Notes: generated from the letters alone by a model not told the origin. 64,000 nucleotides of DNA from Oscillospiraceae bacterium (GCA_022009755.1 CP091722.1:1092098-1156097); one strand, 5' to 3'. Shown: positions 1 through 64,000, counted from the stretch's first letter. Translations and numbers: made by a program.

Positions 1-921
1 GCACTCACTCAGGTATACGCCTCCACCCTTCGCGAAACCGAGCACACCGTGGTGCCCATGGTTGCAAGCGTCGCCGCCGTCATTGTAAACGGCGTGTTCA
101 ACTATATCTTCATCTTCGGCGCCTTCGGAATACCGGCAATGGGCGTGCGCGGCGCCGCCATCGGCACCATCATCGCCCGCTGCACCGAGCTTCTTATCGT
201 GCTTTTATGGACTCACCTGCACAGCGGCAAGGTCCCGTATATAAAGGGCGCGTACCGCTCCTTCTATATTCCCGGCCGCCTTGCCGGGCAGATAACCCTC
301 AAGGGCGCCCCCCTGTTTTTCAACGAGCTTCTCTGGGCTCTGGGCATGACCGTAATGACGCAGTGCTATTCCACCCGCGGCCTCAGCGCCGTGGCGGCGG
401 TCAATATCTCCTCCACCATCAGCAATATCTTTAATATATTCTATATGTCAATGGGTACTGCGGTGGCCATCATGGTGGGCAGCCTGCTGGGCGCCGGAAA
501 AATCGAGGAGGCCAAGGATACCGACCGCAAGCTCATCGCCTTTTCCTGCACGGTATCCGTGGGCATAGGCATCATCATGGCGTCGTTTTCCCATGTCTTC
601 ACCCTCTTTTACGATGTATCCGAGCAGGTGCGGCAGCTGGCTGTATATATGATGATAATTTCCTCTGCAATGATGCCCTTTAACTCCTATGTACACAACT
701 GCTACTTTACCCTGCGCTCCGGCGGCCAGACCATGATAACCTTTCTGTTTGACTGCGTATTTGTCTGGTGCATAAGCGTCCCCACCGCCCTGCTGCTCTC
801 CCGCTGCACCGATCTTGACATACTGCCCCTCTACGCAATATGTGTCTGCTTGGATATCATTAAATGCGTCATCGGCTTCTTTATGCTGCGCTCCGGCAAA
901 TGGGCAAAAAAGCTTGTGTAA
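1..921 (+). CDS. MATE family efflux transporter, C-terminal part (5' end outside window)
   Basis: The frame is open from the window edge to TAA 919-921 (track ORF 49..921). The translation is a run of hydrophobic helices with MATE-like segments (GIPAMGVRGAAIGTIIARCTELLIVL, SSAMMPFNSYVHNCYFTLRSGGQT). Confidence 0.75.
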   Translation, partial: ALTQVYASTLRETEHTVVPMVASVAAVIVNGVFNYIFIFGAFGIPAMGVRGAAIGTIIARCTELLIVLLWTHLHSGKVPYIKGAYRSFYIPGRLAGQITLKGAPLFFNELLWALGMTVMTQCYSTRGLSAVAAVNISSTISNIFNIFYMSMGTAVAIMVGSLLGAGKIEEAKDTDRKLIAFSCTVSVGIGIIMASFSHVFTLFYDVSEQVRQLAVYMMIISSAMMPFNSYVHNCYFTLRSGGQTMITFLFDCVFVWCISVPTALLLSRCTDLDILPLYAICVCLDIIKCVIGFFMLRSGKWAKKLV

Positions 922-957
922 AAGCTTGTGTAAAAGCTTGTGTAAAAGCTTGTGTAA
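908..957. repeat. 12-bp perfect tandem repeat x4 (AAGCTTGTGTAA) reiterating the MATE stop codon
   Basis: Read directly from the sequence. In the MATE frame each unit reads K-L-V-stop, and the first stop is at 919-921. Confidence 0.95.
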
Positions 958-1009
958 TAAACAAATTCACAAAATCAAAACAGATTCGGAAAATCAAATA
1001 TTCGACCTT

Positions 1010-1054
1010 AAAAAGCATCTCCGCTACGCAAAACGGCAGCGGAGATGCTTTTTG
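1010..1054. terminator. Bidirectional rho-independent terminator between convergent genes
   Basis: Perfect 11-bp stem GCATCTCCGCT (1015-1025) / AGCGGAGATGC (1038-1048), with an A-run before it and a T-run at 1049-1053 after it. Confidence 0.75.
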
Positions 1055-1150
1055 TTCGTATTTTTTTATTCAGGTTTCTTAAGGCAAAAGCCTGCCGCTC
1101 CCTGCCCGCCCACCCCGCCTGCAGGCTTTTTGCCCCTAGGCAGTGTGTGC

Positions 1151-2992
1151 TTAAAACGCGCTTTTACGGCAATCCCCGTCATTTTCCCCTGTAACTGAAG
1201 CTGAAGCGCCCCATGGGCAGCGACTGCCCCGATACATAATAATCCGTAATATCCTCTGACTTCTCCACGGAATCCGCCAGCTTGAAATACAGCGAAACTC
1301 TCCCGTAAGCCCAAGCAGCTCACGGCTCAGAGTTATATACATTTCCTTGCCCTGCACGCTCACCTCCGCCTTGCCGGCATCCGTAAGGGAAAAATCCGAG
1401 CTCAGCCGGCTCACGCTGCCCTCTGATGCACGGTTGAGCACATACTCATAGCCCTCCCAGCCCTTGAGCGCCGGCTCTCCCGTGCCTATAAACAGGTTCA
1501 TCCACTCCGTGCCCGTCCTGTCTCCTATGTCCTGCTGCGCAGTTATCCGAAATACAGGTTCTTTTCGTCATGCACCAGCTCTATCTTCTGCACATTTACC
1601 CGTCCGGCCTCCTGCCTGTATGTTTTTCCGCCCCATGCCGCACGGCTTTTGCGCGCGGAATTATCGCTGCCGAAATCATAATAGCACTTCGCCCTCGACC
1701 AATCGGCGCCGCTTGCCGCCGGGTACACCTTTGCCTCTCCCGTGCTCTTGAAGCGCCGCACATTCTGCACCGTCTGCAAAAGGTAATTGTCCCCGCTGCC
1801 CCCCTTCATCGGCTCTATATCGCGGGAAAATTCCTCGTTCACCGCATCTGCAAAAAACACCTCCGGCGAGGTATCCGGGTTCATAACCAGCTTTTGCGCT
1901 ATCCATTCGTTAAAGCCGTCAATAAACACAATCTCCGGGTCGTTCTCAACGGCATAATCCCACTGCGAGGCATAAAACAGCCCCTGAGCAACGCCGCTCT
2001 TGTCATTTGTCCTGCCGTTCCAGCCCCGCCCCCTGATCTTTGTGCGGAACACGCTTGCCCAGCTCAGCGCATGGCTCATAGGTGCGCCCCAACCCGATGC
2101 CGGCGAAACGCTTATAACCCCCTGTGATCCTTCTGCTCATATCTTCCCCAGTCTATCCACGGAAAAGCCTCCGGCACAAACTCCTCGTCCGGCCACTGCG
2201 GCGCACGGAAATGGAAAAACTCCGCTATCTCCTTTGAATACGCTCCGCGCTTTACTCCGCTGCCCGTAACCACCCCTTCCGTGTCCGGGTCGGGATAGGC
2301 TATCATATACGGCTTGCCGTCGGAATACGGCGTCCACCACGACTTGGGACACCAGTTCTTTTTGTATATCTCGCTGTAAAGCTGCTCCACCACGCCCTTG
2401 GAATCCACATGAGTAAAAAATGTTATCTGCGGGCAGTCAAAGCCTTCGCTTCTGTATTCCTCTATAAGCTTCATTATCAGCTTTATGGGCTTGGGGTACA
2501 CCGTTCCGTTGGAAAGATCCACGGCAATAAAATCCACTCCCGCATATGTAAGCAACTCAAGATGCCGCCGCAGCACCCATTCATCGGTAGCGGAATAATA
2601 GCCGTAAAGCGGCTCTCCCCACCAGTGAAACGCATACAGCGGGCTTTTTCCGTGCCGTTCGTGTTCCACAGGTCGTCCGGCGCCTCCTTTAACAGCTTTG
2701 ATATATCATATATATCGCTCACCTGATGCTGTCCCTGCCACAGCCAGTAAAAGCAGCCCACATATTTTCCGTCCCTTTCGCCCCCGGCGGCATTGAACAC
2801 TCTTCCCAGAGCATCCACCCCCACAAGCGAGGAATAATCCTTGGCCGTAAGCTCCGCGTCCGGCACGCCGCCGCCTGTCACCGTCCCCCCGGTCACATCC
2901 GAAGATACCCCCGGACTGTTTCCCGGCAGCGTCTGGCAGCCGCACAGCAGCACGGCGGCAATCAGCGCACATATCATCTTTACTGTTTTCAT
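1151..2992 (-). CDS. Secreted lipoprotein, glycoside-hydrolase-like (family uncertain); reading frame broken three times in this assembly
   Basis: Four consecutive minus-strand ORFs (2992-2483, 2669-2112, 2079-1543, 1501-1151) read as one protein after frame changes. The N-terminus MKTVKMICALIAAVLLCGCQ is a signal peptide plus lipobox. The central part (FHWWGEPLYGYYSATDEWVLRRHLELLTYAGVDFIAVDLSNG) resembles TIM-barrel glycosidase-like proteins. A GGAGAG RBS precedes ATG 2992. Confidence 0.6.
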
Positions 2993-3150
2993 ATTTCTCT
3001 CCTGCCTGAATTTTGTTTTTGCGTATCTATGTTTATTTTAACATATCCTCTGCGCTGTTTCAATATTTAATGCCGTCCCAAATCAAAAATACCAAAAAAA
3101 GAACAGCGGATATCTCCGCTGCCCTCTCATCTTTATGCTGAAAAACAGTC

Positions 3151-4233
3151 TTATACCAGCACCGTCTTAATGTTTTTCCCTGCCTCCGCATCCGCTATGG
3201 CGGTATTTATGTCCTCCAGCTTATATTCCTTTGCAAAGCTGCGGAATATCCTGCACAGCTCCGGGTTTGCAATAAGAAAATCAAGATAGCTCTTAACATC
3301 GCTTATGCTGTACTGGGAGGAGCCTATAATATGCAGCGCCTTGAAGGTTATCATCTCCGGGCTTACGCTCACTCCGCCGCTCACCGAATACTGTCCCGGC
3401 ACCATGTATACTCCGCGGTTGCGCAGAATATCCAGTCCCGTGGGGAACGCCGACGGCGCACCGCTTGCCTCCAGACAGAAATCCGCGCCCAGTCCGTCCG
3501 TCATTTTCATGATCTCACCCTTTATATCGTCCTTAAGGGTCAGTACACGGCTTACGCCTATTTTCTTGGCCGCTCTTTCCCGCTGCTCATCGTGCGCCGC
3601 AGTAACGGCCACAACATTCTTTACGCCCAGGGAAGCAAAATATGCCGCCGCAAAGGTGCCCATCGGCCCCAGTCCCTGCACCACTGCGGTGTCATCCGCC
3701 TTCGTCTCCCAGCCCGCTTTTTTTGCTAACGCTATGTTGTGCATTATCGTAGAACCCACGCAGGCATACACGCACACCGTCACCGGGTCCAGCCCGTCCG
3801 GTATCTTTATCAGGTTCTCCACCGGCGCAAAGCTCTTGCGGGCATAGCCGCCGTGCAGATACGGCGCCTCATCCGGGTTCCCGCCGTTTGTCACTCCCAT
3901 GTTCACGCAGTTTGCATCATCACCGTTTCTGCACAGCCTGCACTTGCCGCAGGGGCAGGCAATATCCACTATCGCGCGGTCACCCTTTCTGATTCCGCTG
4001 CGCTCGCTGTCCTCCTTTGATATGTCCTCCACCGTTCCTATAAACTCATGTCCTATAATGCGGTTAGAAGGCATCGCCAGCCTGCCCTTATGAATGTGTA
4101 CATCCGTGCCGCATACGCCGCTTGCAAGCAGCGACAGTCTTGCCATGCCGGCCGGCGCAGCAACCACCGGGAACTCCTTAAGCACAAACGGCTTGCCCGC
4201 CCCTTCAAATACCGCAGCCTTAACTTTTTCCAT
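3151..4233 (-). CDS. Zinc-dependent alcohol/polyol dehydrogenase (MDR superfamily)
   Basis: Catalytic-Zn motif GHEFIGTVEDI, structural-Zn Cys cluster CPCGKCRLCRNGDDANC, and nucleotide-binding GLGPMG. I prefer ATG 4233 (MEKVKAAVF), which is preceded by GGAAGGGTGAG, over the track start at 4272. Confidence 0.85.
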   Translation of the reverse strand: MEKVKAAVFEGAGKPFVLKEFPVVAAPAGMARLSLLASGVCGTDVHIHKGRLAMPSNRIIGHEFIGTVEDISKEDSERSGIRKGDRAIVDIACPCGKCRLCRNGDDANCVNMGVTNGGNPDEAPYLHGGYARKSFAPVENLIKIPDGLDPVTVCVYACVGSTIMHNIALAKKAGWETKADDTAVVQGLGPMGTFAAAYFASLGVKNVVAVTAAHDEQRERAAKKIGVSRVLTLKDDIKGEIMKMTDGLGADFCLEASGAPSAFPTGLDILRNRGVYMVPGQYSVSGGVSVSPEMITFKALHIIGSSQYSISDVKSYLDFLIANPELCRIFRSFAKEYKLEDINTAIADAEAGKNIKTVLV

Positions 4234-4284
4234 TTTTCTCACCCTTCCGCCCGTTAAACGGCGGCCTTTCAAAAATTTATATGA

Positions 4285-4371
4285 TTTTTTTATCGTTTTT
4301 TTACTGTTTTTTTAACCGTTTTTTTGCACGCTTTTTTTAAGCGTTTTTTTGCGCATTTTTTAAATTTTTTT
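4285..4371. repeat. Array of eight phased T6-7 tracts (period about 11-12 bp)
   Basis: T-runs occupy 4285-4291, 4296-4302, 4307-4313, 4319-4325, 4332-4338, 4344-4350, 4356-4361 and 4365-4371. Each is preceded by a short G/C-containing spacer (for example aagcgTTTTTTT). Confidence 0.9.
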
Positions 4372-5265
4372 AAGCACTGTTTCCGGGCAAAAGCGCCGCC
4401 ATATATCCAATATCCGCTTAAGCTCGCTTTCCTTCATAAAGCCCTCTGTAAAGGGATATTTCCGCCCCAGCTGCTCGTATTTTGAGCGCGCAAGCGGGTT
4501 AAACGGCAGCAGATGAACTGCGCCTATCCCCCTATTTTTTGCATATTCCGCCATTTCCTCCGCCGTTCCCGGATCAGCCGAAAACCCCGGTATAATGGGC
4601 ACTCTCAGCACAAAGGGTATGTTTTTTTCCATAAGAAAATCAAGGTTTTTCTCATAGTCGCCCGCATTTCCGCACACCCTTTCATAGTCCTTCGGCAGCA
4701 GCTTCATATCCATATACACCATGTCCGTAAGCGGCGCCACGAACGCAAAAACCTCCCTTTTTACGCATCCCGCCGTATCCAGCAGCACCGGTATGCCCAT
4801 TTTTCGGCATTCCTTTGCAATCCTGCCGCACATTTCCGGCCAAAGCAGCGGCTCTCCGCCCGAAAGCGTCACTCCGCCGCCCGACGCCCTGTAAAAGGGA
4901 ATATCCTCATAAATGACGCTCATTATCTCCTTAAGCGTCATTTTCCGCCCGCTTACCCTCAGCGCATCCTGCGGACACAGGCATCCCTTGCACCCCTCTG
5001 CGGCTGCGCAGTCCGTTTCTCCGCCAAAGGGCAGCGGCAGCGCGCTTTTGCAGTTATGCGCACACACTCCGCACCCGACACAGCGGGAAGCGGCATACAT
5101 CAGCACCGGGCGCGCAGATATCGTCTCCGGGTTATGGCACCACGGGCAGTGCAGATTGCAGCCCTTGAAAAACACGGTCGTGCGCAGCCCGTCGCCGTCG
5201 TCAAAGCAGCAGCGCTGAATATCGGATATAAACGCTTGTGCCGGCTTTGTCCCCTCAGCCTTCAT
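4360..5265 (-). CDS. Glycyl-radical enzyme activating protein (radical SAM)
   Basis: Radical-SAM cluster motif CNLHCPWCHNPE and a ferredoxin-like Cys insert CVGCGVCAHNC. The start overlaps the stop of the upstream GRE gene by 11 nt. Confidence 0.9.
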   Translation of the reverse strand: MKAEGTKPAQAFISDIQRCCFDDGDGLRTTVFFKGCNLHCPWCHNPETISARPVLMYAASRCVGCGVCAHNCKSALPLPFGGETDCAAAEGCKGCLCPQDALRVSGRKMTLKEIMSVIYEDIPFYRASGGGVTLSGGEPLLWPEMCGRIAKECRKMGIPVLLDTAGCVKREVFAFVAPLTDMVYMDMKLLPKDYERVCGNAGDYEKNLDFLMEKNIPFVLRVPIIPGFSADPGTAEEMAEYAKNRGIGAVHLLPFNPLARSKYEQLGRKYPFTEGFMKESELKRILDIWRRFCPETVLKKI

Positions 5266-7456
5266 GCTCCGTCCTCCTTAAAATATCCTCCTGCACATCC
5301 CGCGAAAGAGTGGTGTAATAGGCGGAAAAGCCCGATACCCGCACTATAAGGGAGGAATAATTCTCCGGGTGATCCATGGCATCCTTGAGAACCTCCCTTG
5401 ATACGGCGTTTATCTGCACCTCCTGCCCGCCGCCGGCAAAATACACCTGTACCATGGAGGCAAGCCTGTCAAGCTTATCCTCACGGAAGGCATTGGGAGT
5501 GTATTTCTGGTTTACAACAGTTCCCAATGCGCTTTTTGTGTAATCCGGCTTGCTAAGGGAAAGCAGCGCGGCTCCGGGGCCCTGCTTATCCCTGCCGGGA
5601 GTGGCGCTTGCCGCATCGGATATAGGCATTCGCGCATAGCGTCCGTCCGCAGTGGCGGCAATTTCGCTGCCCGCGCCGATATTTGCTATATTGGACGCAA
5701 TGCCCAACGAATACTCGCCTCCGTCCGGGGTGGTGTAGCGGCGGAATATTTCATACTGCTCATCCACAAAGAAACGCGCGTATTTATCGGCATATTCATC
5801 ATTGTTGCCGTATTTGGGAGCCGCTATAAGACGGGCGCGTATCTCTGCATCCCCCTCGCCCGCAAAGTTGTCCCTCAAGGCCTGAACAAGCCGTTCCAGC
5901 GTGCAGAATTTATCCTCAAACACCACTTTTTCTATTGCCGCAAGGGAATCCGCCACGGTGGCAATGCCCATAAGCCCCACTCCGTGAACCGAAGGATAGG
6001 GTGTGCCGCCGTCGTTTATGCTAAGGCCGCTCTCCACACAACCGGGGCAGAAGCAGGAAACAAAGGGCTGCGTGTAATTCCGCGGATTGCAGCGCGAATT
6101 CTCGTTGCCGAAAAACAGCACATAGTCCCGCGCGGCAAACTCCATCTGCATTTTGAATATCTCCAGCAGCTCCTGCATGGAGGCTATTTCGGCCGCCGGC
6201 TTTGTTTTCTCGCCCATCAGATCGCCTGTAAGCATGCACCGCCCGCCGTTAAGGGCAAGCTCCAAAAACTTGGGGGTATTATAGCGTCCGTCACACCACG
6301 GCGGCTGTTTGCCGGGCAGGAAATTCTCTATGCAGCCCACCATGCAGTAATCCCGCGCGTCGCTTATATCCACTCCCCGTCTTACAAGGGAAGCAATGTT
6401 GACATCGTCATTCATAAGCGCGGGATAGCCTATGCCCGTGCCTATAACTCTCAGGCAGTCCCTTATGAAATCCTTGGGCGTTACGCTGCTTATACGCGCC
6501 GAAAGGTTCGGGCCGGGGATATTGCATATCCTTACCGCCTCAAGAATGATTCTCGAAAGGTCGTTTACCGCATTTTTGCCCTCCCGGTCCACGCCGCCTA
6601 TGGCTATATTCACCACATCATCTGCGCCGAAAAGGGTTCTGAGCTCGCCTATTTTCATAAAGGCGCTGCATACAAGCTCAAGCGCCTGCTCCCCAGTAAG
6701 CCTGCCCTGCTTTATGTCATTATTGTAATAGGGCCACAGATACTGATCCATCCGTCCCAGCGCCATGGCAAAGCGCCCCTGAATCACAAATGCCGTATGG
6801 GCAAGCCACACCAGCTGCAGCGCCTGCCGGAAGGTCTTTGGCGGCTGCTGTGCAATTGCGCGCAGCGTCTTTGCCGCCTCAAGGTTTCCGGCCTTTTCCG
6901 CATCAAGGGCATAACCCTGCACAAAGCCCGAAAAGCTCTCCATGCACTTAAGCTGAGCCAGCGCAAACTCCCGCCGCTCCCCCTCGTGTCTTTGTGCCGA
7001 AACGCGAAGCCTCTCCATTATTCCGGCTATGCCGTTTGAGAGAAAATAGCCGTAGTCCGGCGCAAAATGGTCATAGTTCGTCACCCATGACCGCCCGCCG
7101 AAGGCCGCGCACAGCGAATCCGCTCGCTTAAGCTCATCCTTATCCGCAGCAGCAAACAGTCCGCGCACCGAGCCCATGATAAGATCATCCTTATAAACAT
7201 GCCTCCGCAGCGTCAAAAGGCTTGCAAAAGCGTTTGCCCGGCGCATAGGCACCGCCAGCATGGCGGTTTCTCCCTCCACGGGCTGCATATAGCCGCGGGC
7301 AAGCAGCACATTCCTTATGACGGCTCCTTCCTCGGGCATGCGCATCTGCTCCTTTAGCGCCGCCGTGCGCGCGCTTCCCTGCATAAGGCTGAAGGGTGAT
7401 CTTGCAGGCACATCCGCGCTGTGTCCGCATCCGGCCGATGACTGCATATCTTTCAT
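5255..7456 (-). CDS. Glycyl radical enzyme, PFL2/dehydratase-eliminase class, substrate unknown
   Basis: C-terminal glycyl-radical fingerprint IVRVSGFSAYY and catalytic loop MVGCIENF (Cys with Glu two residues later). I prefer ATG 7456, preceded by GGAGGAAGCT, over the GTG at 7477 in the track. Confidence 0.9.
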   Translation of the reverse strand: MKDMQSSAGCGHSADVPARSPFSLMQGSARTAALKEQMRMPEEGAVIRNVLLARGYMQPVEGETAMLAVPMRRANAFASLLTLRRHVYKDDLIMGSVRGLFAAADKDELKRADSLCAAFGGRSWVTNYDHFAPDYGYFLSNGIAGIMERLRVSAQRHEGERREFALAQLKCMESFSGFVQGYALDAEKAGNLEAAKTLRAIAQQPPKTFRQALQLVWLAHTAFVIQGRFAMALGRMDQYLWPYYNNDIKQGRLTGEQALELVCSAFMKIGELRTLFGADDVVNIAIGGVDREGKNAVNDLSRIILEAVRICNIPGPNLSARISSVTPKDFIRDCLRVIGTGIGYPALMNDDVNIASLVRRGVDISDARDYCMVGCIENFLPGKQPPWCDGRYNTPKFLELALNGGRCMLTGDLMGEKTKPAAEIASMQELLEIFKMQMEFAARDYVLFFGNENSRCNPRNYTQPFVSCFCPGCVESGLSINDGGTPYPSVHGVGLMGIATVADSLAAIEKVVFEDKFCTLERLVQALRDNFAGEGDAEIRARLIAAPKYGNNDEYADKYARFFVDEQYEIFRRYTTPDGGEYSLGIASNIANIGAGSEIAATADGRYARMPISDAASATPGRDKQGPGAALLSLSKPDYTKSALGTVVNQKYTPNAFREDKLDRLASMVQVYFAGGGQEVQINAVSREVLKDAMDHPENYSSLIVRVSGFSAYYTTLSRDVQEDILRRTEHEG

Positions 7457-7705
7457 AGCTTCCTCCGTTTCCGGCACGGTCCCGAATTAGCCGGAGCCGT
7501 TGCCTTTGGGTGCGGCTTTAATTCCGCATCCCATTGTTTACGCCAATTATACACCGTTTCCGCCGCAGCGAAAACCCACTAATCGTATAAAGGTGGACAA
7601 AACGCATATAATATGTTAAAATCACGCTGAAAAACAAGAGCAGACGGCGCTGTTATGCCGCACGGCAAACTGAAAAACGCCGTGTCTGCGCCGCGAAAGG
7701 AAAAT

Positions 7706-8467
7706 ATGACTGCGCCGTATTACACACTGTATATTGCCTCGCTGCCCGAAGTGCTGTTTGCCCACAGATACAGCTGCAGCAAAGATTCCTGGCACCTGTC
7801 GGTAAACGCCGATATAGTGGAGATATCCGCCTGCCTTGCCGGCACAATGAAGCGCACATGCGGAAGCAGCACGGATATTTTCACGCCCGGCGAGCTGTTT
7901 GTGACCCCGCGCGACCGTCCTTATACCATGGAGGTTTCGGACGGTCACTCCCATGTAACCGCCGCTTTGGCCTTACAGCAGGACGGCATGCCCGCCCTGC
8001 TGCCCCGCACAATCGCGGCATCGGTCTGCCCCGACGCGCTGCGCGCGCTTATGACGCTTTCCGACTCCCGCCTGCCCTCCCTGAGCGCAAGCGCTGCGGC
8101 GCTTACTCTGCTTGCCGCGCTGGACGGCAGTGCCCGTGCCCAAAAGGTGGAGAATCCGCACTACAAAAAAGCTCTCAGCTATATTGAAAACAACCTTCGC
8201 GAAGCCACGCTTTTTGCGGCGGCGGAATTTGCCGGGGTATCTCCCGGCTATCTTGCCTCCCTCTTCCGCAAGCACGGCACCACCTTTACCGATTATACAA
8301 ACTCCCTTCGCATCTCCCGTGCAGGAGAGCTTATGTGTGCAAAAAACATAACCGCCCAGCGCGCAGGGGAACAGGTGGGCATATGCGACCCGAAATATTT
8401 AAGCCGGCTTTTCAAAAAATACAACGGCGTCAGCATACGCGCCTTTCGTGCGGAGCGCTCACGCTGA
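7706..8467 (+). CDS. AraC family transcriptional regulator
   Basis: C-terminal double HTH (SPGYLASLFRKHGTTFTDY and ICDPKYLSRLFKKYNGVSIRAFR). It is divergent from the GRE operon. I prefer ATG 7706, with GAAAGGAAAAT upstream, over 7655. Confidence 0.85.
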   Translation: MTAPYYTLYIASLPEVLFAHRYSCSKDSWHLSVNADIVEISACLAGTMKRTCGSSTDIFTPGELFVTPRDRPYTMEVSDGHSHVTAALALQQDGMPALLPRTIAASVCPDALRALMTLSDSRLPSLSASAAALTLLAALDGSARAQKVENPHYKKALSYIENNLREATLFAAAEFAGVSPGYLASLFRKHGTTFTDYTNSLRISRAGELMCAKNITAQRAGEQVGICDPKYLSRLFKKYNGVSIRAFRAERSR

Positions 8468-8469
8468 AA

Positions 8470-8557
8470 AAAATTCACGCCCCGGGGCGGGCGGGTGGGC
8501 AGGGGCGTGAAAACAGGCGGGTACCCGCCCGGTATCCCGCCTGTTTGTTTTTTTATT
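8470..8557. terminator. Pair of back-to-back intrinsic terminators between convergent araC-like and mscS-like genes
   Basis: Hairpin TCACGCCCC (8475-8483) / GGGGCGTGA (8502-8510) is preceded by an A-run, so it serves the minus strand. Hairpin CAGGCGGG (8514-8521) / CCCGCCTG (8536-8543) is followed by TTTGTTTTTTT, so it serves the plus strand. Confidence 0.65.
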
Positions 8558-8592
8558 TATTTTTTTACTTGTTTACTCCGCCGGCATCCGTT

Positions 8593-9417
8593 TTAATTCG
8601 GGTGCGTTTTTTCCTCCGCAGGCGGAAAGAAATGCACATCTATCTGGTTAAAGGGGATGCTTATGCCCCGCCTGTCAAACTCCTCTTTTACCTTTTCCGT
8701 CACCGCAAAGTAAACATCCCAATAGTTGTCCCGCGCGCACCACACCTTTACGCTGTACCGTATTGCGCTGTCGTCATAACCCTTTACATTTATGCTGTAT
8801 GCAGGCTCATTCAGTATCCCCACGGTGTTTTCGCATATATGCTCAAGCGCCGCCTTAACTCTTGATATATCGTCCTCATAGCCGGCTGTAAACTCAAGAT
8901 CCACCCGTCTTGTGGCATTGTATGTATAGTTGATAATGTTTGTAGCGGTAATTCCTGAGTTGGGCACCGCTATATGCTTGTTGTCCGTAGTATCAAGATG
9001 GGTAAACATAAGATCGGTGCTTATCACCTTACCTTCCACCCCGTTTATTGATACAAAATCTCCGCCCCGCAGCACCTTGCTTACCATAAGCAGCAGCCCG
9101 CTTGCTATATTGCTGAGGCTTCCCTGAAGCGCAAGGCTTATTGCCACGCCGGCTGTTCCGAGCATTGTTATAACACTTGTGGTGTTTATGCCAAGCTCCG
9201 CCATGGCGGCTATTATTATAACAATCCATATAAGTATCACCGCGCTGTTTCTGATGAACATATGCATAAGCGGCTCCACTTTTTTCTTAAGGATCTTGCC
9301 GATTATCCGCATGATCAGCATTTTAAGCAGCCAGCCGGCAAATACTATGATAGCCGCTCCCAGCACACGCGGCAGGAATTCCACTATTCTGTTCAGCATT
9401 GTTTCAAAAGCGCTCAT
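8593..9417 (-). CDS. Small-conductance mechanosensitive channel (MscS family)
   Basis: Three N-terminal TM helices followed by an MscS beta-domain-like segment (GDFVSINGVEGKVISTDLMFTHLDTTDNKHIAVPNS). Confidence 0.85.
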   Translation of the reverse strand: MSAFETMLNRIVEFLPRVLGAAIIVFAGWLLKMLIMRIIGKILKKKVEPLMHMFIRNSAVILIWIVIIIAAMAELGINTTSVITMLGTAGVAISLALQGSLSNIASGLLLMVSKVLRGGDFVSINGVEGKVISTDLMFTHLDTTDNKHIAVPNSGITATNIINYTYNATRRVDLEFTAGYEDDISRVKAALEHICENTVGILNEPAYSINVKGYDDSAIRYSVKVWCARDNYWDVYFAVTEKVKEEFDRRGISIPFNQIDVHFFPPAEEKTHPN

Positions 9418-9583
9418 TTCTTCTCCGTCCCGTTTCTTTAGTTTTATGCAGTTTCTTATCTGTTCGTTAAGCGCCCGTGCGCCTGTCCGGTTTTGCTCCC
9501 TTGTTTATTTTCTCAGCATGCGCCGCATCCCTGCCGCAGCTTGTTTTGCAGCCGCGCATCGGCTTTTTTCGTGTATGCACGGC

Positions 9584-10582
9584 TCATGCATGCAGTCTTG
9601 CGCTTCCGCCGGAATAATTTACCGTTATCTCCTCCCCCGGAGACAGCACGGTAAAGGCCGAAGCGCGCAGCAGGCGGTTCATTACGGACAGCCCCACCCC
9701 GTCACAGGAGGGCGTGCTGAATATTACAAGCTCCAGCCCCATTTCATCGGCCTGACGCAGACGGGCAAAAAGCTCATGCGCCTGCACCTCCGCCCGTTCG
9801 CCTCCGAAAAGCTCCGCCCTTACGCCGTGAGCCAGCGCGTCCGCAAGCAGCGCCTTGCCGTCTGAACGCGTAAGCACCACTCTTGCCTCCGGGGCATAGT
9901 GCTTATATTTCATGCCGGGCGATGCCACGGCGTCCAAAGTAATGTTTTTAAGCACTGCCTCATGGATATACATATCCGGCAGCACCGCCTTAAGCTGCTC
10001 CGGGGTTATTCCGCCGGGGCGCAGCAGCACGGGGCGCTCCGCAAGGGATATTACCGTGGATTCCACCCCCACGCCGCACTCGCCGCCGTCGATTATCAGC
10101 GGTATCTTCCCGTCAAAATCCGTAAACACATGCTGTGCGCTGGTGGGCGACGGCTTGCCCGAGAGATTGGCGCTGGGCGCTGCAACCGGCCCCGCAAGCG
10201 CTAAAAATTTCTGCGCATCGGGGTGCACCGGAAAGCGCAGCCCCACCGTGTCCAGCCCCGCCGTTACCTCCGGCGGCAGCTGCTTTTTTTTAAGCACCAT
10301 TGTGATGGGCCCCGGCATAAAAGCCTCGTATACTGCCTCGGCATTGTCGTTCCAATAGCCCAGCTCTTTCATCTGCTCCTTTGAGCATACATGCACTATT
10401 AAAGGATTATCGTTGGGTCGGCCCTTTGCGCGGAAAATACTGTTTACCGCCTCGCCGTTCATCGCGTCGGCGCCCAGTCCGTATACCGTTTCCGTGGGGA
10501 AGGCCACAAGTCCGCCTGCGCGGATTATTTCGGCGCCCTTTTCAAGGCTTTCCGGGCAGGCCTTAAGCAGCTGTGTCTTCAT
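9584..10582 (-). CDS. tsaC: L-threonylcarbamoyladenylate synthase (Sua5/YwlC type)
   Basis: YrdC-fold motif FPTETVYGLGADA plus a C-terminal Sua5 domain. ATG 10582 (MKTQLLKA) is preceded by AGGAGG and lies directly after the prfA stop. Confidence 0.85.
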   Translation of the reverse strand: MKTQLLKACPESLEKGAEIIRAGGLVAFPTETVYGLGADAMNGEAVNSIFRAKGRPNDNPLIVHVCSKEQMKELGYWNDNAEAVYEAFMPGPITMVLKKKQLPPEVTAGLDTVGLRFPVHPDAQKFLALAGPVAAPSANLSGKPSPTSAQHVFTDFDGKIPLIIDGGECGVGVESTVISLAERPVLLRPGGITPEQLKAVLPDMYIHEAVLKNITLDAVASPGMKYKHYAPEARVVLTRSDGKALLADALAHGVRAELFGGERAEVQAHELFARLRQADEMGLELVIFSTPSCDGVGLSVMNRLLRASAFTVLSPGEEITVNYSGGSARLHA

Positions 10583-10583
10583 A

Positions 10584-11651
10584 TTATTCCTCCTGTGCCT
10601 CGCCCATTTCTCCCGTGCTTCCGGCAAGCACCAAAGCGGATATCATTTCCTCCATATCGCCGGCAAGGAAGGCCTCCAGCTTATAAAGCGTAAGCCCTAT
10701 ACGGTGGTCCGTCACCCGCCCCTGCGGGAAGTTATAGGTTCTTATGCGCTCCGAGCGGTCGCCGCTGCCTATCTGGCTGCGCCGCTCATCCCCATACTGC
10801 TTCTGCGCCGCCGAGCGATAATAATCCGCCACTCTGGTTTCATGACCTGCATGGCCTTTTCCCTGTTTTTCATCTGACTGCGCTCATCCTGACAGTTTAC
10901 CACAATGCCGGTGGGCACATGTATCATGCGGATGGCGGACTCCGTCTTATTTATGTGCTGCCCGCCCGCGCCGCTGGAGCGGTGAGTTTCTATTATAAGG
11001 TCGCCCGGTGCAATGGTAACATCCACATCCGTAGCCTCCGGCAGCACCGCCACGGTGGCCGCCGAGGTATGTATCCTGCCGCCGCTTTCCGTAGCCGGTA
11101 TACGCTGCACGCGGTGCACTCCGCTTTCATAGCGCAGATTGCGGTACACCTTGGAGCCGCTTATAAGACATTCCGCCTCCTTTATGCCGCCTATATCGGT
11201 CTGGCTTGCGCTTATAACCTCAAAACGCCAGCCCTTTGATTCGGCATACCGGGTGTACATACGCATCAGATCCATGGCAAAAAGCGCCGCTTCCTCGCCG
11301 CCCGTGCCCGCACGCAGCTCCAGAACCACATTCTTGTTATCCTGCGGATCCTCCGGCACAAGCAGCTGCGCAAGCTCCCGCTCCGCCGCCTCAAGGCGGG
11401 GCAGGTTTACCGCAAGCTCCGATGCCGCAAGCTCCCGCAGCTCCGGGTCCTCCCCGTTTTCCAGCTCCCGCGCCTCTTTTACCGACTCCGCCAGTGCTTT
11501 ATAGCCTGCATAGGCCTCCATTATGCCGCTTAAATGCGCATGCTCCCGCGCCAGCGCCTGCCATTTCCTGATCGGCAATTATATCGGGCTGCGCAAGCAT
11601 ATGCTCTAACTCCTCAAACCTGACGCTCATCTCTTCCAGCTTTTCTTCCAT
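10584..11651 (-). CDS. prfA: Peptide chain release factor 1; two apparent frameshifts in this assembly
   Basis: RF1-specific PAT tripeptide ([14 protein letters not shown]), GGQ motif ([13 protein letters not shown]) and C-terminal [24 protein letters not shown]. The N-terminal [29 protein letters not shown] lies in another frame, and that break is at the A3 run 11564-11566. The second break is within 10770-10832. Confidence 0.9.
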
Positions 11652-11711
11652 GCATCTACCTCTTAAACAATACTGAGGGAGCCCTCTCCCTTTTTTCCAA
11701 AATGCCTTCGA

Positions 11712-12569
11712 TTACTTCCTTTTTGCGCTGCAAAAGCGCTTCTGCCCGGAATAATCGCAAAATGTGCGGAAATTCTCAAAGCAGTCCGTATCGTCAAACA
11801 TGCGCTCTATTGCGTCAAACTCAAATTCCTCCGCCTCCAGCGCCAGAAAGCCGCCCTCCTTCAGCCTTTGCGCCGCCTGCGGAATAAGGCGCGCATACAT
11901 TTCCGTGCCCGTTTCTCCGCCGTCCAGCGCCAATCTCGGCTCGTATGAGCGCACCTCCGGCTCAAGGGAGGGGATAACCTTTGAGGGAATATAGGGCGGA
12001 TTGGAAACAATGGCGTCATACTGCCCCTCAACAGAGGAAAACAGATCGCTTCTTACAAAGCTCACCCTGTCCTCCAGACCGCAAAGCGCGCAGTTTTCCG
12101 CCGCCAGCGTCAGCGCCTCCCGGCTTATATCCGCGCCCACTGCCCGAACATTGCCCGCCTGCGCCGCAATACCCAACGCCAGCGCGCCGCTGCCGGTGCA
12201 CATATCCAGCAGTAAAACGGGTCTTTTTTCGCCGTACGCCCTTTTTATCTCCTGCACGCAGTATTCCCCCAGCAGCTCGGTTTCCGGCCGCGGAATAAGC
12301 GCGCGTGCATCCGTATGCAGCTCCAGCGACATAAAGCTCTGCGTACCCAGAATGTATTGCAGCGGCTCCCTTTGCGCCCGTCTTGCGCAAAGCCGTTCTG
12401 TTTCTTCGCACTGCTCCTGCGTAAGCACGGCATCCTTTTCAAGGCGCAGGCGCACCCTTCCGAGCCCTGTTACCGCACTGATTATCCATTCGGCATCGGT
12501 GCGTCCCTCCGGCACTGCCGCCCGCTCCAGATATTCGCCTTGCCTTTTTATAACCTCTTCCAGTCTCAT
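11712..12569 (-). CDS. prmC: Release factor glutamine N5-methyltransferase
   Basis: NPPY motif (VSNPPYIP) and SAM site LDMCTGSGALAL. It lies immediately upstream of prfA. Confidence 0.9.
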   Translation of the reverse strand: MRLEEVIKRQGEYLERAAVPEGRTDAEWIISAVTGLGRVRLRLEKDAVLTQEQCEETERLCARRAQREPLQYILGTQSFMSLELHTDARALIPRPETELLGEYCVQEIKRAYGEKRPVLLLDMCTGSGALALGIAAQAGNVRAVGADISREALTLAAENCALCGLEDRVSFVRSDLFSSVEGQYDAIVSNPPYIPSKVIPSLEPEVRSYEPRLALDGGETGTEMYARLIPQAAQRLKEGGFLALEAEEFEFDAIERMFDDTDCFENFRTFCDYSGQKRFCSAKRK

Positions 12570-12633
12570 TGCTCCTCCGCAGCCGCTGCACGGCCGGCAC
12601 GGGCAGCGCGCCCGTGCATATCATACAGAATAC

Positions 12634-12662
12634 ATTATATTCTTTTTGCCGATTTTTTGCAA
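12634..12662 (-). promoter_or_regulatory. Sigma-A type promoter for prmC-prfA-tsaC
   Basis: On the minus strand: TTGCAA (12662-12657), a 17-nt spacer, then TATAAT (12639-12634). Confidence 0.5.
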
Positions 12663-12781
12663 TGGATATTAAAGCCCGCCCGAACAGCCGCCGCGAAACC
12701 GACTCCGCTTCTCCGCCGACATATTTTCACCGCGCAGCACGGATATTTACACCGCGCATTATTAAATATTTCAGATTATTA

Positions 12782-12810
12782 TTGAAAAAACGGGCGCAAA
12801 ATGCTATAAT
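12782..12810 (+). promoter_or_regulatory. Sigma-A type promoter for the larE-like gene
   Basis: TTGAAA (12782-12787), a 17-nt spacer, then TATAAT (12805-12810), about 50 nt upstream of ATG 12864. Confidence 0.5.
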
Positions 12811-12863
12811 GCAGCCAGAGGGTCGTGCCTGCCGGCACCGATTCCGCGAAAGGGGTAGCTGTT

Positions 12864-13638
12864 ATGAAGGATATGGATCGCCTTATGCTCTTTCTTGAGA
12901 AAACCGAGCCTTTTGCCGTAGCCTACTCCGGCGGGCTGGACAGCAGTCTGCTGCTTTGGGCTGCCGCCTCCGTGCGCCCCGGCACTACGGCAATAACATA
13001 TGTCTCTCCCATTCATCCCGTTTGGGAAAAGGACAATGCCTGCGCCTATGCCTCCGCTCTGAAGACACCGCATATTACCGTTACTTCGGACATTCTTGCG
13101 GTGGAGGGGCTGCGGGACAATCTGCCCGGCCGCTGCTATTACTGCCGCCGCGCGCTTTACCGCTGCATAAAAAAAGCGGCGGAGGAACAGGGTCTTCACA
13201 CTGTTATCGAGGGCAGCAATGCCGACGACTATGCTAAACACCCCCGGCACCCGCGCCGCAAGGGAATGCGGCATCATAAGCCCCCTTGCCGAATGCGGCT
13301 TTACCAAGGAGGATGTGCGCCGCCTTGCAAACATTGCCGGCATCCCCGCACGCAACCGCGCAACCTATGCCTGCCTCGCCACCCGGCTTCCCGCCGGCGA
13401 GCGTCTGTCCCCGGACAAGCTGCACATAATAGAGCAGGCCGAGCTGCTGCTGCACAAAAGCGGCTATGACAATATACGGGTGCGCATGCAGGGCTACTGC
13501 GCCCGCATAGAGCTTGAAAAAAACGAGCTTCTGCGCTTTATTCTGGACCCGCACCTGGACGAGCTTCACGCTGCTCTGCTTGCCATGGGCTTTGACCATG
13601 TATCGGTGGACATCGGCGGCTATTCAAAAAGCCTCTGA
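12864..13638 (+). CDS. larE: PP-loop ATP-utilising enzyme, LarE-like sulfur transferase; one apparent frameshift
   Basis: PP-loop SGGLDSS and the conserved Cys motif ATYACLATRLP. Two ORFs (12825..13469 and 13219..13638) join after one frame change near 13220-13260. ATG 12864 is preceded by AAAGGGG. Confidence 0.7.
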
Positions 13639-13714
13639 ATGCAGGGACTTATGACCGCTTTTCACGGCGCACGGCATAAAATTACAAATAACTAAAAGGA
13701 TAATAAAAAAACAT

Positions 13715-14312
13715 ATGGGAAAAACAACTCTTAAGGCCGATACAAAAAACGCCTGGTTCTATGTGGCAGTGCTGCTGTCGGTGCTTCAGGCGGTACAGTA
13801 TACCGGCGCATTTATCGAAAGCCTTTCTTCGGGAACCGCTGCAATAATAGCCGCCGCAATACCGGCAGTGATTTATACTGCTTGCCCTCTCCGTGCTGCT
13901 GGGAGCGCCGCGCGGGCTTAAAAAAACCGCCCTTTCGGTGGGGCTTTTGTGCATATATATGGCGGCGGATGTTTTCGGGCTTATAACGCTTCTGCGAAAT
14001 ACGCTCTCCGGCGGCGGCATATTGGATATTGCCTCCTTTTCCGTTATAAGCGTGCTTAAAGCCGCAGTTGCAATAGGCTATGCCGTGCTGCTTATAGTAT
14101 ATGTGCTTAAATGCTTCGGAAAATTCGATACGCGCCGCCCGCTTATAACCGCGGCCTGCTGCGTGCTTCTGCTTTCCTGGGTGCTTATAGTTCTGCGGCG
14201 AATCGATAACAACAGCACCGTTATAAACGCAATATGCACCGTGGACCTTTCAAATACGCTCCTTAGCGTACCCCTTTGCATAACCGCGCTTACCCTGAGC
14301 CTTAAAAAATAG
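13715..14312 (+). CDS. Hypothetical integral membrane protein; one apparent frameshift
   Basis: ORFs 13715..13921 and 13893..14312 are both strongly hydrophobic and contiguous. No family was recognised. Confidence 0.5.
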
Positions 14313-14390
14313 CTTTGCCTTCTTAGGCTGTTGAACCCTTCACGGGACAACCTTAAACCGGCATACATACACAGTAAAACAGTGGTTAAC

Positions 14391-14421
14391 AAAAGGCTTC
14401 GGATTTTTCCGAAGCTTTTTG
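14391..14421. terminator. Bidirectional intrinsic terminator
   Basis: Stem GCTTCGG (14396-14402) / CCGAAGC (14409-14415), flanked by AAAA and TTTTT. Confidence 0.65.
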
Positions 14422-14451
14422 AATTTGTTATGGGGTTGTCAATAAGTTTTT

Positions 14452-15733
14452 TCAGCTCTTTTTTCCGAATATAACCTTTTCCTGTATGAGCGAAATTACA
14501 TAATGCACGACCATACCGAAGCCGAACATCAGGATGATTGTGTTCATATCAAAGGCAATGGCGTTTGTTAGGTACAGAACATAGAAAACACCGTAATAGC
14601 CGAGGTTGATGATAAGAGAATTGACAGCATTATATTCTGTCCTGCCCAAGCCGATGAAGATATTGTCGATGATGGCACAGCCCGCATACGCGATATAAAA
14701 GGGCGCAAGCTTTATGACGATGGCAAATATCTCCTCTGCATTTCCGAGATTCTGAGCATAACGGAAAAACGGAGTCCATGCGGGAATTGTAACCGCCCAG
14801 AGCACAACGCTTGCGGCGGCAATAAAGTAATAATTGAATTGCCGCAGCTTTTTGTACCCTTCCTTGCAGTCCGAGCGGATTACCTCGGCAAGTGCAGAGA
14901 TCGGAATCAGCAGCCATCCCCAAATGAAATTGTTTGCAATCCAGTAGTTGCCCTGCTGAGCAACCATATTCACCATTTTGCAGACCATAACGGCATAAAT
15001 GAAGTTGTCAACAAATTGCTGCAGCCCCGAAAAAACGCCTGTTTTGCACCATTCGCGGAGCATCGCACCGTCGGATTTTCCGAACCGCCGAAAGCGGATA
15101 TATCCCTGCCTGTAAAGGAGAAGAATACAAGCTATCGAAAGTAATGTGTTTGTAATAATATTGGAAACCGCTGCGCCGCAGACACCGAAATTCGGTATCA
15201 GAAGAAAATCGGCAGCCAGCGACATCGCCGTGCGAATGCCGAGGAAGATGTATACATTTATCCTTGCCGATGATAACAAAAACCACATTGGCAAAACTGA
15301 CAACGATGCCCGTCATAAATGCGGCCGTCTCAAGGCGTAGGTATGCAGAGGCAACCGTCATGTCAATCTCCCCCGAATTCATGGCGCCGATCAGCACCGA
15401 TCCGTAGAGCAGCACACCGACCGAAAAGAGCGTGTACAGAAGAAAAGCACAGAGCCCCGTCTTGAAGGCAGCTCCCGCAAAGTCATCTTTGCGATTTTTG
15501 AAGATTTTGTTAAGAACAGAATACAGAGGTACAATCAGAAATGCCTGCAAAGTTTCGTTGATAAGATCAAACCATTCCATCTGACCGATGATATCAAATA
15601 CATCGGCTTGTCCTCCGGCAGAGATCAGGAAGGTTTTAACCGTTTGATAAATTGCCGGAATAAATGCAAGCGCGCAAAGGGAAAGCCATAGTCGCCAATT
15701 GAACGATTTCAGTTCGGATAGTCTGTTTCTCAT
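14452..15733 (-). CDS. MATE/MOP-superfamily transporter; one apparent frameshift; low GC relative to neighbours
   Basis: ORFs 15733-15008 and 15303-14452 are polytopic and contiguous, with 12 predicted helices in total and a MATE-like N-terminus. Hand-counted GC of 14461-14580 is about 40 percent, against about 68 percent for 11281-11340. Confidence 0.7.
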
Positions 15734-15950
15734 AGTTTTTCCTTGTACAAGCCTCGCACACTAACACTACATTTGAATTTTTGCAATACCGTATGCCCCA
15801 ACGAAAAGCGGGGGGTTCCTCTTTTCAATGAAATGCCGCTTGCAACGGCACATCATATATGGGATAAGAGGTTGTACAATTACATTATAGCACAAAGCGA
15901 TATATTTTTCAAAAACAAGCAAAATGCAAGGGTAAAAACCGGCACGCAAT

Positions 15951-15990
15951 AAAAATCCCGGCAGTCGCTCCGCCGGGATCTCTTTATTTT
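15951..15990. terminator. Intrinsic terminator downstream of trpS
   Basis: Stem ATCCCGGC (15955-15962) / GCCGGGAT (15972-15979). On the minus strand it is followed by TTTTT (complement of 15951-15955). Confidence 0.6.
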
Positions 15991-16029
15991 AGTTTATGCT
16001 CCGCTATGTCCTTTTGGTATACACGCCCC

Positions 16030-17038
16030 TTACAGCTTGCGCGGCGCAAGCCCCATCCTCTTTTGAGCCTTCCACAGCGTGCGGTTTGCAACATATGCCG
16101 CCTTTTCCGCACCGGAACGGAAGACACCTTCAAGATATGCCTTGTCCGCCAGCAGCTCCTTCTGCCGCGCCTGTATGGGCGCCAACAGCTCGGCCACGGC
16201 GCAGCCCACCGCTTCCTTGAACTCGCCGTATCCGCTGCCTGCAAACTCCTTTTCCACCTGAGTGGGAGTTATTTCCCTGCAGGCAGCATATATGTCTATA
16301 AGGTTGGATATTCCCGGCTTATCCTGAGAATACACGATGCCGCTGCCGGAATCGGTTACGGCGCGGCGCAGCTTTCTTATAATTACATCCTTCGTGTCCG
16401 CCATGGATATATATGCGTTGACATTTTCATCCGATTTGCTCATTTTTTTATTGGGCTCCTGCAGGCTCATTATGCGCGCGCCTATCGGAGGTATATATGC
16501 CTCCGGCACCGTAAAGGTATCGCCGTAGGTGTTGTTAAAGCGAATGGCAAGGTCGCGCGTAAGCTCCAGATGCTGCTTCTGATCGCTGCCTATCGGCACA
16601 AGATCGGTATTGTAAAGCAGTATATCCGCCGCCATAAGCGTAGGATAGGTAAGCAGGCCCGCGCCTATATTGCCGCCCTGCTTTGCGCTCTTATCCTTAA
16701 ACTGCGTCATGCGGGAAAGCTCACCCATATAAGATACGCAGGTAAGCATCCAGCCAAGCTCCGCGTGTGCGCTCACCTGAGACTGAAATACATAACATTT
16801 TTCTCCGGGTCCAAGCCGCAGGCAATGTACAGCGCCAACAGCTCAAGGCATCTCTTGCGCAGAAGGGTCGGATCCTGTCTTACCGTTATAGCATGCAGAT
16901 CCACCACGCAGTAATAGGTATTGTATTCCTCCTGGAGTTTGACAAAATTCCGAAGCGCTCCCAGATAGTTTCCTATCGTAAGAGTGCCGGACGGCTGAAT
17001 GCCGCTGAAATTGTCTTTTTCCCGCTCCCTGCTTCCAT
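16030..17038 (-). CDS. trpS: Tryptophan--tRNA ligase; two apparent frameshifts
   Basis: Class-I signature region [18 protein letters not shown] and KMSKS (KKMSKS). One break is at the homopolymer 16786-16788 (NVMYF|[12 protein letters not shown] is restored by one extra T). ATG 17038, preceded by AAAGGAG, is out of frame with the body, which implies a second indel at 17000-17030. Confidence 0.9.
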
Positions 17039-17097
17039 ATTTTTCTCCTTTGTAAAAGCACGCCCAAGGCGTGCCTGTTATAATAATTATTTGTGAT

Positions 17098-17126
17098 ATT
17101 ATACCGCTGTATCGCCGTTTTTTCAA
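17098..17126 (-). promoter_or_regulatory. Sigma-A type promoter for trpS
   Basis: On the minus strand: TTGAAA (17126-17121), a 17-nt spacer, then TATAAT (17103-17098). Confidence 0.55.
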
Positions 17127-17136
17127 GCGGATTTTT

Positions 17137-18628
17137 CTACCCCAGTATCACGCCCTCCGGCACCGTCCACAGCGTTTCTCCGTTTCGTATAAACACCAAA
17201 TCGCCCTTTTCCGTATACGCCGCAATTTCATGCATATCCGCCCCCGATATCCGCACCTCTCTTGAAGCGTCCGCACCGTAAAGCACCGGCTCGCCCTCAA
17301 AGACCAACACATATTTTCCCTCTCTGTAAAAATACGCCGCAAGGCTTCCGTAGCCGACATATATCGGATTAAGCAGGTACATTAAGCCCGCCGCCCCCAG
17401 CGGCTCCGCTCCGTTTGATATATTCTTAACATATCCCGTAACGCCGTTCCCGGAGCTTATAAGCGCGTATAGATTGCTGTCGGCGCAGCATATATATCGC
17501 ACATCATGCCGCTCGCCGTCCGGCCCCGTAACCGTGCTTGCGTTTTGGCTGTAAAACCAGCCGCGTATGCGCCACGCCCTTGCGGGCAGATTGTCGGTAT
17601 CCAGCCTGCTCAGCGTAACCTTCTGCGCAATAATGTTTATCCTGCCAGCTTTCTCCCGCCATTGCGGCATACACGCCGTCCTCTCCCCTGAACAGCACCT
17701 CCGCGGAGCCCTGCACCGGAATATACCCGTCCGTTATTTCCACCTGCAAAACCGACGAATCGGTAAGATACAGCAATTTGTTCCCGGCGACCGTAAAGCC
17801 GTACCAGTAATCCTTGCTGTCACGGGAAGCGTCATACAGCACATACTTTGTTCCTTTTTCGGGAAAGAACATCTGTATGTCAGGCTTCCCGAAGGGCATA
17901 TTTCCCTCGGCATAAAGCGTTGCCGCCATTCCTCTGCTTTCATCCGTCCAAAGCAGCCGTTCCGCGGTACCTATACGCATCGGCACTCCGCTGCCGTTCC
18001 AGTACATCACAATTCCGCTTTTTTTATCACCGTCGTTGCGCAGGTATACCGCGCCGTCCCCCAATATCATAACCTGGCTAACATTCTCGTCTATCTGTCT
18101 GCTGTCCCGGCCGTTTTTATAGCGCAGGCAGTACATACCGTTTTGCTTTACGATATATGCAACCGCTCTGCTCTTTCGGGAAAAGGCCACCGATGATGCC
18201 AGCACATTCGGCTGCGCATTCGTCAGCTCGCCGCTGACATAATGATACAGCGTGCAGAACACCTCTCCGCCGCTTACCGTATAATCCCCCGCAAAATACA
18301 GCTCCTCATCGCCATCCTCCCCGCTTTCAAAATGACGGAACACGCTGTATTCCTCAGCGCCGTAATAAAATGTAAAATCGTCGCAGAACTCACGGCTCGT
18401 CGGCTTGCCGTAGGCATAATAAAGCCCTATAAGCTTTTTTCCGCTTCTGACATACAGCGGAAAAAAGCTCCCCTTTACCCTTTCATCCATACGGTAGTAG
18501 CGTTTTACCTCCGGGCTTTCCGTCTGCGTGGCCTGCCCGGCCGGCGCACAGCCCGCAAGCAGCACCGCCAAAAAAAGTGCGGCGGCGCGAAAAATAAAGC
18601 CGTGCTTTGCCTTTATATTTGTTTTCAT
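17137..18628 (-). CDS. Hypothetical lipoprotein; one apparent frameshift
   Basis: Signal peptide plus lipobox ([14 protein letters not shown]). ORFs 18628-17504 and 17670-17137 are contiguous. The composition is repetitive and Y/G-rich, suggesting a beta-rich extracytoplasmic domain. No family was recognised. Confidence 0.6.
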
Positions 18629-18706
18629 TGCCGCCGCCCTCTTTCCGCTTTTTTATTTTCGGCACTCATTAGGTTGCCTGTGTATGCCCTCTCAAAAAAT
18701 ATACCG

Positions 18707-18766
18707 TTTTTTATGCGTTTTTTAACGCTTTTTTAACGCTTTTTTGCCTGTTTTAATGTGTTTTTT
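18707..18766. repeat. Array of six T-tracts phased at 11 bp
   Basis: T-runs occupy 18707-18712, 18718-18723, 18729-18734, 18740-18745, 18751-18754 and 18761-18766. The core unit AACGCTTTTTT is repeated. Confidence 0.9.
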
Positions 18767-20639
18767 GCCCGTTTATTACGCAAAACGATCTTGGATCCAG
18801 CCAAAGATACACTCCCTGCTCCCTCTGCTTAAGCTCGCATACGCCGTTTGAAAGCAGTATCTCTCCCCCGTCCATAAGGGAAAAATCCAATATCTGTTCC
18901 AGCGGGTCGTCCGATGGATTTATTATTCCCACAACCTTATCCTGCCCGCTGCCCCGCTGTATGCACAGCGCGCTGCCGGCAGCGCAAAGCCGCAGCTCTG
19001 CCCCAAAAGTGCGCCTGATACGGGACATTTCGGCTATCAGCTTCTGAAAGCCTGCCGTGTTCCATTGCTTGGGCGCACGGTTAAACGGGTCGGAACAGCC
19101 CTGCATATAGTCCTCGTCTCCGTAATAAATGCAGGGGATGCCGGGCAGCATAAACAGTATTGCATATGCCAGCTCTTCAAGCTCCCGCGCGCGTATTTCC
19201 GCAAGCGGCGAAAGGGCAAAATTTGCCGCCTGCTCCCTTGTAAGCCCCTCCGGCGCTCCGCCCAGAGCCGTGCATGCCCGCACCGTATCGTGCGTGGAGA
19301 CAAAATTCATGGTGCAGGCAAAGCTTTGAGGCGGATAGTTCTCCTTAAGCGATTCCACCCTGCGCACAAACAGCGCCGCATTGCCGTATTGAAGGTATTC
19401 AAGCAGTGCGCTGCGCAGGGGGTAGTTCATTACGCTGTCCAGCTGCGCGCCCTGAAGGTAGGGACGCAAACGGGAATAGCTCTCCTTGCGGGAGGCATCC
19501 TCCCAAACCTCGCCTATAATAAGCGCGTCGGGACACTCGTTTTTTACCTGATGCCGCAGCTCGAAGAGAAATTCATCGGGCAGCTCGTCCGCCACATCCA
19601 GCCGCCAGCCCGAAGCCCCGGCGCGCAGCCAGCGCTTGATTATTGCATCGGGGGAGCGCAGGATATAATCCATATAGCTCGGCTCGGTCTCCTTTACGCA
19701 AGGCAGCGACCACACGCCCCACCAACAATCGTATTTGTCCGGATAGTGCTCAAAGCTGTACCACGGGTAATAGGGGCTGCTTTTGCTGCATGCGGCTCCG
19801 ACATCGGGATAGGTGCCGTTTTTGTTGAAATAGCGGCTGTCGCTTCCCGTATGAGAGAATACGCCATCCAGAATTATGCGCATTCCACGCTCATGTGCTT
19901 TTGTGCACATATGTGCAAATTCTTCATTTGTGCCAAGCAACGGGTCGGTATTTTCGTAATCGCCGGTATCATAGCGGTGATTGGAATAGGCTTTGAATAT
20001 GGGATTCAGATATACTGTATTTATCCCCATAGCCACAAGATAATCAAGCCTTTGTTCTATTCCGGCAAAATCGCCGCCGTAAAAATCATCGGCGGCATAA
20101 TAATCCTTGCCCGGGCTTTCACGGTATTCCGGCGCAGAAGCCCAGTCCTTATGCATTCTGCGCCCCAAGCTCTTCCCGCGACCCGCAGCCGACAAGGAGG
20201 CGTTGAACCTGTCGGGAAAAATCTGATACATTACGGCATCGGCGCACCATGCGGGAGTTTTATAATCCTGCGAATAAAAGGTGATACAGAAGGAGCGGAG
20301 CGTATCGCACACCGCCGTAAGCTCACCTTCACCGCCCAGCATATCCGGTGCGTTAAGATAATACAGCGTCTGCCCGTCCTGCTTTTCAAGAAGAAAATAG
20401 TAGCACAGCAGGCAGGGTTCCGCTCTGCTGACCTGCGCAGAAAAGCAGCGCTCCCCCGGTATCATCTCCGTTATATGCTCCCTGCCGTCCCACAGCCGAA
20501 GGTATGCCTTTGCAAAGCCGGGGGCATACAGGGAAAGGGTTACCGCCGTTCCCTGCGGAACAGCCCCGCCGGGGCTGCGGAAAAACGGGCTGCGGGAATC
20601 GTGCAGCACCGCTGCCTTCAGAGCTGCTTGAGATTCCAT
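18753..20639 (-). CDS. GH13 alpha-amylase family enzyme (neopullulanase/cyclomaltodextrinase-like)
   Basis: GH13 conserved regions GWRLDVADELP (nucleophile Asp), GEVWED (acid/base Glu) and FVSTHDT. It is the last gene of the glycogen operon, and its start overlaps the glgP stop. Confidence 0.85.
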   Translation of the reverse strand: MESQAALKAAVLHDSRSPFFRSPGGAVPQGTAVTLSLYAPGFAKAYLRLWDGREHITEMIPGERCFSAQVSRAEPCLLCYYFLLEKQDGQTLYYLNAPDMLGGEGELTAVCDTLRSFCITFYSQDYKTPAWCADAVMYQIFPDRFNASLSAAGRGKSLGRRMHKDWASAPEYRESPGKDYYAADDFYGGDFAGIEQRLDYLVAMGINTVYLNPIFKAYSNHRYDTGDYENTDPLLGTNEEFAHMCTKAHERGMRIILDGVFSHTGSDSRYFNKNGTYPDVGAACSKSSPYYPWYSFEHYPDKYDCWWGVWSLPCVKETEPSYMDYILRSPDAIIKRWLRAGASGWRLDVADELPDEFLFELRHQVKNECPDALIIGEVWEDASRKESYSRLRPYLQGAQLDSVMNYPLRSALLEYLQYGNAALFVRRVESLKENYPPQSFACTMNFVSTHDTVRACTALGGAPEGLTREQAANFALSPLAEIRARELEELAYAILFMLPGIPCIYYGDEDYMQGCSDPFNRAPKQWNTAGFQKLIAEMSRIRRTFGAELRLCAAGSALCIQRGSGQDKVVGIINPSDDPLEQILDFSLMDGGEILLSNGVCELKQREQGVYLWLDPRSFCVINGQKTH

Positions 20640-23029
20640 ATTTTTTCGTTATATTCTCCGATACTGCGGTCCGAAGAAAAATACCACGAACGCGCTATAT
20701 TTATCAGGCTCTTTTTTGTCCACTCGCGGCTGCCGTAAAGGGCTTCCGCCTGCTCCATTGCGCAGGCATAGGAATCGAAATCCTTAAGGCACAGGTACGG
20801 GTCGGCATAGCCGCCGTCGCCGTTAAGAAGATAAGCCTTAAGGCTTGCCACCGGGCCTTTGAGCGTGCCGTCCGCAAGAGCGTCCACGACCCTGCGCAGC
20901 CGGATATCGCCGTTATAGTATTCCTGCGGATTGTAGCCCGCAGCATACACCCCGCTTACCTCCTGCGCGTTCATGCCGAATATGAAAATGTTGTCCTCCC
21001 CCAGCAGCCTGTGCATTTCCACATTGGCGCCGTCCATGGTGCCTACGGTGAGCGCGCCGTTCATCATGAATTTCATATTTCCCGTGCCGCTTGCTTCTTT
21101 TCCGGCAAGGGATATCTGCTGACTTATATCCGATGCGGGGATTATCACCTGCGCGCTGCTGACGCCGTAGTTTTCCACAAAAACCACTTTGAGCACATCG
21201 CGCGTACGCGGGTCGGAGCTTACAAGGTCGGCAACGGAGCATATAAGGGATATGATCTGTTTTGCCCTGACATAGCCCGGCGAGGCCTTGGCGCCGAAAA
21301 TAAAGGTGTGCTTTTTATGCTGCACTCCGTTTTGCGTTATATCAAAATACAAATGCAGGATATGCAGGACATTAAGCAGCTGACGCTTATATTCGTGCAG
21401 GCGCTTTACCTGGATATCAAATATGGAATCCGGGTCCACCGTAATGCCTTCGGTGCGCTTTATATATTCCGCAAGGCGAAGCTTATTGTTTTTCTTTATT
21501 CTTTCCAGCTCATCAAGGAAGCCGTCGGAGGTTATCTGCTGCTCAAGCCGGGCAATGCGCGGCATATCGTTTACCCATTCGGAAGTGCCCAAGGTTCCGC
21601 TTATAAGCTGCGAAAGCTCCGGGTTTGACTGAAGCAGCCAGCGCCGCGGGGTTATGCCGTTTGTTACGGGGATGATCTTATCGGGATAGAGCTGATTGAA
21701 ATCCCGGAAAAGATTATTTTTAAGGATCTCGGTGTGAAGAAGCGACACTCCGTTTACCTTATGGCACACCGCAAGACACAGATTTGCCATGCGCACCTGT
21801 GAAAAGGCGATGGGCGCCATGTTCTGACACTGCTGCTCGGTTTTACCCTGACAGAAGCGCCGGTTTATCTCGCAGATTATCATATAGATGCGGGGAAGCA
21901 TGTTTTCCATAAGATAACAGGGCCATTTTTCCAGCGCCTCGCTCATTATGGTGTGGTTTGTGTAGGAAAACACCCGCGAGCAGATATCAAAGGCCTCGTC
22001 CCACTCCAGACGCTCCTGATCCACAAGCAGGCGCATAAGCTCGGCTATGGCAATGGCAGGGTGGGTATCGTTTATCTGCACGGCGGCGTAATCAGGCAAA
22101 TCCCGCACGGAAAGCCCCAGCTTTTTATGGCGGGAGAGCATATACTGCAGAGTCGCGCTTGTAAAGAAATACTGCTGCTGAAGGCGCAGGCTTTTGCCGG
22201 CGTTATGGGAATCATTGGGATAAAGCACTCGCGATATGGTTTCCGCCAGCTCCTTTTCCGCCGATGCGCGGATATAATCGCCCTGTCCGAAATAGTTCAT
22301 ATCAAAATACTGCGGGGAACGCGCGCTCCAAATGCGCAGGGTATTTGCAGCGCCGGAGCGGAAGCCCATGATCGGGATATCATAGGGCATGGCAATGACC
22401 TTATTGGCGTTTTCTATGCTGTGGCACAGCCAGCCTGTTTCATCGGTATATTCCCGCACCTGCCCGTAAAAAAGCACCTCAAACTGCTCCTCGGGGCGGG
22501 CTATCTCCCAGCTGCATCCGTTTTCCAGCCAGTTATCCGGCATTTCTATTTGCTGTCCGTCCACAATCTTTTGACGGAAAAGGCCGTAATCGTAGCGTAT
22601 ACCGCAGCCCATGGCGGGCAGCCCCATTGACGCCAGAGAATCCATAAAGCAGGCGGCAAGCCGTCCCAGACCGCCGTTGCCAAGACCGGCATCCTGCTCT
22701 ACCTCCTCGATCTGCTCAAGGTTTATGCCTATATCGGCAAGCGCGCTTTTATAAAGATTGTACTTTTCCAGTGCTATCAGGTTGCCCGCAAGGAATTTGC
22801 CCATGAGAAATTCCAGCGACAGATAATAAAGCACCTTGCTTTTATTATCCTCGGCGCGCCGCATGGCGGACTGCCAATAGTCCATTATTTCGTCTCTTAC
22901 CGCCATTGAAACGGCTTTATACAGCTGAAGCGGCGTAGCCTCCTTTGGGGTGCGGCCGAAATGCCGGCGCAGCTTTCCCAGCACGCACTGTTTTACCGCC
23001 TCGCGCTCATAATCGTATTGTTCTTCCAT
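20618..23029 (-). CDS. glgP: Glycogen/maltodextrin phosphorylase
   Basis: Pyridoxal-phosphate lysine motif EASGTGNMKFMMNGALTVGTMDGANVE. The 803-aa ORF is intact. Confidence 0.95.
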   Translation of the reverse strand: MEEQYDYEREAVKQCVLGKLRRHFGRTPKEATPLQLYKAVSMAVRDEIMDYWQSAMRRAEDNKSKVLYYLSLEFLMGKFLAGNLIALEKYNLYKSALADIGINLEQIEEVEQDAGLGNGGLGRLAACFMDSLASMGLPAMGCGIRYDYGLFRQKIVDGQQIEMPDNWLENGCSWEIARPEEQFEVLFYGQVREYTDETGWLCHSIENANKVIAMPYDIPIMGFRSGAANTLRIWSARSPQYFDMNYFGQGDYIRASAEKELAETISRVLYPNDSHNAGKSLRLQQQYFFTSATLQYMLSRHKKLGLSVRDLPDYAAVQINDTHPAIAIAELMRLLVDQERLEWDEAFDICSRVFSYTNHTIMSEALEKWPCYLMENMLPRIYMIICEINRRFCQGKTEQQCQNMAPIAFSQVRMANLCLAVCHKVNGVSLLHTEILKNNLFRDFNQLYPDKIIPVTNGITPRRWLLQSNPELSQLISGTLGTSEWVNDMPRIARLEQQITSDGFLDELERIKKNNKLRLAEYIKRTEGITVDPDSIFDIQVKRLHEYKRQLLNVLHILHLYFDITQNGVQHKKHTFIFGAKASPGYVRAKQIISLICSVADLVSSDPRTRDVLKVVFVENYGVSSAQVIIPASDISQQISLAGKEASGTGNMKFMMNGALTVGTMDGANVEMHRLLGEDNIFIFGMNAQEVSGVYAAGYNPQEYYNGDIRLRRVVDALADGTLKGPVASLKAYLLNGDGGYADPYLCLKDFDSYACAMEQAEALYGSREWTKKSLINIARSWYFSSDRSIGEYNEKIWNLKQL

Positions 23030-23131
23030 GTGTGTGAATATCCTTTCAAAGATGCTTGCCGTTTTTTCTGCACGGATGCATAAAGGTTTTTATAAAACCG
23101 CCTAAACCGCTCTCACCTTAATCGCAAGGCT

Positions 23132-24554
23132 TCAGGCCTTTATAAGGCTGCGATAGAGCGCTTTATATTCCTTTGCGCTTTTTTTCCATGAGTTATCGGC
23201 CGTCATTGCGTTATATATCAGTTTTTCCTTTGCAGCGCCGTCCTTAACGGTTTCCAGCGCAAAGCGTATTGTGTACGCCATATCGTGGGCATTGAAATTT
23301 TCAAAGGCGAAGCCGTCCCCCGTACCCTCATAACGGTTATAGGGATGCACGGTATCGGCAAGCCCGCCCGTAAGACGCACTATGGGCAGAGTGCCGTAGC
23401 GCATGGCTATCATCTGGCTTAAGCCGCAGGGCTCAAAGCGAGGGCATAAGCAGCAGGTCGGCACCGGCATATATGCGGTGCGCCAAGGCATTGTCAAAGC
23501 CGATAACAGCCCTTACGCGCTTATTATACCACTGCTGCGCATTTTGGAAAAGCGTTTCGTAGCCGCGATCCCCGCTGCCCAGAACAATGAAACGAAAATC
23601 ATCCGAAAGCAGCAGCTCGTGCAGCATTCTCTCCACAAGGGCAAGCCCTTTCTGCTCATACAGTCTGCCCACCATGGCTATTATCGGGCTGTGGGAGCGC
23701 TCCAGACCCAGCTCGTCCTCCAGCGCTTCGCGGCATTTTTCCTTGCCCGATATATCATCGGCACTGTAATGTGCGGCAATGAGCGGGTCGGTTTGCGGGT
23801 TGTATTCGTTATAATCAATGCCGTTCAGTATACCGATATAGTCTTTATCGCGGCTGCGCAGCACTCCGTCCATTCTTTCGCCGTAAAACTCCGTTTTGGT
23901 TTCCTGCGCATAGGTACGGCTGACGGTAGTGAGCTTATCCGCAAACACAAGCCCGCCCTTTATAAAGGAGGCTCCGCCGTAGAATTCAAGGCCCTTGCTT
24001 GTAAAGAGGGAATCGTCAAAGCCCATGAGATCCTTGAGCAGCTCTATGCCGTATATACCCTGATATTTGAGATTATGAATTGTGAACACTGTTTTTATAT
24101 TAAGATGGGCAAAGCGGGTTTTAAGCAGCACGGGAATAAGCCCAGTCTGCCAATCGTGACAGTGCAGGATGTCGGGCTTAAAGCCCATAAGGGGCAAAAG
24201 CTCCAGCACCGCCAGCGAAAAGAAGGCATATTTTTCCGCCTCGCCCTCCATATAGCCGTATACACGGTCGCCGCCGAAATAGTATTCGTTATCGATAAAA
24301 TAATATGTGATGCCGTCCCTTACAAGGGAAAACAGTCCGGCATACTGCCTTCTCCACCCCATTGCAATATATGTGCTGCCCAAAAAAACGGCATCTTTCA
24401 TAAGCTCCGGACGGATAACGCGGTATTTGGGCATTACTACCCGCGTTTCCACTCTCTCCCTTCGCAGTGCGCCGGGCAGAGAGCCGGTAACATCCGCAAG
24501 CCCTCCCACCTTTGCAAAGGGGCTGACCTCGCTTGCCGCAAATAAAACCTTCAT
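23132..24554 (-). CDS. glgA: Glycogen synthase; one apparent frameshift
   Basis: N-terminal MKVLFAASEVSPFAKVGGLADV motif. ATG 24554 is preceded by AAGGAG. ORFs 24593-23433 and 23497-23132 overlap at the break. Confidence 0.9.
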
Positions 24555-24723
24555 AAAAAATATCTCCTTAAAATGTCGTTTGCCGTGCCGCAAAAGGGCG
24601 CAAGGCTCGCTTTTTTCCGCTGCACGGCCGCGCCGCTTTTACGGTACCGCCGCACTTATTGCGCCTGCTCAAAAGCAGCTTTTCTTTGAAAAGAGCGGTC
24701 CGCAGCGCGGCCCGCCTTTTGTT

Positions 24724-25819
24724 TTATACCACTACATTTTTTCCTATGATAACTGGGAAGCTTTCCTGCCCGCCTATACGCTTGCCCTGACCCACGGTTA
24801 CGCCTTTATCCAGCACTGCGTAATCCAAAGCAACATCACGCTGTATGACGGAATTCTGCATTACTATGCTGTTTGTAACAACAGCGCCCTTTGCTATGTG
24901 CACGCCGCGGAAGATTATGCTTCTTTCCACTCTGCCCTCAATACGGCAGCCGTCCGCAATTACGCTGTCCTCCACCACCGCGGAGTCGGAATAATAGGTG
25001 GGCACGGTGTCCTTTACCTTGGTGTAGATAAAATTCTCGTTGAAAAACAGCTCCTTGCGCACCGAGGCCTCCAGCATCTGCATATTGCAGTGATAATAGG
25101 CGTTTACGCTGTCGATCTTGCCCGCATAGCCGTCGTAGCGAAAGGCGCCGATGTTCATTTTGCCGATATTGCGCACCAGCACATCCATGAGAAAATCGTG
25201 CAGCCCCCGTCCGTAGCAGTAGGCTATCTGTCTGCACAGAAGCTCCTTTTCCATAAAGTATATGCCCAGCAGCCTTGCGCACTGCTCCGGGCGCTCGGGG
25301 TGCGCCTCGATATCGGTGACGCGGTCGTTTTCCACCGATATGCGCGCGCCGCAGGAATTGCACAGCCCGTAATTGTACATAACGGTTATATCCGCGCCGG
25401 AATCAATGTGGGCCTGCTGCAAGGCCTCAAAGCGGGGGTTATAAAGGATATCGCCGTGGGCGATGAGCACATATTTGTTTTGAATGCTCCAAAAAGGTTT
25501 TAATACCGTGCAGAACATCCATATCGCCGCGGTACTGCTCTCCGCCCTGAATATAAGGAGGCAGTATTCGCAGGCCGTACAGCTTGCGGTTAAGATCCCA
25601 CTCCTTGCCCGAACCGAGATGATCCATAAGGGAACGGTAGTTGCTTCTTGTGGTTACCCCGACATTGCTTATGCCGGAATTGACCATGCCCGAAAGGGTA
25701 AAATCTATAAGGCGGTATCTGCCTGCAACAGGCAGCGCCGCTACGGAACGCACGCGCGTAAGCTCCGCAAGGCGTGCATCGTTATCACCCGTCATTATTA
25801 TTCCAACAGTATCCGTCAT
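24724..25819 (-). CDS. glgD: Glucose-1-phosphate adenylyltransferase regulatory subunit GlgD; one apparent frameshift
   Basis: GlgC-like fold without the GGxGxRL motif (IIMTGDNDARLAELTRVRSVAALPVAGRYRLIDFTLS), with left-handed beta-helix repeats at the C-terminus. It lies between glgC and glgA, as in Bacillus-type operons. The break is within 25439-25518. Confidence 0.85.
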
Positions 25820-25896
25820 TTCTCCCGCGCCTGAAAACGGCACTCCCTCCAAAAATATTGCCGCAGCGATTGCCGCGCGCATTTTCAGTTTTATAT

Positions 25897-27129
25897 TCAG
25901 CAGTGCGTAAGCTCGCCTGGCTCCACATCAAATTCCAGCATGACGCCCCATGGCACGCGCGCCTGCGGCGCGACGCTTATTCCCTTGCCCACAAGGGTTA
26001 TGCCCTCATCGCACAAGGGGCTGGGCTCCCGGTTTATATTGCCCTCACGACAGCCGATAAATGCGTTTTCCCCCACCACGGCGCGTTCGCCTATGACGGC
26101 GTTTCGCACGGTTGCTCCCCTGCACAGATGTGCATACGGCAGTATTATTGAGTTTCCACCGTTACTCCGTCCTCAATATTCACGCCGGTGAAAACCACGG
26201 AGTGAAAAACATCGCCTGCAATGTAGCAGCCCTCGGTTATGCAGGAATCGGTTATATGCGCGCCTTTTTTAACATATTGAGGCGGCATTCCCGCAGTACG
26301 GGAATAGATGCGCCAAGAGTCATCGCGAAGATCCAGCACCGGTCTTTCGCCCAGCATATCCATATTTGCCTCCCACAGGGAGCGCACGGTTCCGACATCC
26401 TTCCAATAGCCGTCGAAGGCGTAGGCATACATGCCGCAGCCGTCGGAGAGCATTGCGGGAATGACATCCTTGCCGAAATCGTTGGAGGAGGACACATTGC
26501 TTTCGTCCATGGTAAGGTACTTTTAAGCACGCTCCAACGGAATATGTACACGCCCATGCTGGCCAAAGTGCTTTTGGGCTGCTTGGGCTTTTCGGTGAAA
26601 TCGTATATTCTGCCCTCCGCATCGGCGCTCATAATGCCGTAGCGGCTTGCCTCCTTAAGGGGGACATTTATGACCGCTATGGTAGCATCCGCATTCTTGG
26701 AGATATGATATCTGAGCATTTCCGATAATCCATTTTGTATATATGATCGCCCGAAAGGATAAGCACATATTCCGGGCGGAACTGCTCGATAAATTCGGTA
26801 TTTTGGTATATAGCATTTGCCGTGCCCTTATACCACTCCCCCTTATTGCCCCGTACAAACGGGGGCAGAACATAGACGCCGCCGTTTGTGCGGTCCATAT
26901 CCCAGGGCTGTCCGCTCCCGATATAGGTATTAAGCTCAAGGGGCTGATACTGTGTAAGCACCCCGACGGTGGTTATGGAGGAGTTTGCACAGTTGGACAG
27001 CGGAAAATCTATAATGCGGTATTTTCCGCCGAAGGGAACCGCCGGCTTTGCCACCGTAGTGGTAAGAGCGCCCAGACGGCTGCCCTGCCCGCCGGCCAGT
27101 ATCATGGCAACGCATTGTGAATGCATCAT
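25897..27129 (-). CDS. glgC: Glucose-1-phosphate adenylyltransferase; three apparent frameshifts
   Basis: [14 protein letters not shown] and [15 protein letters not shown] motifs. Four ORF fragments (27129-26677, 26719-26252, 26510-26145, 26109-25897) are collinear with GlgC. Confidence 0.9.
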
Positions 27130-27225
27130 AAAAACATATGTGTCCTTTCAGTATTTCATGTAACGCCGCAAAATCAGCAGCGCACGGCCGCGGAGAAATC
27201 CGCGGCTGTGCCTGCATATGCCCGA

Positions 27226-29145
27226 TCAATCGGTTCTTTTGTATATCAGCACGCTAAGCCCCGGCAGATTCAGTCGCAGGCGGTTCTTATGCCCTGCCGT
27301 TTCGTGTTCATCGGTTTCCGCAGATTCAACAGCCTCAAAGCCGCTGCCGCCGAAGGCTTTATCCTCACTGGAGAGCACAAGCTCCCACGCGCTTTGCTCC
27401 GGCATGCCCACCCAGTAGTCATAGCGCTCCACGGGAGTCATATTAACGGCAATGAGCAGCTGCTCCGTGCCGCATTTGCGAAGGAAGGTGAACACGCTGG
27501 CCGCCGCATCATCGGCATTGCACCAAACAAAGCCCTCCCACGAGGTATCCTCCGCCCAAAGCGCGGGATTGCTTCTGTACAGCCGGTTAAGGGCGCGCAC
27601 AAAGGAATATATACCGCGGTGAGTTTCGTACCGAAGCAGCTCCCATTCGATATCTTCGTAGTAGCGCCACTCCATGAACTGCCCCAATTCCGTGCCCATA
27701 AAGAGCAGCTTTTTCCCGGGGTGTGCGTACATATAGCCAAGGTAGGCCTTAAGGGAGGCAAACTTCTGCCAATAATCGCCGTTCATTTTATCCAAAATGG
27801 TTTTTTTGCCGTGTACGCACTCATCATGGGACAGGGGCAAAATAAAGTTTTCGTTGAAGGCATACATCATGGAAAAGGTCATAAGCCCGTGTCTGCCGCT
27901 GCGGAAAAGAGGATCGGTTTCCATATATCTGAGGGTATCGTTCATCCAGCCCATATTCCACTTAAAGCCGAAGCCGAGCCCCCCGTCGGACACGGGGGCG
28001 GTTACGCGCGGATAATCCGTTGATTCCTCCGCCACCATTATTGCATTGGGGAAGCGTGCGTATACCTCGGTATTCAGGCGCTTTATGAACTCCACCGCGG
28101 CAAGGTTTTCCCGCCCGCCGTGCTCGTTGGGCGTCCACTCGCCGTCCCGCGCGCCGTAATCAAGATAGAGCATGCAGGACACGGCGTCCACGCGCAGTCC
28201 GTCCAGATGATACTCGCTGAGCCAGTAAAGAGCATTTGAGATAAGGAAGGAGCGAACCTCCGGCCTTTCCAGATTGAATTTAAGCGTGCCCCACTGCTTT
28301 TGATCGCCGCGGTCGCCCTCCGCCTCATAAAGCGCAGTGCCGTCAAAGCGGGCAAGACCGTGTTCATCCCGGCTGAAATGTGCGGGAACCCAGTCCATAA
28401 TAACTCCGATGCCCTTGGCATGCAGCGTGTCCACAAAGTATTTGAAGTCCTCCGGCGTACCGTAGCGGGAGGTGGGGGCATAAAAGCCGGTTACCTGATA
28501 GCCCCATGAGCCGTCATAGGGATGCTCGGCCAGCGGCAGCAGCTCCACATGCGTATAGCCGTTATCCTGAGCATAGGCGGCAAGCTTGTCCGCTATATCG
28601 CGATAGGAGAGCATTTCGCCCTTTTCCGAACGCACCCAGGAGCCAAGATGCAGCTCATAAATGCTCATGGGTTCATTATACGGCGCCTTGCCGTGCTTTA
28701 TGCGATATACTCCGTCGTGCCATTTATAATCGTCATACCATGTGCGGCTGGCCGTTTCGGGACGGAGCTGAGCAAAGCGCGCAAAGGGGTCGGCCTTATA
28801 ATGCACGCTGCCGTCACGGTGCTCCAGCGTAAACTTGTAGGTCCAGCCCACGCCGATATCCGCGATATATTTTTCCCAGATGCCGCTGTCGCCCACAGGC
28901 TGCATTGCATCCGCTCCCGGCTGCCAGTCGTTCCAGTCGCCTACCACGCTTACGCGCACGGCATTGGGCGCCCATACGGCAAAATAATAGCCGTCAATCT
29001 GCCCTGTACTGTTAAAAACGGGACGCGCTCCGAGCATATTATATGCTTCAAAGTGCGTCCCTTGACGGAACAAATAAACATCAAGCGGGCCTATGAGCCT
29101 GCCTTCGTCTGTGCCGGGCTTCCAACCTTGCAAAGCTTTATCCAA
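27226..29145 (-). CDS. glgB: 1,4-alpha-glucan branching enzyme
   Basis: GH13 branching-enzyme regions GLRVDAVSCMLYLDY, MVAEESTDYP and LPLSHDE. The 639-aa ORF is intact. Confidence 0.95.
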   Translation of the reverse strand: MDKALQGWKPGTDEGRLIGPLDVYLFRQGTHFEAYNMLGARPVFNSTGQIDGYYFAVWAPNAVRVSVVGDWNDWQPGADAMQPVGDSGIWEKYIADIGVGWTYKFTLEHRDGSVHYKADPFARFAQLRPETASRTWYDDYKWHDGVYRIKHGKAPYNEPMSIYELHLGSWVRSEKGEMLSYRDIADKLAAYAQDNGYTHVELLPLAEHPYDGSWGYQVTGFYAPTSRYGTPEDFKYFVDTLHAKGIGVIMDWVPAHFSRDEHGLARFDGTALYEAEGDRGDQKQWGTLKFNLERPEVRSFLISNALYWLSEYHLDGLRVDAVSCMLYLDYGARDGEWTPNEHGGRENLAAVEFIKRLNTEVYARFPNAIMVAEESTDYPRVTAPVSDGGLGFGFKWNMGWMNDTLRYMETDPLFRSGRHGLMTFSMMYAFNENFILPLSHDECVHGKKTILDKMNGDYWQKFASLKAYLGYMYAHPGKKLLFMGTELGQFMEWRYYEDIEWELLRYETHRGIYSFVRALNRLYRSNPALWAEDTSWEGFVWCNADDAAASVFTFLRKCGTEQLLIAVNMTPVERYDYWVGMPEQSAWELVLSSEDKAFGGSGFEAVESAETDEHETAGHKNRLRLNLPGLSVLIYKRTD

Positions 29146-29206
29146 ATAAAACGCCCCCTTATTTCATTATATCGCCAAGGGTCTGCCGCCCTTGAGCCTT
29201 TAGTTC

Positions 29207-29235
29207 AGTTTACCAAATCCGAGCCGTAAAGTCAA
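29207..29235 (-). promoter_or_regulatory. Candidate promoter of the glycogen operon
   Basis: On the minus strand: TTGACT (29235-29230), a 17-nt spacer, then TAAACT (29212-29207), preceded by TGG. Confidence 0.4.
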
Positions 29236-29498
29236 TACCGCTTAAGTAAAATAAATGAAAAAAATTCTCATCAGAAATTCAAAACGGTTTATTTTTCAGA
29301 GTTTTTTTCCCCATTCAAGGCGCGGATACACGAAAAAAAGCAGCACCGAAACAGGGCAAGGCGTTTGGCCGGATGCCGAACGCAGGCATTGACACCTTTG
29401 CGAAAAAGCATATAAAATATTCTAAATAAACAAAAAGCACCCCCGTGCCGCAAAATTGCAGGCTGCAGGCGCGGGGTGCGCAAAGAGTGAGAAATGAT

Positions 29499-30527
29499 AT
29501 GAAAAAGAAATTGAATTACAGCGTCATATCCTATCAGGCGGAGATGGCAAACGAGGCATTGGGCGAGCTGCTTACGGCGGACGGTCAGGCAAGCGCAGTG
29601 CCGCTTGATGAGGAAACGGCTTTGGCCGCCACCGTGCCGGATTTCGGCAGGCTTTGTGAAATTTTCCGGCGCAGGCCACCGGTTTTTATCCGGCATATTC
29701 ATCCGGCGGAGCAGACGGTGGAGCTGTGCGGTGAGAGGGAGCGCGACCTTGAGGTTCTGTGCAGCGCCGCCGAAAGCTTCAAGGAACGCGTAACGCAGAG
29801 ATACTCGGTGCAGTGCAGAATATTGGGCAAGCATGACGGCGGGCTTGCGCCCTTTGATATAAACAGCGCATTAAGCGCCGTGCTTGCCGCATCGGGGCAG
29901 GAATGCGATATCAAAAACCCGGTGCAGGTGCTGAGCGTTACCGCTGCAAACGGAAAAGCGTATATGGGCCTTTCCCTTGCAAAAGACAATCTTTCCTCCT
30001 GGGCCGGAGGAAGGATACGCTTCCGCAGGGAGGACGGGCAGCTTTCCCGCGCGGAATTCAAGCTGCTTGAGGCGGAACAGACCTTGGGCGTAGCACTGTT
30101 TCCGGGAGCACGGGTATTGGATCTGGGTGCCGCGCCCGGCGGCTGGAGCCGCATTGCGCTGGAGCGCGGCTGCTCGGTGGTGGCCGTGGACCCCGCAGAG
30201 CTTGATCCCGGTCTGCTTGCCCGCCGCGGTATAACGCATATAAAAAAGACGGCGCAGGAATACCTTGAAGCGCCGGAAAATGATTTTGATTTTATTCTTA
30301 ATGACATGCGGATGGCCCCTGAGGAATCGGCCGCGCTTATTGCGCGCTTTCAGCCCTGCCTTAAGTACAGAGGCACGGTGGTGCTGACCCTTAAGCTGTT
30401 CGGGGACAAGCCGCGCCGCCAGATGCTGCGTGCCCTTGACACGCTGGGCAACTATTACAGCATTGTGCATGTGCGCCAGCTGTTTCACAACCGAAGCGAG
30501 GTAACCGTTATTCTGCGCAAGGAATAG
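29499..30527 (+). CDS. THUMP-like / FtsJ-RlmM-like SAM-dependent RNA methyltransferase
   Basis: SAM site VLDLGAAPGGWS in the C-terminal half and a THUMP-like N-terminal half. ATG 29499 (MKKKLNYSV) is preferred over 29445. Confidence 0.7.
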   Translation: MKKKLNYSVISYQAEMANEALGELLTADGQASAVPLDEETALAATVPDFGRLCEIFRRRPPVFIRHIHPAEQTVELCGERERDLEVLCSAAESFKERVTQRYSVQCRILGKHDGGLAPFDINSALSAVLAASGQECDIKNPVQVLSVTAANGKAYMGLSLAKDNLSSWAGGRIRFRREDGQLSRAEFKLLEAEQTLGVALFPGARVLDLGAAPGGWSRIALERGCSVVAVDPAELDPGLLARRGITHIKKTAQEYLEAPENDFDFILNDMRMAPEESAALIARFQPCLKYRGTVVLTLKLFGDKPRRQMLRALDTLGNYYSIVHVRQLFHNRSEVTVILRKE

Positions 30528-30564
30528 ACTGCTGCGGCAAAAGCGCAAGATTCATAGAGCAGTT

Positions 30565-30599
30565 AAAAAGCAGGGCGTTTGCCCTGCTTTTGCTGTTTT
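30565..30599 (+). terminator. Intrinsic terminator of the methyltransferase gene
   Basis: AAAAAGCAGGGC gttt GCCCTGCTTTTGCTGTTTT: a perfect GC-rich stem followed by a T-run. Confidence 0.75.
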
Positions 30600-30843
30600 G
30601 TACATATACCGCTCAGCAGATACGAAAATGCACACGGCTGATTTTTTGCTGTTTTGCAGCGAAACGCGAAGACGCGCCGCAAGCGCAAGGAACGCCGCAG
30701 TAAGCCGTGCTTACGCAGGCGTGCCCGCAGCGCGGGCCGGGCGGCGGCAAGCCCGCAGGGCGCAGACGGCGCACGGCCGGGGGCGAAGCCCCCGGCGCGG
30801 CGTCCGCTGCTTAAATATGCTTGGCTGCACATATATGCAGTTT

Positions 30844-30934
30844 CACTATTCACTATTCACTATTCACTATTCACTATTCACTATTCACTATTCACTATTC
30901 ACTATTCACTATTCACCATTTGCTATTCACTGCT
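30844..30934. repeat. Heptanucleotide microsatellite (CACTATT) x10 perfect plus about 3 degenerate units
   Basis: Perfect units start at 30844 and continue every 7 nt to 30913. They are followed by the degenerate units caccatt, tgctatt and cactgct. Confidence 0.95.
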
Positions 30935-30963
30935 CATTCTTGTTTTCGCTGCATATGCCCGTA

Positions 30964-32568
30964 TTATCGCATGAAGCCGCCCGCGCCCACGGCGCTGAAG
31001 CTGTGACTTTGCATATCCTGTGAAAAAGTGTAGGTGCCGGTGCTGCAGGAAAAGCTCATAAGGCACACTCCGCTGTACAGCCCAATTGTTCCGTACTCCG
31101 GGCGCATAACGCTCCAAAGCAGCTTACCGTCCTTAATACGGAGCTTATCGCCTATCGCACCTTCGGTGCTGTAAAAGCTTTCCGGCTGTCCTGTCTGCGC
31201 ATCGCACACCATAAGAATGGCCGTGACATTTTCCCGCATCATGCGCGCAATGTCGGCGCACGCCTCCTCGGTTGTGCTTACAAAATTTTCGCCGTATTTA
31301 TCATCGATCTTTTCCAGCACCGCGGCAATATCTGCCCATTGCTCATCGTAAATATAGCTGCTGTTTTCGGGAATTGCGGCGGAATGTGCCGAAATGTAGA
31401 GCTTATCCCCAATTTGCAGCACACTGTCCACGGTAAGCAGTCTTCCTTTATCGGAATATATTCTTGTTTGCCGAATGCCGTTTTCATCAAAGGTTATAAG
31501 CACGGCTTGACCGACAGTGGGGCCTTTTGCCTTGATTATATAGCCGTCGCCCGCTCTGTATGCCGTTTTTCGCCCATCGCCGACTTCTATATCGCATTTA
31601 TGGCGGCTTATACATTCTGCTGCCCGCTCATCCGTGACAATTATCTCCAAGACTTGACCGTGATTGCCGTTTCTTCCGATCAGAATGAAGGTCAGACTTC
31701 CGTTATCGTTTTCAAACACGCCTATGCAGGAGGCATATGACAGGCTCGATTTTATGCTGCTTTTTGCTTTTATCCGACCGTCCGCACTTACGCATATAAT
31801 ATCGATGACGGCTCCCCCTGCACTGCACTGAATAATATCCCCGCCGTGCAATTCGGTATAAGGGCCAAGATCGTTTATATTTTCCGGCATGGGCACTCGC
31901 CAGCATTCTTCCCCTTCGCGGAAGCAGGCAATATAACATTTTTGTATGCCGTCGGCGGGTGCTGTATCATATATTCTTCTTATCAAAGCCGCGCCGCCCA
32001 TATTCTTGCCCGTAAGCATGGTATCATAATAGTTACTGGCATTTCGCTGCCGCTCCAAGGGAGTAAATTCCGGCCATATCGGCGTTATGTTGCAGCCGTA
32101 TATGCCCTCGGTGCCGTCTGTTGCCTCGGTCTGCGGCTGATCCCTGCGGGCATCGGTGCCGACAGTTGCGGAAATCTGTGCCGTTTCGGTGGCCGACGCC
32201 GCAGCGCTGGCATAGCCGGGCTGCATACTGAGCCGCAGCGTAAGCTCACGGTATGCCGTTTTGATCTCGTTTCTGTTCATGCCCTCAATGTTTACATAGT
32301 GCTCCCTGAGGAAATTGACTGCGCAGTCGTACTGTCTTGCCTCTTCGGCTACGGCATAGACGCCGAGCGAGCCCACGGCAATCAGCGCGGCGCAGCCCAC
32401 TGCCGCACAGCGGCGCAGCGGCGCCCAGGTTTGCTTTATGCCAAGCCCCGTAAGAAAGGCCGTTTTCTGCGCTATTCTTTTGCGCGATATACCGCAAGGT
32501 ATGCGATCCTTATGCAGTTTTGTGTTTTCTGCAAGCAGCTCCTCAAACAGCCTGCGATCGTCATTCAT
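30964..32568 (-). CDS. Putative anti-sigma factor / membrane-anchored protein with a large extracytoplasmic domain
   Basis: The start overlaps the sigma gene stop by 8 nt. It has a short cytoplasmic N-terminus, a single TM helix (AAVGCAALIAVGSLGVYAV) and a C-terminal domain of about 450 aa of unknown family. Confidence 0.55.
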   Translation of the reverse strand: MNDDRRLFEELLAENTKLHKDRIPCGISRKRIAQKTAFLTGLGIKQTWAPLRRCAAVGCAALIAVGSLGVYAVAEEARQYDCAVNFLREHYVNIEGMNRNEIKTAYRELTLRLSMQPGYASAAASATETAQISATVGTDARRDQPQTEATDGTEGIYGCNITPIWPEFTPLERQRNASNYYDTMLTGKNMGGAALIRRIYDTAPADGIQKCYIACFREGEECWRVPMPENINDLGPYTELHGGDIIQCSAGGAVIDIICVSADGRIKAKSSIKSSLSYASCIGVFENDNGSLTFILIGRNGNHGQVLEIIVTDERAAECISRHKCDIEVGDGRKTAYRAGDGYIIKAKGPTVGQAVLITFDENGIRQTRIYSDKGRLLTVDSVLQIGDKLYISAHSAAIPENSSYIYDEQWADIAAVLEKIDDKYGENFVSTTEEACADIARMMRENVTAILMVCDAQTGQPESFYSTEGAIGDKLRIKDGKLLWSVMRPEYGTIGLYSGVCLMSFSCSTGTYTFSQDMQSHSFSAVGAGGFMR

Positions 32569-33106
32569 ATTTATCGCCTCCCAGGATACTCCTTAGTTTT
32601 TTTACCGCTCTGTGTGCTCTTGTATCCACTGCGGAAACCGTCATATGCATTATTCGGGCAATGTCCTTTGAATTTTGGGACATAAAGTATTTGCGAAGCA
32701 GTATCTCGCGGTCGGTATTTTCCAGTGCGTCTATCGCCCCCAGAAGCTCCTGCCGCCTTTCCCTGCTCTCGGCCTCGTCCTCGGGGCCTGCCGCCGTGTC
32801 CGGCTCCGCGCCCTCAAGCTCCTCCTGCGGGGCGCCGTTTTTGCGCAGCATATCAATGCACTGGCGCTTGGCTATAATGCACAGCCAACCGGAAAGCCCG
32901 CAGCGCTGCGGATCGTAGCTTTCGCGGGAAAACCAAAACCTTGCAAAGGCTGCGGAAACGCAGTCCTCCACATCCTGCGGTGAAGCGCCGCTGCCCAGGA
33001 TTCCCCTGCACACCGTGCACATAAGCCCGGTATAAAGCCGCATTATAAGCTTCATGCCCTCCTCCGGCTCTGCCGCAAGGCGTGCAAGTATTTTTTCCTG
33101 TGTCAA
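32561..33106 (-). CDS. ECF-type sigma-70 family RNA polymerase sigma factor
   Basis: 181 aa with region-2-like DVEDCVSAAFARFW and a region-4 HTH (SKDIARIMHMTVSAVDTRAHRAVKKL). The TTG start is preceded by GGAGGTGA. Confidence 0.85.
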   Translation of the reverse strand: MTQEKILARLAAEPEEGMKLIMRLYTGLMCTVCRGILGSGASPQDVEDCVSAAFARFWFSRESYDPQRCGLSGWLCIIAKRQCIDMLRKNGAPQEELEGAEPDTAAGPEDEAESRERRQELLGAIDALENTDREILLRKYFMSQNSKDIARIMHMTVSAVDTRAHRAVKKLRSILGGDKYE

Positions 33107-33542
33107 CGCGTCACCTCCACCGCCGCGGCGATTTGCCTTGTCAGACCCGTTCGTTCAGGTCTGTCCGTGCGCAGCGGCACCGCGCGTTCTTCCCCTTTTT
33201 TACGCACGATGCCGTTTTGCAGGATTTGCGGACAGAATACCTGCGCGCCGATGCCCCTGATATCGGCGCGCTTTTCATGCTCCCTTATACTGTACTCCTT
33301 TATTCTCCTTTATATTGCTATATTGCCGCCCGTGCGTTTTTGATGTGCTTTCCCCCGTGCGGCGCACGGCGGCACCTTATCCCCTGCTTTTCCCCAAAAG
33401 CTTGATGCGCGCCTGAATATGCGCCGGCTCCGTGACGGCTTAATTACATAATTATATACGGTTTTTTCACTTTTTTTCTTACAGGATTTTTATGCTTTTT
33501 TTCTGCGCAAATTTTTGGAAAATAATTGCGGCTTTTTAATTG

Positions 33543-33575
33543 TAAAAATGCCGAAGAAACACCGTTTCTCCGGCA
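33543..33575 (-). terminator. Intrinsic terminator downstream of the helicase gene
   Basis: Stem 33549-33560 / 33564-33575 (TGCCGGAGAAAC ggt GTTTCTTCGGCA on the minus strand, with one mismatch), followed by TTTTT. Confidence 0.65.
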
Positions 33576-33612
33576 GATACAAAAGCATTTTCCGCGGCAT
33601 TTTCCCCTACGC

Positions 33613-35976
33613 TTACACATAGGATATTCCGGAATCCCACTGTAAAATACGCTCTTTCATTCCGTTTATATCCAGCACGCCGCAGGCAAAGCCCTTGCGT
33701 ACAAGCTCCTCCGGCACGAATTCATCGTATTTTTCAAACACCGGCACCTCTCCCGGATAAAGCAGCTCCATCGGATTTACAAGCTCTGCCGCTTTTTTTG
33801 CCAAAAGGTGCAGGAATTCATCGGGCTCGGCCGTCATGCGGAACTGCATAAAATACGGCTTTGAGCTTTCAAAGCCCTTGATCCCCGCCTCGGCGCATTT
33901 GAGCTTTATAAGACGCTCAAGAGCCATAAAGGCGTATGTACCCAGCCACGGCATGAGGCACCATGAATCGCCGCCAAGACAAATAAGCGGGTAAGAAAGC
34001 CCGGCATTGTGCGCCGCCCGCCTTGCCTGCGTCAGTCTTGCGCGGGCATTTTTCATAAGATAGGGATACAGCTCGTCCTCCAGCAGCACCTGCTTCATGC
34101 GTTCCAGCACGCGGGTATTGATATCGCCGGGGCACAGCCCGAAAAACGCTGGAACCCTGCCCTTTACCATGGTGCAATAGACCGTGCGGCGTTTATGATC
34201 TATCTCGTCCACAACCCACACATGTCCGGCAAGCGCCAGCCGTTCTCCCACCGGCGGCGGCTTGACCACCGTGCCCAGCTCCTGTGAGCCGCTGCGCACG
34301 GTGTACTCCTCATTTTCCTGAAAAACGGCAAAAAAGCGGTAGGAATTAACCTGTCTTTCGCCGGATATGCCTATTATCAGCCCGCCCTCCGCCGTTTTCT
34401 GTATTTGATCGGTGGCAAGCAAATGGCGCAGCAAAATGACATAATCCTCTTTTGTTATGCCGGAAAAGCAGCTGAGGGAAAGCACGCGGCGGGCAAGCTG
34501 CGACGGCAGCAGCTCGCCGCAGGAGCAAAGCACGCTCATGGTTTGGTGATACAGCAGGCTGTACGGCAGCTTGCCGAGCCTTGGCGGCTCCACCCAGTGT
34601 TCTTCCCGGTAAAGCTGCACAAGCGCCGCGCCCTGAAGCAGCTGCCACGGCAGGGACGCAGGCAGCGATGCCCGCATCTCCGGCGGCTCCTCCCTCATAA
34701 CAAAGCGCATCTCCGGCGGAAGCTCGCGCCGTCCCGTTCGCCCCATACGCTGAAGGAAGGAGGAAACGGTGAAGGGGGCGTTTATCTGGAATGCCCGCTC
34801 CAAGCGGCCAATATCTATGCCCAGCTCCAGCGTAGCGGTGGTGACTGTGGTAAGGGCTCTGGTTTCGTCCTTCATGGCCTCCTCCGCCGTTTCGCGGTAG
34901 GATGCCGACAGATTGCCGTGATGAATGAGAAAGCGGTCCGCCTCGTGCTTATACTCGCAATATTGCCTTAAAGTGGTGGTGACGGTTTCACATTCCTCGC
35001 GGGAATTGACAAACACCAGACACTTGCGGCCGCGGGTATGCTCAAAGATATAGCCTATGCCGGGATCGGCTCCGGCGGGAGCGGTATCGGTGCGGTCGGC
35101 GGTAAATTCCGCCTCAAGGCGTTCCCTCTGAGCTGCGGTTATACCCGCCGGCAAAGGAGAGCTTTCTTCGGTTGATATGTTCAGACGCTGCGAATCGGCG
35201 CATAACCGTCCCGTTTGCGCCGCTTCCAATGTGTTCTGTGCGGAATTCTTCTTCTCCGGCTCTGCCGCCTGCGGGCCGGCCGTAAAGAAGTGCTCCATGC
35301 TCAGGCGCCAGCGCACGCCCTTATTTTCCAGTCTCGGAATTACGGTGCGCCGCCCCGTTCCCTGAGAGAGCAGCCTTCCCATCTCCTCCGGCTCGCCTAT
35401 TGTGGCGGAAAGCCCGATACGGCGCGGGTTTACGCCCGCAAGGGAGCAAAGGCGCTCTATAAGGCAAAGCGTCTGACCGCCGCGGTCGCCCCGCATTACG
35501 GAATGCACCTCGTCTATTACTATAAACCGAAGATCCCCGAAAAGCCGGGGAATATCGGCGTGTTTACGCATAAGCATGGCCTCAAGGGATTCCGGGGTTA
35601 TTTGCAGCACTCCGGAGGGATGCTTGAGCATACGCGCCTTATGGCTTTGTGCTACATCCCCGTGCCAGTGCCATACGGGAATGCCCGCCTCGCCGCACAG
35701 CTCCTCAAGGCGTGAAAACTGATCGTTTATAAGCGCCTTGAGCGGCCCGATATATACCGCTCCGATACTGCACGGCGCATCCTTTGAAAGCAGGGTAAGC
35801 ACCGGAAAAAACGCAGCTTCGGTTTTTCCTGAGGCAGTGGCGGCCGTAAGCAGCACATTATCGTCCGTTCCGAATATGGCCTCGCCTGCCGCCACCTGCA
35901 CCGCGCGCAGGCTGTCCCAGCCGCTGCGATATATATAATCCTGAACAAAGGGAGCGTACTGCTGAAAAACATTCAT
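33613..35976 (-). CDS. sngC: DEAD/DEAH-box SF2 helicase (Shango SngC-like)
   Basis: Helicase motifs I TASGKT, II DEVH, III SAT and VI QRMGRTGRR. ATG 35976 (MNVFQQY), preceded by GGAGAA, is preferred over 36051. It is the last gene of the TerB/ATPase/helicase operon. Confidence 0.85.
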   Translation of the reverse strand: MNVFQQYAPFVQDYIYRSGWDSLRAVQVAAGEAIFGTDDNVLLTAATASGKTEAAFFPVLTLLSKDAPCSIGAVYIGPLKALINDQFSRLEELCGEAGIPVWHWHGDVAQSHKARMLKHPSGVLQITPESLEAMLMRKHADIPRLFGDLRFIVIDEVHSVMRGDRGGQTLCLIERLCSLAGVNPRRIGLSATIGEPEEMGRLLSQGTGRRTVIPRLENKGVRWRLSMEHFFTAGPQAAEPEKKNSAQNTLEAAQTGRLCADSQRLNISTEESSPLPAGITAAQRERLEAEFTADRTDTAPAGADPGIGYIFEHTRGRKCLVFVNSREECETVTTTLRQYCEYKHEADRFLIHHGNLSASYRETAEEAMKDETRALTTVTTATLELGIDIGRLERAFQINAPFTVSSFLQRMGRTGRRELPPEMRFVMREEPPEMRASLPASLPWQLLQGAALVQLYREEHWVEPPRLGKLPYSLLYHQTMSVLCSCGELLPSQLARRVLSLSCFSGITKEDYVILLRHLLATDQIQKTAEGGLIIGISGERQVNSYRFFAVFQENEEYTVRSGSQELGTVVKPPPVGERLALAGHVWVVDEIDHKRRTVYCTMVKGRVPAFFGLCPGDINTRVLERMKQVLLEDELYPYLMKNARARLTQARRAAHNAGLSYPLICLGGDSWCLMPWLGTYAFMALERLIKLKCAEAGIKGFESSKPYFMQFRMTAEPDEFLHLLAKKAAELVNPMELLYPGEVPVFEKYDEFVPEELVRKGFACGVLDINGMKERILQWDSGISYV

Positions 35977-36069
35977 AAATATTTCTCCGTTGCGCCCGCG
36001 ATGCCGCGCATTTCTGCCGACGGCTCGCAAAACGCCCGTACAATTGCACATATGTGCATGTTTTGTGTT

Positions 36070-37389
36070 TTATATTTCAAACTCGCTGTATTCGTCCTTG
36101 GCGGAGGCATCGTCAGATACCGCCGAAGAGGGCGAAAAGGTGAATTCGCCGCTGCCGATAAGCTCGGAGGGCGAGGTACCGGGATGCTGACACAGAACAT
36201 TAAGCAGCTGAATGAAATCCCTTATTATTTCACGGGGGGTTATATTCTGATCCGCCCCCACCCTGCCGTACTCCAGCTTTATAAAATCCTCCCGCTGTTT
36301 ATCGTTTAACAATGCGGCATGATCGTACAGTCCGCAATGTATTTCCTCCAGCTTTTCCGCCAAAACCAGCATTTCCTCCGCCGTAAGGGGAGAAAGCTTT
36401 ATTACCGGCGCCATCATATCGCGTTTGTCCGAAGCAAAACGGCCGTCCGCAAGACGGGAGCGCAGTGCCTCATAGCTGTAAAGGCCGCGCCGCTGATCCT
36501 CTATGCACTGGGGCGTGCCGCACATGATGATGCCCATATAGCTTGCCCTTCCCTGAAGCGCATCGTTGTACATAGTAAGCAGCTTTTCGTAGTTATACTG
36601 CCTGGTAATGGCGTTTGGAACCTTGTAGATATTTACAAGCTCGTCGATAAGAACAAGCAGGCCGCTGTACCCCGCTTCATGGAGAAACAGCGAAAACAGC
36701 TTGATATAATCGTACCAATCGTCATCGGTAATGATTATATTTATGCCCAGCTCCGCTCTTGCCTCGCTTTTGGAGGAATATTCGCCGCGAAACCATTTTA
36801 TGACATTAGCCTTAAGCTGATCGTCACCGTCAAGATAGGCTTTATAATAAAGCGACAGCAGGCGGGCAAAATCAAAGCCGTGAACCAGCTCGCTCAGCGC
36901 GCCCACCACGCGGTATATTTCCCTGTCTACAAGCTCGCGGAAGCCCTCGCTTTGGGGTGAAACGCCGTTTTGCGCAACCACTGAGCTTTGTACCGAGCTT
37001 ATCCAGCGCTCCAGTATTAGCGTGAGCGCGCCGCCGTCGGGGCGGGTTTTGGTGGAAAGGTTGCGCACAAGCTCGCGGTAGGTGGCAAGCCCCTGCCCCT
37101 TGGTGCCGTGCAGCCTTCTTTCCGGAGAAAGATCGCAGTCCATAACCGCAAAGCCGCGATCCATGGCATAATTGCGCACGGTCTGGAGCAAAAAGCTCTT
37201 ACCGCTGCCGTACCGCCCGGCAATAAAGCGGAAGGAGGCTCCGCCCTGCGATACAATATCGATATCGTGCACAAGCGCCTCTATTTCCTCCTTGCGTCCC
37301 ACCGTTATATAGGGCAGCCCCACTCTGGGGACCACTCCGCCCTTAAGCGAATTTATAAGTGCCGAAGCAATTCTTTTGGGTATATTCAT
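36070..37389 (-). CDS. sngB: P-loop ATPase (DUF2791/BREX-type ATP-binding domain-like; Shango SngB-like)
   Basis: Walker A GRYGSGKSF and Walker B LLVLIDEL. Its ATG overlaps the upstream gene's stop (ATGA at 37386-37389). Confidence 0.8.
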   Translation of the reverse strand: MNIPKRIASALINSLKGGVVPRVGLPYITVGRKEEIEALVHDIDIVSQGGASFRFIAGRYGSGKSFLLQTVRNYAMDRGFAVMDCDLSPERRLHGTKGQGLATYRELVRNLSTKTRPDGGALTLILERWISSVQSSVVAQNGVSPQSEGFRELVDREIYRVVGALSELVHGFDFARLLSLYYKAYLDGDDQLKANVIKWFRGEYSSKSEARAELGINIIITDDDWYDYIKLFSLFLHEAGYSGLLVLIDELVNIYKVPNAITRQYNYEKLLTMYNDALQGRASYMGIIMCGTPQCIEDQRRGLYSYEALRSRLADGRFASDKRDMMAPVIKLSPLTAEEMLVLAEKLEEIHCGLYDHAALLNDKQREDFIKLEYGRVGADQNITPREIIRDFIQLLNVLCQHPGTSPSELIGSGEFTFSPSSAVSDDASAKDEYSEFEI

Positions 37390-39060
37390 GCTTTTCTCCC
37401 TTCCGATATATTCAAGCCAAGCATTTCATAAAGCTGCGCCGTATAATCCTCCACCGCTTCGGGAGCGGTTTCCTCCCCTATGAGTACGGTATCGGAAAAG
37501 GTATCAAACAGCTTTTCGTTTACGGAATCCATTATTACCGACGGAAGCACGCTTTCACTGCGCAAAAGCTCCGAAAACGGCTCTGCGCACAGCACGCGCC
37601 GCAGGTATTCCTTTTCAAGCTCAGTAAGCCCGGTTTCCGCCGGAGTCTCCGAATCGCACGGCGCGGGCTGTGCCGCTTTGCGGTCTGCCGCCGGGATGTT
37701 GCTTTCGCCGCTGTCCGCCGGCAGGCTTATCTTACGGGAGGATACCCCTTGCGCGGCCGTATTTCCCGGCGCTTGCGTATCCGGCGCCGGATATGCTCCT
37801 TTATCCGCCTCAACCGGTGTATCTGCCGCATACGCCTCCTCCGTTTCGTCAAGTCCGTCAAGCAGGCACTTTAATGTATCATCGGCGTTTTGCCTTATGC
37901 CGGCAAGGGCCGAGGTATCTATGCTGATATTTGCCGCAGCCGCTTTCTGCCTGCTGCCGCAGACATTCTGCCATGCCTTTGTTATAAGCTCGGTATACAG
38001 CTTACTGGGCTGGCATTTCAGCTCCGGCGTAACGCTCAGGCATTTTCTCAGCACCGCGTCTACGCTTTTGATAAATTCTCCCAGCAGCCGGTTCCTCCCC
38101 TTTGAAGCAAACAGGCGTCTGTTTATCCAGTTGCCCGAACGGCAGATATAAACATTGAGAGGATCCACCGTATATTCGGTATCAGGGTGCTTTCCTCCCT
38201 GTAAAACACCGCAGAGCGGAACATGACATACGGGCTTTCGTAAACCTTTCCGAAAAAGCGCTCACATATCCCGCTGCGGCGATGCTTGCCGTAATAATCG
38301 GAAAGAAGGTTAAAGGCCCGCACCGCCGTTGCTTCCGTCTCCTCGGGGTAAAGCCTGTAAAGCTTTGAGTGTGTAAGATCGTAGGAAGAAAGTGCATTAA
38401 GCACGGGAAATATCTCGCTTGCCGGATGCCTTGCGCTTTCGGTAAGCAGCTGCACCGAACGCTCAAAATCCGCCTGTTCCCCCTTATCAACAAGGCTTAC
38501 ATCCATGCCGTAATAAACCGCCAGATCGGAAAGCCATATCTTTGCATACCGTTCTATGCGGTCGTCAAACCCCGCATACCATGCCGCAAACTCTTTAAGG
38601 CGCGCGTAAGCCTGCTGCGCAGACTCAGCCCCTATAAGATTAAGCAGCTCATAGATATAAACAAAGGCATAGGACAGCCCGGCATACGGGCGTTCCCCCC
38701 CCCGCGCACCCTTGTGCGCCATGTAAAATAGGAGCGAAGCTGCGGCAGCGTCATATCGGCATATGTGGGATAGTATCGGAAAAATTCAGTGTTTTCCCTG
38801 TAATCATCCTCAAAATTCTCCATCAGCTTGCCCTGGTGATAAAACAGCATTGCAGCAGAGCGCATGGAGGGCAGCAGCGCCATAGCCCGCATACGGCGAT
38901 ATTCGCCCGGCGCGGCTTCGCTTTGCTGCGGGCGTATTATAGGCTCATCGGTATAAATGCGTTCCGTAACGCTGCATTTGCCGTTTGACTGTTTATCCCC
39001 GACGCTGAAGGCGCGGATGCTTTCCAGCAGCTTTGCCGCAGTATCTGTCAGATTCTTCAA
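37386..39060 (-). CDS. sngA: TerB-N / TerB-C domain protein (Shango SngA-like); two apparent frameshifts
   Basis: The N-terminus YPTYADMTLPQLRSYFTWRTRVRGG...SYAFVYIYELLN is TerB-N-like. The C-terminus LTELEKEYLRRVL...SVIMDSVNEKLFDTFSDTVLIGEE is TerB-C-like. Three collinear ORFs (39060-38632, 38722-38123, 38168-37386) have breaks at the G9 run 38695-38703 and near 38172. The TTG start is preceded by GGAGGGG. Confidence 0.8.
38695..38703. repeat. Homopolymer C9 (G9 on the coding strand) inside sngA
   Basis: Counted directly as nine consecutive C at 38695-38703. The sngA frame changes exactly here, and G7 or G10 would restore ...TRVRGG(G)ERPYAGLSYAF. Confidence 0.9.
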
Positions 39061-39071
39061 ATCCGCCCCTC

Positions 39072-39107
39072 CTTTTCTTGCTTTTCTTGCTTTTCTTGCT
39101 TTTCTTG
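39072..39107. repeat. 9-bp perfect tandem repeat x4 (CTTTTCTTG; CAAGAAAAG on the sngA strand) abutting the sngA RBS
   Basis: Units at 39072, 39081, 39090 and 39099, with a degenerate fifth unit following. The RBS GGAGGGG lies at 39065-39071 on the minus strand. Confidence 0.95.
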
Positions 39108-39239
39108 CTTTTTGCCCTGCCGAGCCGTTTGCGGGTGCTGATATCTTTTGCTTTTGTTTGCCGTTTCCAAAAGCAAACCTGCAAACCCGCGCAGGTAAGG
39201 TCTGCTCTTTACAGCTTTATATTTTTCGGATATCAAACT

Positions 39240-39268
39240 ATTATAGCATAATCGTTTCCGTATTACAA
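39240..39268 (-). promoter_or_regulatory. Sigma-A type promoter for the TerB/ATPase/helicase operon
   Basis: On the minus strand: TTGTAA (39268-39263), a 17-nt spacer, then TATAAT (39245-39240). This leaves a leader of about 170 nt containing a TTTGCTTTTG / CAAAAGCAAA hairpin. Confidence 0.5.
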
Positions 39269-39354
39269 CGGGCAATTGATCTCATTTTACATTTTATACG
39301 GCATAATACGGCAAAAATGCAAAACACGAAGAAGCAAAAAAATCCTGCGGCTTC

Positions 39355-39383
39355 TTGACTTACAGCTGCCTCTGCGCTAAACT
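39355..39383 (+). promoter_or_regulatory. Candidate promoter for the cupin gene
   Basis: TTGACT (39355-39360), a 17-nt spacer, then TAAACT (39378-39383). Confidence 0.35.
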
Positions 39384-39459
39384 GTATTATATAAAACAAA
39401 CCGGCAAACAGGCAGCCGCGATGCTGTTGAAAGCAGAATTGCCGAACAAGCAGCAACAA

Positions 39460-39493
39460 CAAAAAACAAAAAACAAAAAACAAAAAACAAAAA
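39460..39493. repeat. 7-bp tandem repeat (CAAAAAA) x4 plus a partial unit, abutting the cupin RBS
   Basis: Units at 39460, 39467, 39474 and 39481, with a partial unit at 39488 that runs into AAAGGAG (39491-39497). The ATG is at 39506. Confidence 0.95.
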
Positions 39494-39505
39494 GGAGCAA
39501 TTGAA

Positions 39506-39889
39506 ATGGATAAAACACCGATTAAACTGAAGCTGGACGGCATAGATGCGCCGCAAAAGAGAGTACGCATAAAAAACGCGCCAGTAAGCGAAGTGTTTTC
39601 CTTATGCGAGCTTGTACAATACCAGGAGGGGCAGGTTGTAAGCCGCACTCTTGCCCAGAACGAAAACATGAGCCTTACTCTTTTTTCCTTTGACAAGGGG
39701 GAAGAAATAGGTACGCACTCCGCCGGAGGGGATGCGTTTTTGACCTGTCTTGACGGCGGCTGCCGCATTATTGTTGATGAAACGGCCTATGAGCTTACCG
39801 TGGGGCAAAGCATAGTTATGCCGGCGGGGCATCCGCACTCGGTTCATGCAAGCGAGCGCTTCAAAATGCTGCTTGCCGTAATAAAATAG
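39506..39889 (+). CDS. Cupin domain protein
   Basis: 127 aa with a cupin-type metal-site pattern (EIGTHSAGGDAFLTCLDG ... MPAGHPHSV). Confidence 0.8.
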   Translation: MDKTPIKLKLDGIDAPQKRVRIKNAPVSEVFSLCELVQYQEGQVVSRTLAQNENMSLTLFSFDKGEEIGTHSAGGDAFLTCLDGGCRIIVDETAYELTVGQSIVMPAGHPHSVHASERFKMLLAVIK

Positions 39890-39970
39890 CCCCGTAAAGC
39901 ACAAAGGAATTACGGAGCATATAAAGCCGGGGCGACATATGCGCGGCCGGACGAACCTGCGGGGCGTCCA

Positions 39971-39997
39971 GCCGGCATTTTTGCAAAAAATGCCGGG
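39971..39997. terminator. Palindromic hairpin between convergent cupin and AEC genes (weak terminator candidate)
   Basis: CCGGCATTTTT gca AAAAATGCCGG. The U/A runs are inside the stem and there is no external T-run. Confidence 0.35.
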
Positions 39998-40063
39998 TAA
40001 GGCGCGCAAGCGCCGGCCGCGCGGGGCGCCGCGAAATGCATGCAGCGCCTGTTATTTATTAAA

Positions 40064-41020
40064 TTAAAGCAGCTTAAGCAGCAGGCTCATGAGCGGAATG
40101 GTAAAAAGGGAAAGCAGCGTGGCAATGCTGACACCGGCTCCCGCAAAGGCCACATCGCCTCCGTAACGCTGCGCCATCATGGAGGTTATGGAGGCCGACG
40201 GCATGCACATCTGCAAAAAAGGTACGGCTACCAGCATTACATCGTCAAGAGGAATGATTTTTGTAAGGCGCAGAGCATAAAAGCAAAGAAAAATTATTCC
40301 CGGCAGCACCAGCAATCTCATGCCCACGGCTATAAGCAGCTGCGGCCGCCTGAAAAGCCCGCGGAAATCAAAATGCGAAAGGTGCGCCCCCACCGTGAAC
40401 ATTGCAAGGGGCGTGACCGTACCCGCCGTAAGTGAGCAAACATCCAAAAGAAATTGGGGCATTACCTCGTTTGCGGAAAAAGCAAACAGTATTGCGCCCG
40501 CCACGCAGGCAAGAACGCCCGGGTTAAGCAGCGCCTTTTTAGCTCCGCCCTTTTGTCCCTTTGGAGCAAGCATTTTTACGCCCACCGTCCATGTAAGCAC
40601 ATTGTGGCACACCACTATTCCGGTGCCGTACAGCACCGCAAGATCGCCCTGATCGCCGAAAACGCTTTCGAGCACCGGCAGACCCATGAACCCCACATTG
40701 CAAAATGCCGTCATGAATTTAAGAACACCCTTTACGGAAGCATCGGATTTTCTAAAGCAAAGGCACACAATTATAAACGACACTGCATAAGCTACGATGC
40801 CAAGCAGCATTTCTATGCCCAAATTAAGCAGAATATCGCGGTCAAAGCTGCGCAGAAAGGCGTTTATTATCATGGCGGGCTGTGCAATATACAGGGTAAA
40901 GAAAGACAGCCCGTCGGTAAAATCCGCAGGAACCAGACGCTTTTTTTCAAATATAAAGCCCGGCACCAGCAGCAGCACCATAGTAAATACGCCCGTTAAT
41001 ACAACGCCGAATTCAGGCAT
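40064..41020 (-). CDS. AEC (auxin efflux carrier) family permease
   Basis: 318 aa with about 10 TM helices. The N-terminus MPEFGVVLTGVFTMVLLLVPGFIFEKKRLV and overall organisation are typical of AEC/malate-permease-like transporters. Confidence 0.8.
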   Translation of the reverse strand: MPEFGVVLTGVFTMVLLLVPGFIFEKKRLVPADFTDGLSFFTLYIAQPAMIINAFLRSFDRDILLNLGIEMLLGIVAYAVSFIIVCLCFRKSDASVKGVLKFMTAFCNVGFMGLPVLESVFGDQGDLAVLYGTGIVVCHNVLTWTVGVKMLAPKGQKGGAKKALLNPGVLACVAGAILFAFSANEVMPQFLLDVCSLTAGTVTPLAMFTVGAHLSHFDFRGLFRRPQLLIAVGMRLLVLPGIIFLCFYALRLTKIIPLDDVMLVAVPFLQMCMPSASITSMMAQRYGGDVAFAGAGVSIATLLSLFTIPLMSLLLKLL

Positions 41021-41193
41021 CTGTTGTTCCTCCGTAATACTCGCTCCCGTATCTGCAATTGCAGCAAAGACCGGGAATTTATTTCCGTATCATTTTTTAT
41101 ATCTGTTTTCTCTATCCGTAATATCCGCAAACTGATTTTATAAAAGCTGCCCATGCGGCATGTTCCGACATTTTCTTAAGCGGAAACATCGGA

Positions 41194-41222
41194 ATTATAT
41201 CATGCTTTGCAGGGTTAATCAA
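41194..41222 (-). promoter_or_regulatory. Candidate promoter for the AEC permease gene
   Basis: On the minus strand: TTGATT (41222-41217), a 17-nt spacer ending in TGA, then TATAAT (41199-41194). The leader is about 170 nt. Confidence 0.45.
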
Positions 41223-41286
41223 CAAAAGATAAACACAAACGGCCAAATTACAAACAAAAAGCAAGCTGAAAACTAAAAAAGCAAAC

Positions 41287-41347
41287 TAAAAGCAGACCGG
41301 ACGCAAAGAGTGCTTTAAGGGTGCCCGTTGCGCCGCGTCTGCTTTTT
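41287..41347. terminator. Long imperfect hairpin with flanking A/T runs (terminator of the lipoprotein gene, bidirectional in form)
   Basis: Outer stem AGCAGAC (41291-41297) / GTCTGCT (41337-41343), with AAAA before it and TTTTT after it. Confidence 0.5.
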
Positions 41348-41449
41348 GATTAAAGCCGCGCTTTATGTTATAAAATGCATGGAATTTACAATGCAGCTAT
41401 TACGGTTTTTACGGATAATTACGAATAATATCAGATATCTGCGGCCGCA

Positions 41450-41989
41450 TCAGCGCATTTTCTCGTATGCCTGTTCAAAATTCACCAGTACATAATCGTC
41501 ACCGAAAATATTGAAATCGTAGTAATAAGCATAGCCCTTGTTTCCGTAGAGCGCCTCCACGGTAATTGTAAAATCATACGCCTTGGTATTGTGCTTTGCC
41601 CCTATTATATACTGGAAAACCACACCTTCATTGCGCTGTGTAAGAGTGGAATGTGCTGCTGCGCCTTCGGTATCTGCCGGTATTCCGTAGACTGAAAAGG
41701 CGGAAACCATTTTTTCACGCTGTTCGCTGTTAAGCGCAAAATTGGTTGCAAAATCAAAGGATATATACTTGAGCTTTTCTTTGCTGCCCATTTTTTCATC
41801 CACAATATAATTAAGCATTGCATCGGTTGCGGCTATATATGCCTTGGTTATACCGTCCGCATTTTCCTGCTCCGCCTTTTCTTTAAGAAGGTTGTGAGCA
41901 GGCAGCACCGCGGGAGTTTTGGTTTTTCCGCAGCCCGCAAGGGCAAAGGCCATAAAAATACACAGCATAATGGTGATGATTTTTTTCAT
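41450..41989 (-). CDS. Hypothetical lipoprotein
   Basis: MKKIITIMLCIFMAFALAGCG is a signal peptide plus lipobox. The internal ATG 41989 is preferred over 42025. No family was recognised. Confidence 0.6.
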   Translation of the reverse strand: MKKIITIMLCIFMAFALAGCGKTKTPAVLPAHNLLKEKAEQENADGITKAYIAATDAMLNYIVDEKMGSKEKLKYISFDFATNFALNSEQREKMVSAFSVYGIPADTEGAAAHSTLTQRNEGVVFQYIIGAKHNTKAYDFTITVEALYGNKGYAYYYDFNIFGDDYVLVNFEQAYEKMR

Positions 41990-42066
41990 AAATACCTCCT
42001 GATGCCCTTGCGGGCGCCGATACACGGGCTTGTGTATCCCGTATTATTCGGAATGGATTTATCGGT

Positions 42067-43718
42067 TTATTTTTTGCCGTTTGTGTTATTCTTTCTTTTT
42101 TTATAAAGCTCAAGGCTCTTTTTGTATCTTCCCGCGCCGCTTGACGCATTCTGCCGGTCCGCATGGCTTTTATCGCTTTTATCGTACGCCTCCGGTTCTT
42201 TTTCCTCCTGCGGCATGTTCAGCTCGCTTTCAAGGGCAAGCGCCTCCCCGCACTCCGGCGCGGCGCCGATTTCCGCCTCAATTTCCGGGTCGGTTGATAC
42301 CGCGGCTTTTTTTACGCTTAATCCGTCCCTTTTGAACAGGCGGCGGATGCTTATGATAAGCGGCTTGAAGTTAAAGGCAGTTACTACCAGTGCAAGCGCA
42401 ATTTCGATAAGCAGCCAATGCTTTACCTCCAGCAGCATGACCGCACACTGAACGCCGAGCACCGCCGTATTGAAGCAAACACGAGGCAGATGCGTATTGA
42501 ACGGGATAAACCGCCTTGTGTTGAAATAGCGCAGCCAGAATATGGTGAAATAGCTTATGAAGGTAGCCGCAGTGGCTCCGTTTACCCCGAGGCGCGGTAT
42601 AAGCAGAGCATTGAGCGCAATATTGAGAACCGCTCCGACAAGCGAAGTCCACATGGAATTTACGCTCTTTTTTTCGCAGATGTACACCGTGCTCTGAAAG
42701 GTGACTATACAGTTAAAGGCAGTGGCCGTTATAAGTATGGGCATATAGCGCCAACCCTCTGCATATGCGGGGTTATTATAGGTAAGAAGATGCATGGCGG
42801 TTTTGGACAGCATTATAAGCACCGATGCGCCTATAAACACTATCGACTGGAAGGAATAGAACACCTTGCCGAAAAAATCGCTGCGAGTGGCGCGATCCTC
42901 GCTTACCGCCGACATCTGCCATGCATCGGCAAAAACCATGGACACAAGCACAAGTATGGTGGGAATTTTATACGCTACTACATAAAGCCCGTTTTCAAAG
43001 TCTCCCAGCATATATTTTACCATGTAGCGGTCGGAGACATTTGTGATCCACCAAAGAATGGTGGTGGGTATAAGCGGTATGCTGTATTTCAGCATCCCCT
43101 GGGTAAGGGTGCGGTTAAGCTGACGAAAACGAAGATAATTCCACAGCCGGCACACCGTAAAGAGGAACAGCGTGCACAGGGCATCGGCAAGCACGGTGGA
43201 CATAAGATACCCGGTGACATGCATATTCAGCCCCACAAGAAAGAGAATATTAAAGCCGATTGTAAGCAGGGTATTTAGTATGCCGTCAAAGGCAAAAAGC
43301 TTTACATGACCCTGTGAGCGCACAAATTGCAAGCACAAAGAATGCATGCCGGAGGCCAGTACATACATAAGAATTACCGGAATGTACGAATCCACGCCGT
43401 CTTTAAGCAAAGCAGCGCAGGCGAACACAGAAGCAGCGCGGCAAAGCCTATGGAAATGGTGGTAAAGCCTGTGGTGAACACTGCGGCCTTATCCTCATGC
43501 TTATCCATTCCGAAGCGCATTACGGCATTTGCAATGCTGACGGTAAAAACGGGTATGAGCAGATTAGCCGTCTGCATTACAAGGTCGGCTATGCTGTATT
43601 GCTCCGGCGAAAGGATTTTTGTATAAAGCGGCGTGAGCAGCAGCACAAGCAGCTTTGAAGCAAATGTACCTATTGCAAAGACAATGGTATTGGTTAATAA
43701 GCGTTTATATTTATTCAT
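42067..43718 (-). CDS. Polysaccharide biosynthesis protein / Wzx-like flippase (MOP superfamily); one apparent frameshift
   Basis: The N-terminus MNKYKRLLTNTIVFAIGTFASKLLVLLLTPLYTKILSPEQY is typical of Wzx/polysaccharide-biosynthesis proteins. It is polytopic with a charged C-terminal tail. The break is within 43374-43428. Confidence 0.8.
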
Positions 43719-43830
43719 TCCAAGGCCGCAGACGCTGCGTCCCCTTTCGTATTATTTCATATTATAAAAAACAGTCCTTTAAGGTATTATACCCGTTATG
43801 CCTGCGATTGTAAAGCCCGGAGGCGTTTAG

Positions 43831-44643
43831 CTATCCGCGGCTTTTTTCGGCAAGGATGTGCTCGTATATGAATCGCGCCTCGCCGTCGCTGTCACAGGAA
43901 GCGCACATGTATTTTGCCGCTCTTTTTGCCTCCTCCACCGCATTTGCCACGGCTACGGAGCAGCCGGCATATTCCAGCATTGCAACATCGTTTCGGGCAT
44001 CGCCGAAGGCCATTACCTCCTCGCGCGCTATTCCCATGCTTTTTGCAAGATAATCAAGCGTGCGCCCTTTATTTACGGAGATATTCATAAACTCAAGGTA
44101 TTCCGGCTTGCTTACGGTTATCTCCAGCCTTCCCGCAAAAAGACGGCGGGCCTCCGCAAGCCGCTTTGGCACAAGCTCTCTGTTCATTATGAGTATTATT
44201 TTTGTCGTGGGCGTGCTTAAGCACTGTGAAAGCGGACGGTGCGTTGCCACCGCCGCCGTGCCGGTATGCTTTCTGTACACCTCGGCTTCCTCATCGTATT
44301 CCTGAGTATATAAAATATCGTCAAGATATATCTGGCTGTGGCAGCCCCACTTTTCCGCAAGCGCCAGCACATCGAGTGCATCGGCGTTTTGCAGCGGGCA
44401 GTGATACAGCTGCTTCCCCGTTACGGGATCCACTATCATGGCTCCGTTATAGACGATTATCGGATCGGTAAGACCCAGCATGGAAACATAGCTCTTTGCG
44501 GAATCGTACATTCTGCCGGTGCAGATGGTAAACTTAACCCCGATGCTGCGCACTTTGTTTATAATATCCAAAGAATAGCTGCTTACTTTTCGCGAAGAAT
44601 CAAGCAGTGTATCGTCCATATCGGTTGCTATAAGCTTAATCAT
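43831..44643 (-). CDS. Cof-type HAD-IIB family hydrolase
   Basis: Motif I ATDMDDTLL and motif IV GDARNDVAML. The 270-aa length is typical of Cof phosphatases. Confidence 0.85.
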   Translation of the reverse strand: MIKLIATDMDDTLLDSSRKVSSYSLDIINKVRSIGVKFTICTGRMYDSAKSYVSMLGLTDPIIVYNGAMIVDPVTGKQLYHCPLQNADALDVLALAEKWGCHSQIYLDDILYTQEYDEEAEVYRKHTGTAAVATHRPLSQCLSTPTTKIILIMNRELVPKRLAEARRLFAGRLEITVSKPEYLEFMNISVNKGRTLDYLAKSMGIAREEVMAFGDARNDVAMLEYAGCSVAVANAVEEAKRAAKYMCASCDSDGEARFIYEHILAEKSRG

Positions 44644-44727
44644 GGTTTTCCCCCGTAATTGTTTGTATTTATTGCCGTTTATACCGTATTCGGCACCCGT
44701 ACAATCTTGCAGCCGCTCCGGCCGCCC

Positions 44728-46639
44728 TTACGCCGTGCCGTCGTTTTCATCCTCGCCGGAATCATTTTCCCCGGCTTCAAAGCACGGCACATCCTGCTGC
44801 CCGGCCTCCTGTGCGCTTCGGGCGGCAAAAAAGTCATACACCGACGCTGCGGCAGCGGCGTTCATGCCGGGAAGCGCAGCCAGTTCCTCCTTTGAAGCCC
44901 TGCTTATGGCGCTGACCGACCCGTATTTTGCAAACAGCAGCTGCTTGCGCCTTGCTCCCACTCCCGCAACGGAATCCAGCACCGAAAGCAGGCTGCGCTT
45001 GCTTCTGAGCGCGCGGTGATAGGTGATGGCAAAGCGGTGAGCCTCGTCACGCACGGTTTGCAGCAGCTGCACCGCAAGCGACTCCGTACCCGGCACCACC
45101 GGCTCGGAGCAGCCGGGAAGATATATTTCCTCCAGGCGCTTTGCAAGACCTATAACATCAAGATGCAGCCCCAGCTCGTCCAGCACCCCGCAGGCGCTGG
45201 AAAGCTGCCCCTTTCCGCCGTCTATTACCACAAGATCCGGGATAACATCAAAGCTGTCCCCCGTTTCGTCGGTTTTTAGGCGGGAAAAGCGCCTGCGCAC
45301 CACCTCCGCCATGGAGGCGAAATCGTTGTTGCCCTCCACGGAGCGTATCTTGAAGCGCCGGTACTGCCTGGGCTGCGGAACGCCGTCCGTAAGCACCACC
45401 ATGGAGGCCACGGTATCGGTGCCCTGAATATGGGATATATCGTAGCATTCTATCCTGCGCGGAAGTCCGGGCAGGTGCAGAATATTTCAGCTCCGTAAGC
45501 CCCTTTATCACCCGTTCTCTGCGGGCAAGCTCTGCGCGCAGGGATTTTTCCATTGTTTCGCGGCCGTTTTCCTGCCCCAAACGGACAATTGCCGCCTTAT
45601 CTCCGCGCTGCGGAACATGCAGGCTTACGGCGTGCGCGGAAAGCCTGCGCAGATGCTCCTGCACCGCCTCCTGCGAAGGGCACGGACCGTCCAGCAGTAT
45701 TTCGCGGGGTATTTCCTCCTTCGCGTACCGCTGAAGCAGGTACTGCTCCCTCAGCTCCTCCTCCGCGGCCGCAGTATCAGGAAATTCGTCGGTATGTACG
45801 GATATCAGCCTGCCTGCACGCACGGCAATGCAAACAAACACCGCATACCCCTGCGACAGCGTAAGGGTGACGGCGTCAAGATCGCACTTTTTGGGCAGAA
45901 CGGCTTTCTGCGAGCGGTCCAGCCGGTCAAGCTGCGCCGCTCTGTCCCGGTACTGCGCCGCCTTTTCATAATCCATGCGCTCGCTTGCGGCATACATTTT
46001 GTTTTCAAACAGCGCCTTTATTCCGTTATATCCCGAATCAAACAGCTGCTTTACGCCGCGCACAAGCCCGTTATAATCCTCTTTTTTGTATTCTTCGCGG
46101 CAGGGGCCGGCGCATTTGCCTATTTCATAGCGCACGCAGGGGCGCATTTTTCCCTTTCGCGCATTTATATCAAGATTGCAGGAGCGCAGGGGATATTCGG
46201 AAATTACTGCCTCCGCAATATCGCGGGCAAGCCCCGCCCCGAAAAACGGGCCGAAATAAAGCGCTCCGTCATGCACGAGACGCCGTGCCACGGTAAGCGC
46301 CGGATACGCATCAGCGGTATTAAGCCGCAGATACGGATAGCCCTTATCGTCCTTAAGCAGGATATTGTAATAGGGCTTATTCTTTTTAATAAGATTATTC
46401 TCAAGCAGCAGGGCTTCCAGCTCGGAATCCGCCACGATATAGGATATATCCTCCACGCTTTCCACAAGCGCGCGCGTTTTGGCGTTAAGCCCCCCGGGAG
46501 AATGAAAATAGCTGCGCACCCGGTTGGCAAGATTCTTGGCCTTGCCCACATAGATTATCTGTCCGCCGCTGTTTTTCATTATATATACGCCGGGACGGTC
46601 GGGAAGCAGCCTTAGCGTTCTGTTTATTTTTTCATTCAT
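44728..46639 (-). CDS. uvrC: Excinuclease ABC subunit C; one apparent frameshift
   Basis: GIY-YIG domain (GVYIMKNSGGQIIYVGKAKNLANRVRSYF). After a one-base frame change near 45481-45490, next to an A3 run, the conserved LHLPGLPRRIECYDISHIQGTDTVASMVV appears. The C-terminus is HhH-like. Confidence 0.95.
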
Positions 46640-46686
46640 AGCGTTTTACTGTTTGTTATGCCAAGCATCTTAAAAATATATGAGAT

Positions 46687-46712
46687 AAAATGCATGGCAC
46701 TGCATGCATTTT
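46687..46712 (-). terminator. Hairpin terminator overlapping the ArsR-family gene stop
   Basis: AAAATGCATG gcactg CATGCATTTT is a perfect 10-bp stem. On the minus strand it is followed by TTTTATCTC. Confidence 0.5.
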
Positions 46713-47061
46713 ACAGCTCGGAAAGATGCAGCATTCCCTGAAGAAGTACCTGGCCTATATGCTCATCGTCAAGGGAATAATACACAACCTTCCCCTCCCT
46801 GCGGTAGCGGATAAGGCGGGAATTGCGAAGGGTTTTGAGCTGATGGGAAACGGTGGACTGATTCATGCCCAGGGTAGCGGAAATATCGCACACGCACATT
46901 TCCTCCATGGACAGCAGATAAAGGATCTTGAGTCGGGACATATCGGAAAACAGCTTGTAGAAATCCACCAATCGCATAAGGCTGCGATCGTCCATAAGCT
47001 TATCCTGCATAGCCTCCACCTGTTCGGGATGCATTACCGTCTGAATACGATTTTCGCTCAT
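46711..47061 (-). CDS. ArsR/SmtB family metalloregulatory transcriptional repressor
   Basis: Winged HTH with a CVC motif: EEMCVCDISATLGMNQSTVSHQLKTLRNSRLI. Confidence 0.85.
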   Translation of the reverse strand: MSENRIQTVMHPEQVEAMQDKLMDDRSLMRLVDFYKLFSDMSRLKILYLLSMEEMCVCDISATLGMNQSTVSHQLKTLRNSRLIRYRREGKVVYYSLDDEHIGQVLLQGMLHLSEL

Positions 47062-47201
47062 ATTCCTTTACCACCTTTTACGATTTATACTTATACGCCG
47101 CCCTCAGCCAACGGGATATGCACGCACACAAAAAAAGACCGGCTGCCTGCCGCGCAGGCTTCAAATGAAAGCACGCGCATACAGGCATATGTTGTTTTTT
47201 T

Positions 47202-47230
47202 ATTATAAATTTGCCGGGCGGCTTTGTCAA
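47202..47230 (-). promoter_or_regulatory. Consensus sigma-A promoter for the ArsR-family gene
   Basis: On the minus strand: TTGACA (47230-47225), a 17-nt spacer, then TATAAT (47207-47202). Confidence 0.55.
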
Positions 47231-47285
47231 TTGTAAATTTTTCAATAAATAATGATTTTTTTATTATATGCGAACGGATATTACC

Positions 47286-48179
47286 TCAAAGGGAACGGCT
47301 TTTTGTGCTCAGCACAAAGGCGCGGCCGCATTTTTCAAGCTGCGCGCATGCCCGTTTAGCCTGTGCAAACGAGGGAAACAAACCGCAGCAAACGCTTCCG
47401 GAGCCCGTCATAAAGGAGGCCTCCGCGCCCAGCGTGCGCAGCTCTTCCAACGCCGCAGCCACCTGCCCGTTGCACCCGGCCGTTATCGGCTGAAGATCGT
47501 TCCTGATTATTTTTGCGGCGCCGGCCGTATCGCCGCGCATTATACAGTCGGCCAGCTGCGCATTGTCCCCCGGCGAAGGCAGCGTGCTGCTGTCAAGGCG
47601 CGAGAATATTTCCGCGGTAGAGGTACCGCGCCCCGGCATTACCGCAGCAAGATACAATTTTGCCTGCGAAGGCATATACTCAAGCTCCTCCCCTATTCCA
47701 CGCGCACGCGCAAGCCCTCCCCGCAGCATGAACGGCACATCCGCCCCCAGCTTCAGGGCTATCTGCTCCATTCGCGTTTTGGAAAGCCCCGTGCGGTAAA
47801 GCATATCAAGCCCCACAAGCACGGCGGCCGCATCGGCGCTGCCGCCGCCCATGCCGGCGCCTACGGGAATATATTTATTCAGCTTTATTATGCAGCCCGC
47901 CTCCAGCCCTGCCGCCTCATAGAACGCCTGTGCGGCACGCCAGCAAAGATTGCTTTCCTTTTTGCCGGTAAAGCCGCCCCTCTGCTCCAGCTCAAGGCCG
48001 GACGGCGTGCGGGTTATTTCAATGCCGTCATACAGGGATACGCTCTGAAGCAGCGTATCCAGCGTGTGATAGCCGTCCTGCCGTTTTCCCGTTACAAACA
48101 GTGACCAGTTGATTTTTGCATATGCCCTGAGCCTGATGCTGTTCAGAAATTCCGCCCCGCTTTCCTCAATAATAAGCAA
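47286..48179 (-). CDS. ispE: 4-(cytidine 5'-diphospho)-2-C-methyl-D-erythritol kinase
   Basis: N-terminal AYAKINWSLFVTGKRQDGYH and GHMP-kinase motif IPVGAGMGGGSADAAAV. Confidence 0.9.
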   Translation of the reverse strand: MLIIEESGAEFLNSIRLRAYAKINWSLFVTGKRQDGYHTLDTLLQSVSLYDGIEITRTPSGLELEQRGGFTGKKESNLCWRAAQAFYEAAGLEAGCIIKLNKYIPVGAGMGGGSADAAAVLVGLDMLYRTGLSKTRMEQIALKLGADVPFMLRGGLARARGIGEELEYMPSQAKLYLAAVMPGRGTSTAEIFSRLDSSTLPSPGDNAQLADCIMRGDTAGAAKIIRNDLQPITAGCNGQVAAALEELRTLGAEASFMTGSGSVCCGLFPSFAQAKRACAQLEKCGRAFVLSTKSRSL

Positions 48180-48289
48180 TGATACCCTTTATATCTTCCT
48201 GCCGGAATTATAACATACTTCCGCCCCGTTTGTGAATATGTTTTTCCGCCGCAGATAATTTCCGTGCCTTCGTTTGCGGCCTTTTATTC

Positions 48290-48318
48290 TTGCCTGCAGA
48301 AACGGTATGCGCTATAAT
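48290..48318 (+). promoter_or_regulatory. Sigma-A type promoter for the GNAT gene
   Basis: TTGCCT (48290-48295), a 17-nt spacer, then TATAAT (48313-48318). It is followed by a 14-bp direct repeat (ACAGTATAAAATAT / ACGGTATAAAATAT, 48323-48350). Confidence 0.5.
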
Positions 48319-48453
48319 GTATACAGTATAAAATATACGGTATAAAATATGTTTGATACAGCCCGGTTTCGCGGGCATGCGCTCTCCGGGCGCCGAAAAG
48401 CGAGGCTGCAAAAACATGCACGATCGCCCTGCGGGCAAAAAGGAAGGATAATT

Positions 48454-48939
48454 ATGATTACAAGCAAATGGAGCATGGGCTCTGAAAATATGCAGGATGC
48501 AAAGCTGATACGCACCGAGGTATTTATTAACGAGCAGCACATACCGCCCCAAGCGGAATTTGACGCCCTTGACGAGCGCGCCCTGCACCTTGTTCTCTAC
48601 GACGACGGAACGCCCGCCGCCACGGGCCGGCTTTACTATTCTCAGGGCTACCGCATAGGCAGAATAGCCGTGCGCAAACACCTGCGCGGAAAGCATTTGG
48701 GCGACCTGCTGGTGCGTATGCTGCTGGTACGCGCCTTCAATGACGGGGCGGACAGCGTGACCGTCAGCGCGCAGACACGCGTTGTGCCCTTTTATGAGCG
48801 CTACGGCCTTGCCTGCAAGGGGGAACCCTATACGGAGGACGGCATAGAGCATATTTTAATGGAGGTAACCCCTCAAAGCCTTAAAATAGAAAGCAAATGC
48901 GGCAGCTGCACTAAGGACGGCTGCCCCATGAAGCAGTGA
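48454..48939 (+). CDS. GNAT family N-acetyltransferase
   Basis: Acetyl-CoA motif A IAVRKHLRGKHLGDLLV. ATG 48454 (MITSKWSMG), preceded by AAAGGAAGGA, is preferred over 48349. Confidence 0.8.
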   Translation: MITSKWSMGSENMQDAKLIRTEVFINEQHIPPQAEFDALDERALHLVLYDDGTPAATGRLYYSQGYRIGRIAVRKHLRGKHLGDLLVRMLLVRAFNDGADSVTVSAQTRVVPFYERYGLACKGEPYTEDGIEHILMEVTPQSLKIESKCGSCTKDGCPMKQ

Positions 48940-48972
48940 CTGCGGCTTACGCAAAACCTGCGTGATGTAATT

Positions 48973-48999
48973 AAAAAAGCGCCGTTTGGGCGCTTTTTT
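48973..48999. terminator. Bidirectional intrinsic terminator
   Basis: AAAAAAGCGCC gttt GGGCGCTTTTTT, between the convergent GNAT and peptidase genes. Confidence 0.65.
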
Positions 49000-49147
49000 A
49001 TTATAAATTAAATATATGTTTGTATGCACATGCAAGCATTATATTGTATTATACGCACTTTTCACTGTAAAACTCATTTTTATGTCGCAACGACGCAATA
49101 TATCCACGCACTTATTAAAACGGCACAAACAATATCATGACACGGCG

Positions 49148-50197
49148 TTATGCTTCGTCGCACAGATATGCCGTAAGCAGATCATAGGTGTTTTTAACGC
49201 CCTCGGTATGGCTGCGCTCATAGCCGTGGGAGGCATATACCCCCGCTCCTATGAGGGCATGTCTTATATCGCTGCACCGCACGGCCGCCGAGCAGTCCGA
49301 GCCGTAATAGGGGTACACATCCACCGCATATCCCAGCCCGTGCTTTACGGCCAGCTCCCTAAGGCGGCAGGTCATGGCATAGTTATACGGCCCGGAGCTG
49401 TCCAGCGCGCAGATGGAAACCTTCCTTTCATCGCAGCTGAGCCCGTCACCGACGCAGCCCATATCAACGCCCAGTATTTCCTCCACGCCCTCGGGGCAGA
49501 TTCCGCTGGCGCCGTGGCCCACCTCCTCATACACCGTAAAGTGCATATAGGCTTCTTTTGCGGTTTTTCTTCCGCAGGCCAGCTCATGCGCCGCGCCCAG
49601 CAGTATCGCCGCGCTAAGCTTATCGTCCAAAAAACGGCTTTTTATATATCCGGACGGGGTGATTACGCTGCGCGGGCAAACACACACATAGCAGCCGTTT
49701 TCTATGCCCAGAGCCGCCGTATCCTTATCGCTGTGCACATTTTCGTCCAGCACCACCTCAACTGTATCCCAGTTTCTCTCCTGCGACGCCGCCTCTTTGT
49801 TTACATGAAGAGAGGGGTTGCACAGCTGAAGGGTTCCGCCGCAGGTACGGCCGTCCCTTGTGTAGACGGTAACATTTTCCGTTTCCGTATTGGCAGCCGT
49901 GAGACCGCCCACATTTGTTACCTTCAGCCTGCCGTTTGGCTTTATGCTCTTTACCATGGCACCGAGAGTGTCTATATGCGCGCTTACCAGCACCGCGCCG
50001 CCCTCCGACGGCTTTTTTGCAAAAGCGCGCAGGTCGGCCAACACCCCGCCCTTTGCAGTGCGCACAACGGGTATTGAATCCTTTTCCAGCTGCTCCCGCA
50101 CATATTCCGCAGCCTTTTCCGTAAAGCCCGTAGGGCTGTCTATGCTCAGCAGCTCCTTAAGCCTTTCCAAAACATAATCCAGCTCTTTTTGCTGCAT
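49148..50197 (-). CDS. M42 family metallopeptidase (aminopeptidase/CelM-like)
   Basis: N-terminal LLSIDSPTGFTEKAAEYV and metal-ligand region VSAHIDTLGAMV. At 349 aa the length is typical for the family. Confidence 0.8.
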   Translation of the reverse strand: MQQKELDYVLERLKELLSIDSPTGFTEKAAEYVREQLEKDSIPVVRTAKGGVLADLRAFAKKPSEGGAVLVSAHIDTLGAMVKSIKPNGRLKVTNVGGLTAANTETENVTVYTRDGRTCGGTLQLCNPSLHVNKEAASQERNWDTVEVVLDENVHSDKDTAALGIENGCYVCVCPRSVITPSGYIKSRFLDDKLSAAILLGAAHELACGRKTAKEAYMHFTVYEEVGHGASGICPEGVEEILGVDMGCVGDGLSCDERKVSICALDSSGPYNYAMTCRLRELAVKHGLGYAVDVYPYYGSDCSAAVRCSDIRHALIGAGVYASHGYERSHTEGVKNTYDLLTAYLCDEA

Positions 50198-50289
50198 AAT
50201 ATCATCCTCTCCCCGTTTGCCGGTGTTATTGTATTAAATATTAAAATATTCTGTGTTTTGCGCTTGACTTCGCATTTCAAAAGCATCTT

Positions 50290-50314
50290 AAAAGCCCCGC
50301 AGCAGCGGGGCTTT
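50290..50314 (-). terminator. Intrinsic terminator downstream of the SGNH lipoprotein gene
   Basis: Stem GCCCCGC (50294-50300) / GCGGGGC (50305-50311). On the minus strand it is followed by TTTTAAG. Confidence 0.55.
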
Positions 50315-50321
50315 ACGGCTT

Positions 50322-51569
50322 TTAAGCAACGGCATTGAAATCATACAGCATGGTAAGCAGCTGCATGGTGTACATTCTTGCCAGCCAGTCATTGGGATGG
50401 TTGATGTTGTTGCCGGTGGTATCCTGATAATACTTGCGTGCAAGCAGATAGGAATGAAGCTTATACATATCCATTGCGGCAACGCCGGTTTTTTCCAGCT
50501 TCTTAAAGGCGGTACCATGCGTTTTCTGCATAAGATCCCAGCCGATGGTGCTGTTTGCATGGAAGGTGGAAACCACGATGTATTCGCAGTCCGGGTTTCC
50601 GGCGGAAATGGCATCCATCATGGCGGTTATATCCTGCGCCTCCACAACGCCGCCAACACGGGCATCGTTCATGCCGAAGCCCAAAATAACGATGTCCGGC
50701 TTTTCGTCCACCACCTTCTGCACATTCTCCACGCCGTTTTTAGCCTGCCAGCCTCCTACGGAATGATTGCTCAGCTCAATGGTGCATCCGGGATACAGTG
50801 CCTCCAGACGGTTTTTGAGCAGATCGAAGAATGTGGGAACATTGGGCTCACGGTTATATGTTGCGGAGGACTCGCAGCCGGTGAAAATGGAGTCGCCGTA
50901 TATTGACATTTTTACGGTTTGGCCGTTTTTCAGCTTTTCCAGCGTTTTGGGCAGCAGGCTGCCGGCAAATTCCGCATGGGGTATCTCATTTTCGGAAGGA
51001 TCATAGGTATAGGTTATGGCCAGCTGCTTGGAATAAAGCCATTCGCCCACGCAGTACATAGCGGTGCCGATAATGCCGTTCATGCCGCTGGTGCCGCAGT
51101 TGTCCTTATGCGGGCTGGTCAGGTCGCCCTTTTTGAAATAGGGAATAACAAAGTTTTCATCGCCCTCCAGCCAAATAAGGGTCTGCGGATCGTTTTCGTC
51201 AAATTTGAAGTGAACGCCCTCCTTAAGCTCGATGCCCAGGCTGTTATCCCGCACGGAAATAACCTGTATGGGCTTAAAAAGCAGCTTTGCGGTGATATTG
51301 CCCTCTTCATCCTCCTGGAAGGTGATGCACTCGTTGTACATGGTGCTGCTCTGCCAGATAGGCTGTGCCATTTCCTCATAACCGAAGGAATAGGTCAGCG
51401 ACGGATCCACCGTGGGCGGAGCCGGCTTGGGCGTGGGGGTAATTTCCGCCTCTTCAGTCTGCGTAACGGAAGGATTCGTGGGATTCGGCGTTGTCCCGCC
51501 TTCTCCGATACACCCTGCAAGAGCAAGGGCAAGCAATGCGGCCAAAGCCGCAGCAGCAAACTTTTTCAT
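50322..51569 (-). CDS. SGNH/GDSL hydrolase family lipoprotein
   Basis: Lipobox LALAGC, block I GDS (SIYGDSIFTG) and block III GxND (LGFGMNDA). Confidence 0.75.
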   Translation of the reverse strand: MKKFAAAALAALLALALAGCIGEGGTTPNPTNPSVTQTEEAEITPTPKPAPPTVDPSLTYSFGYEEMAQPIWQSSTMYNECITFQEDEEGNITAKLLFKPIQVISVRDNSLGIELKEGVHFKFDENDPQTLIWLEGDENFVIPYFKKGDLTSPHKDNCGTSGMNGIIGTAMYCVGEWLYSKQLAITYTYDPSENEIPHAEFAGSLLPKTLEKLKNGQTVKMSIYGDSIFTGCESSATYNREPNVPTFFDLLKNRLEALYPGCTIELSNHSVGGWQAKNGVENVQKVVDEKPDIVILGFGMNDARVGGVVEAQDITAMMDAISAGNPDCEYIVVSTFHANSTIGWDLMQKTHGTAFKKLEKTGVAAMDMYKLHSYLLARKYYQDTTGNNINHPNDWLARMYTMQLLTMLYDFNAVA

Positions 51570-51772
51570 ATAATCTCTCCTTGATTCCGCCGCGCTGTTG
51601 TGCCGCAGCGGTATTAATATATTCAGGGGGTATATTCCCCCCCGTATACTGACTACATTATAATACCGCGCGGGCTTTCTGTCATCGGTTTTTTGCTTTT
51701 TTATTAAAAGACAGCGTATTCCGAAGGGAACACGCCGTCCTGCAGCCCGATTATTGAATGCTCAGTGCCGTT

Positions 51773-52790
51773 CTATTCCTTTTTTCCTCCGCGCTTTTTA
51801 AGCGCAATCACTATACACACGGCGGCAACGGCAGCAGCGCATACGCAAGCGGCCGTAATTATCCATACGCTGCCGTTTTTCTGCTGCGGCTGCGAAGAAG
51901 CCGTACCCGTCGGGGCGGGCGATGCGGAATTTTCCGCCACCGGCGCGCTTTGCTCCGGAAGCGGCGTAACATTTACATTCACATGCTCCGGCCGCTCCAC
52001 CGCATTTCCGCGCTCGCCTATAAACTCAAAGCTGTCTATCATTATTCCGCCCTTATCCTCCGGGGCAAAGCCGTACAGCCTTATCTCCATGCTCACTTTG
52101 GTAATGCGCCCGAAATCAAAGCTGTCCGCGCTCTCAGGCGTCTGCTTGTCATCCGACCACAGCGGAAAATCCTGCCAACCGCATTCGTCGTCAAAGACTT
52201 CCCCGCCCTTTACGGCAAAGGGCAGCACAACATAGCCTTCAAAGCCGTAGGGCACAAGTATTCCGCACCCGCTCGTATCGGTATATGCCTCCATGTCGCT
52301 CACTTCGCCCTGCAAATCTATAAGATATGTGCCCTCTGCGGGGCCGATTACATATTTCGCCGTTTTGACCGTCAACATTCACCACAAAGGCTACGCTTAC
52401 ATCATACTCGGTATCGTTTTTTACATAAAAGCGCATTGCCGCAGCCCTGCCCCAAAGCTCTTTGTTTTCCAGCGCCGGCATCCGCGCACGCATAACCGAT
52501 TTATCATAGCCCTGCTCGTTTGAATAGTTGGGAGTAAAGAGTAATCCGTTTCCGTTATGACCCGGGGTCACGGTCACCGTGCCCTCCGTCATCTCCCAGA
52601 ATCCGTGCGGCTCAAACGGCCCGATGATATCCGAGCCCTCGGTGCCGATATTGTCCTCCCGAGCGTTTTCAAACTCCACGGAGCCTGTCACCTGCGCCTG
52701 TTCATACGGCACCGCAAAAACGGTCATCCCGGGCAATACGGTCAAAAGCAGCAATACTGCAAGCGTCAACACCGTAAGCTTCAGCTTCAT
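51773..52790 (-). CDS. Hypothetical secreted, C-terminally membrane-anchored protein; one apparent frameshift
   Basis: Signal peptide MKLKLTVLTLAVLLLLTVLPGMTVFA and a C-terminal TM helix plus basic tail (WIITAACVCAAAVAAVCIVIALKKRGGKKE). ORFs 52916-52239 and 52378-51773 overlap at the break. Confidence 0.55.
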
Positions 52791-53006
52791 AAAACAATCC
52801 TCCCAATTTGCCGCACTGTTTTCCGTTGCGGGGTGGCGGCTTTTTATAATTTCAAAAAAGATTATAAAACACCCGCCGCATTGATGGGAATGAACGATTT
52901 TAACTCTCAGGCGCACTATATTAACGCATTCGCCCCGCTAACCCTTAATATCGCAAATACCGCCATAAATGTTACTTTCGGGCAGCCCGGATACACAAAG
53001 AATCGC

Positions 53007-55135
53007 TTATTCCGTTCTTATGCTGATTTTTTCTCCGATACCCACGGTGCCGTTAAACGCCTGCGAACCGTTTGCAATTACGGTCAGAACAATTTCGTCT
53101 CCGTTTTTCAAAACCCTGATATCCACATCCGCGCCCGCTATTTTCACATTGGATATACTTGCCTTGTCCCACTGCTTCGGTATGTTTATGCAAAGTTCAA
53201 AGCTCTTAAGGCCTGTTGGGCGCAGCCCGAATAAACCCTCGGAAAAAATGCGGCAATACAGTGCGCTTTCCGCGGAAAGATGTGCGGCATTTCCCTCGGG
53301 ATACGCCTCCACTGCATACGGAACATGTTCCCCTAACAGACGCGTATGCGTATATGTACGCAATTTATCAATAACCCATGTTTCTCCGGAAGCAAACGCG
53401 CCCCGAAAAGCATACAGTGTGGAGCGGTCCCAATATGTTTTGTCCCCCGCCTGTGTTACCACTCCGTTTTCGCTCCAAAGCCTGCTTGCAAACAGGGCCT
53501 TTACGGTTTCCTCCGCCCTGTTATATATTCCTACGGTAAGCGGCAGGCATATCCACGAGCGCAATATGTCGTTGCCATCATAATAGCGATAGGTATCGTA
53601 TCCCTCCACCTCTGCGCCGAAATAGCTTTCTATGCTGCTTTTAAGCTCCGCAGCCTCTTTGGCATAATAATCCGCCTTTGACGGTTCAAAAGCTGCGGCA
53701 AGATAACAAAGGCTGTTAAGCGCGTCATATGTCAGGCAGGATGTAAACAGATTTGCTTCCCCCGAAGGATATCGCGTTTCCAGCTCATCCGACCGGCTGG
53801 CTATAACGCCTCTTTGTGTTTTTTTGCCGAGTGCATAGTTCATGCAGCGAACCGCCAGATCATACATGTTCCGTGCCGTGTCCGCCTCTCCGCACTCCAG
53901 CGCAAAACGGGCAGCCCCGTAGGCCACCATGGAAGCATCTCCCCTGTCAAAAGCAAAAAAGCTCTTTTTACCCAGCGCAATTATGCTGGACGGAATAGAA
54001 AACCGCTTGGCATATTTGCCGAACAGCTCAAAGCAATCAACAGCGGATTCATAGCCCACCCGGCTTCCGCAATAGCCGAAAAAAGGATTTGCATACTCGC
54101 ACTGATCATTCGCCCATACCCCGCCGTAATAGTTGCCGCCTCCCGGAGAATGGATATACAGCCCGTCGTCAGTAAGCGTTATGCTTTCAAGCGCGCGTAT
54201 TTTGCACATTCTGTACATGACATTAAGCTCCGGCTCCGGAGTTTCCAGCACGCTTACGGAATCCGTTTCCGCAATGAAGGCTTCTCTGCTTTTCATCGCC
54301 TCCGCACAATCAAGTGAGAATACTTTCTCTCTTGCCGCTCCGTTTACCATATAAACCGTTGCAGTCTCTCCGGGCTGCAAAGTAATGCTGTGCACATAGT
54401 TTTTATCGGAAGAATATTTACCCCCTTCATCGGCAAGCCCGCTGAAAATTGTATATGACGCTTTCTTTTTGCCCTTCTTCTCGTCGGTACTGCCCTGATA
54501 ATCCGGAACGGAAACATTAAACTTCAGCACGCCTTCTCCCGTGTTTTCATATATATACTGCTCCACCGAAGCCGTGGTATCCGTTGGCGTAATAATCCGT
54601 TTTATACCGAGAGCTCCTTCCAGCGCATTGCTTATAACGGTAACTCTGCCGTCTATTATTATGCTGTTTACCGTCTCGTTTCCACGCCGTTTTCCGTACT
54701 TACGGATGCGGACTGCGCAAAATTATGGCTCAGCGAACCGAAAGTATCGTCCGGCATTTTTCTGAGGGTAGGAAATACAATATGCTGCAAAATAACGAGT
54801 TTGCCCGCCGAATTTACTCCGAAATTTATTATATTGCTTGCCTTAAGTCCCGTCTGCTCAATATGATCGTAATGAGGCAGATCTTTATCTTCGTCTGCTT
54901 GCCAGATTATCCCGCTGCCGTAGAGGCGCCATCTTCCGCTGTCCGGCTGCGAAGATGCCGAAGCGGCCCATGAGGGGTAGCTGTCGCAGACAACATCGAA
55001 GTGCATTGCGCTTTCAACCCGGTGTCCCACAGCGGTGTGGCAGGATTTTTCGCTCTCCGATATCTGCGGAGTCGGTCCGCACCCGCCTAACAGAACCATT
55101 GTCCCAAGAGCAATGCAGCACATCTGTTTATACAT
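53007..55135 (-). CDS. Lipoprotein, possibly glycoside hydrolase-like (family uncertain); one apparent frameshift
   Basis: N-terminal MYKQMCCIALGTMVLLGGCG lipobox. The 519-aa C-terminal ORF contains GGNYYGGVWANDQCEYANPFFGY. The fragments 55174-54668 and 54566-53007 are collinear. Confidence 0.55.
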
Positions 55136-55366
55136 AATCCATCCTCCGCATATAAATTTGCTTCTTGCCGGCATGTAACCAAGGGCATACCGCCGCCTAA
55201 TTTGATTTCATTATATATTGCGGTTTATCCACAGTCAACGGTGTTTTTGTTCAATTTTGGGGAATTACATACCGATGTAATATGCCTCCGAATGTATGCA
55301 GGCAAGCCCCGCAAGCCGACTTTGTTTAAGCAAAACGGCCAATACGGAAAGGCACATAAAAAAATC

Positions 55367-55395
55367 TTGACAAAGCAGCACACAATGCGTATAAT
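55367..55395 (+). promoter_or_regulatory. Consensus sigma-A promoter for rplM-rpsI
   Basis: TTGACA (55367-55372), a 17-nt spacer, then TATAAT (55390-55395). Confidence 0.65.
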
Positions 55396-55443
55396 AATTC
55401 AGTGCCTGTAATGGGCAAAATATACCTATTTTCGGAGGTCATT

Positions 55444-55879
55444 ATGAAATCTTATGTCGCTAAACCCGGCAGCGTCGAGAGCAAATGGTACATTGTTGAC
55501 GCAGACGGGCAGACTCTTTGGCAGAATGGCAAGCCAGGTTGCAGCTATTCTCCGCGGCAAAAACAAGCCTACCTTTACCCCCAATGTGGACTGCGGCGAT
55601 CATGTGATCATCATCAATGCCGAGAAGGCCATCCTTACCGGCAAGAAGCTGGATCAGAAGCTTTATCGCCGTCACTCCGGCTACATCAGCGGAATGAAGG
55701 AAATCCCCTATCGCCGTTTGATGGAAACCAAGCCCGAGCTGGTCGTCTATGAGGCAGTTCGCGGTATGCTCCCGCACAACTCTATGGGCAGAACCATGAT
55801 CAAGAAGCTTCGCGTTTACAAGGGCGCTCAGCACGATCATGCAGCTCAGAAGCCCGTAGCCATTGAGCTTGTTAAATAA
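55444..55879 (+). CDS. rplM: 50S ribosomal protein L13; one apparent frameshift
   Basis: [25 protein letters not shown] then [36 protein letters not shown]. The frames join if one T is removed from the T-run 55517-55519. ATG 55444 is preceded by GGAGG. Confidence 0.95.
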
Positions 55880-55893
55880 GGGAGGATAAAAAA

Positions 55894-56286
55894 ATGGCAA
55901 TAACTCAGTTTTGGGGCACCGGCAGAAGAAAGACCGCTGTTGCCCGCGTAAGATTGGTTCCCGGCAAGGGCGATATCACCATCAATAAGCGCACTATGGA
56001 CGATTATTTCGGTTTGGAGACCCTCAAAATGATGGTTCGCCAGCCCCTTGAGCTTACCGGCACCGGCGCTAAATACGATGTACTGGTAAATGTTAAGGGC
56101 GGCGGCTTCACCGGTCAGGCCGGTGCCATCCGTCACGGCATCTCCAGAGCTCTGCTTAAGGCCGAGCCCGATCTGCGTTCCTCTCTGAAGGCCGCCGGCT
56201 TCCTTACCCGCGACCCCAGAATGAAGGAAAGAAAGAAGTATGGCTTGAAGGCCGCTCGTCGCGCACCGCAGTTCAGCAAGCGCTGA
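55894..56286 (+). CDS. rpsI: 30S ribosomal protein S9
   Basis: 130 aa with [19 protein letters not shown] and the C-terminal RRAPQFSKR. Confidence 0.97.
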
Positions 56287-56317
56287 TCCGACGCGATTTT
56301 ACAACCAAATTGCTTCA

Positions 56318-56352
56318 AAAACCCCGGAAAACAGCCGTTTTCCGGGGTTTTC
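56318..56352 (+). terminator. Intrinsic terminator of rplM-rpsI
   Basis: CCCCGGAAAAC (56322-56332) / GTTTTCCGGGG (56337-56347), followed by TTTTC. Confidence 0.8.
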
Positions 56353-56552
56353 TTATATCCGTTGTGTTTGTTCTGCTTTCAAAAAATCTGATGGGATCAG
56401 ACCCGGTTTGACGCGATTTTTTCATGTTAACGATAGGTTAAATGCCGTTTTTGACCCCGAAACTGTTAACGGATGGGCTAATTTTTAATGTGTTCTCACG
56501 CGCACATATATACAGCGCATATAACGAAAGTTGCACGGCTTTTATTTACCTC

Positions 56553-56580
56553 TTGACATTTATCATAATATGGCTATAAT
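56553..56580 (+). promoter_or_regulatory. Consensus sigma-A promoter for the TetR-family gene
   Basis: TTGACA (56553-56558), a 16-nt spacer, then TATAAT (56575-56580). Confidence 0.6.
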
Positions 56581-56584
56581 ACAA

Positions 56585-56602
56585 CTAACTAATGTTAGTT
56601 AG
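56585..56602. promoter_or_regulatory. Perfect 8-2-8 palindrome, likely TetR operator
   Basis: CTAACTAA tg TTAGTTAG lies immediately downstream of the -10 box and 12 nt upstream of the TetR ATG. Confidence 0.5.
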
Positions 56603-56613
56603 CGAGGCAAGCT

Positions 56614-57228
56614 ATGAAGCAAGAGGACACCAAGCAAAAAATTTTGGATAAGGCTTTGGAGCTGTTTGCTGCCAAAGGATATGATTCCATCAGCGTAGGC
56701 GATATCGCAGAGGCAGTCGGCATAAAGGCGCCGTCGCTGTATAATCATTTTCCCGGCAAGCAGGCAATCTTTAACGCCATAGTGGAATCCACGGCAGCAC
56801 AGTATGAGGCGGATACCGATAAAATCGACATACATGTACAGGATGTGCACAGAGACATTCCGATTTTTACGGAAATCACTGCGGATGCGCTTTTTGAAAA
56901 GGTGCGGCAGATATTTGAATACTCTCTTCACAACGAAGCCATCAGCCGCTTCCGCCGCATGATGACCATTGAGCAGTTCCGTTCTCCGGAACTGGCATCG
57001 CTTTACACAAAGCGGTATGTGGAACGCATTCTTCACTACCACGCCGACATCTTCCGCGCCCTGACAGCCTCCGGCGAGATTTGCGCAGAAGACCCGGATG
57101 CACTGGCCATGATGTATGTTGCCCCGGTCGTTACGCTCATCGGCATTTGCGACCGTCAGCCCGAACGGGAGGCCGAGTGCTTGGAAAAGCTTAAATCATG
57201 TGACTCTCTTTTTCCGCATGGTTCATAA
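56614..57228 (+). CDS. TetR/AcrR family transcriptional regulator
   Basis: N-terminal HTH ILDKALELFAAKGYDSISVGDIAEAVGIKAPSLYNHFPGKQAIF. Confidence 0.9.
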   Translation: MKQEDTKQKILDKALELFAAKGYDSISVGDIAEAVGIKAPSLYNHFPGKQAIFNAIVESTAAQYEADTDKIDIHVQDVHRDIPIFTEITADALFEKVRQIFEYSLHNEAISRFRRMMTIEQFRSPELASLYTKRYVERILHYHADIFRALTASGEICAEDPDALAMMYVAPVVTLIGICDRQPEREAECLEKLKSCDSLFPHGS

Positions 57229-57309
57229 GAGCTTATAGGGCGTTTAACGCCGCAGGTATTATTACAGGCGGAAAACGGATTATACGCCCCTTTTTTCAGG
57301 AGGAAAATC

Positions 57310-57963
57310 ATGAAGAAATCATTGATACAGAAGCTCGGGCTGCTGGGCATTGTCAGCTTTCTTTCGTACTCGGCAGCAGTGGTGTTTGCGCCGCTTGCTT
57401 ACCCCGGCTATAACCCGCTGTCACAGGCGGTCAGCGACCTGAGCGCCGCCAACGCGCCGTCGCTGGCGCTTTGGAATCAGCTCAGCGCCCTTTACGGCGT
57501 GTGCGAGGTTGTTTGCGCCACGGTTGTCTGCATCGGCATCCGGGGGCTGAAAACCAAGCCGCTCCGCTTCGGCATTTATCTGTTCGCCGTCATGGAGTGG
57601 ATTTCGGCGGTTGGGTATCGGATGTTCCCGCTGTCAAGCAGCGGATACGCAGGAAACTTTCAGGATGTGATGCACATGATCGTCACCGCTTTGGCTGTGC
57701 TGCTGTCCATCGTATCGCTGACCGTTATCATTATCGCCGGGGCTAAAAACAGAAATTGTCTCTCCTACGGCATATGCGCAGGCGTTGCCCTTGGCATGAT
57801 GCTTGTCGGCGCGATAGGTATGAAAATCGTCCCCGCCGAATATTTCGGTGTGGTTGAGCGCTTCAGCGTGTTTGCGGCAACTGGCTTCAATGCGGCACTT
57901 GGTATTCACCTGTTTTGCACAAAATCACAGCAAAACAATTTAACAAAGGAGCATGAATTATAA
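57310..57963 (+). CDS. DUF998-like integral membrane protein
   Basis: Six predicted TM helices and an N-terminal AYPGYNPLSQAVSDLSA motif that resembles DUF998 proteins. Confidence 0.6.
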   Translation: MKKSLIQKLGLLGIVSFLSYSAAVVFAPLAYPGYNPLSQAVSDLSAANAPSLALWNQLSALYGVCEVVCATVVCIGIRGLKTKPLRFGIYLFAVMEWISAVGYRMFPLSSSGYAGNFQDVMHMIVTALAVLLSIVSLTVIIIAGAKNRNCLSYGICAGVALGMMLVGAIGMKIVPAEYFGVVERFSVFAATGFNAALGIHLFCTKSQQNNLTKEHEL

Positions 57964-58586
57964 TGAAAAAGAATATTACCATTCGTCTTGAAAACGAAAA
58001 CGACTATCGAAATGTCGAAAACCTTACCCGCGAAGCTTTTTGGAATGTCTACCGTCCCGGCTGCATGGAGCACTATGTACTGCATTGCTATCGGAGGGAC
58101 CCGGACTTTGTGCCGGAGCTGGACTTTGTTATGGAGCTGAACGGCGAGCTGATCGGACAGGTCATCTATGTGCGGTCGGAAATTGACTGCGATGACGGAA
58201 GAAAGATACCGATCATGACCTTCGGCCCCATCGGCATTGCGCCCGCATACAAGCGGCAGGGCTACGGAAAACAGTTGCTGGACTATTCCATGGAAAAAGC
58301 TAAGGAAATGGGTGCAGGAGCACTTGCCATCACCGGCAATATTCTGTTTTACGGCAAATCCGGCTTTGTTCCGGCAAAAACAAAAGGCGTGCGCTATGCA
58401 GACGACCCGGAGGCGGATTATTTTCTCATCAAGGAGCTGACTCCCGGCTTTTTGGACGGCATTTCCGGCACCTACAAAGACCCTGAGGGCTATTTTGTCT
58501 GTGAAAAAGATCCTGAGGGCTTTGAATGGTTTGAAGCGACATTCCCGAAGAAGGAAAAGCAGAAGCTGCCGGGACAGCTGTTCTGA
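57963..58586 (+). CDS. GNAT family N-acetyltransferase
   Basis: Motif A IAPAYKRQGYGKQLL. The start is adjacent to the stop of the preceding gene. Confidence 0.8.
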   Translation: MKKNITIRLENENDYRNVENLTREAFWNVYRPGCMEHYVLHCYRRDPDFVPELDFVMELNGELIGQVIYVRSEIDCDDGRKIPIMTFGPIGIAPAYKRQGYGKQLLDYSMEKAKEMGAGALAITGNILFYGKSGFVPAKTKGVRYADDPEADYFLIKELTPGFLDGISGTYKDPEGYFVCEKDPEGFEWFEATFPKKEKQKLPGQLF

Positions 58587-58644
58587 ACCGGGAGCGCACG
58601 AATGATGCAAGAAGCAGGCAATGCAAAGGGCGGCGCATAAATGA

Positions 58645-59010
58645 ATGGCATCAAGTAAAGAGTATCTTCATTTCATTTTGGAGCAGCTATCCGATTTGAA
58701 CGATGTTTCTTACCGTCCCATGATGGGGGAATATATCCTCCGTTATCGCGGTAAAATCATCGGCGGAATATATGATAATAGGCTGCTTGTAAAGCCCGTA
58801 AAATCGGCTTTGAGATATATGCCCACGGCTGTTTTGGACCGTCCGTATGACGGAGCGCACGAAATGCTGCGTGTTGACGAGGTTGACAGCAGGGAATTCC
58901 TTACAAAGCTGTTTGAAGCAATGTATGATGAATTGCCATCGCCCAAACGAAGAAACAGCGGAAGGCGGCGATACACATTCCCGAAAGAAGGAACTAAAGA
59001 TGAAAAATAA
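58645..59010 (+). CDS. TfoX/Sxy N-terminal domain protein
   Basis: 121 aa; EYLHFILEQLSDL...YRPMMGEYILRYRGKIIGGIYDNRLLVK is typical of the TfoX N-terminal domain. Confidence 0.7.
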   Translation: MASSKEYLHFILEQLSDLNDVSYRPMMGEYILRYRGKIIGGIYDNRLLVKPVKSALRYMPTAVLDRPYDGAHEMLRVDEVDSREFLTKLFEAMYDELPSPKRRNSGRRRYTFPKEGTKDEK

Positions 59011-59629
59011 AATCTATCCCCGCGCGCACGACAAGCAGACGGTTTACTTAAAGGATGTAATCACGGGAGCAAACATCGAGGTCGGCGACTACACGATCTA
59101 CAACGATTTCGTCCGCGATCCCCGCGATTTTGAAAAGAACAATGTGCTTTATCACTATCCGATCAACGGCGACCGCCTGATTATCGGAAAATTCTGTTCG
59201 ATTGCCTGCGGTGCAAAATTCCTGTTCACCAGCGGGAATCATTCGATGAAGTCACTGTCCTCCTACACCTTTCCCCTCTTTTTTGACGAATGGGAGCTTG
59301 ATGTAAAAAACATCCGCGACGCATGGGACAACAAAGGCGACACCGTGATCGGCAATGATGTGTGGATAGGCTATGAGGCGGTCATCATGCCGGGTGTAAA
59401 AATCGGCGACGGCGCAATTATCGGCACCCGCGCCGTGGTAACAAAGAATGTACCGCCCTATACCATTGTGGGCGGCGTCCCCGCCAAACCCATCCGCAGA
59501 CGGTTTGACAATGCAACGATTGATAAATTGGAGGCCCTGCGCTGGTGGGACTGGGACTATGAAAAAATCAAGCGCAGTATTCCCGCTATTCAGTCGGGAA
59601 ACCTTGCGGCATTGGAGCAGGCGGAATAA
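59000..59629 (+). CDS. vat: Vat-type xenobiotic (streptogramin A-like) O-acetyltransferase, hexapeptide-repeat family
   Basis: VLYHYPINGDRLIIGKFCSIA, GNDVWIGYEAVIMPGVKIGDGAIIGTRAVVTKNVPPYTIVGGVPAKPIRRRF and LRWWDW are collinear with Vat/XAT enzymes. ATG 59000 is used, which overlaps the TfoX gene by 11 nt. Confidence 0.8.
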   Translation: MKNKIYPRAHDKQTVYLKDVITGANIEVGDYTIYNDFVRDPRDFEKNNVLYHYPINGDRLIIGKFCSIACGAKFLFTSGNHSMKSLSSYTFPLFFDEWELDVKNIRDAWDNKGDTVIGNDVWIGYEAVIMPGVKIGDGAIIGTRAVVTKNVPPYTIVGGVPAKPIRRRFDNATIDKLEALRWWDWDYEKIKRSIPAIQSGNLAALEQAE

Positions 59630-59858
59630 AGCCTGCCGCTGTCGATTATAATGCAGCCGCCTGCGCCGATGCGTATGCGCTTTGGCTGAGTGCGCCGCAT
59701 TCTTCCTTTTTCAAAACGCCGCATGTCACGCCGCTTGCCCGGCTAAGCCGCAAATGCCGGCGGCAAGCTGACAGGCGGTGTTTTGTTATCAGGCTGTAAG
59801 AACGGCCGGTGTACCGGCATCCGAAGCGTCTAAAAAAGCATAACAGGATAAACACATT

Positions 59859-60359
59859 ATGAATTTTGAAAGTATTTTTACACCGTACAAAGCACGAAAG
59901 CTTACAGAGGCCGATATTCCGGGCATCCTGAATTTATATTCGGAAAACACGGAATACTTTAAGCATTGTCCTCCGAATCCGAACAGCGAAACGGTAAAAG
60001 AAGATTTGGCTGCCTTGCCTCCGGCAAAGGAAGCGGCGGATAAATACTTTATCGGCATTTTTGACGGTGATTCTCTTATTGCGGTTCTGGATCTGATTGA
60101 CCGATATCCGGATAACCGAACTGCCTTCATCGGGCTTTTTATGGTGTTGAAAAGCCTCCAGAGAAAAGGTATCGGAACATATATTGCAAAAGCGCTTTCA
60201 CAGGCGCTCAAAACAGAAGGTTACATGCGTATCAGGCTGGGATATATTAAAACCAACTTGTCCGCACAGTGCTTTTGGCTAAAACAGGGCTTTCGGCCAA
60301 CCGGGGCAGAATCCGTTAGGGAGCATTATACGGTGATTGAAGCAGAAAAAACACTCTGA
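59859..60359 (+). CDS. GNAT family N-acetyltransferase
   Basis: Motif A LKSLQRKGIGTYIAKAL; 166 aa. Confidence 0.8.
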   Translation: MNFESIFTPYKARKLTEADIPGILNLYSENTEYFKHCPPNPNSETVKEDLAALPPAKEAADKYFIGIFDGDSLIAVLDLIDRYPDNRTAFIGLFMVLKSLQRKGIGTYIAKALSQALKTEGYMRIRLGYIKTNLSAQCFWLKQGFRPTGAESVREHYTVIEAEKTL

Positions 60360-60381
60360 ATGTGCGGTGAAACAAACCGTC

Positions 60382-61036
60382 TCACTGTTCCGACGGCACA
60401 AACCCGCACAATGCCGCAGCTCTATATGTTTTGTTTTTTCTCTGCAATATCGCCAGCGCGCACGGGATACTGCCCCTGCATAAAACATATTCCGCCTTCG
60501 GATATCCGGCCTCAAAGAAAAATTGCTTGTATGCATCAAAGGTAAATTTCCTTTTGAAGTCTGCTCCGGCTTTACCGATAGCCCCGGAAACGCCGTTTGT
60601 TTTGCCGTTGTCCTTCTGATTCAGATAAGTCGGAATAATAATCCTTCCTCCCGGTTTACAAACGCGTTCCAGCTCATGCAGCGCCTTATACGGCTCGTCC
60701 AAAAGATGAATGACATTCGCCGCAACCACCGTATCAAAGCATCCGTCCGAATATGCCAGCCCGAGAATGTCCGCCTGTTCAAAACGGACATTTGCATACT
60801 TTCCGTATTCTTTCCGCCCGCTTCAGCATCTTGACGGAAAAATCAGTGGCTGTCAATCTTTTGCAGCGCGGCGCAATCACACCCGTCAAAAGCCCCGTAC
60901 CGCATGCACACTCAAGCACATCGTCAATGGGCGAAATAAGCCTCTCCACCGCCGTGCACATTGCTTTATTTGCTTTTCTGTTTATAATATTTGCAAAAAC
61001 ATCATATATCCACGCAACATCATCCCAAAACATCAA
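60382..61036 (-). CDS. Class I SAM-dependent methyltransferase; one apparent frameshift
   Basis: Motif I VLECACGTGLLT in fragment 61036-60779. The post-I to motif III region (FDTVVAANVIHLL, KPGGRIII) is in fragment 60729-60382 and its upstream extension. Confidence 0.75.
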
Positions 61037-61198
61037 TCGCCCTCCGCATTACTTTTTCAGCAGTGTCAGTGTTAACTTGCACATTTTATATTTCACGCAT
61101 TTTCAGGCTTCGGATGCCAGACAAAGCCTTTTTTCATCCTATGTTAAAGCATATCGGCCGAAAACCGATACTTTCATTACCGATCCGGGAATAAATAA

Positions 61199-61900
61199 TT
61201 ATCTGTTTCTCCTATACCCCGCCCCGTCACGGTATTCGGGATGCTCCTTTATATACGGGTCGCGGTCGCCGCAGATAGTATAATCGCATTTGCAGCCGTC
61301 AACGCAGGTGGATGTGCGGATGAGCCTTGCGCGGATAAGCTCCATGGACGCATAATCCACATTGCACAGCGCCGGCATAACCTCCTCCAGCCCGTGCTTT
61401 TTTGCAAATTCCGCCGCAGGACATGCCGTAAATTCGTAATATATCGGCTTATTCTTATCATACGGCGCAACCTTCATTTCGTAATCGTGCCACTTATCGC
61501 AGCCCGCTTTTGCCCGTGTAAACGCTTTGTACATCAGCTTTTTCCAAAAGGGCTTGTTGCAGTTTACAAATTTCAATCTGCGAAACGCCGGCAATATCAG
61601 ACTCTCTTCAATTTCCTCAATTTCTTTTAAGGAAACCGCATCCCTGCACACGGCATAATAGCTCATAATGGCTATGCAGTCGTATGTACCTCCCGCACCA
61701 TTGTGAAAATTCTTTTTGCCGCCAAGGTCAGTACGCCAATCGGAAAGAAATTCGGCATATTTCCGCCGTACCTGCTCCCATACCTTCTCCGTTTTTTCGG
61801 CGGGATAATGCAGCGCTATTCTCTTTTGAATTTCTTTTTTGCACGGTTTTGAGTACAGCACATGACAGGTGCGGTCAATATGCAGTTCGTTATCGTTCAT
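61199..61900 (-). CDS. L-2-amino-thiazoline-4-carboxylic acid hydrolase-like protein
   Basis: C-terminal Cys pattern FTACPAAEFAKKHGLEEVMPALCNVDYASMELIRARLIRTSTCVDGCKCDY resembles the ATC-hydrolase family. The assignment is from memory of the family pattern only. Confidence 0.55.
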   Translation of the reverse strand: MNDNELHIDRTCHVLYSKPCKKEIQKRIALHYPAEKTEKVWEQVRRKYAEFLSDWRTDLGGKKNFHNGAGGTYDCIAIMSYYAVCRDAVSLKEIEEIEESLILPAFRRLKFVNCNKPFWKKLMYKAFTRAKAGCDKWHDYEMKVAPYDKNKPIYYEFTACPAAEFAKKHGLEEVMPALCNVDYASMELIRARLIRTSTCVDGCKCDYTICGDRDPYIKEHPEYRDGAGYRRNR

Positions 61901-62332
61901 AAGACAAGTCTCCTTTTTGCAAATAATGCGTTTAAGCCGGCTCCGCCCGCAGCTTGCTTGAGTACAGTCTGTGCAATGCCATCCCTGCAGTGGTTAGAAT
62001 ATGCTAACCGCATGACTTTTGAAAAGCTGCCAACGGCAGCTTCCGCCCCGATATTTACGGGAACCCCCTGCGAAATACGGCCACATACCGTTTTCCGATA
62101 CCCCTCATTTTGTAAGTTGTAAAGCCGGTTAATGCCTATTATAAAATATGACCGTAATCGTTTGCGCAGTCATATTATAGCATGTCAAACTCCCATTAGC
62201 AATAAAAAAACTGCGTCTTTTACCTGCCGATATTTCAATAGCCCACCGTGCACGGCATGTGCCGCGCCGCCGTGTATGCCTCGTGTATTTATTCTTAAAC
62301 TCTGCATATCCGAAACTCCGCCCCGGCACGCA

Positions 62333-62869
62333 TCATTGCCCTTCATCGGTTTTTTTACATTGTTCCGCTCCGCAGCGGCAGATAACCGACATAACAATAA
62401 ACATAATGCCAAGCGCAACCGAGCCGGAGCTGCCGAAATCAATCGTCCCCTGCACTGCCTGCCTCGATGCTGCGTAAATTATGCTCACAATTATCTGTAT
62501 CCCGATAGGAATACAAACAGCCAGTATTCCCAGGCGCATCATTTCTCCTGCGCCGCCCGATGTAAACGGGGTGCCGTCGGAAAGCTCCCGCCTGAAATAA
62601 TGCTCTGCAAATTTTGCAAGCACCGCTTCCCCGGCGCAAAAAATCATGCCTGCCGCCATAGCCGCATACACGCCCTTCTCACTGATGTTCTCTGCCTGCA
62701 AAATGCCTTTAAGCGTTATACCGCCTAGCTTCAGCGTCTGAACGCCCAGCGCCATGCTTAAAATGCCCGCAATACAGCCGCAAAAGCCGATAATGCAGAA
62801 AATAAATACTATTTTGCTTAAGACTTTGCCCGTCTTTGAAAGCACCTGAACGGTTTTAAGTGTGTTCAT
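62333..62869 (-). CDS. Hypothetical integral membrane protein
   Basis: 178 aa with four predicted TM helices. No family was recognised with confidence. Confidence 0.55.
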   Translation of the reverse strand: MNTLKTVQVLSKTGKVLSKIVFIFCIIGFCGCIAGILSMALGVQTLKLGGITLKGILQAENISEKGVYAAMAAGMIFCAGEAVLAKFAEHYFRRELSDGTPFTSGGAGEMMRLGILAVCIPIGIQIIVSIIYAASRQAVQGTIDFGSSGSVALGIMFIVMSVICRCGAEQCKKTDEGQ

Positions 62870-62917
62870 TTTAATTTTTCCTCCGTTTTATCCTGTGCCG
62901 CACAAGGCGTCAAACGC

Positions 62918-63523
62918 TTATTTATGCTCCCGTGATGTGATCCAGCTGTCCAGAAACTGCAGCTGATGTTTTGTATGAAACCAATGCTCGCCATCGGGCA
63001 TAACCGTCAGCTCCGCACCCGTGCGCTCTGCAAAGGCCGTCACGGTTTCCGGCGATGTAAGGCTGTCCCGCCCGCCGTACAAAATACAGGTGGGCACGCC
63101 CCAATGCAGCGGATGCTCCCGCACATAGCAAAGATAGTTCCACGACAGCGTTTCGCCAAACTCAGTGGGAATTTCCGATTTTTCCGCAAGCTCCTGCTCT
63201 GTCACGCCCGCCCACGCCATCATTTTGCATATCAGCTTTTCCATATCAACAATCGGCGAGATAAAATATGCCCTGTCAATAAGCGTTTCAGCCGATGCAC
63301 ACATGGAAAAATATGCCCCTATGCTGTTTGCCACAAGCACAAGACTGCCGCAGCGCTCGCGCTGCCCGGCAAAAAACCGCAAAAATTCCTCCTTTGCCTC
63401 CCACGGTGTCTGCGCCCGGTAATCAAACCCCACAACCTCCGCATCGGTAAACAGCGTCCCGTAATGCTCCGCCTCCTGCGCAGAGCCGCCTTTGCCGTGA
63501 ACATATATAACAATATTTTTCAT
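62918..63523 (-). CDS. Alpha/beta hydrolase fold protein
   Basis: YVHGKGGS oxyanion region, nucleophile elbow VANSIGA and a C-terminal DGEHWFH (His of the triad). Confidence 0.7.
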   Translation of the reverse strand: MKNIVIYVHGKGGSAQEAEHYGTLFTDAEVVGFDYRAQTPWEAKEEFLRFFAGQRERCGSLVLVANSIGAYFSMCASAETLIDRAYFISPIVDMEKLICKMMAWAGVTEQELAEKSEIPTEFGETLSWNYLCYVREHPLHWGVPTCILYGGRDSLTSPETVTAFAERTGAELTVMPDGEHWFHTKHQLQFLDSWITSREHK

Positions 63524-63542
63524 AATTATTTCTTTGCACCCT

Positions 63543-64000
63543 TCATGCCCGTATCAGCTTTTTCCCCATTTCCAGCCTTACCTCGCAGCGTTCCGGGTCC
63601 GTATCGGTATAGGCATAAAGGTCAAAGCCTATAATCTCAAAGCCGCACTTTTTATAAAATGCAATCGCCCTTTCATTGCAGGACTGCGTTTCCAGCACCG
63701 CCATCCTCGCTCCCGCAGCTTCCGCTTCTTGAATTATTGCCTCCATAAGCGCCCTGCCTATCCCTTTGCCGCGGTTTTTTCCGTCAAACACACAAATATT
63801 GCTGATCCTGAAACGGTTGTTCCAGCTTTCGATGGATCCCTCGGCAAAGCCTGTCAGCTTTCCGTCCTCAAACGCACCGAATGCCGCCGGAGCCTCCAGC
63901 CACTCTCCGAAAAACACATCGTCAAAAGCTTTTTTCTCCGGCGCCGCAAAGGGTACATATTTTATCAAAAATCCGCTGTCAACGGAGCGAATGTCATAAT
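63543..64000 (-). CDS. GNAT family N-acetyltransferase (streptothricin-acetyltransferase-like); 5' end probably outside window
   Basis: Motif A NRGKGIGRALMEAIIQEA and LETQSCNERAIAFYKKCGFEIIGFDLYAY. The frame stays open upstream of the TTG at 63968 to the window edge. Confidence 0.75.
   Translation of the reverse strand, partial: YDIRSVDSGFLIKYVPFAAPEKKAFDDVFFGEWLEAPAAFGAFEDGKLTGFAEGSIESWNNRFRISNICVFDGKNRGKGIGRALMEAIIQEAEAAGARMAVLETQSCNERAIAFYKKCGFEIIGFDLYAYTDTDPERCEVRLEMGKKLIRA

Follow-up and report, generated by a model that had tools for sequence, protein, structure and literature searches.

The 64,000-nucleotide window (the whole stretch of DNA that was analysed) derives from an Oscillospiraceae bacterium, and the host is an uncultured human-gut Clostridia species. 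At positions 33,613 to 39,060, on the minus strand, the window carries three adjacent genes that a sequence-only reading had assigned to the Shango family of anti-phage systems. The first of these genes, as written, is broken into three reading frames, which raises the question of whether the locus is a functional defence operon, an operon whose first gene is truly off, or a module with another role. We consider it highly probable that the three genes form a working Shango (SngABC) anti-phage operon on the chromosome, and that the sngA frameshifts are homopolymer-length errors of the assembly rather than signs of a pseudogene or a phase switch.

Operon architecture and family assignment

A sigma-70-type promoter is located at 39,268–39,240 (TTGTAA, 17 nt and a TG-extended TATAAT; 10 of 12 matches). 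It is one of two sites sharing the top score (10/12) within 33,000–39,600, and its sequence is kept in all related strains compared (L001 and L081–L090). This single promoter would drive a leader of about 170 nt, then sngA, sngB and sngC, and finally an intrinsic terminator at 33,575–33,549 (12-bp stem, 3-nt loop and T-run) that begins 38 nt past the sngC stop codon. The sngA gene (39,060–37,386) starts with a TTG codon at 39,060, and its stop codon overlaps the start of sngB (37,389–36,070) in an ATGA. The 93-nt spacer between sngB and sngC contains a 14-nt perfect palindrome, TGCACATATGTGCA (36,045–36,058), which is also present in L001. The sngC gene (35,976–33,613) starts with the ATG at 35,976 and is preceded by a GGAG ribosome-binding site, a start with which 16 of 16 full-length public gene calls concur. 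The promoter, terminator, ATGA coupling, catalytic motifs and helicase length listed in the earlier reading were all found at the locus.

As judged by profile searches, the locus is a standard three-gene Shango operon encoding a TerB-N/TerB-C protein, a BrxD-like ATPase and a Lhr-like helicase. The PADLOC models for SngA, SngB and SngC are the top matches for the three genes, well above BrxD and BrxHI, and the Pfam domains of the trio are TerB_N, TerB_C, BrxC_BrxD (formerly DUF2791), DEAD and Helicase_C. The E-values of these PADLOC and Pfam domain matches (1e-11 to 1e-265) are far past chance. Gene order and strand also agree with the Shango family, whose genes run side by side in one direction as A-B-C. 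Among 80 related loci, this order is kept in nearly all of those that are sufficiently long, and almost all 80 have a TerB-N/TerB-C gene upstream that is translationally coupled. The proposed family assignment therefore stands, and the description of the operon as a Clostridia-like homologue is borne out by its relatives, including L001. The locus is a further member of a described family and not a new system.

The SngB protein (439 aa) is a predicted BrxD-like AAA+ ATPase of the ORC/Cdc6 type with intact Walker A (GRYGSGKSF) and Walker B (LLVLIDEL) motifs. It scores 611.8 bits against the PADLOC SngB model (profile positions 5–438 of 439) versus 174.1 bits against BrxD. The match to Pfam BrxC_BrxD (PF10923) reaches 559 bits, and that to the NCBIfam BrxD equivalog reaches 175.3 bits, which is under the cut-off of 350. 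SngC (787 aa) is a predicted Ski2/Lhr-like SF2 helicase with the Pfam domains DEAD and Helicase_C and with helicase motifs I, II, III and VI all intact (TASGKT, DEVH, SAT and QRMGRTGRR). It scores 879.5 bits against the SngC model versus 420.1 bits against BrxHI; both matches are full length, and the C-terminal half is homologous to BrxHI. By sequence, the nearest solved structures are those of Lhr (5V9X, 7LHL) and MrfA/YprA (6ZNP), with E-values of 1e-25 to 1e-27, and SngC falls far under every NCBIfam Lhr-type cut-off.

Once two homopolymer errors are repaired, SngA is a protein of 557 aa with a TerB_N domain, a disordered acidic linker and TerB_C. In the full-length SngA from the same strain (L091), Pfam detects TerB_N (E = 4.5e-30) and TerB_C (E = 1.8e-17) alone in a scan at E ≤ 5, and the canonical TerB domain (PF05099) is absent. 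A PDB search with SngA returned no significant structural match, and its C-terminal domain is acidic and winged-helix-like. Between taxa, SngA identity is 21–37%, versus approximately 58–69% for SngB and SngC in all loci but one. SngA is by this measure the fast-evolving component of the trio, and its rapid divergence beside two partners conserved across phyla makes it the candidate sensor or specificity subunit. A hydrophobic segment of transmembrane length is lacking in all three proteins (maximum Kyte-Doolittle 19-residue scores of 1.19–1.32), as is any nuclease, toxin or membrane segment that could be recognised. The lack of both a true TerB domain and a membrane segment in SngA argues against ‘membrane surveillance’ for this Shango clade.

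Proposed function, selection and genomic position

The name Shango comes from Millman et al. 2022, in agreement with the sequence-only reading, and Johnson et al. 2023 arrived at the system independently. Members of the family have been shown to act against phage in P. aeruginosa and E. coli (PMC10250203; Millman preprint). In line with the earlier reading's view of the mechanism, a preprint from September 2025 still calls the role of TerB-type defence proteins unclear, and our literature search found no mechanistic Shango paper. BrxD and BrxHI are tightly linked as a pair in type 2 BREX, and BrxD has been proposed as the loader or activator of BrxHI (PMC12839542).

Soluble, fast-evolving SngA would act as the sensor or adaptor for a phage cue and would license an SngB ATPase oligomer, which, by analogy with this pair, would in turn load or activate SngC on phage DNA. 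SngC might then translocate or unwind 3ˊ to 5ˊ in an ATP-driven manner on phage replication or recombination intermediates, thereby blocking replication of the phage DNA. We infer the sensing cue, the SngA-SngB-SngC complex and the helicase substrate. With neither a nuclease nor a toxin nor a membrane segment recognisable in the trio, we favour a mode of action directed at the phage DNA itself, perhaps ending in its transfer to host nucleases, over membrane surveillance and over abortive killing.

Purifying selection acts on the operon within the species, with dN/dS values of 0.01–0.02 for SngB, 0.06–0.08 for SngC and 0.17–0.21 for SngA (0.07–0.09 for its TerB-N part). In contigs of the species, it always lies between the cupin and ECF-sigma genes with the same housekeeping flanks throughout, which in the window comprise glycogen, sigma-factor, cupin, permease, flippase and uvrC genes. 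The search for defence genes beside the operon in the window came up empty. Across 20 ORFs that flank the operon or are large, the PADLOC hits were all weak or generic (glycogen enzymes of the GlgB type, a hit to mad2 through a methyltransferase domain and a weak one to pVip), in keeping with the earlier description of an isolated module. At 35 loci of other taxa, PADLOC models match no more than about 5% of the 129 nearest neighbours, and nine large neighbours in other loci have no PADLOC match. This Shango clade is mostly found outside defence islands, which weakens the case for a defence role through guilt by association.

The sequence-only reading had regarded a fixed core position with no mobile or defence context as telling against its assignment. 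The operon does occupy one chromosomal site in this species. However, cassettes of the same clade occur across phyla and on plasmids, and a plasmid copy in C. estertheticum sits between a relaxase gene and IS110, an exception to the non-mobile context.

The trio could instead be a housekeeping DNA-repair or stress module in this lineage, in which an Lhr/MrfA-type helicase acts with a loader and an adaptor and has no antiviral role. This resembles the idea of a Ter-linked DNA-processing complex that is said to have come from comparative genomics in 2012. Such a role would suit the fixed chromosomal site among housekeeping genes in every sampled strain, the purifying selection on the operon, the scarcity of defence neighbours at the 35 other loci, and the repair function of Lhr and MrfA, the helicases with the nearest solved structures. 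Nevertheless, we regard it as unlikely. The matches to the Shango models are full length (612 bits for SngB and 880 bits for SngC), and the Shango systems of two species protect against phage. The spread across phyla at approximately 60–69% identity, plasmid carriage (690 plasmids, of which 541 are conjugative) and the relaxase/IS110 context of the closest cultured homologue all point to horizontal transfer, which is typical of accessory defence genes and not of core repair. The rapid divergence of SngA likewise fits an arms race.

Frame breaks in sngA

As written in the window, sngA consists of three ORFs in three frames, located at 38,632–39,060 (142 aa), 38,123–38,722 (199 aa) and 37,386–38,168 (260 aa), whose products align to positions 53–129, 127–314 and 351–527 of the 528-position PADLOC SngA profile. 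The first break falls at a run of nine G nucleotides (minus strand, 38,696–38,704), where the same-strain assembly has G7 and most strains have AG6. The second falls at a run of three A nucleotides (minus strand, 38,191–38,193), which is A4 in 12 of 12 compared sequences. Repair of G9 to G7 and of A3 to A4 yields a 557-aa SngA identical to the protein from GCA_021641345.1 (L091). This same-strain assembly differs from window positions 24,695–39,392 (14.7 kb) by no substitutions and 18 indels, all of which are changes in homopolymer length, and L093, an independent metagenome contig, agrees with it at each site covered.

Outside the window, sngA is intact in all 15 contigs that contain the complete gene, L091 (557 aa) among them, and intact orthologues of 552–558 aa are present in 14 public contigs and in L001. 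Its poly-G tract is G7 in L091, L093 and L088 and AG6 in eight other readable sequences; all are in frame, and the G9 form is confined to the window. In addition, uvrC, glgA, glgC, glgD and the flippase gene are split in the window by short indels at or beside homopolymer runs and are intact elsewhere. From this comparison with other assemblies, both breaks are judged to be homopolymer errors of sequencing or assembly. The need to frame-correct sngA, which the earlier reading had pointed out, most probably reflects assembly errors and not biology.

It is improbable that sngA is truly off in this strain, either as a decaying pseudogene or as a phase-variable gene with a slipping poly-G tract. 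The run of nine G nucleotides falls precisely on the first break, and either G7 or G10 would restore the frame. The tract also grew from AG6 to G7 within the species, and a fast-changing repeat in the leader indicates that slippage does happen at this locus. However, both the same-strain assembly, with its zero substitutions, and the independent contig L093 carry G7 and A4, and the tract of every other contig is in frame. An additional and unrelated A4-to-A3 break would also be required, and the gene is under strong purifying selection. Sequencing error is the simplest cause, given the 16 further homopolymer indels and the broken uvrC, glgA, glgC/glgD and flippase genes in the window.

The window as a whole carries approximately one homopolymer indel per kb, so any reading of a pseudogene, a frameshift or phase variation within it needs to be checked against another assembly.

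Related systems and the leader repeat

In the Shango systems of E. coli and P. aeruginosa PA14, one strand likewise encodes, in this order, a TerB-N/TerB-C protein, a PF10923 ATPase and a DEAD/DEAH SF2 helicase, and the trio in the window matches the PADLOC models for this system nearly end to end with intact catalytic motifs. Resistance to phage has been demonstrated for those two systems, and the host of the present one is a gut anaerobe of the Firmicutes. P. aeruginosa Shango resides in a hotspot such as cDHS1, whereas the operon in the window lies alone among housekeeping genes. It also differs from the E. coli and PA14 systems in its polymorphic 9-bp leader repeat and in its SngC, which is longer than the profile (787 aa versus 720 positions) and has an insert of low complexity separating its two RecA lobes.

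Homology also links the locus to type 2 BREX, in which BrxD (an ORC/Cdc6-type AAA+ protein) corresponds to SngB and BrxHI (a Ski2-like helicase with a wHTH, a beta-barrel and an Lhr-type C-terminal domain) to SngC, each pair being encoded by adjacent genes. That the locus is a remnant of type 2 BREX (Pgl) in which this tightly linked pair alone survives is scarcely credible: the matches to BrxD and BrxHI do run full length, but none of the 20 other window ORFs examined, whether flanking or large, resembles PglX, PglZ, BrxC or PglW, SngB matches its own model far better than BrxD and remains below the BrxD equivalog threshold, and a TerB-N/TerB-C gene is coupled upstream in nearly all 80 loci. 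The lack of BREX core genes among these ORFs refutes this origin. In contrast to type 2 BREX, the locus has no methyltransferase or other evident epigenetic component for marking self and non-self.

Other relatives share single features with the trio. The repair helicases Lhr and MrfA/YprA have the same Ski2-like DExH core as SngC, with a match limited to the RecA lobes, but, unlike them, SngC invariably occurs together with SngA and SngB. The literature places Bunzi and Dionysus alongside Shango among the ‘TerB’ systems, under a shared ‘membrane surveillance’ proposal. These systems have transmembrane or pore-forming partners, whereas the partners of SngA are DNA enzymes without a TM-like segment. 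Hachiman (HamAB) is also built on a Ski2-like sensor helicase, HamB, which is a weak match of SngC, and it offers a useful mechanistic analogy in which the helicase surveys the state of DNA. However, the effector of Hachiman is a nuclease, HamA, whereas Shango combines an AAA+ ATPase with a TerB-N/C protein and has no recognisable nuclease.

The sole genuine oddity of the locus is the polymorphic repeat in the sngA leader. TRF detected it at 39,072–39,112 (minus strand) as 4.6 perfect tandem copies of a 9-bp unit, which reads GCAAGAAAA on the coding strand, and the array ends just upstream of the AGGAGG ribosome-binding site. There are four copies in the window and in L091, three in L093, approximately three in L083 and L085, and one in most strains. 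L093 differs from the window by three substitutions in 10 kb, yet has three leader copies rather than four. Repeat number thus varies among near-identical strains, as in regulatory regions of the contingency type.

For the Shango family, the locus adds a representative from gut Clostridia and has little import beyond annotation. There is a small chance that the 9-bp repeat tunes Shango expression across the population, with the fast-diverging soluble SngA serving as a cytoplasmic specificity sensor. If this is true, a chromosomally fixed and costly helicase-based defence would become a rheostat or contingency locus, and the role of SngA as a cytoplasmic sensor would contrast with the membrane-surveillance role speculated in the literature.

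Family assignment and layout of the operon

The sngA-sngB-sngC locus had been named a Shango anti-phage system in the sequence-only reading, and profile searches agree with this name. In Pfam, TerB_N is divided between the first two of the three sngA fragments present in the window and TerB_C falls on the third, while SngB matches BrxC_BrxD (formerly DUF2791) with 559 bits and SngC matches DEAD and Helicase_C, so that every domain proposed for the trio is matched. Among PADLOC models, those of Shango rank first for all three genes. SngA is the best model for each of the three sngA fragments, which cover consecutive segments of the profile. The SngB ATPase scores 611.8 bits on the SngB model versus 174.1 on BrxD, and the SngC helicase scores 879.5 bits on the SngC model versus 420.1 on BrxHI. 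In NCBIfam, the ATPase reaches 175 and falls below the BrxD equivalog cut-off of 350, and the helicase lies far under every Lhr-type cut-off. Based on these Pfam, PADLOC, and NCBIfam results, the trio is a Shango system by family-model definition, and thus a member of a described family rather than a new system; the earlier interpretation was essentially correct. Because the canonical TerB domain (PF05099) is absent from full-length SngA in Pfam even at E≤5, ‘TerB-N/TerB-C protein’ is the accurate name for the first gene product.

The genes form a single transcription unit on the minus strand (33549-39268). The unit begins with a TTGTAA-17-TATAAT promoter carrying a TG-extended −10 element (39268-39240), which holds the joint top score with one other site in a promoter scan of the region. 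Downstream is an sngA leader of ~170 nt with an AGGAGG ribosome-binding site, and sngA starts with TTG at 39060. The gene ends in an ATGA overlap with the start of sngB (37389-36070, minus strand, 439 aa). The sngC gene (minus strand, 787 aa) extends from an ATG at 35976, which is preceded by GGAG and is used in 16 of 16 full-length public gene calls, to 33613, and an intrinsic terminator follows (33575-33549, minus strand). The promoter, terminator, and ATGA coupling had been noticed from the sequence and are found at these window coordinates. Likewise, the ATPase and helicase have the sizes reported for them, and their translations contain the motifs GRYGSGKSF, LLVLIDEL, TASGKT, DEVH, SAT, and QRMGRTGRR.

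Between sngB and sngC, a spacer of 93 nt holds a 14-nt perfect palindrome, TGCACATATGTGCA (36045-36058), with a possible role as an operator or as an RNA hairpin. This palindrome is kept in the related strain L001. No riboswitch or known RNA leader was detected in an Rfam E-value scan of 33000-39600, the predicted fold of the leader RNA is no better than those of shuffled sequences (z = −1.36), and the base composition over the operon exhibits no anomaly. Directly upstream of the sngA ribosome-binding site, a 9-bp unit (GCAAGAAAA on the coding strand) is repeated perfectly in tandem, with 4.6 copies (39072-39112). Four copies are counted in the window and in L091, an assembly of the same strain, three in L093, a contig that differs from the window by just three substitutions in 10 kb, about three in strains L083 and L085, and one in most strains. 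Judged from these copy numbers, the leader repeat is a real and fast polymorphism. Two perfect 7-bp tandem repeats are also present in intergenic DNA of the window, namely AACAAAA (5.1 copies, 39458-39493) upstream of the cupin gene and TTCACTA (12.9 copies, 30842-30931) at the 3′ end of the gene for a 534-aa protein, in the gap that separates this gene from the methyltransferase gene. Both regions differ among strains by indels or repeat changes.

Distribution, genomic position, and selection

Comparison of 80 genome loci revealed the cassette in Clostridia, Coriobacteriia, Bifidobacteriaceae, Spirochaetia, Desulfovibrio, Anaerolineae, and one Methanomassiliicoccales MAG, with the A-B-C order kept in nearly all cases. 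SngB and SngC are ~58-69% identical to the window proteins in all loci but one, and SngA falls to 21-37% identity between taxa. In the protein collection, SngA identity falls from 93-99% straight to 45%. Outside the species, none of the 80 loci carries the flanking genes of the window. SngB-like genes, some of which are possibly BREX BrxD, are found on 690 PLSDB plasmids, 541 of them conjugative, and the closest cultured homologue (66% identity) resides on a Clostridium estertheticum megaplasmid with a relaxase gene on one side and an IS110 transposase on the other. No SngB-like gene was found in 50,697 phage records. Its spread across taxa without shared flanks, together with its carriage on plasmids, marks the cassette as horizontally mobile.

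About six of the 129 nearest neighbours at 35 loci match PADLOC models at E≤1e-8. Nine large neighbours from six loci yielded no PADLOC match and are either housekeeping proteins or lack a Pfam match; those identified include AddB, FeoB, AspRS, EAL, clostripain, and FtsX. In this clade, the cassette usually stands alone and not within a defence island. In several taxa (loci L039, L072, L017, L020, L052, L054, and L057), ~0.8-7.5 kb of extra DNA lies between sngB and sngC, and therefore the pair is not always contiguous. The insert in Atopobium fossor (L039, 11397-15826) carries three ORFs, including one for an FtsX-like permease.

Within the species, position was surveyed with SngB as the anchor and also with the ECF sigma protein, the latter to avoid a bias toward Shango. 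With either anchor, every long-enough contig has the same gene order: flippase, hypothetical, AEC permease, cupin, sngABC, ECF sigma, the 534-aa protein, FtsJ-type methyltransferase, and glgB/C/D. In the protein collection, the SngA cluster of the species has 382 members. The flanks in the window are housekeeping genes, and 20 flanking or large ORFs gave weak or generic PADLOC matches alone (glycogen enzymes of the GlgB type, a hit to mad2 through a methyltransferase domain, and a weak hit to pVip), consistent with the original description of an isolated module whose flanks are unrelated to defence. A fixed position without mobile association had been raised as an argument against the assignment; the site is indeed fixed in the species, but plasmid, relaxase, and IS110 contexts are present in other taxa. 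A metagenome scan with the 534-aa neighbour, made in search of an empty site in a sister species, gave three loci, all from the same species, and on this result the protein is species-specific. It has no Pfam or PADLOC match, its gene overlaps that of the 181-aa ECF sigma factor (the pair spans 30964-33106), and it is presumably an anti-sigma factor. In some strains (L092, 7556-8004; L096-L098 and L100), the interval from sngC to the ECF sigma gene holds two extra small ORFs of 92 and 57 aa with no Pfam match, the second of which overlaps the start of the sigma gene. Both are absent in the strain of the window.

Nei-Gojobori dN/dS values against four diverged strains are 0.01-0.02 for SngB, 0.06-0.08 for SngC, and 0.17-0.21 for SngA overall, with 0.07-0.09 in its TerB-N part and 0.5-0.6 in its disordered linker. 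These values indicate that purifying selection acts on all three genes. When strains L082 and L089 are compared with L091, synonymous divergence is ~0.11-0.12 in sngA and sngB versus 0.04-0.07 in sngC and in the genes for the ECF sigma factor and the 534-aa protein, suggesting recombination between strains with breakpoints within the operon. A housekeeping repair module would be compatible with the fixed, island-free context and with the kinship of SngC to Lhr and MrfA, but this reading is disfavoured because the trio is orthologous to validated Shango, has moved across phyla, is carried on plasmids, and contains a fast-evolving SngA.

Frame breaks in sngA

As written in the window, sngA is broken into ORFs of 142, 199, and 260 aa, each in a different frame, and the protein of about 557 aa described from the sequence appears after frame correction, which had been called for there. 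The break sites were placed by alignment to L001 (~94% nucleotide identity), which carries an intact 557-aa sngA. The first is a G9 run (38696-38704) that reads AG6 in L001, and the second is an A3 run (38191-38193) that reads A4. Among 10 metagenome contigs encoding an identical SngB, all carry A4 and an intact sngA (552-558 aa), and the G tract is AG6 or G7 in all eight in which it is readable.

Phase variation or a pseudogene was an attractive reading because the G9 run sits exactly at a break, but it was dropped on comparison with the same strain and on the presence of broken housekeeping genes. Over window positions 24695-39392, L091 (GCA_021641345.1, JAJXOR010000014.1) differs by 0 substitutions and 18 indels, all 18 of which are homopolymer-length changes. 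From L091 to the window, G7 becomes G9 and A4 becomes A3 in sngA, runs of A4 or A5 in glgC/glgD shrink to A3, and intergenic DNA has lengthened A or T runs. At each indel site that it spans, L093, an independent metagenome contig, reads as L091 does. Elsewhere in the window, uvrC (463 + 227 aa), the Polysacc_synt flippase gene (114 + 453 aa), and glgC/glgD are split and are intact in other assemblies; glgA is split as well, and was checked elsewhere at its indel site alone. The short indels behind these splits fall on homopolymer runs or next to them, and the indel sites are located at 23435, 25474-27157, 43412, and 45485, and in intergenic DNA at 29259-29432 and 33471-33538. With its two runs repaired, sngA of the window encodes exactly the 557-aa SngA of L091.

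We conclude that the window assembly carries roughly one homopolymer indel per kb. This pattern and the L091/L093 comparison contradict true inactivation or phase variability of sngA. On the assembly-error reading, which rests on the same-strain comparison, the other broken housekeeping genes, and the outcome of repair, we conclude that sngA would be intact in the organism and its frameshifts technical. At this indel rate, frameshift, pseudogene, and phase-variation readings from the window require an outside check.

Protein architecture and a possible mechanism

Shango protects Pseudomonas aeruginosa 10-100-fold on plates and strongly in liquid (PMC10250203), and protects E. coli ~10-fold (Millman preprint). 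A September 2025 preprint called the role of TerB-type defence proteins unclear and repeated the speculation of ‘membrane surveillance’. No transmembrane-like segment is present in SngA, SngB, or SngC, and no nuclease or toxin domain is recognisable in them with Pfam or NCBIfam. Neither SngA nor SngB matched any solved structure in sequence searches, and the closest solved relatives of SngC are Lhr and MrfA. SngC can also be aligned over its full length with BrxHI of type 2 BREX. A 2026 analysis (PMC12839542) places BrxHI among the Ski2-like helicases, with wHTH and beta-barrel domains and a C-terminal domain of the Lhr type, and proposes that it is loaded or activated by BrxD, an ORC/Cdc6-type AAA+ ATPase. 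A remnant of type 2 BREX is excluded, since no BREX core gene was found among the 20 flanking or large ORFs of the window and model scores favour SngB and SngC over BrxD and BrxHI.

AlphaFold2 models SngA (mean pLDDT 84) in four parts. A helix at the N-terminus precedes a large alpha+beta TerB-N body that is modelled with confidence (residues ~50-400), and a disordered, acidic linker rich in Pro and Ala (404-474) leads to a small C-terminal domain. Invariant residues are grouped in an Arg/aromatic-rich motif, PTY...QLRxYFxWRxxxRxG. Structural identification of SngA was abandoned because the whole model found no significant Foldseek match in the PDB (best E 0.79). The isolated C-terminal 85 residues exhibit a weak winged-helix likeness (E 0.25-1.6, TM 0.45-0.57). 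Given this weak likeness and the acidic character of the domain (18 D/E versus 7 K/R), a protein-docking module is the more likely reading of the model, and DNA binding is not claimed.

For the Shango trio, we infer a mechanism in which SngA would sense a phage cue and license an SngB oligomer, which in turn would load or activate SngC on phage DNA. Translocation or unwinding by SngC might then disrupt phage replication, and the cell would not be killed. Overall, this locus adds an ordinary new member to the already described Shango family, and the polymorphic 9-bp leader repeat is the sole unusual feature of its operon.
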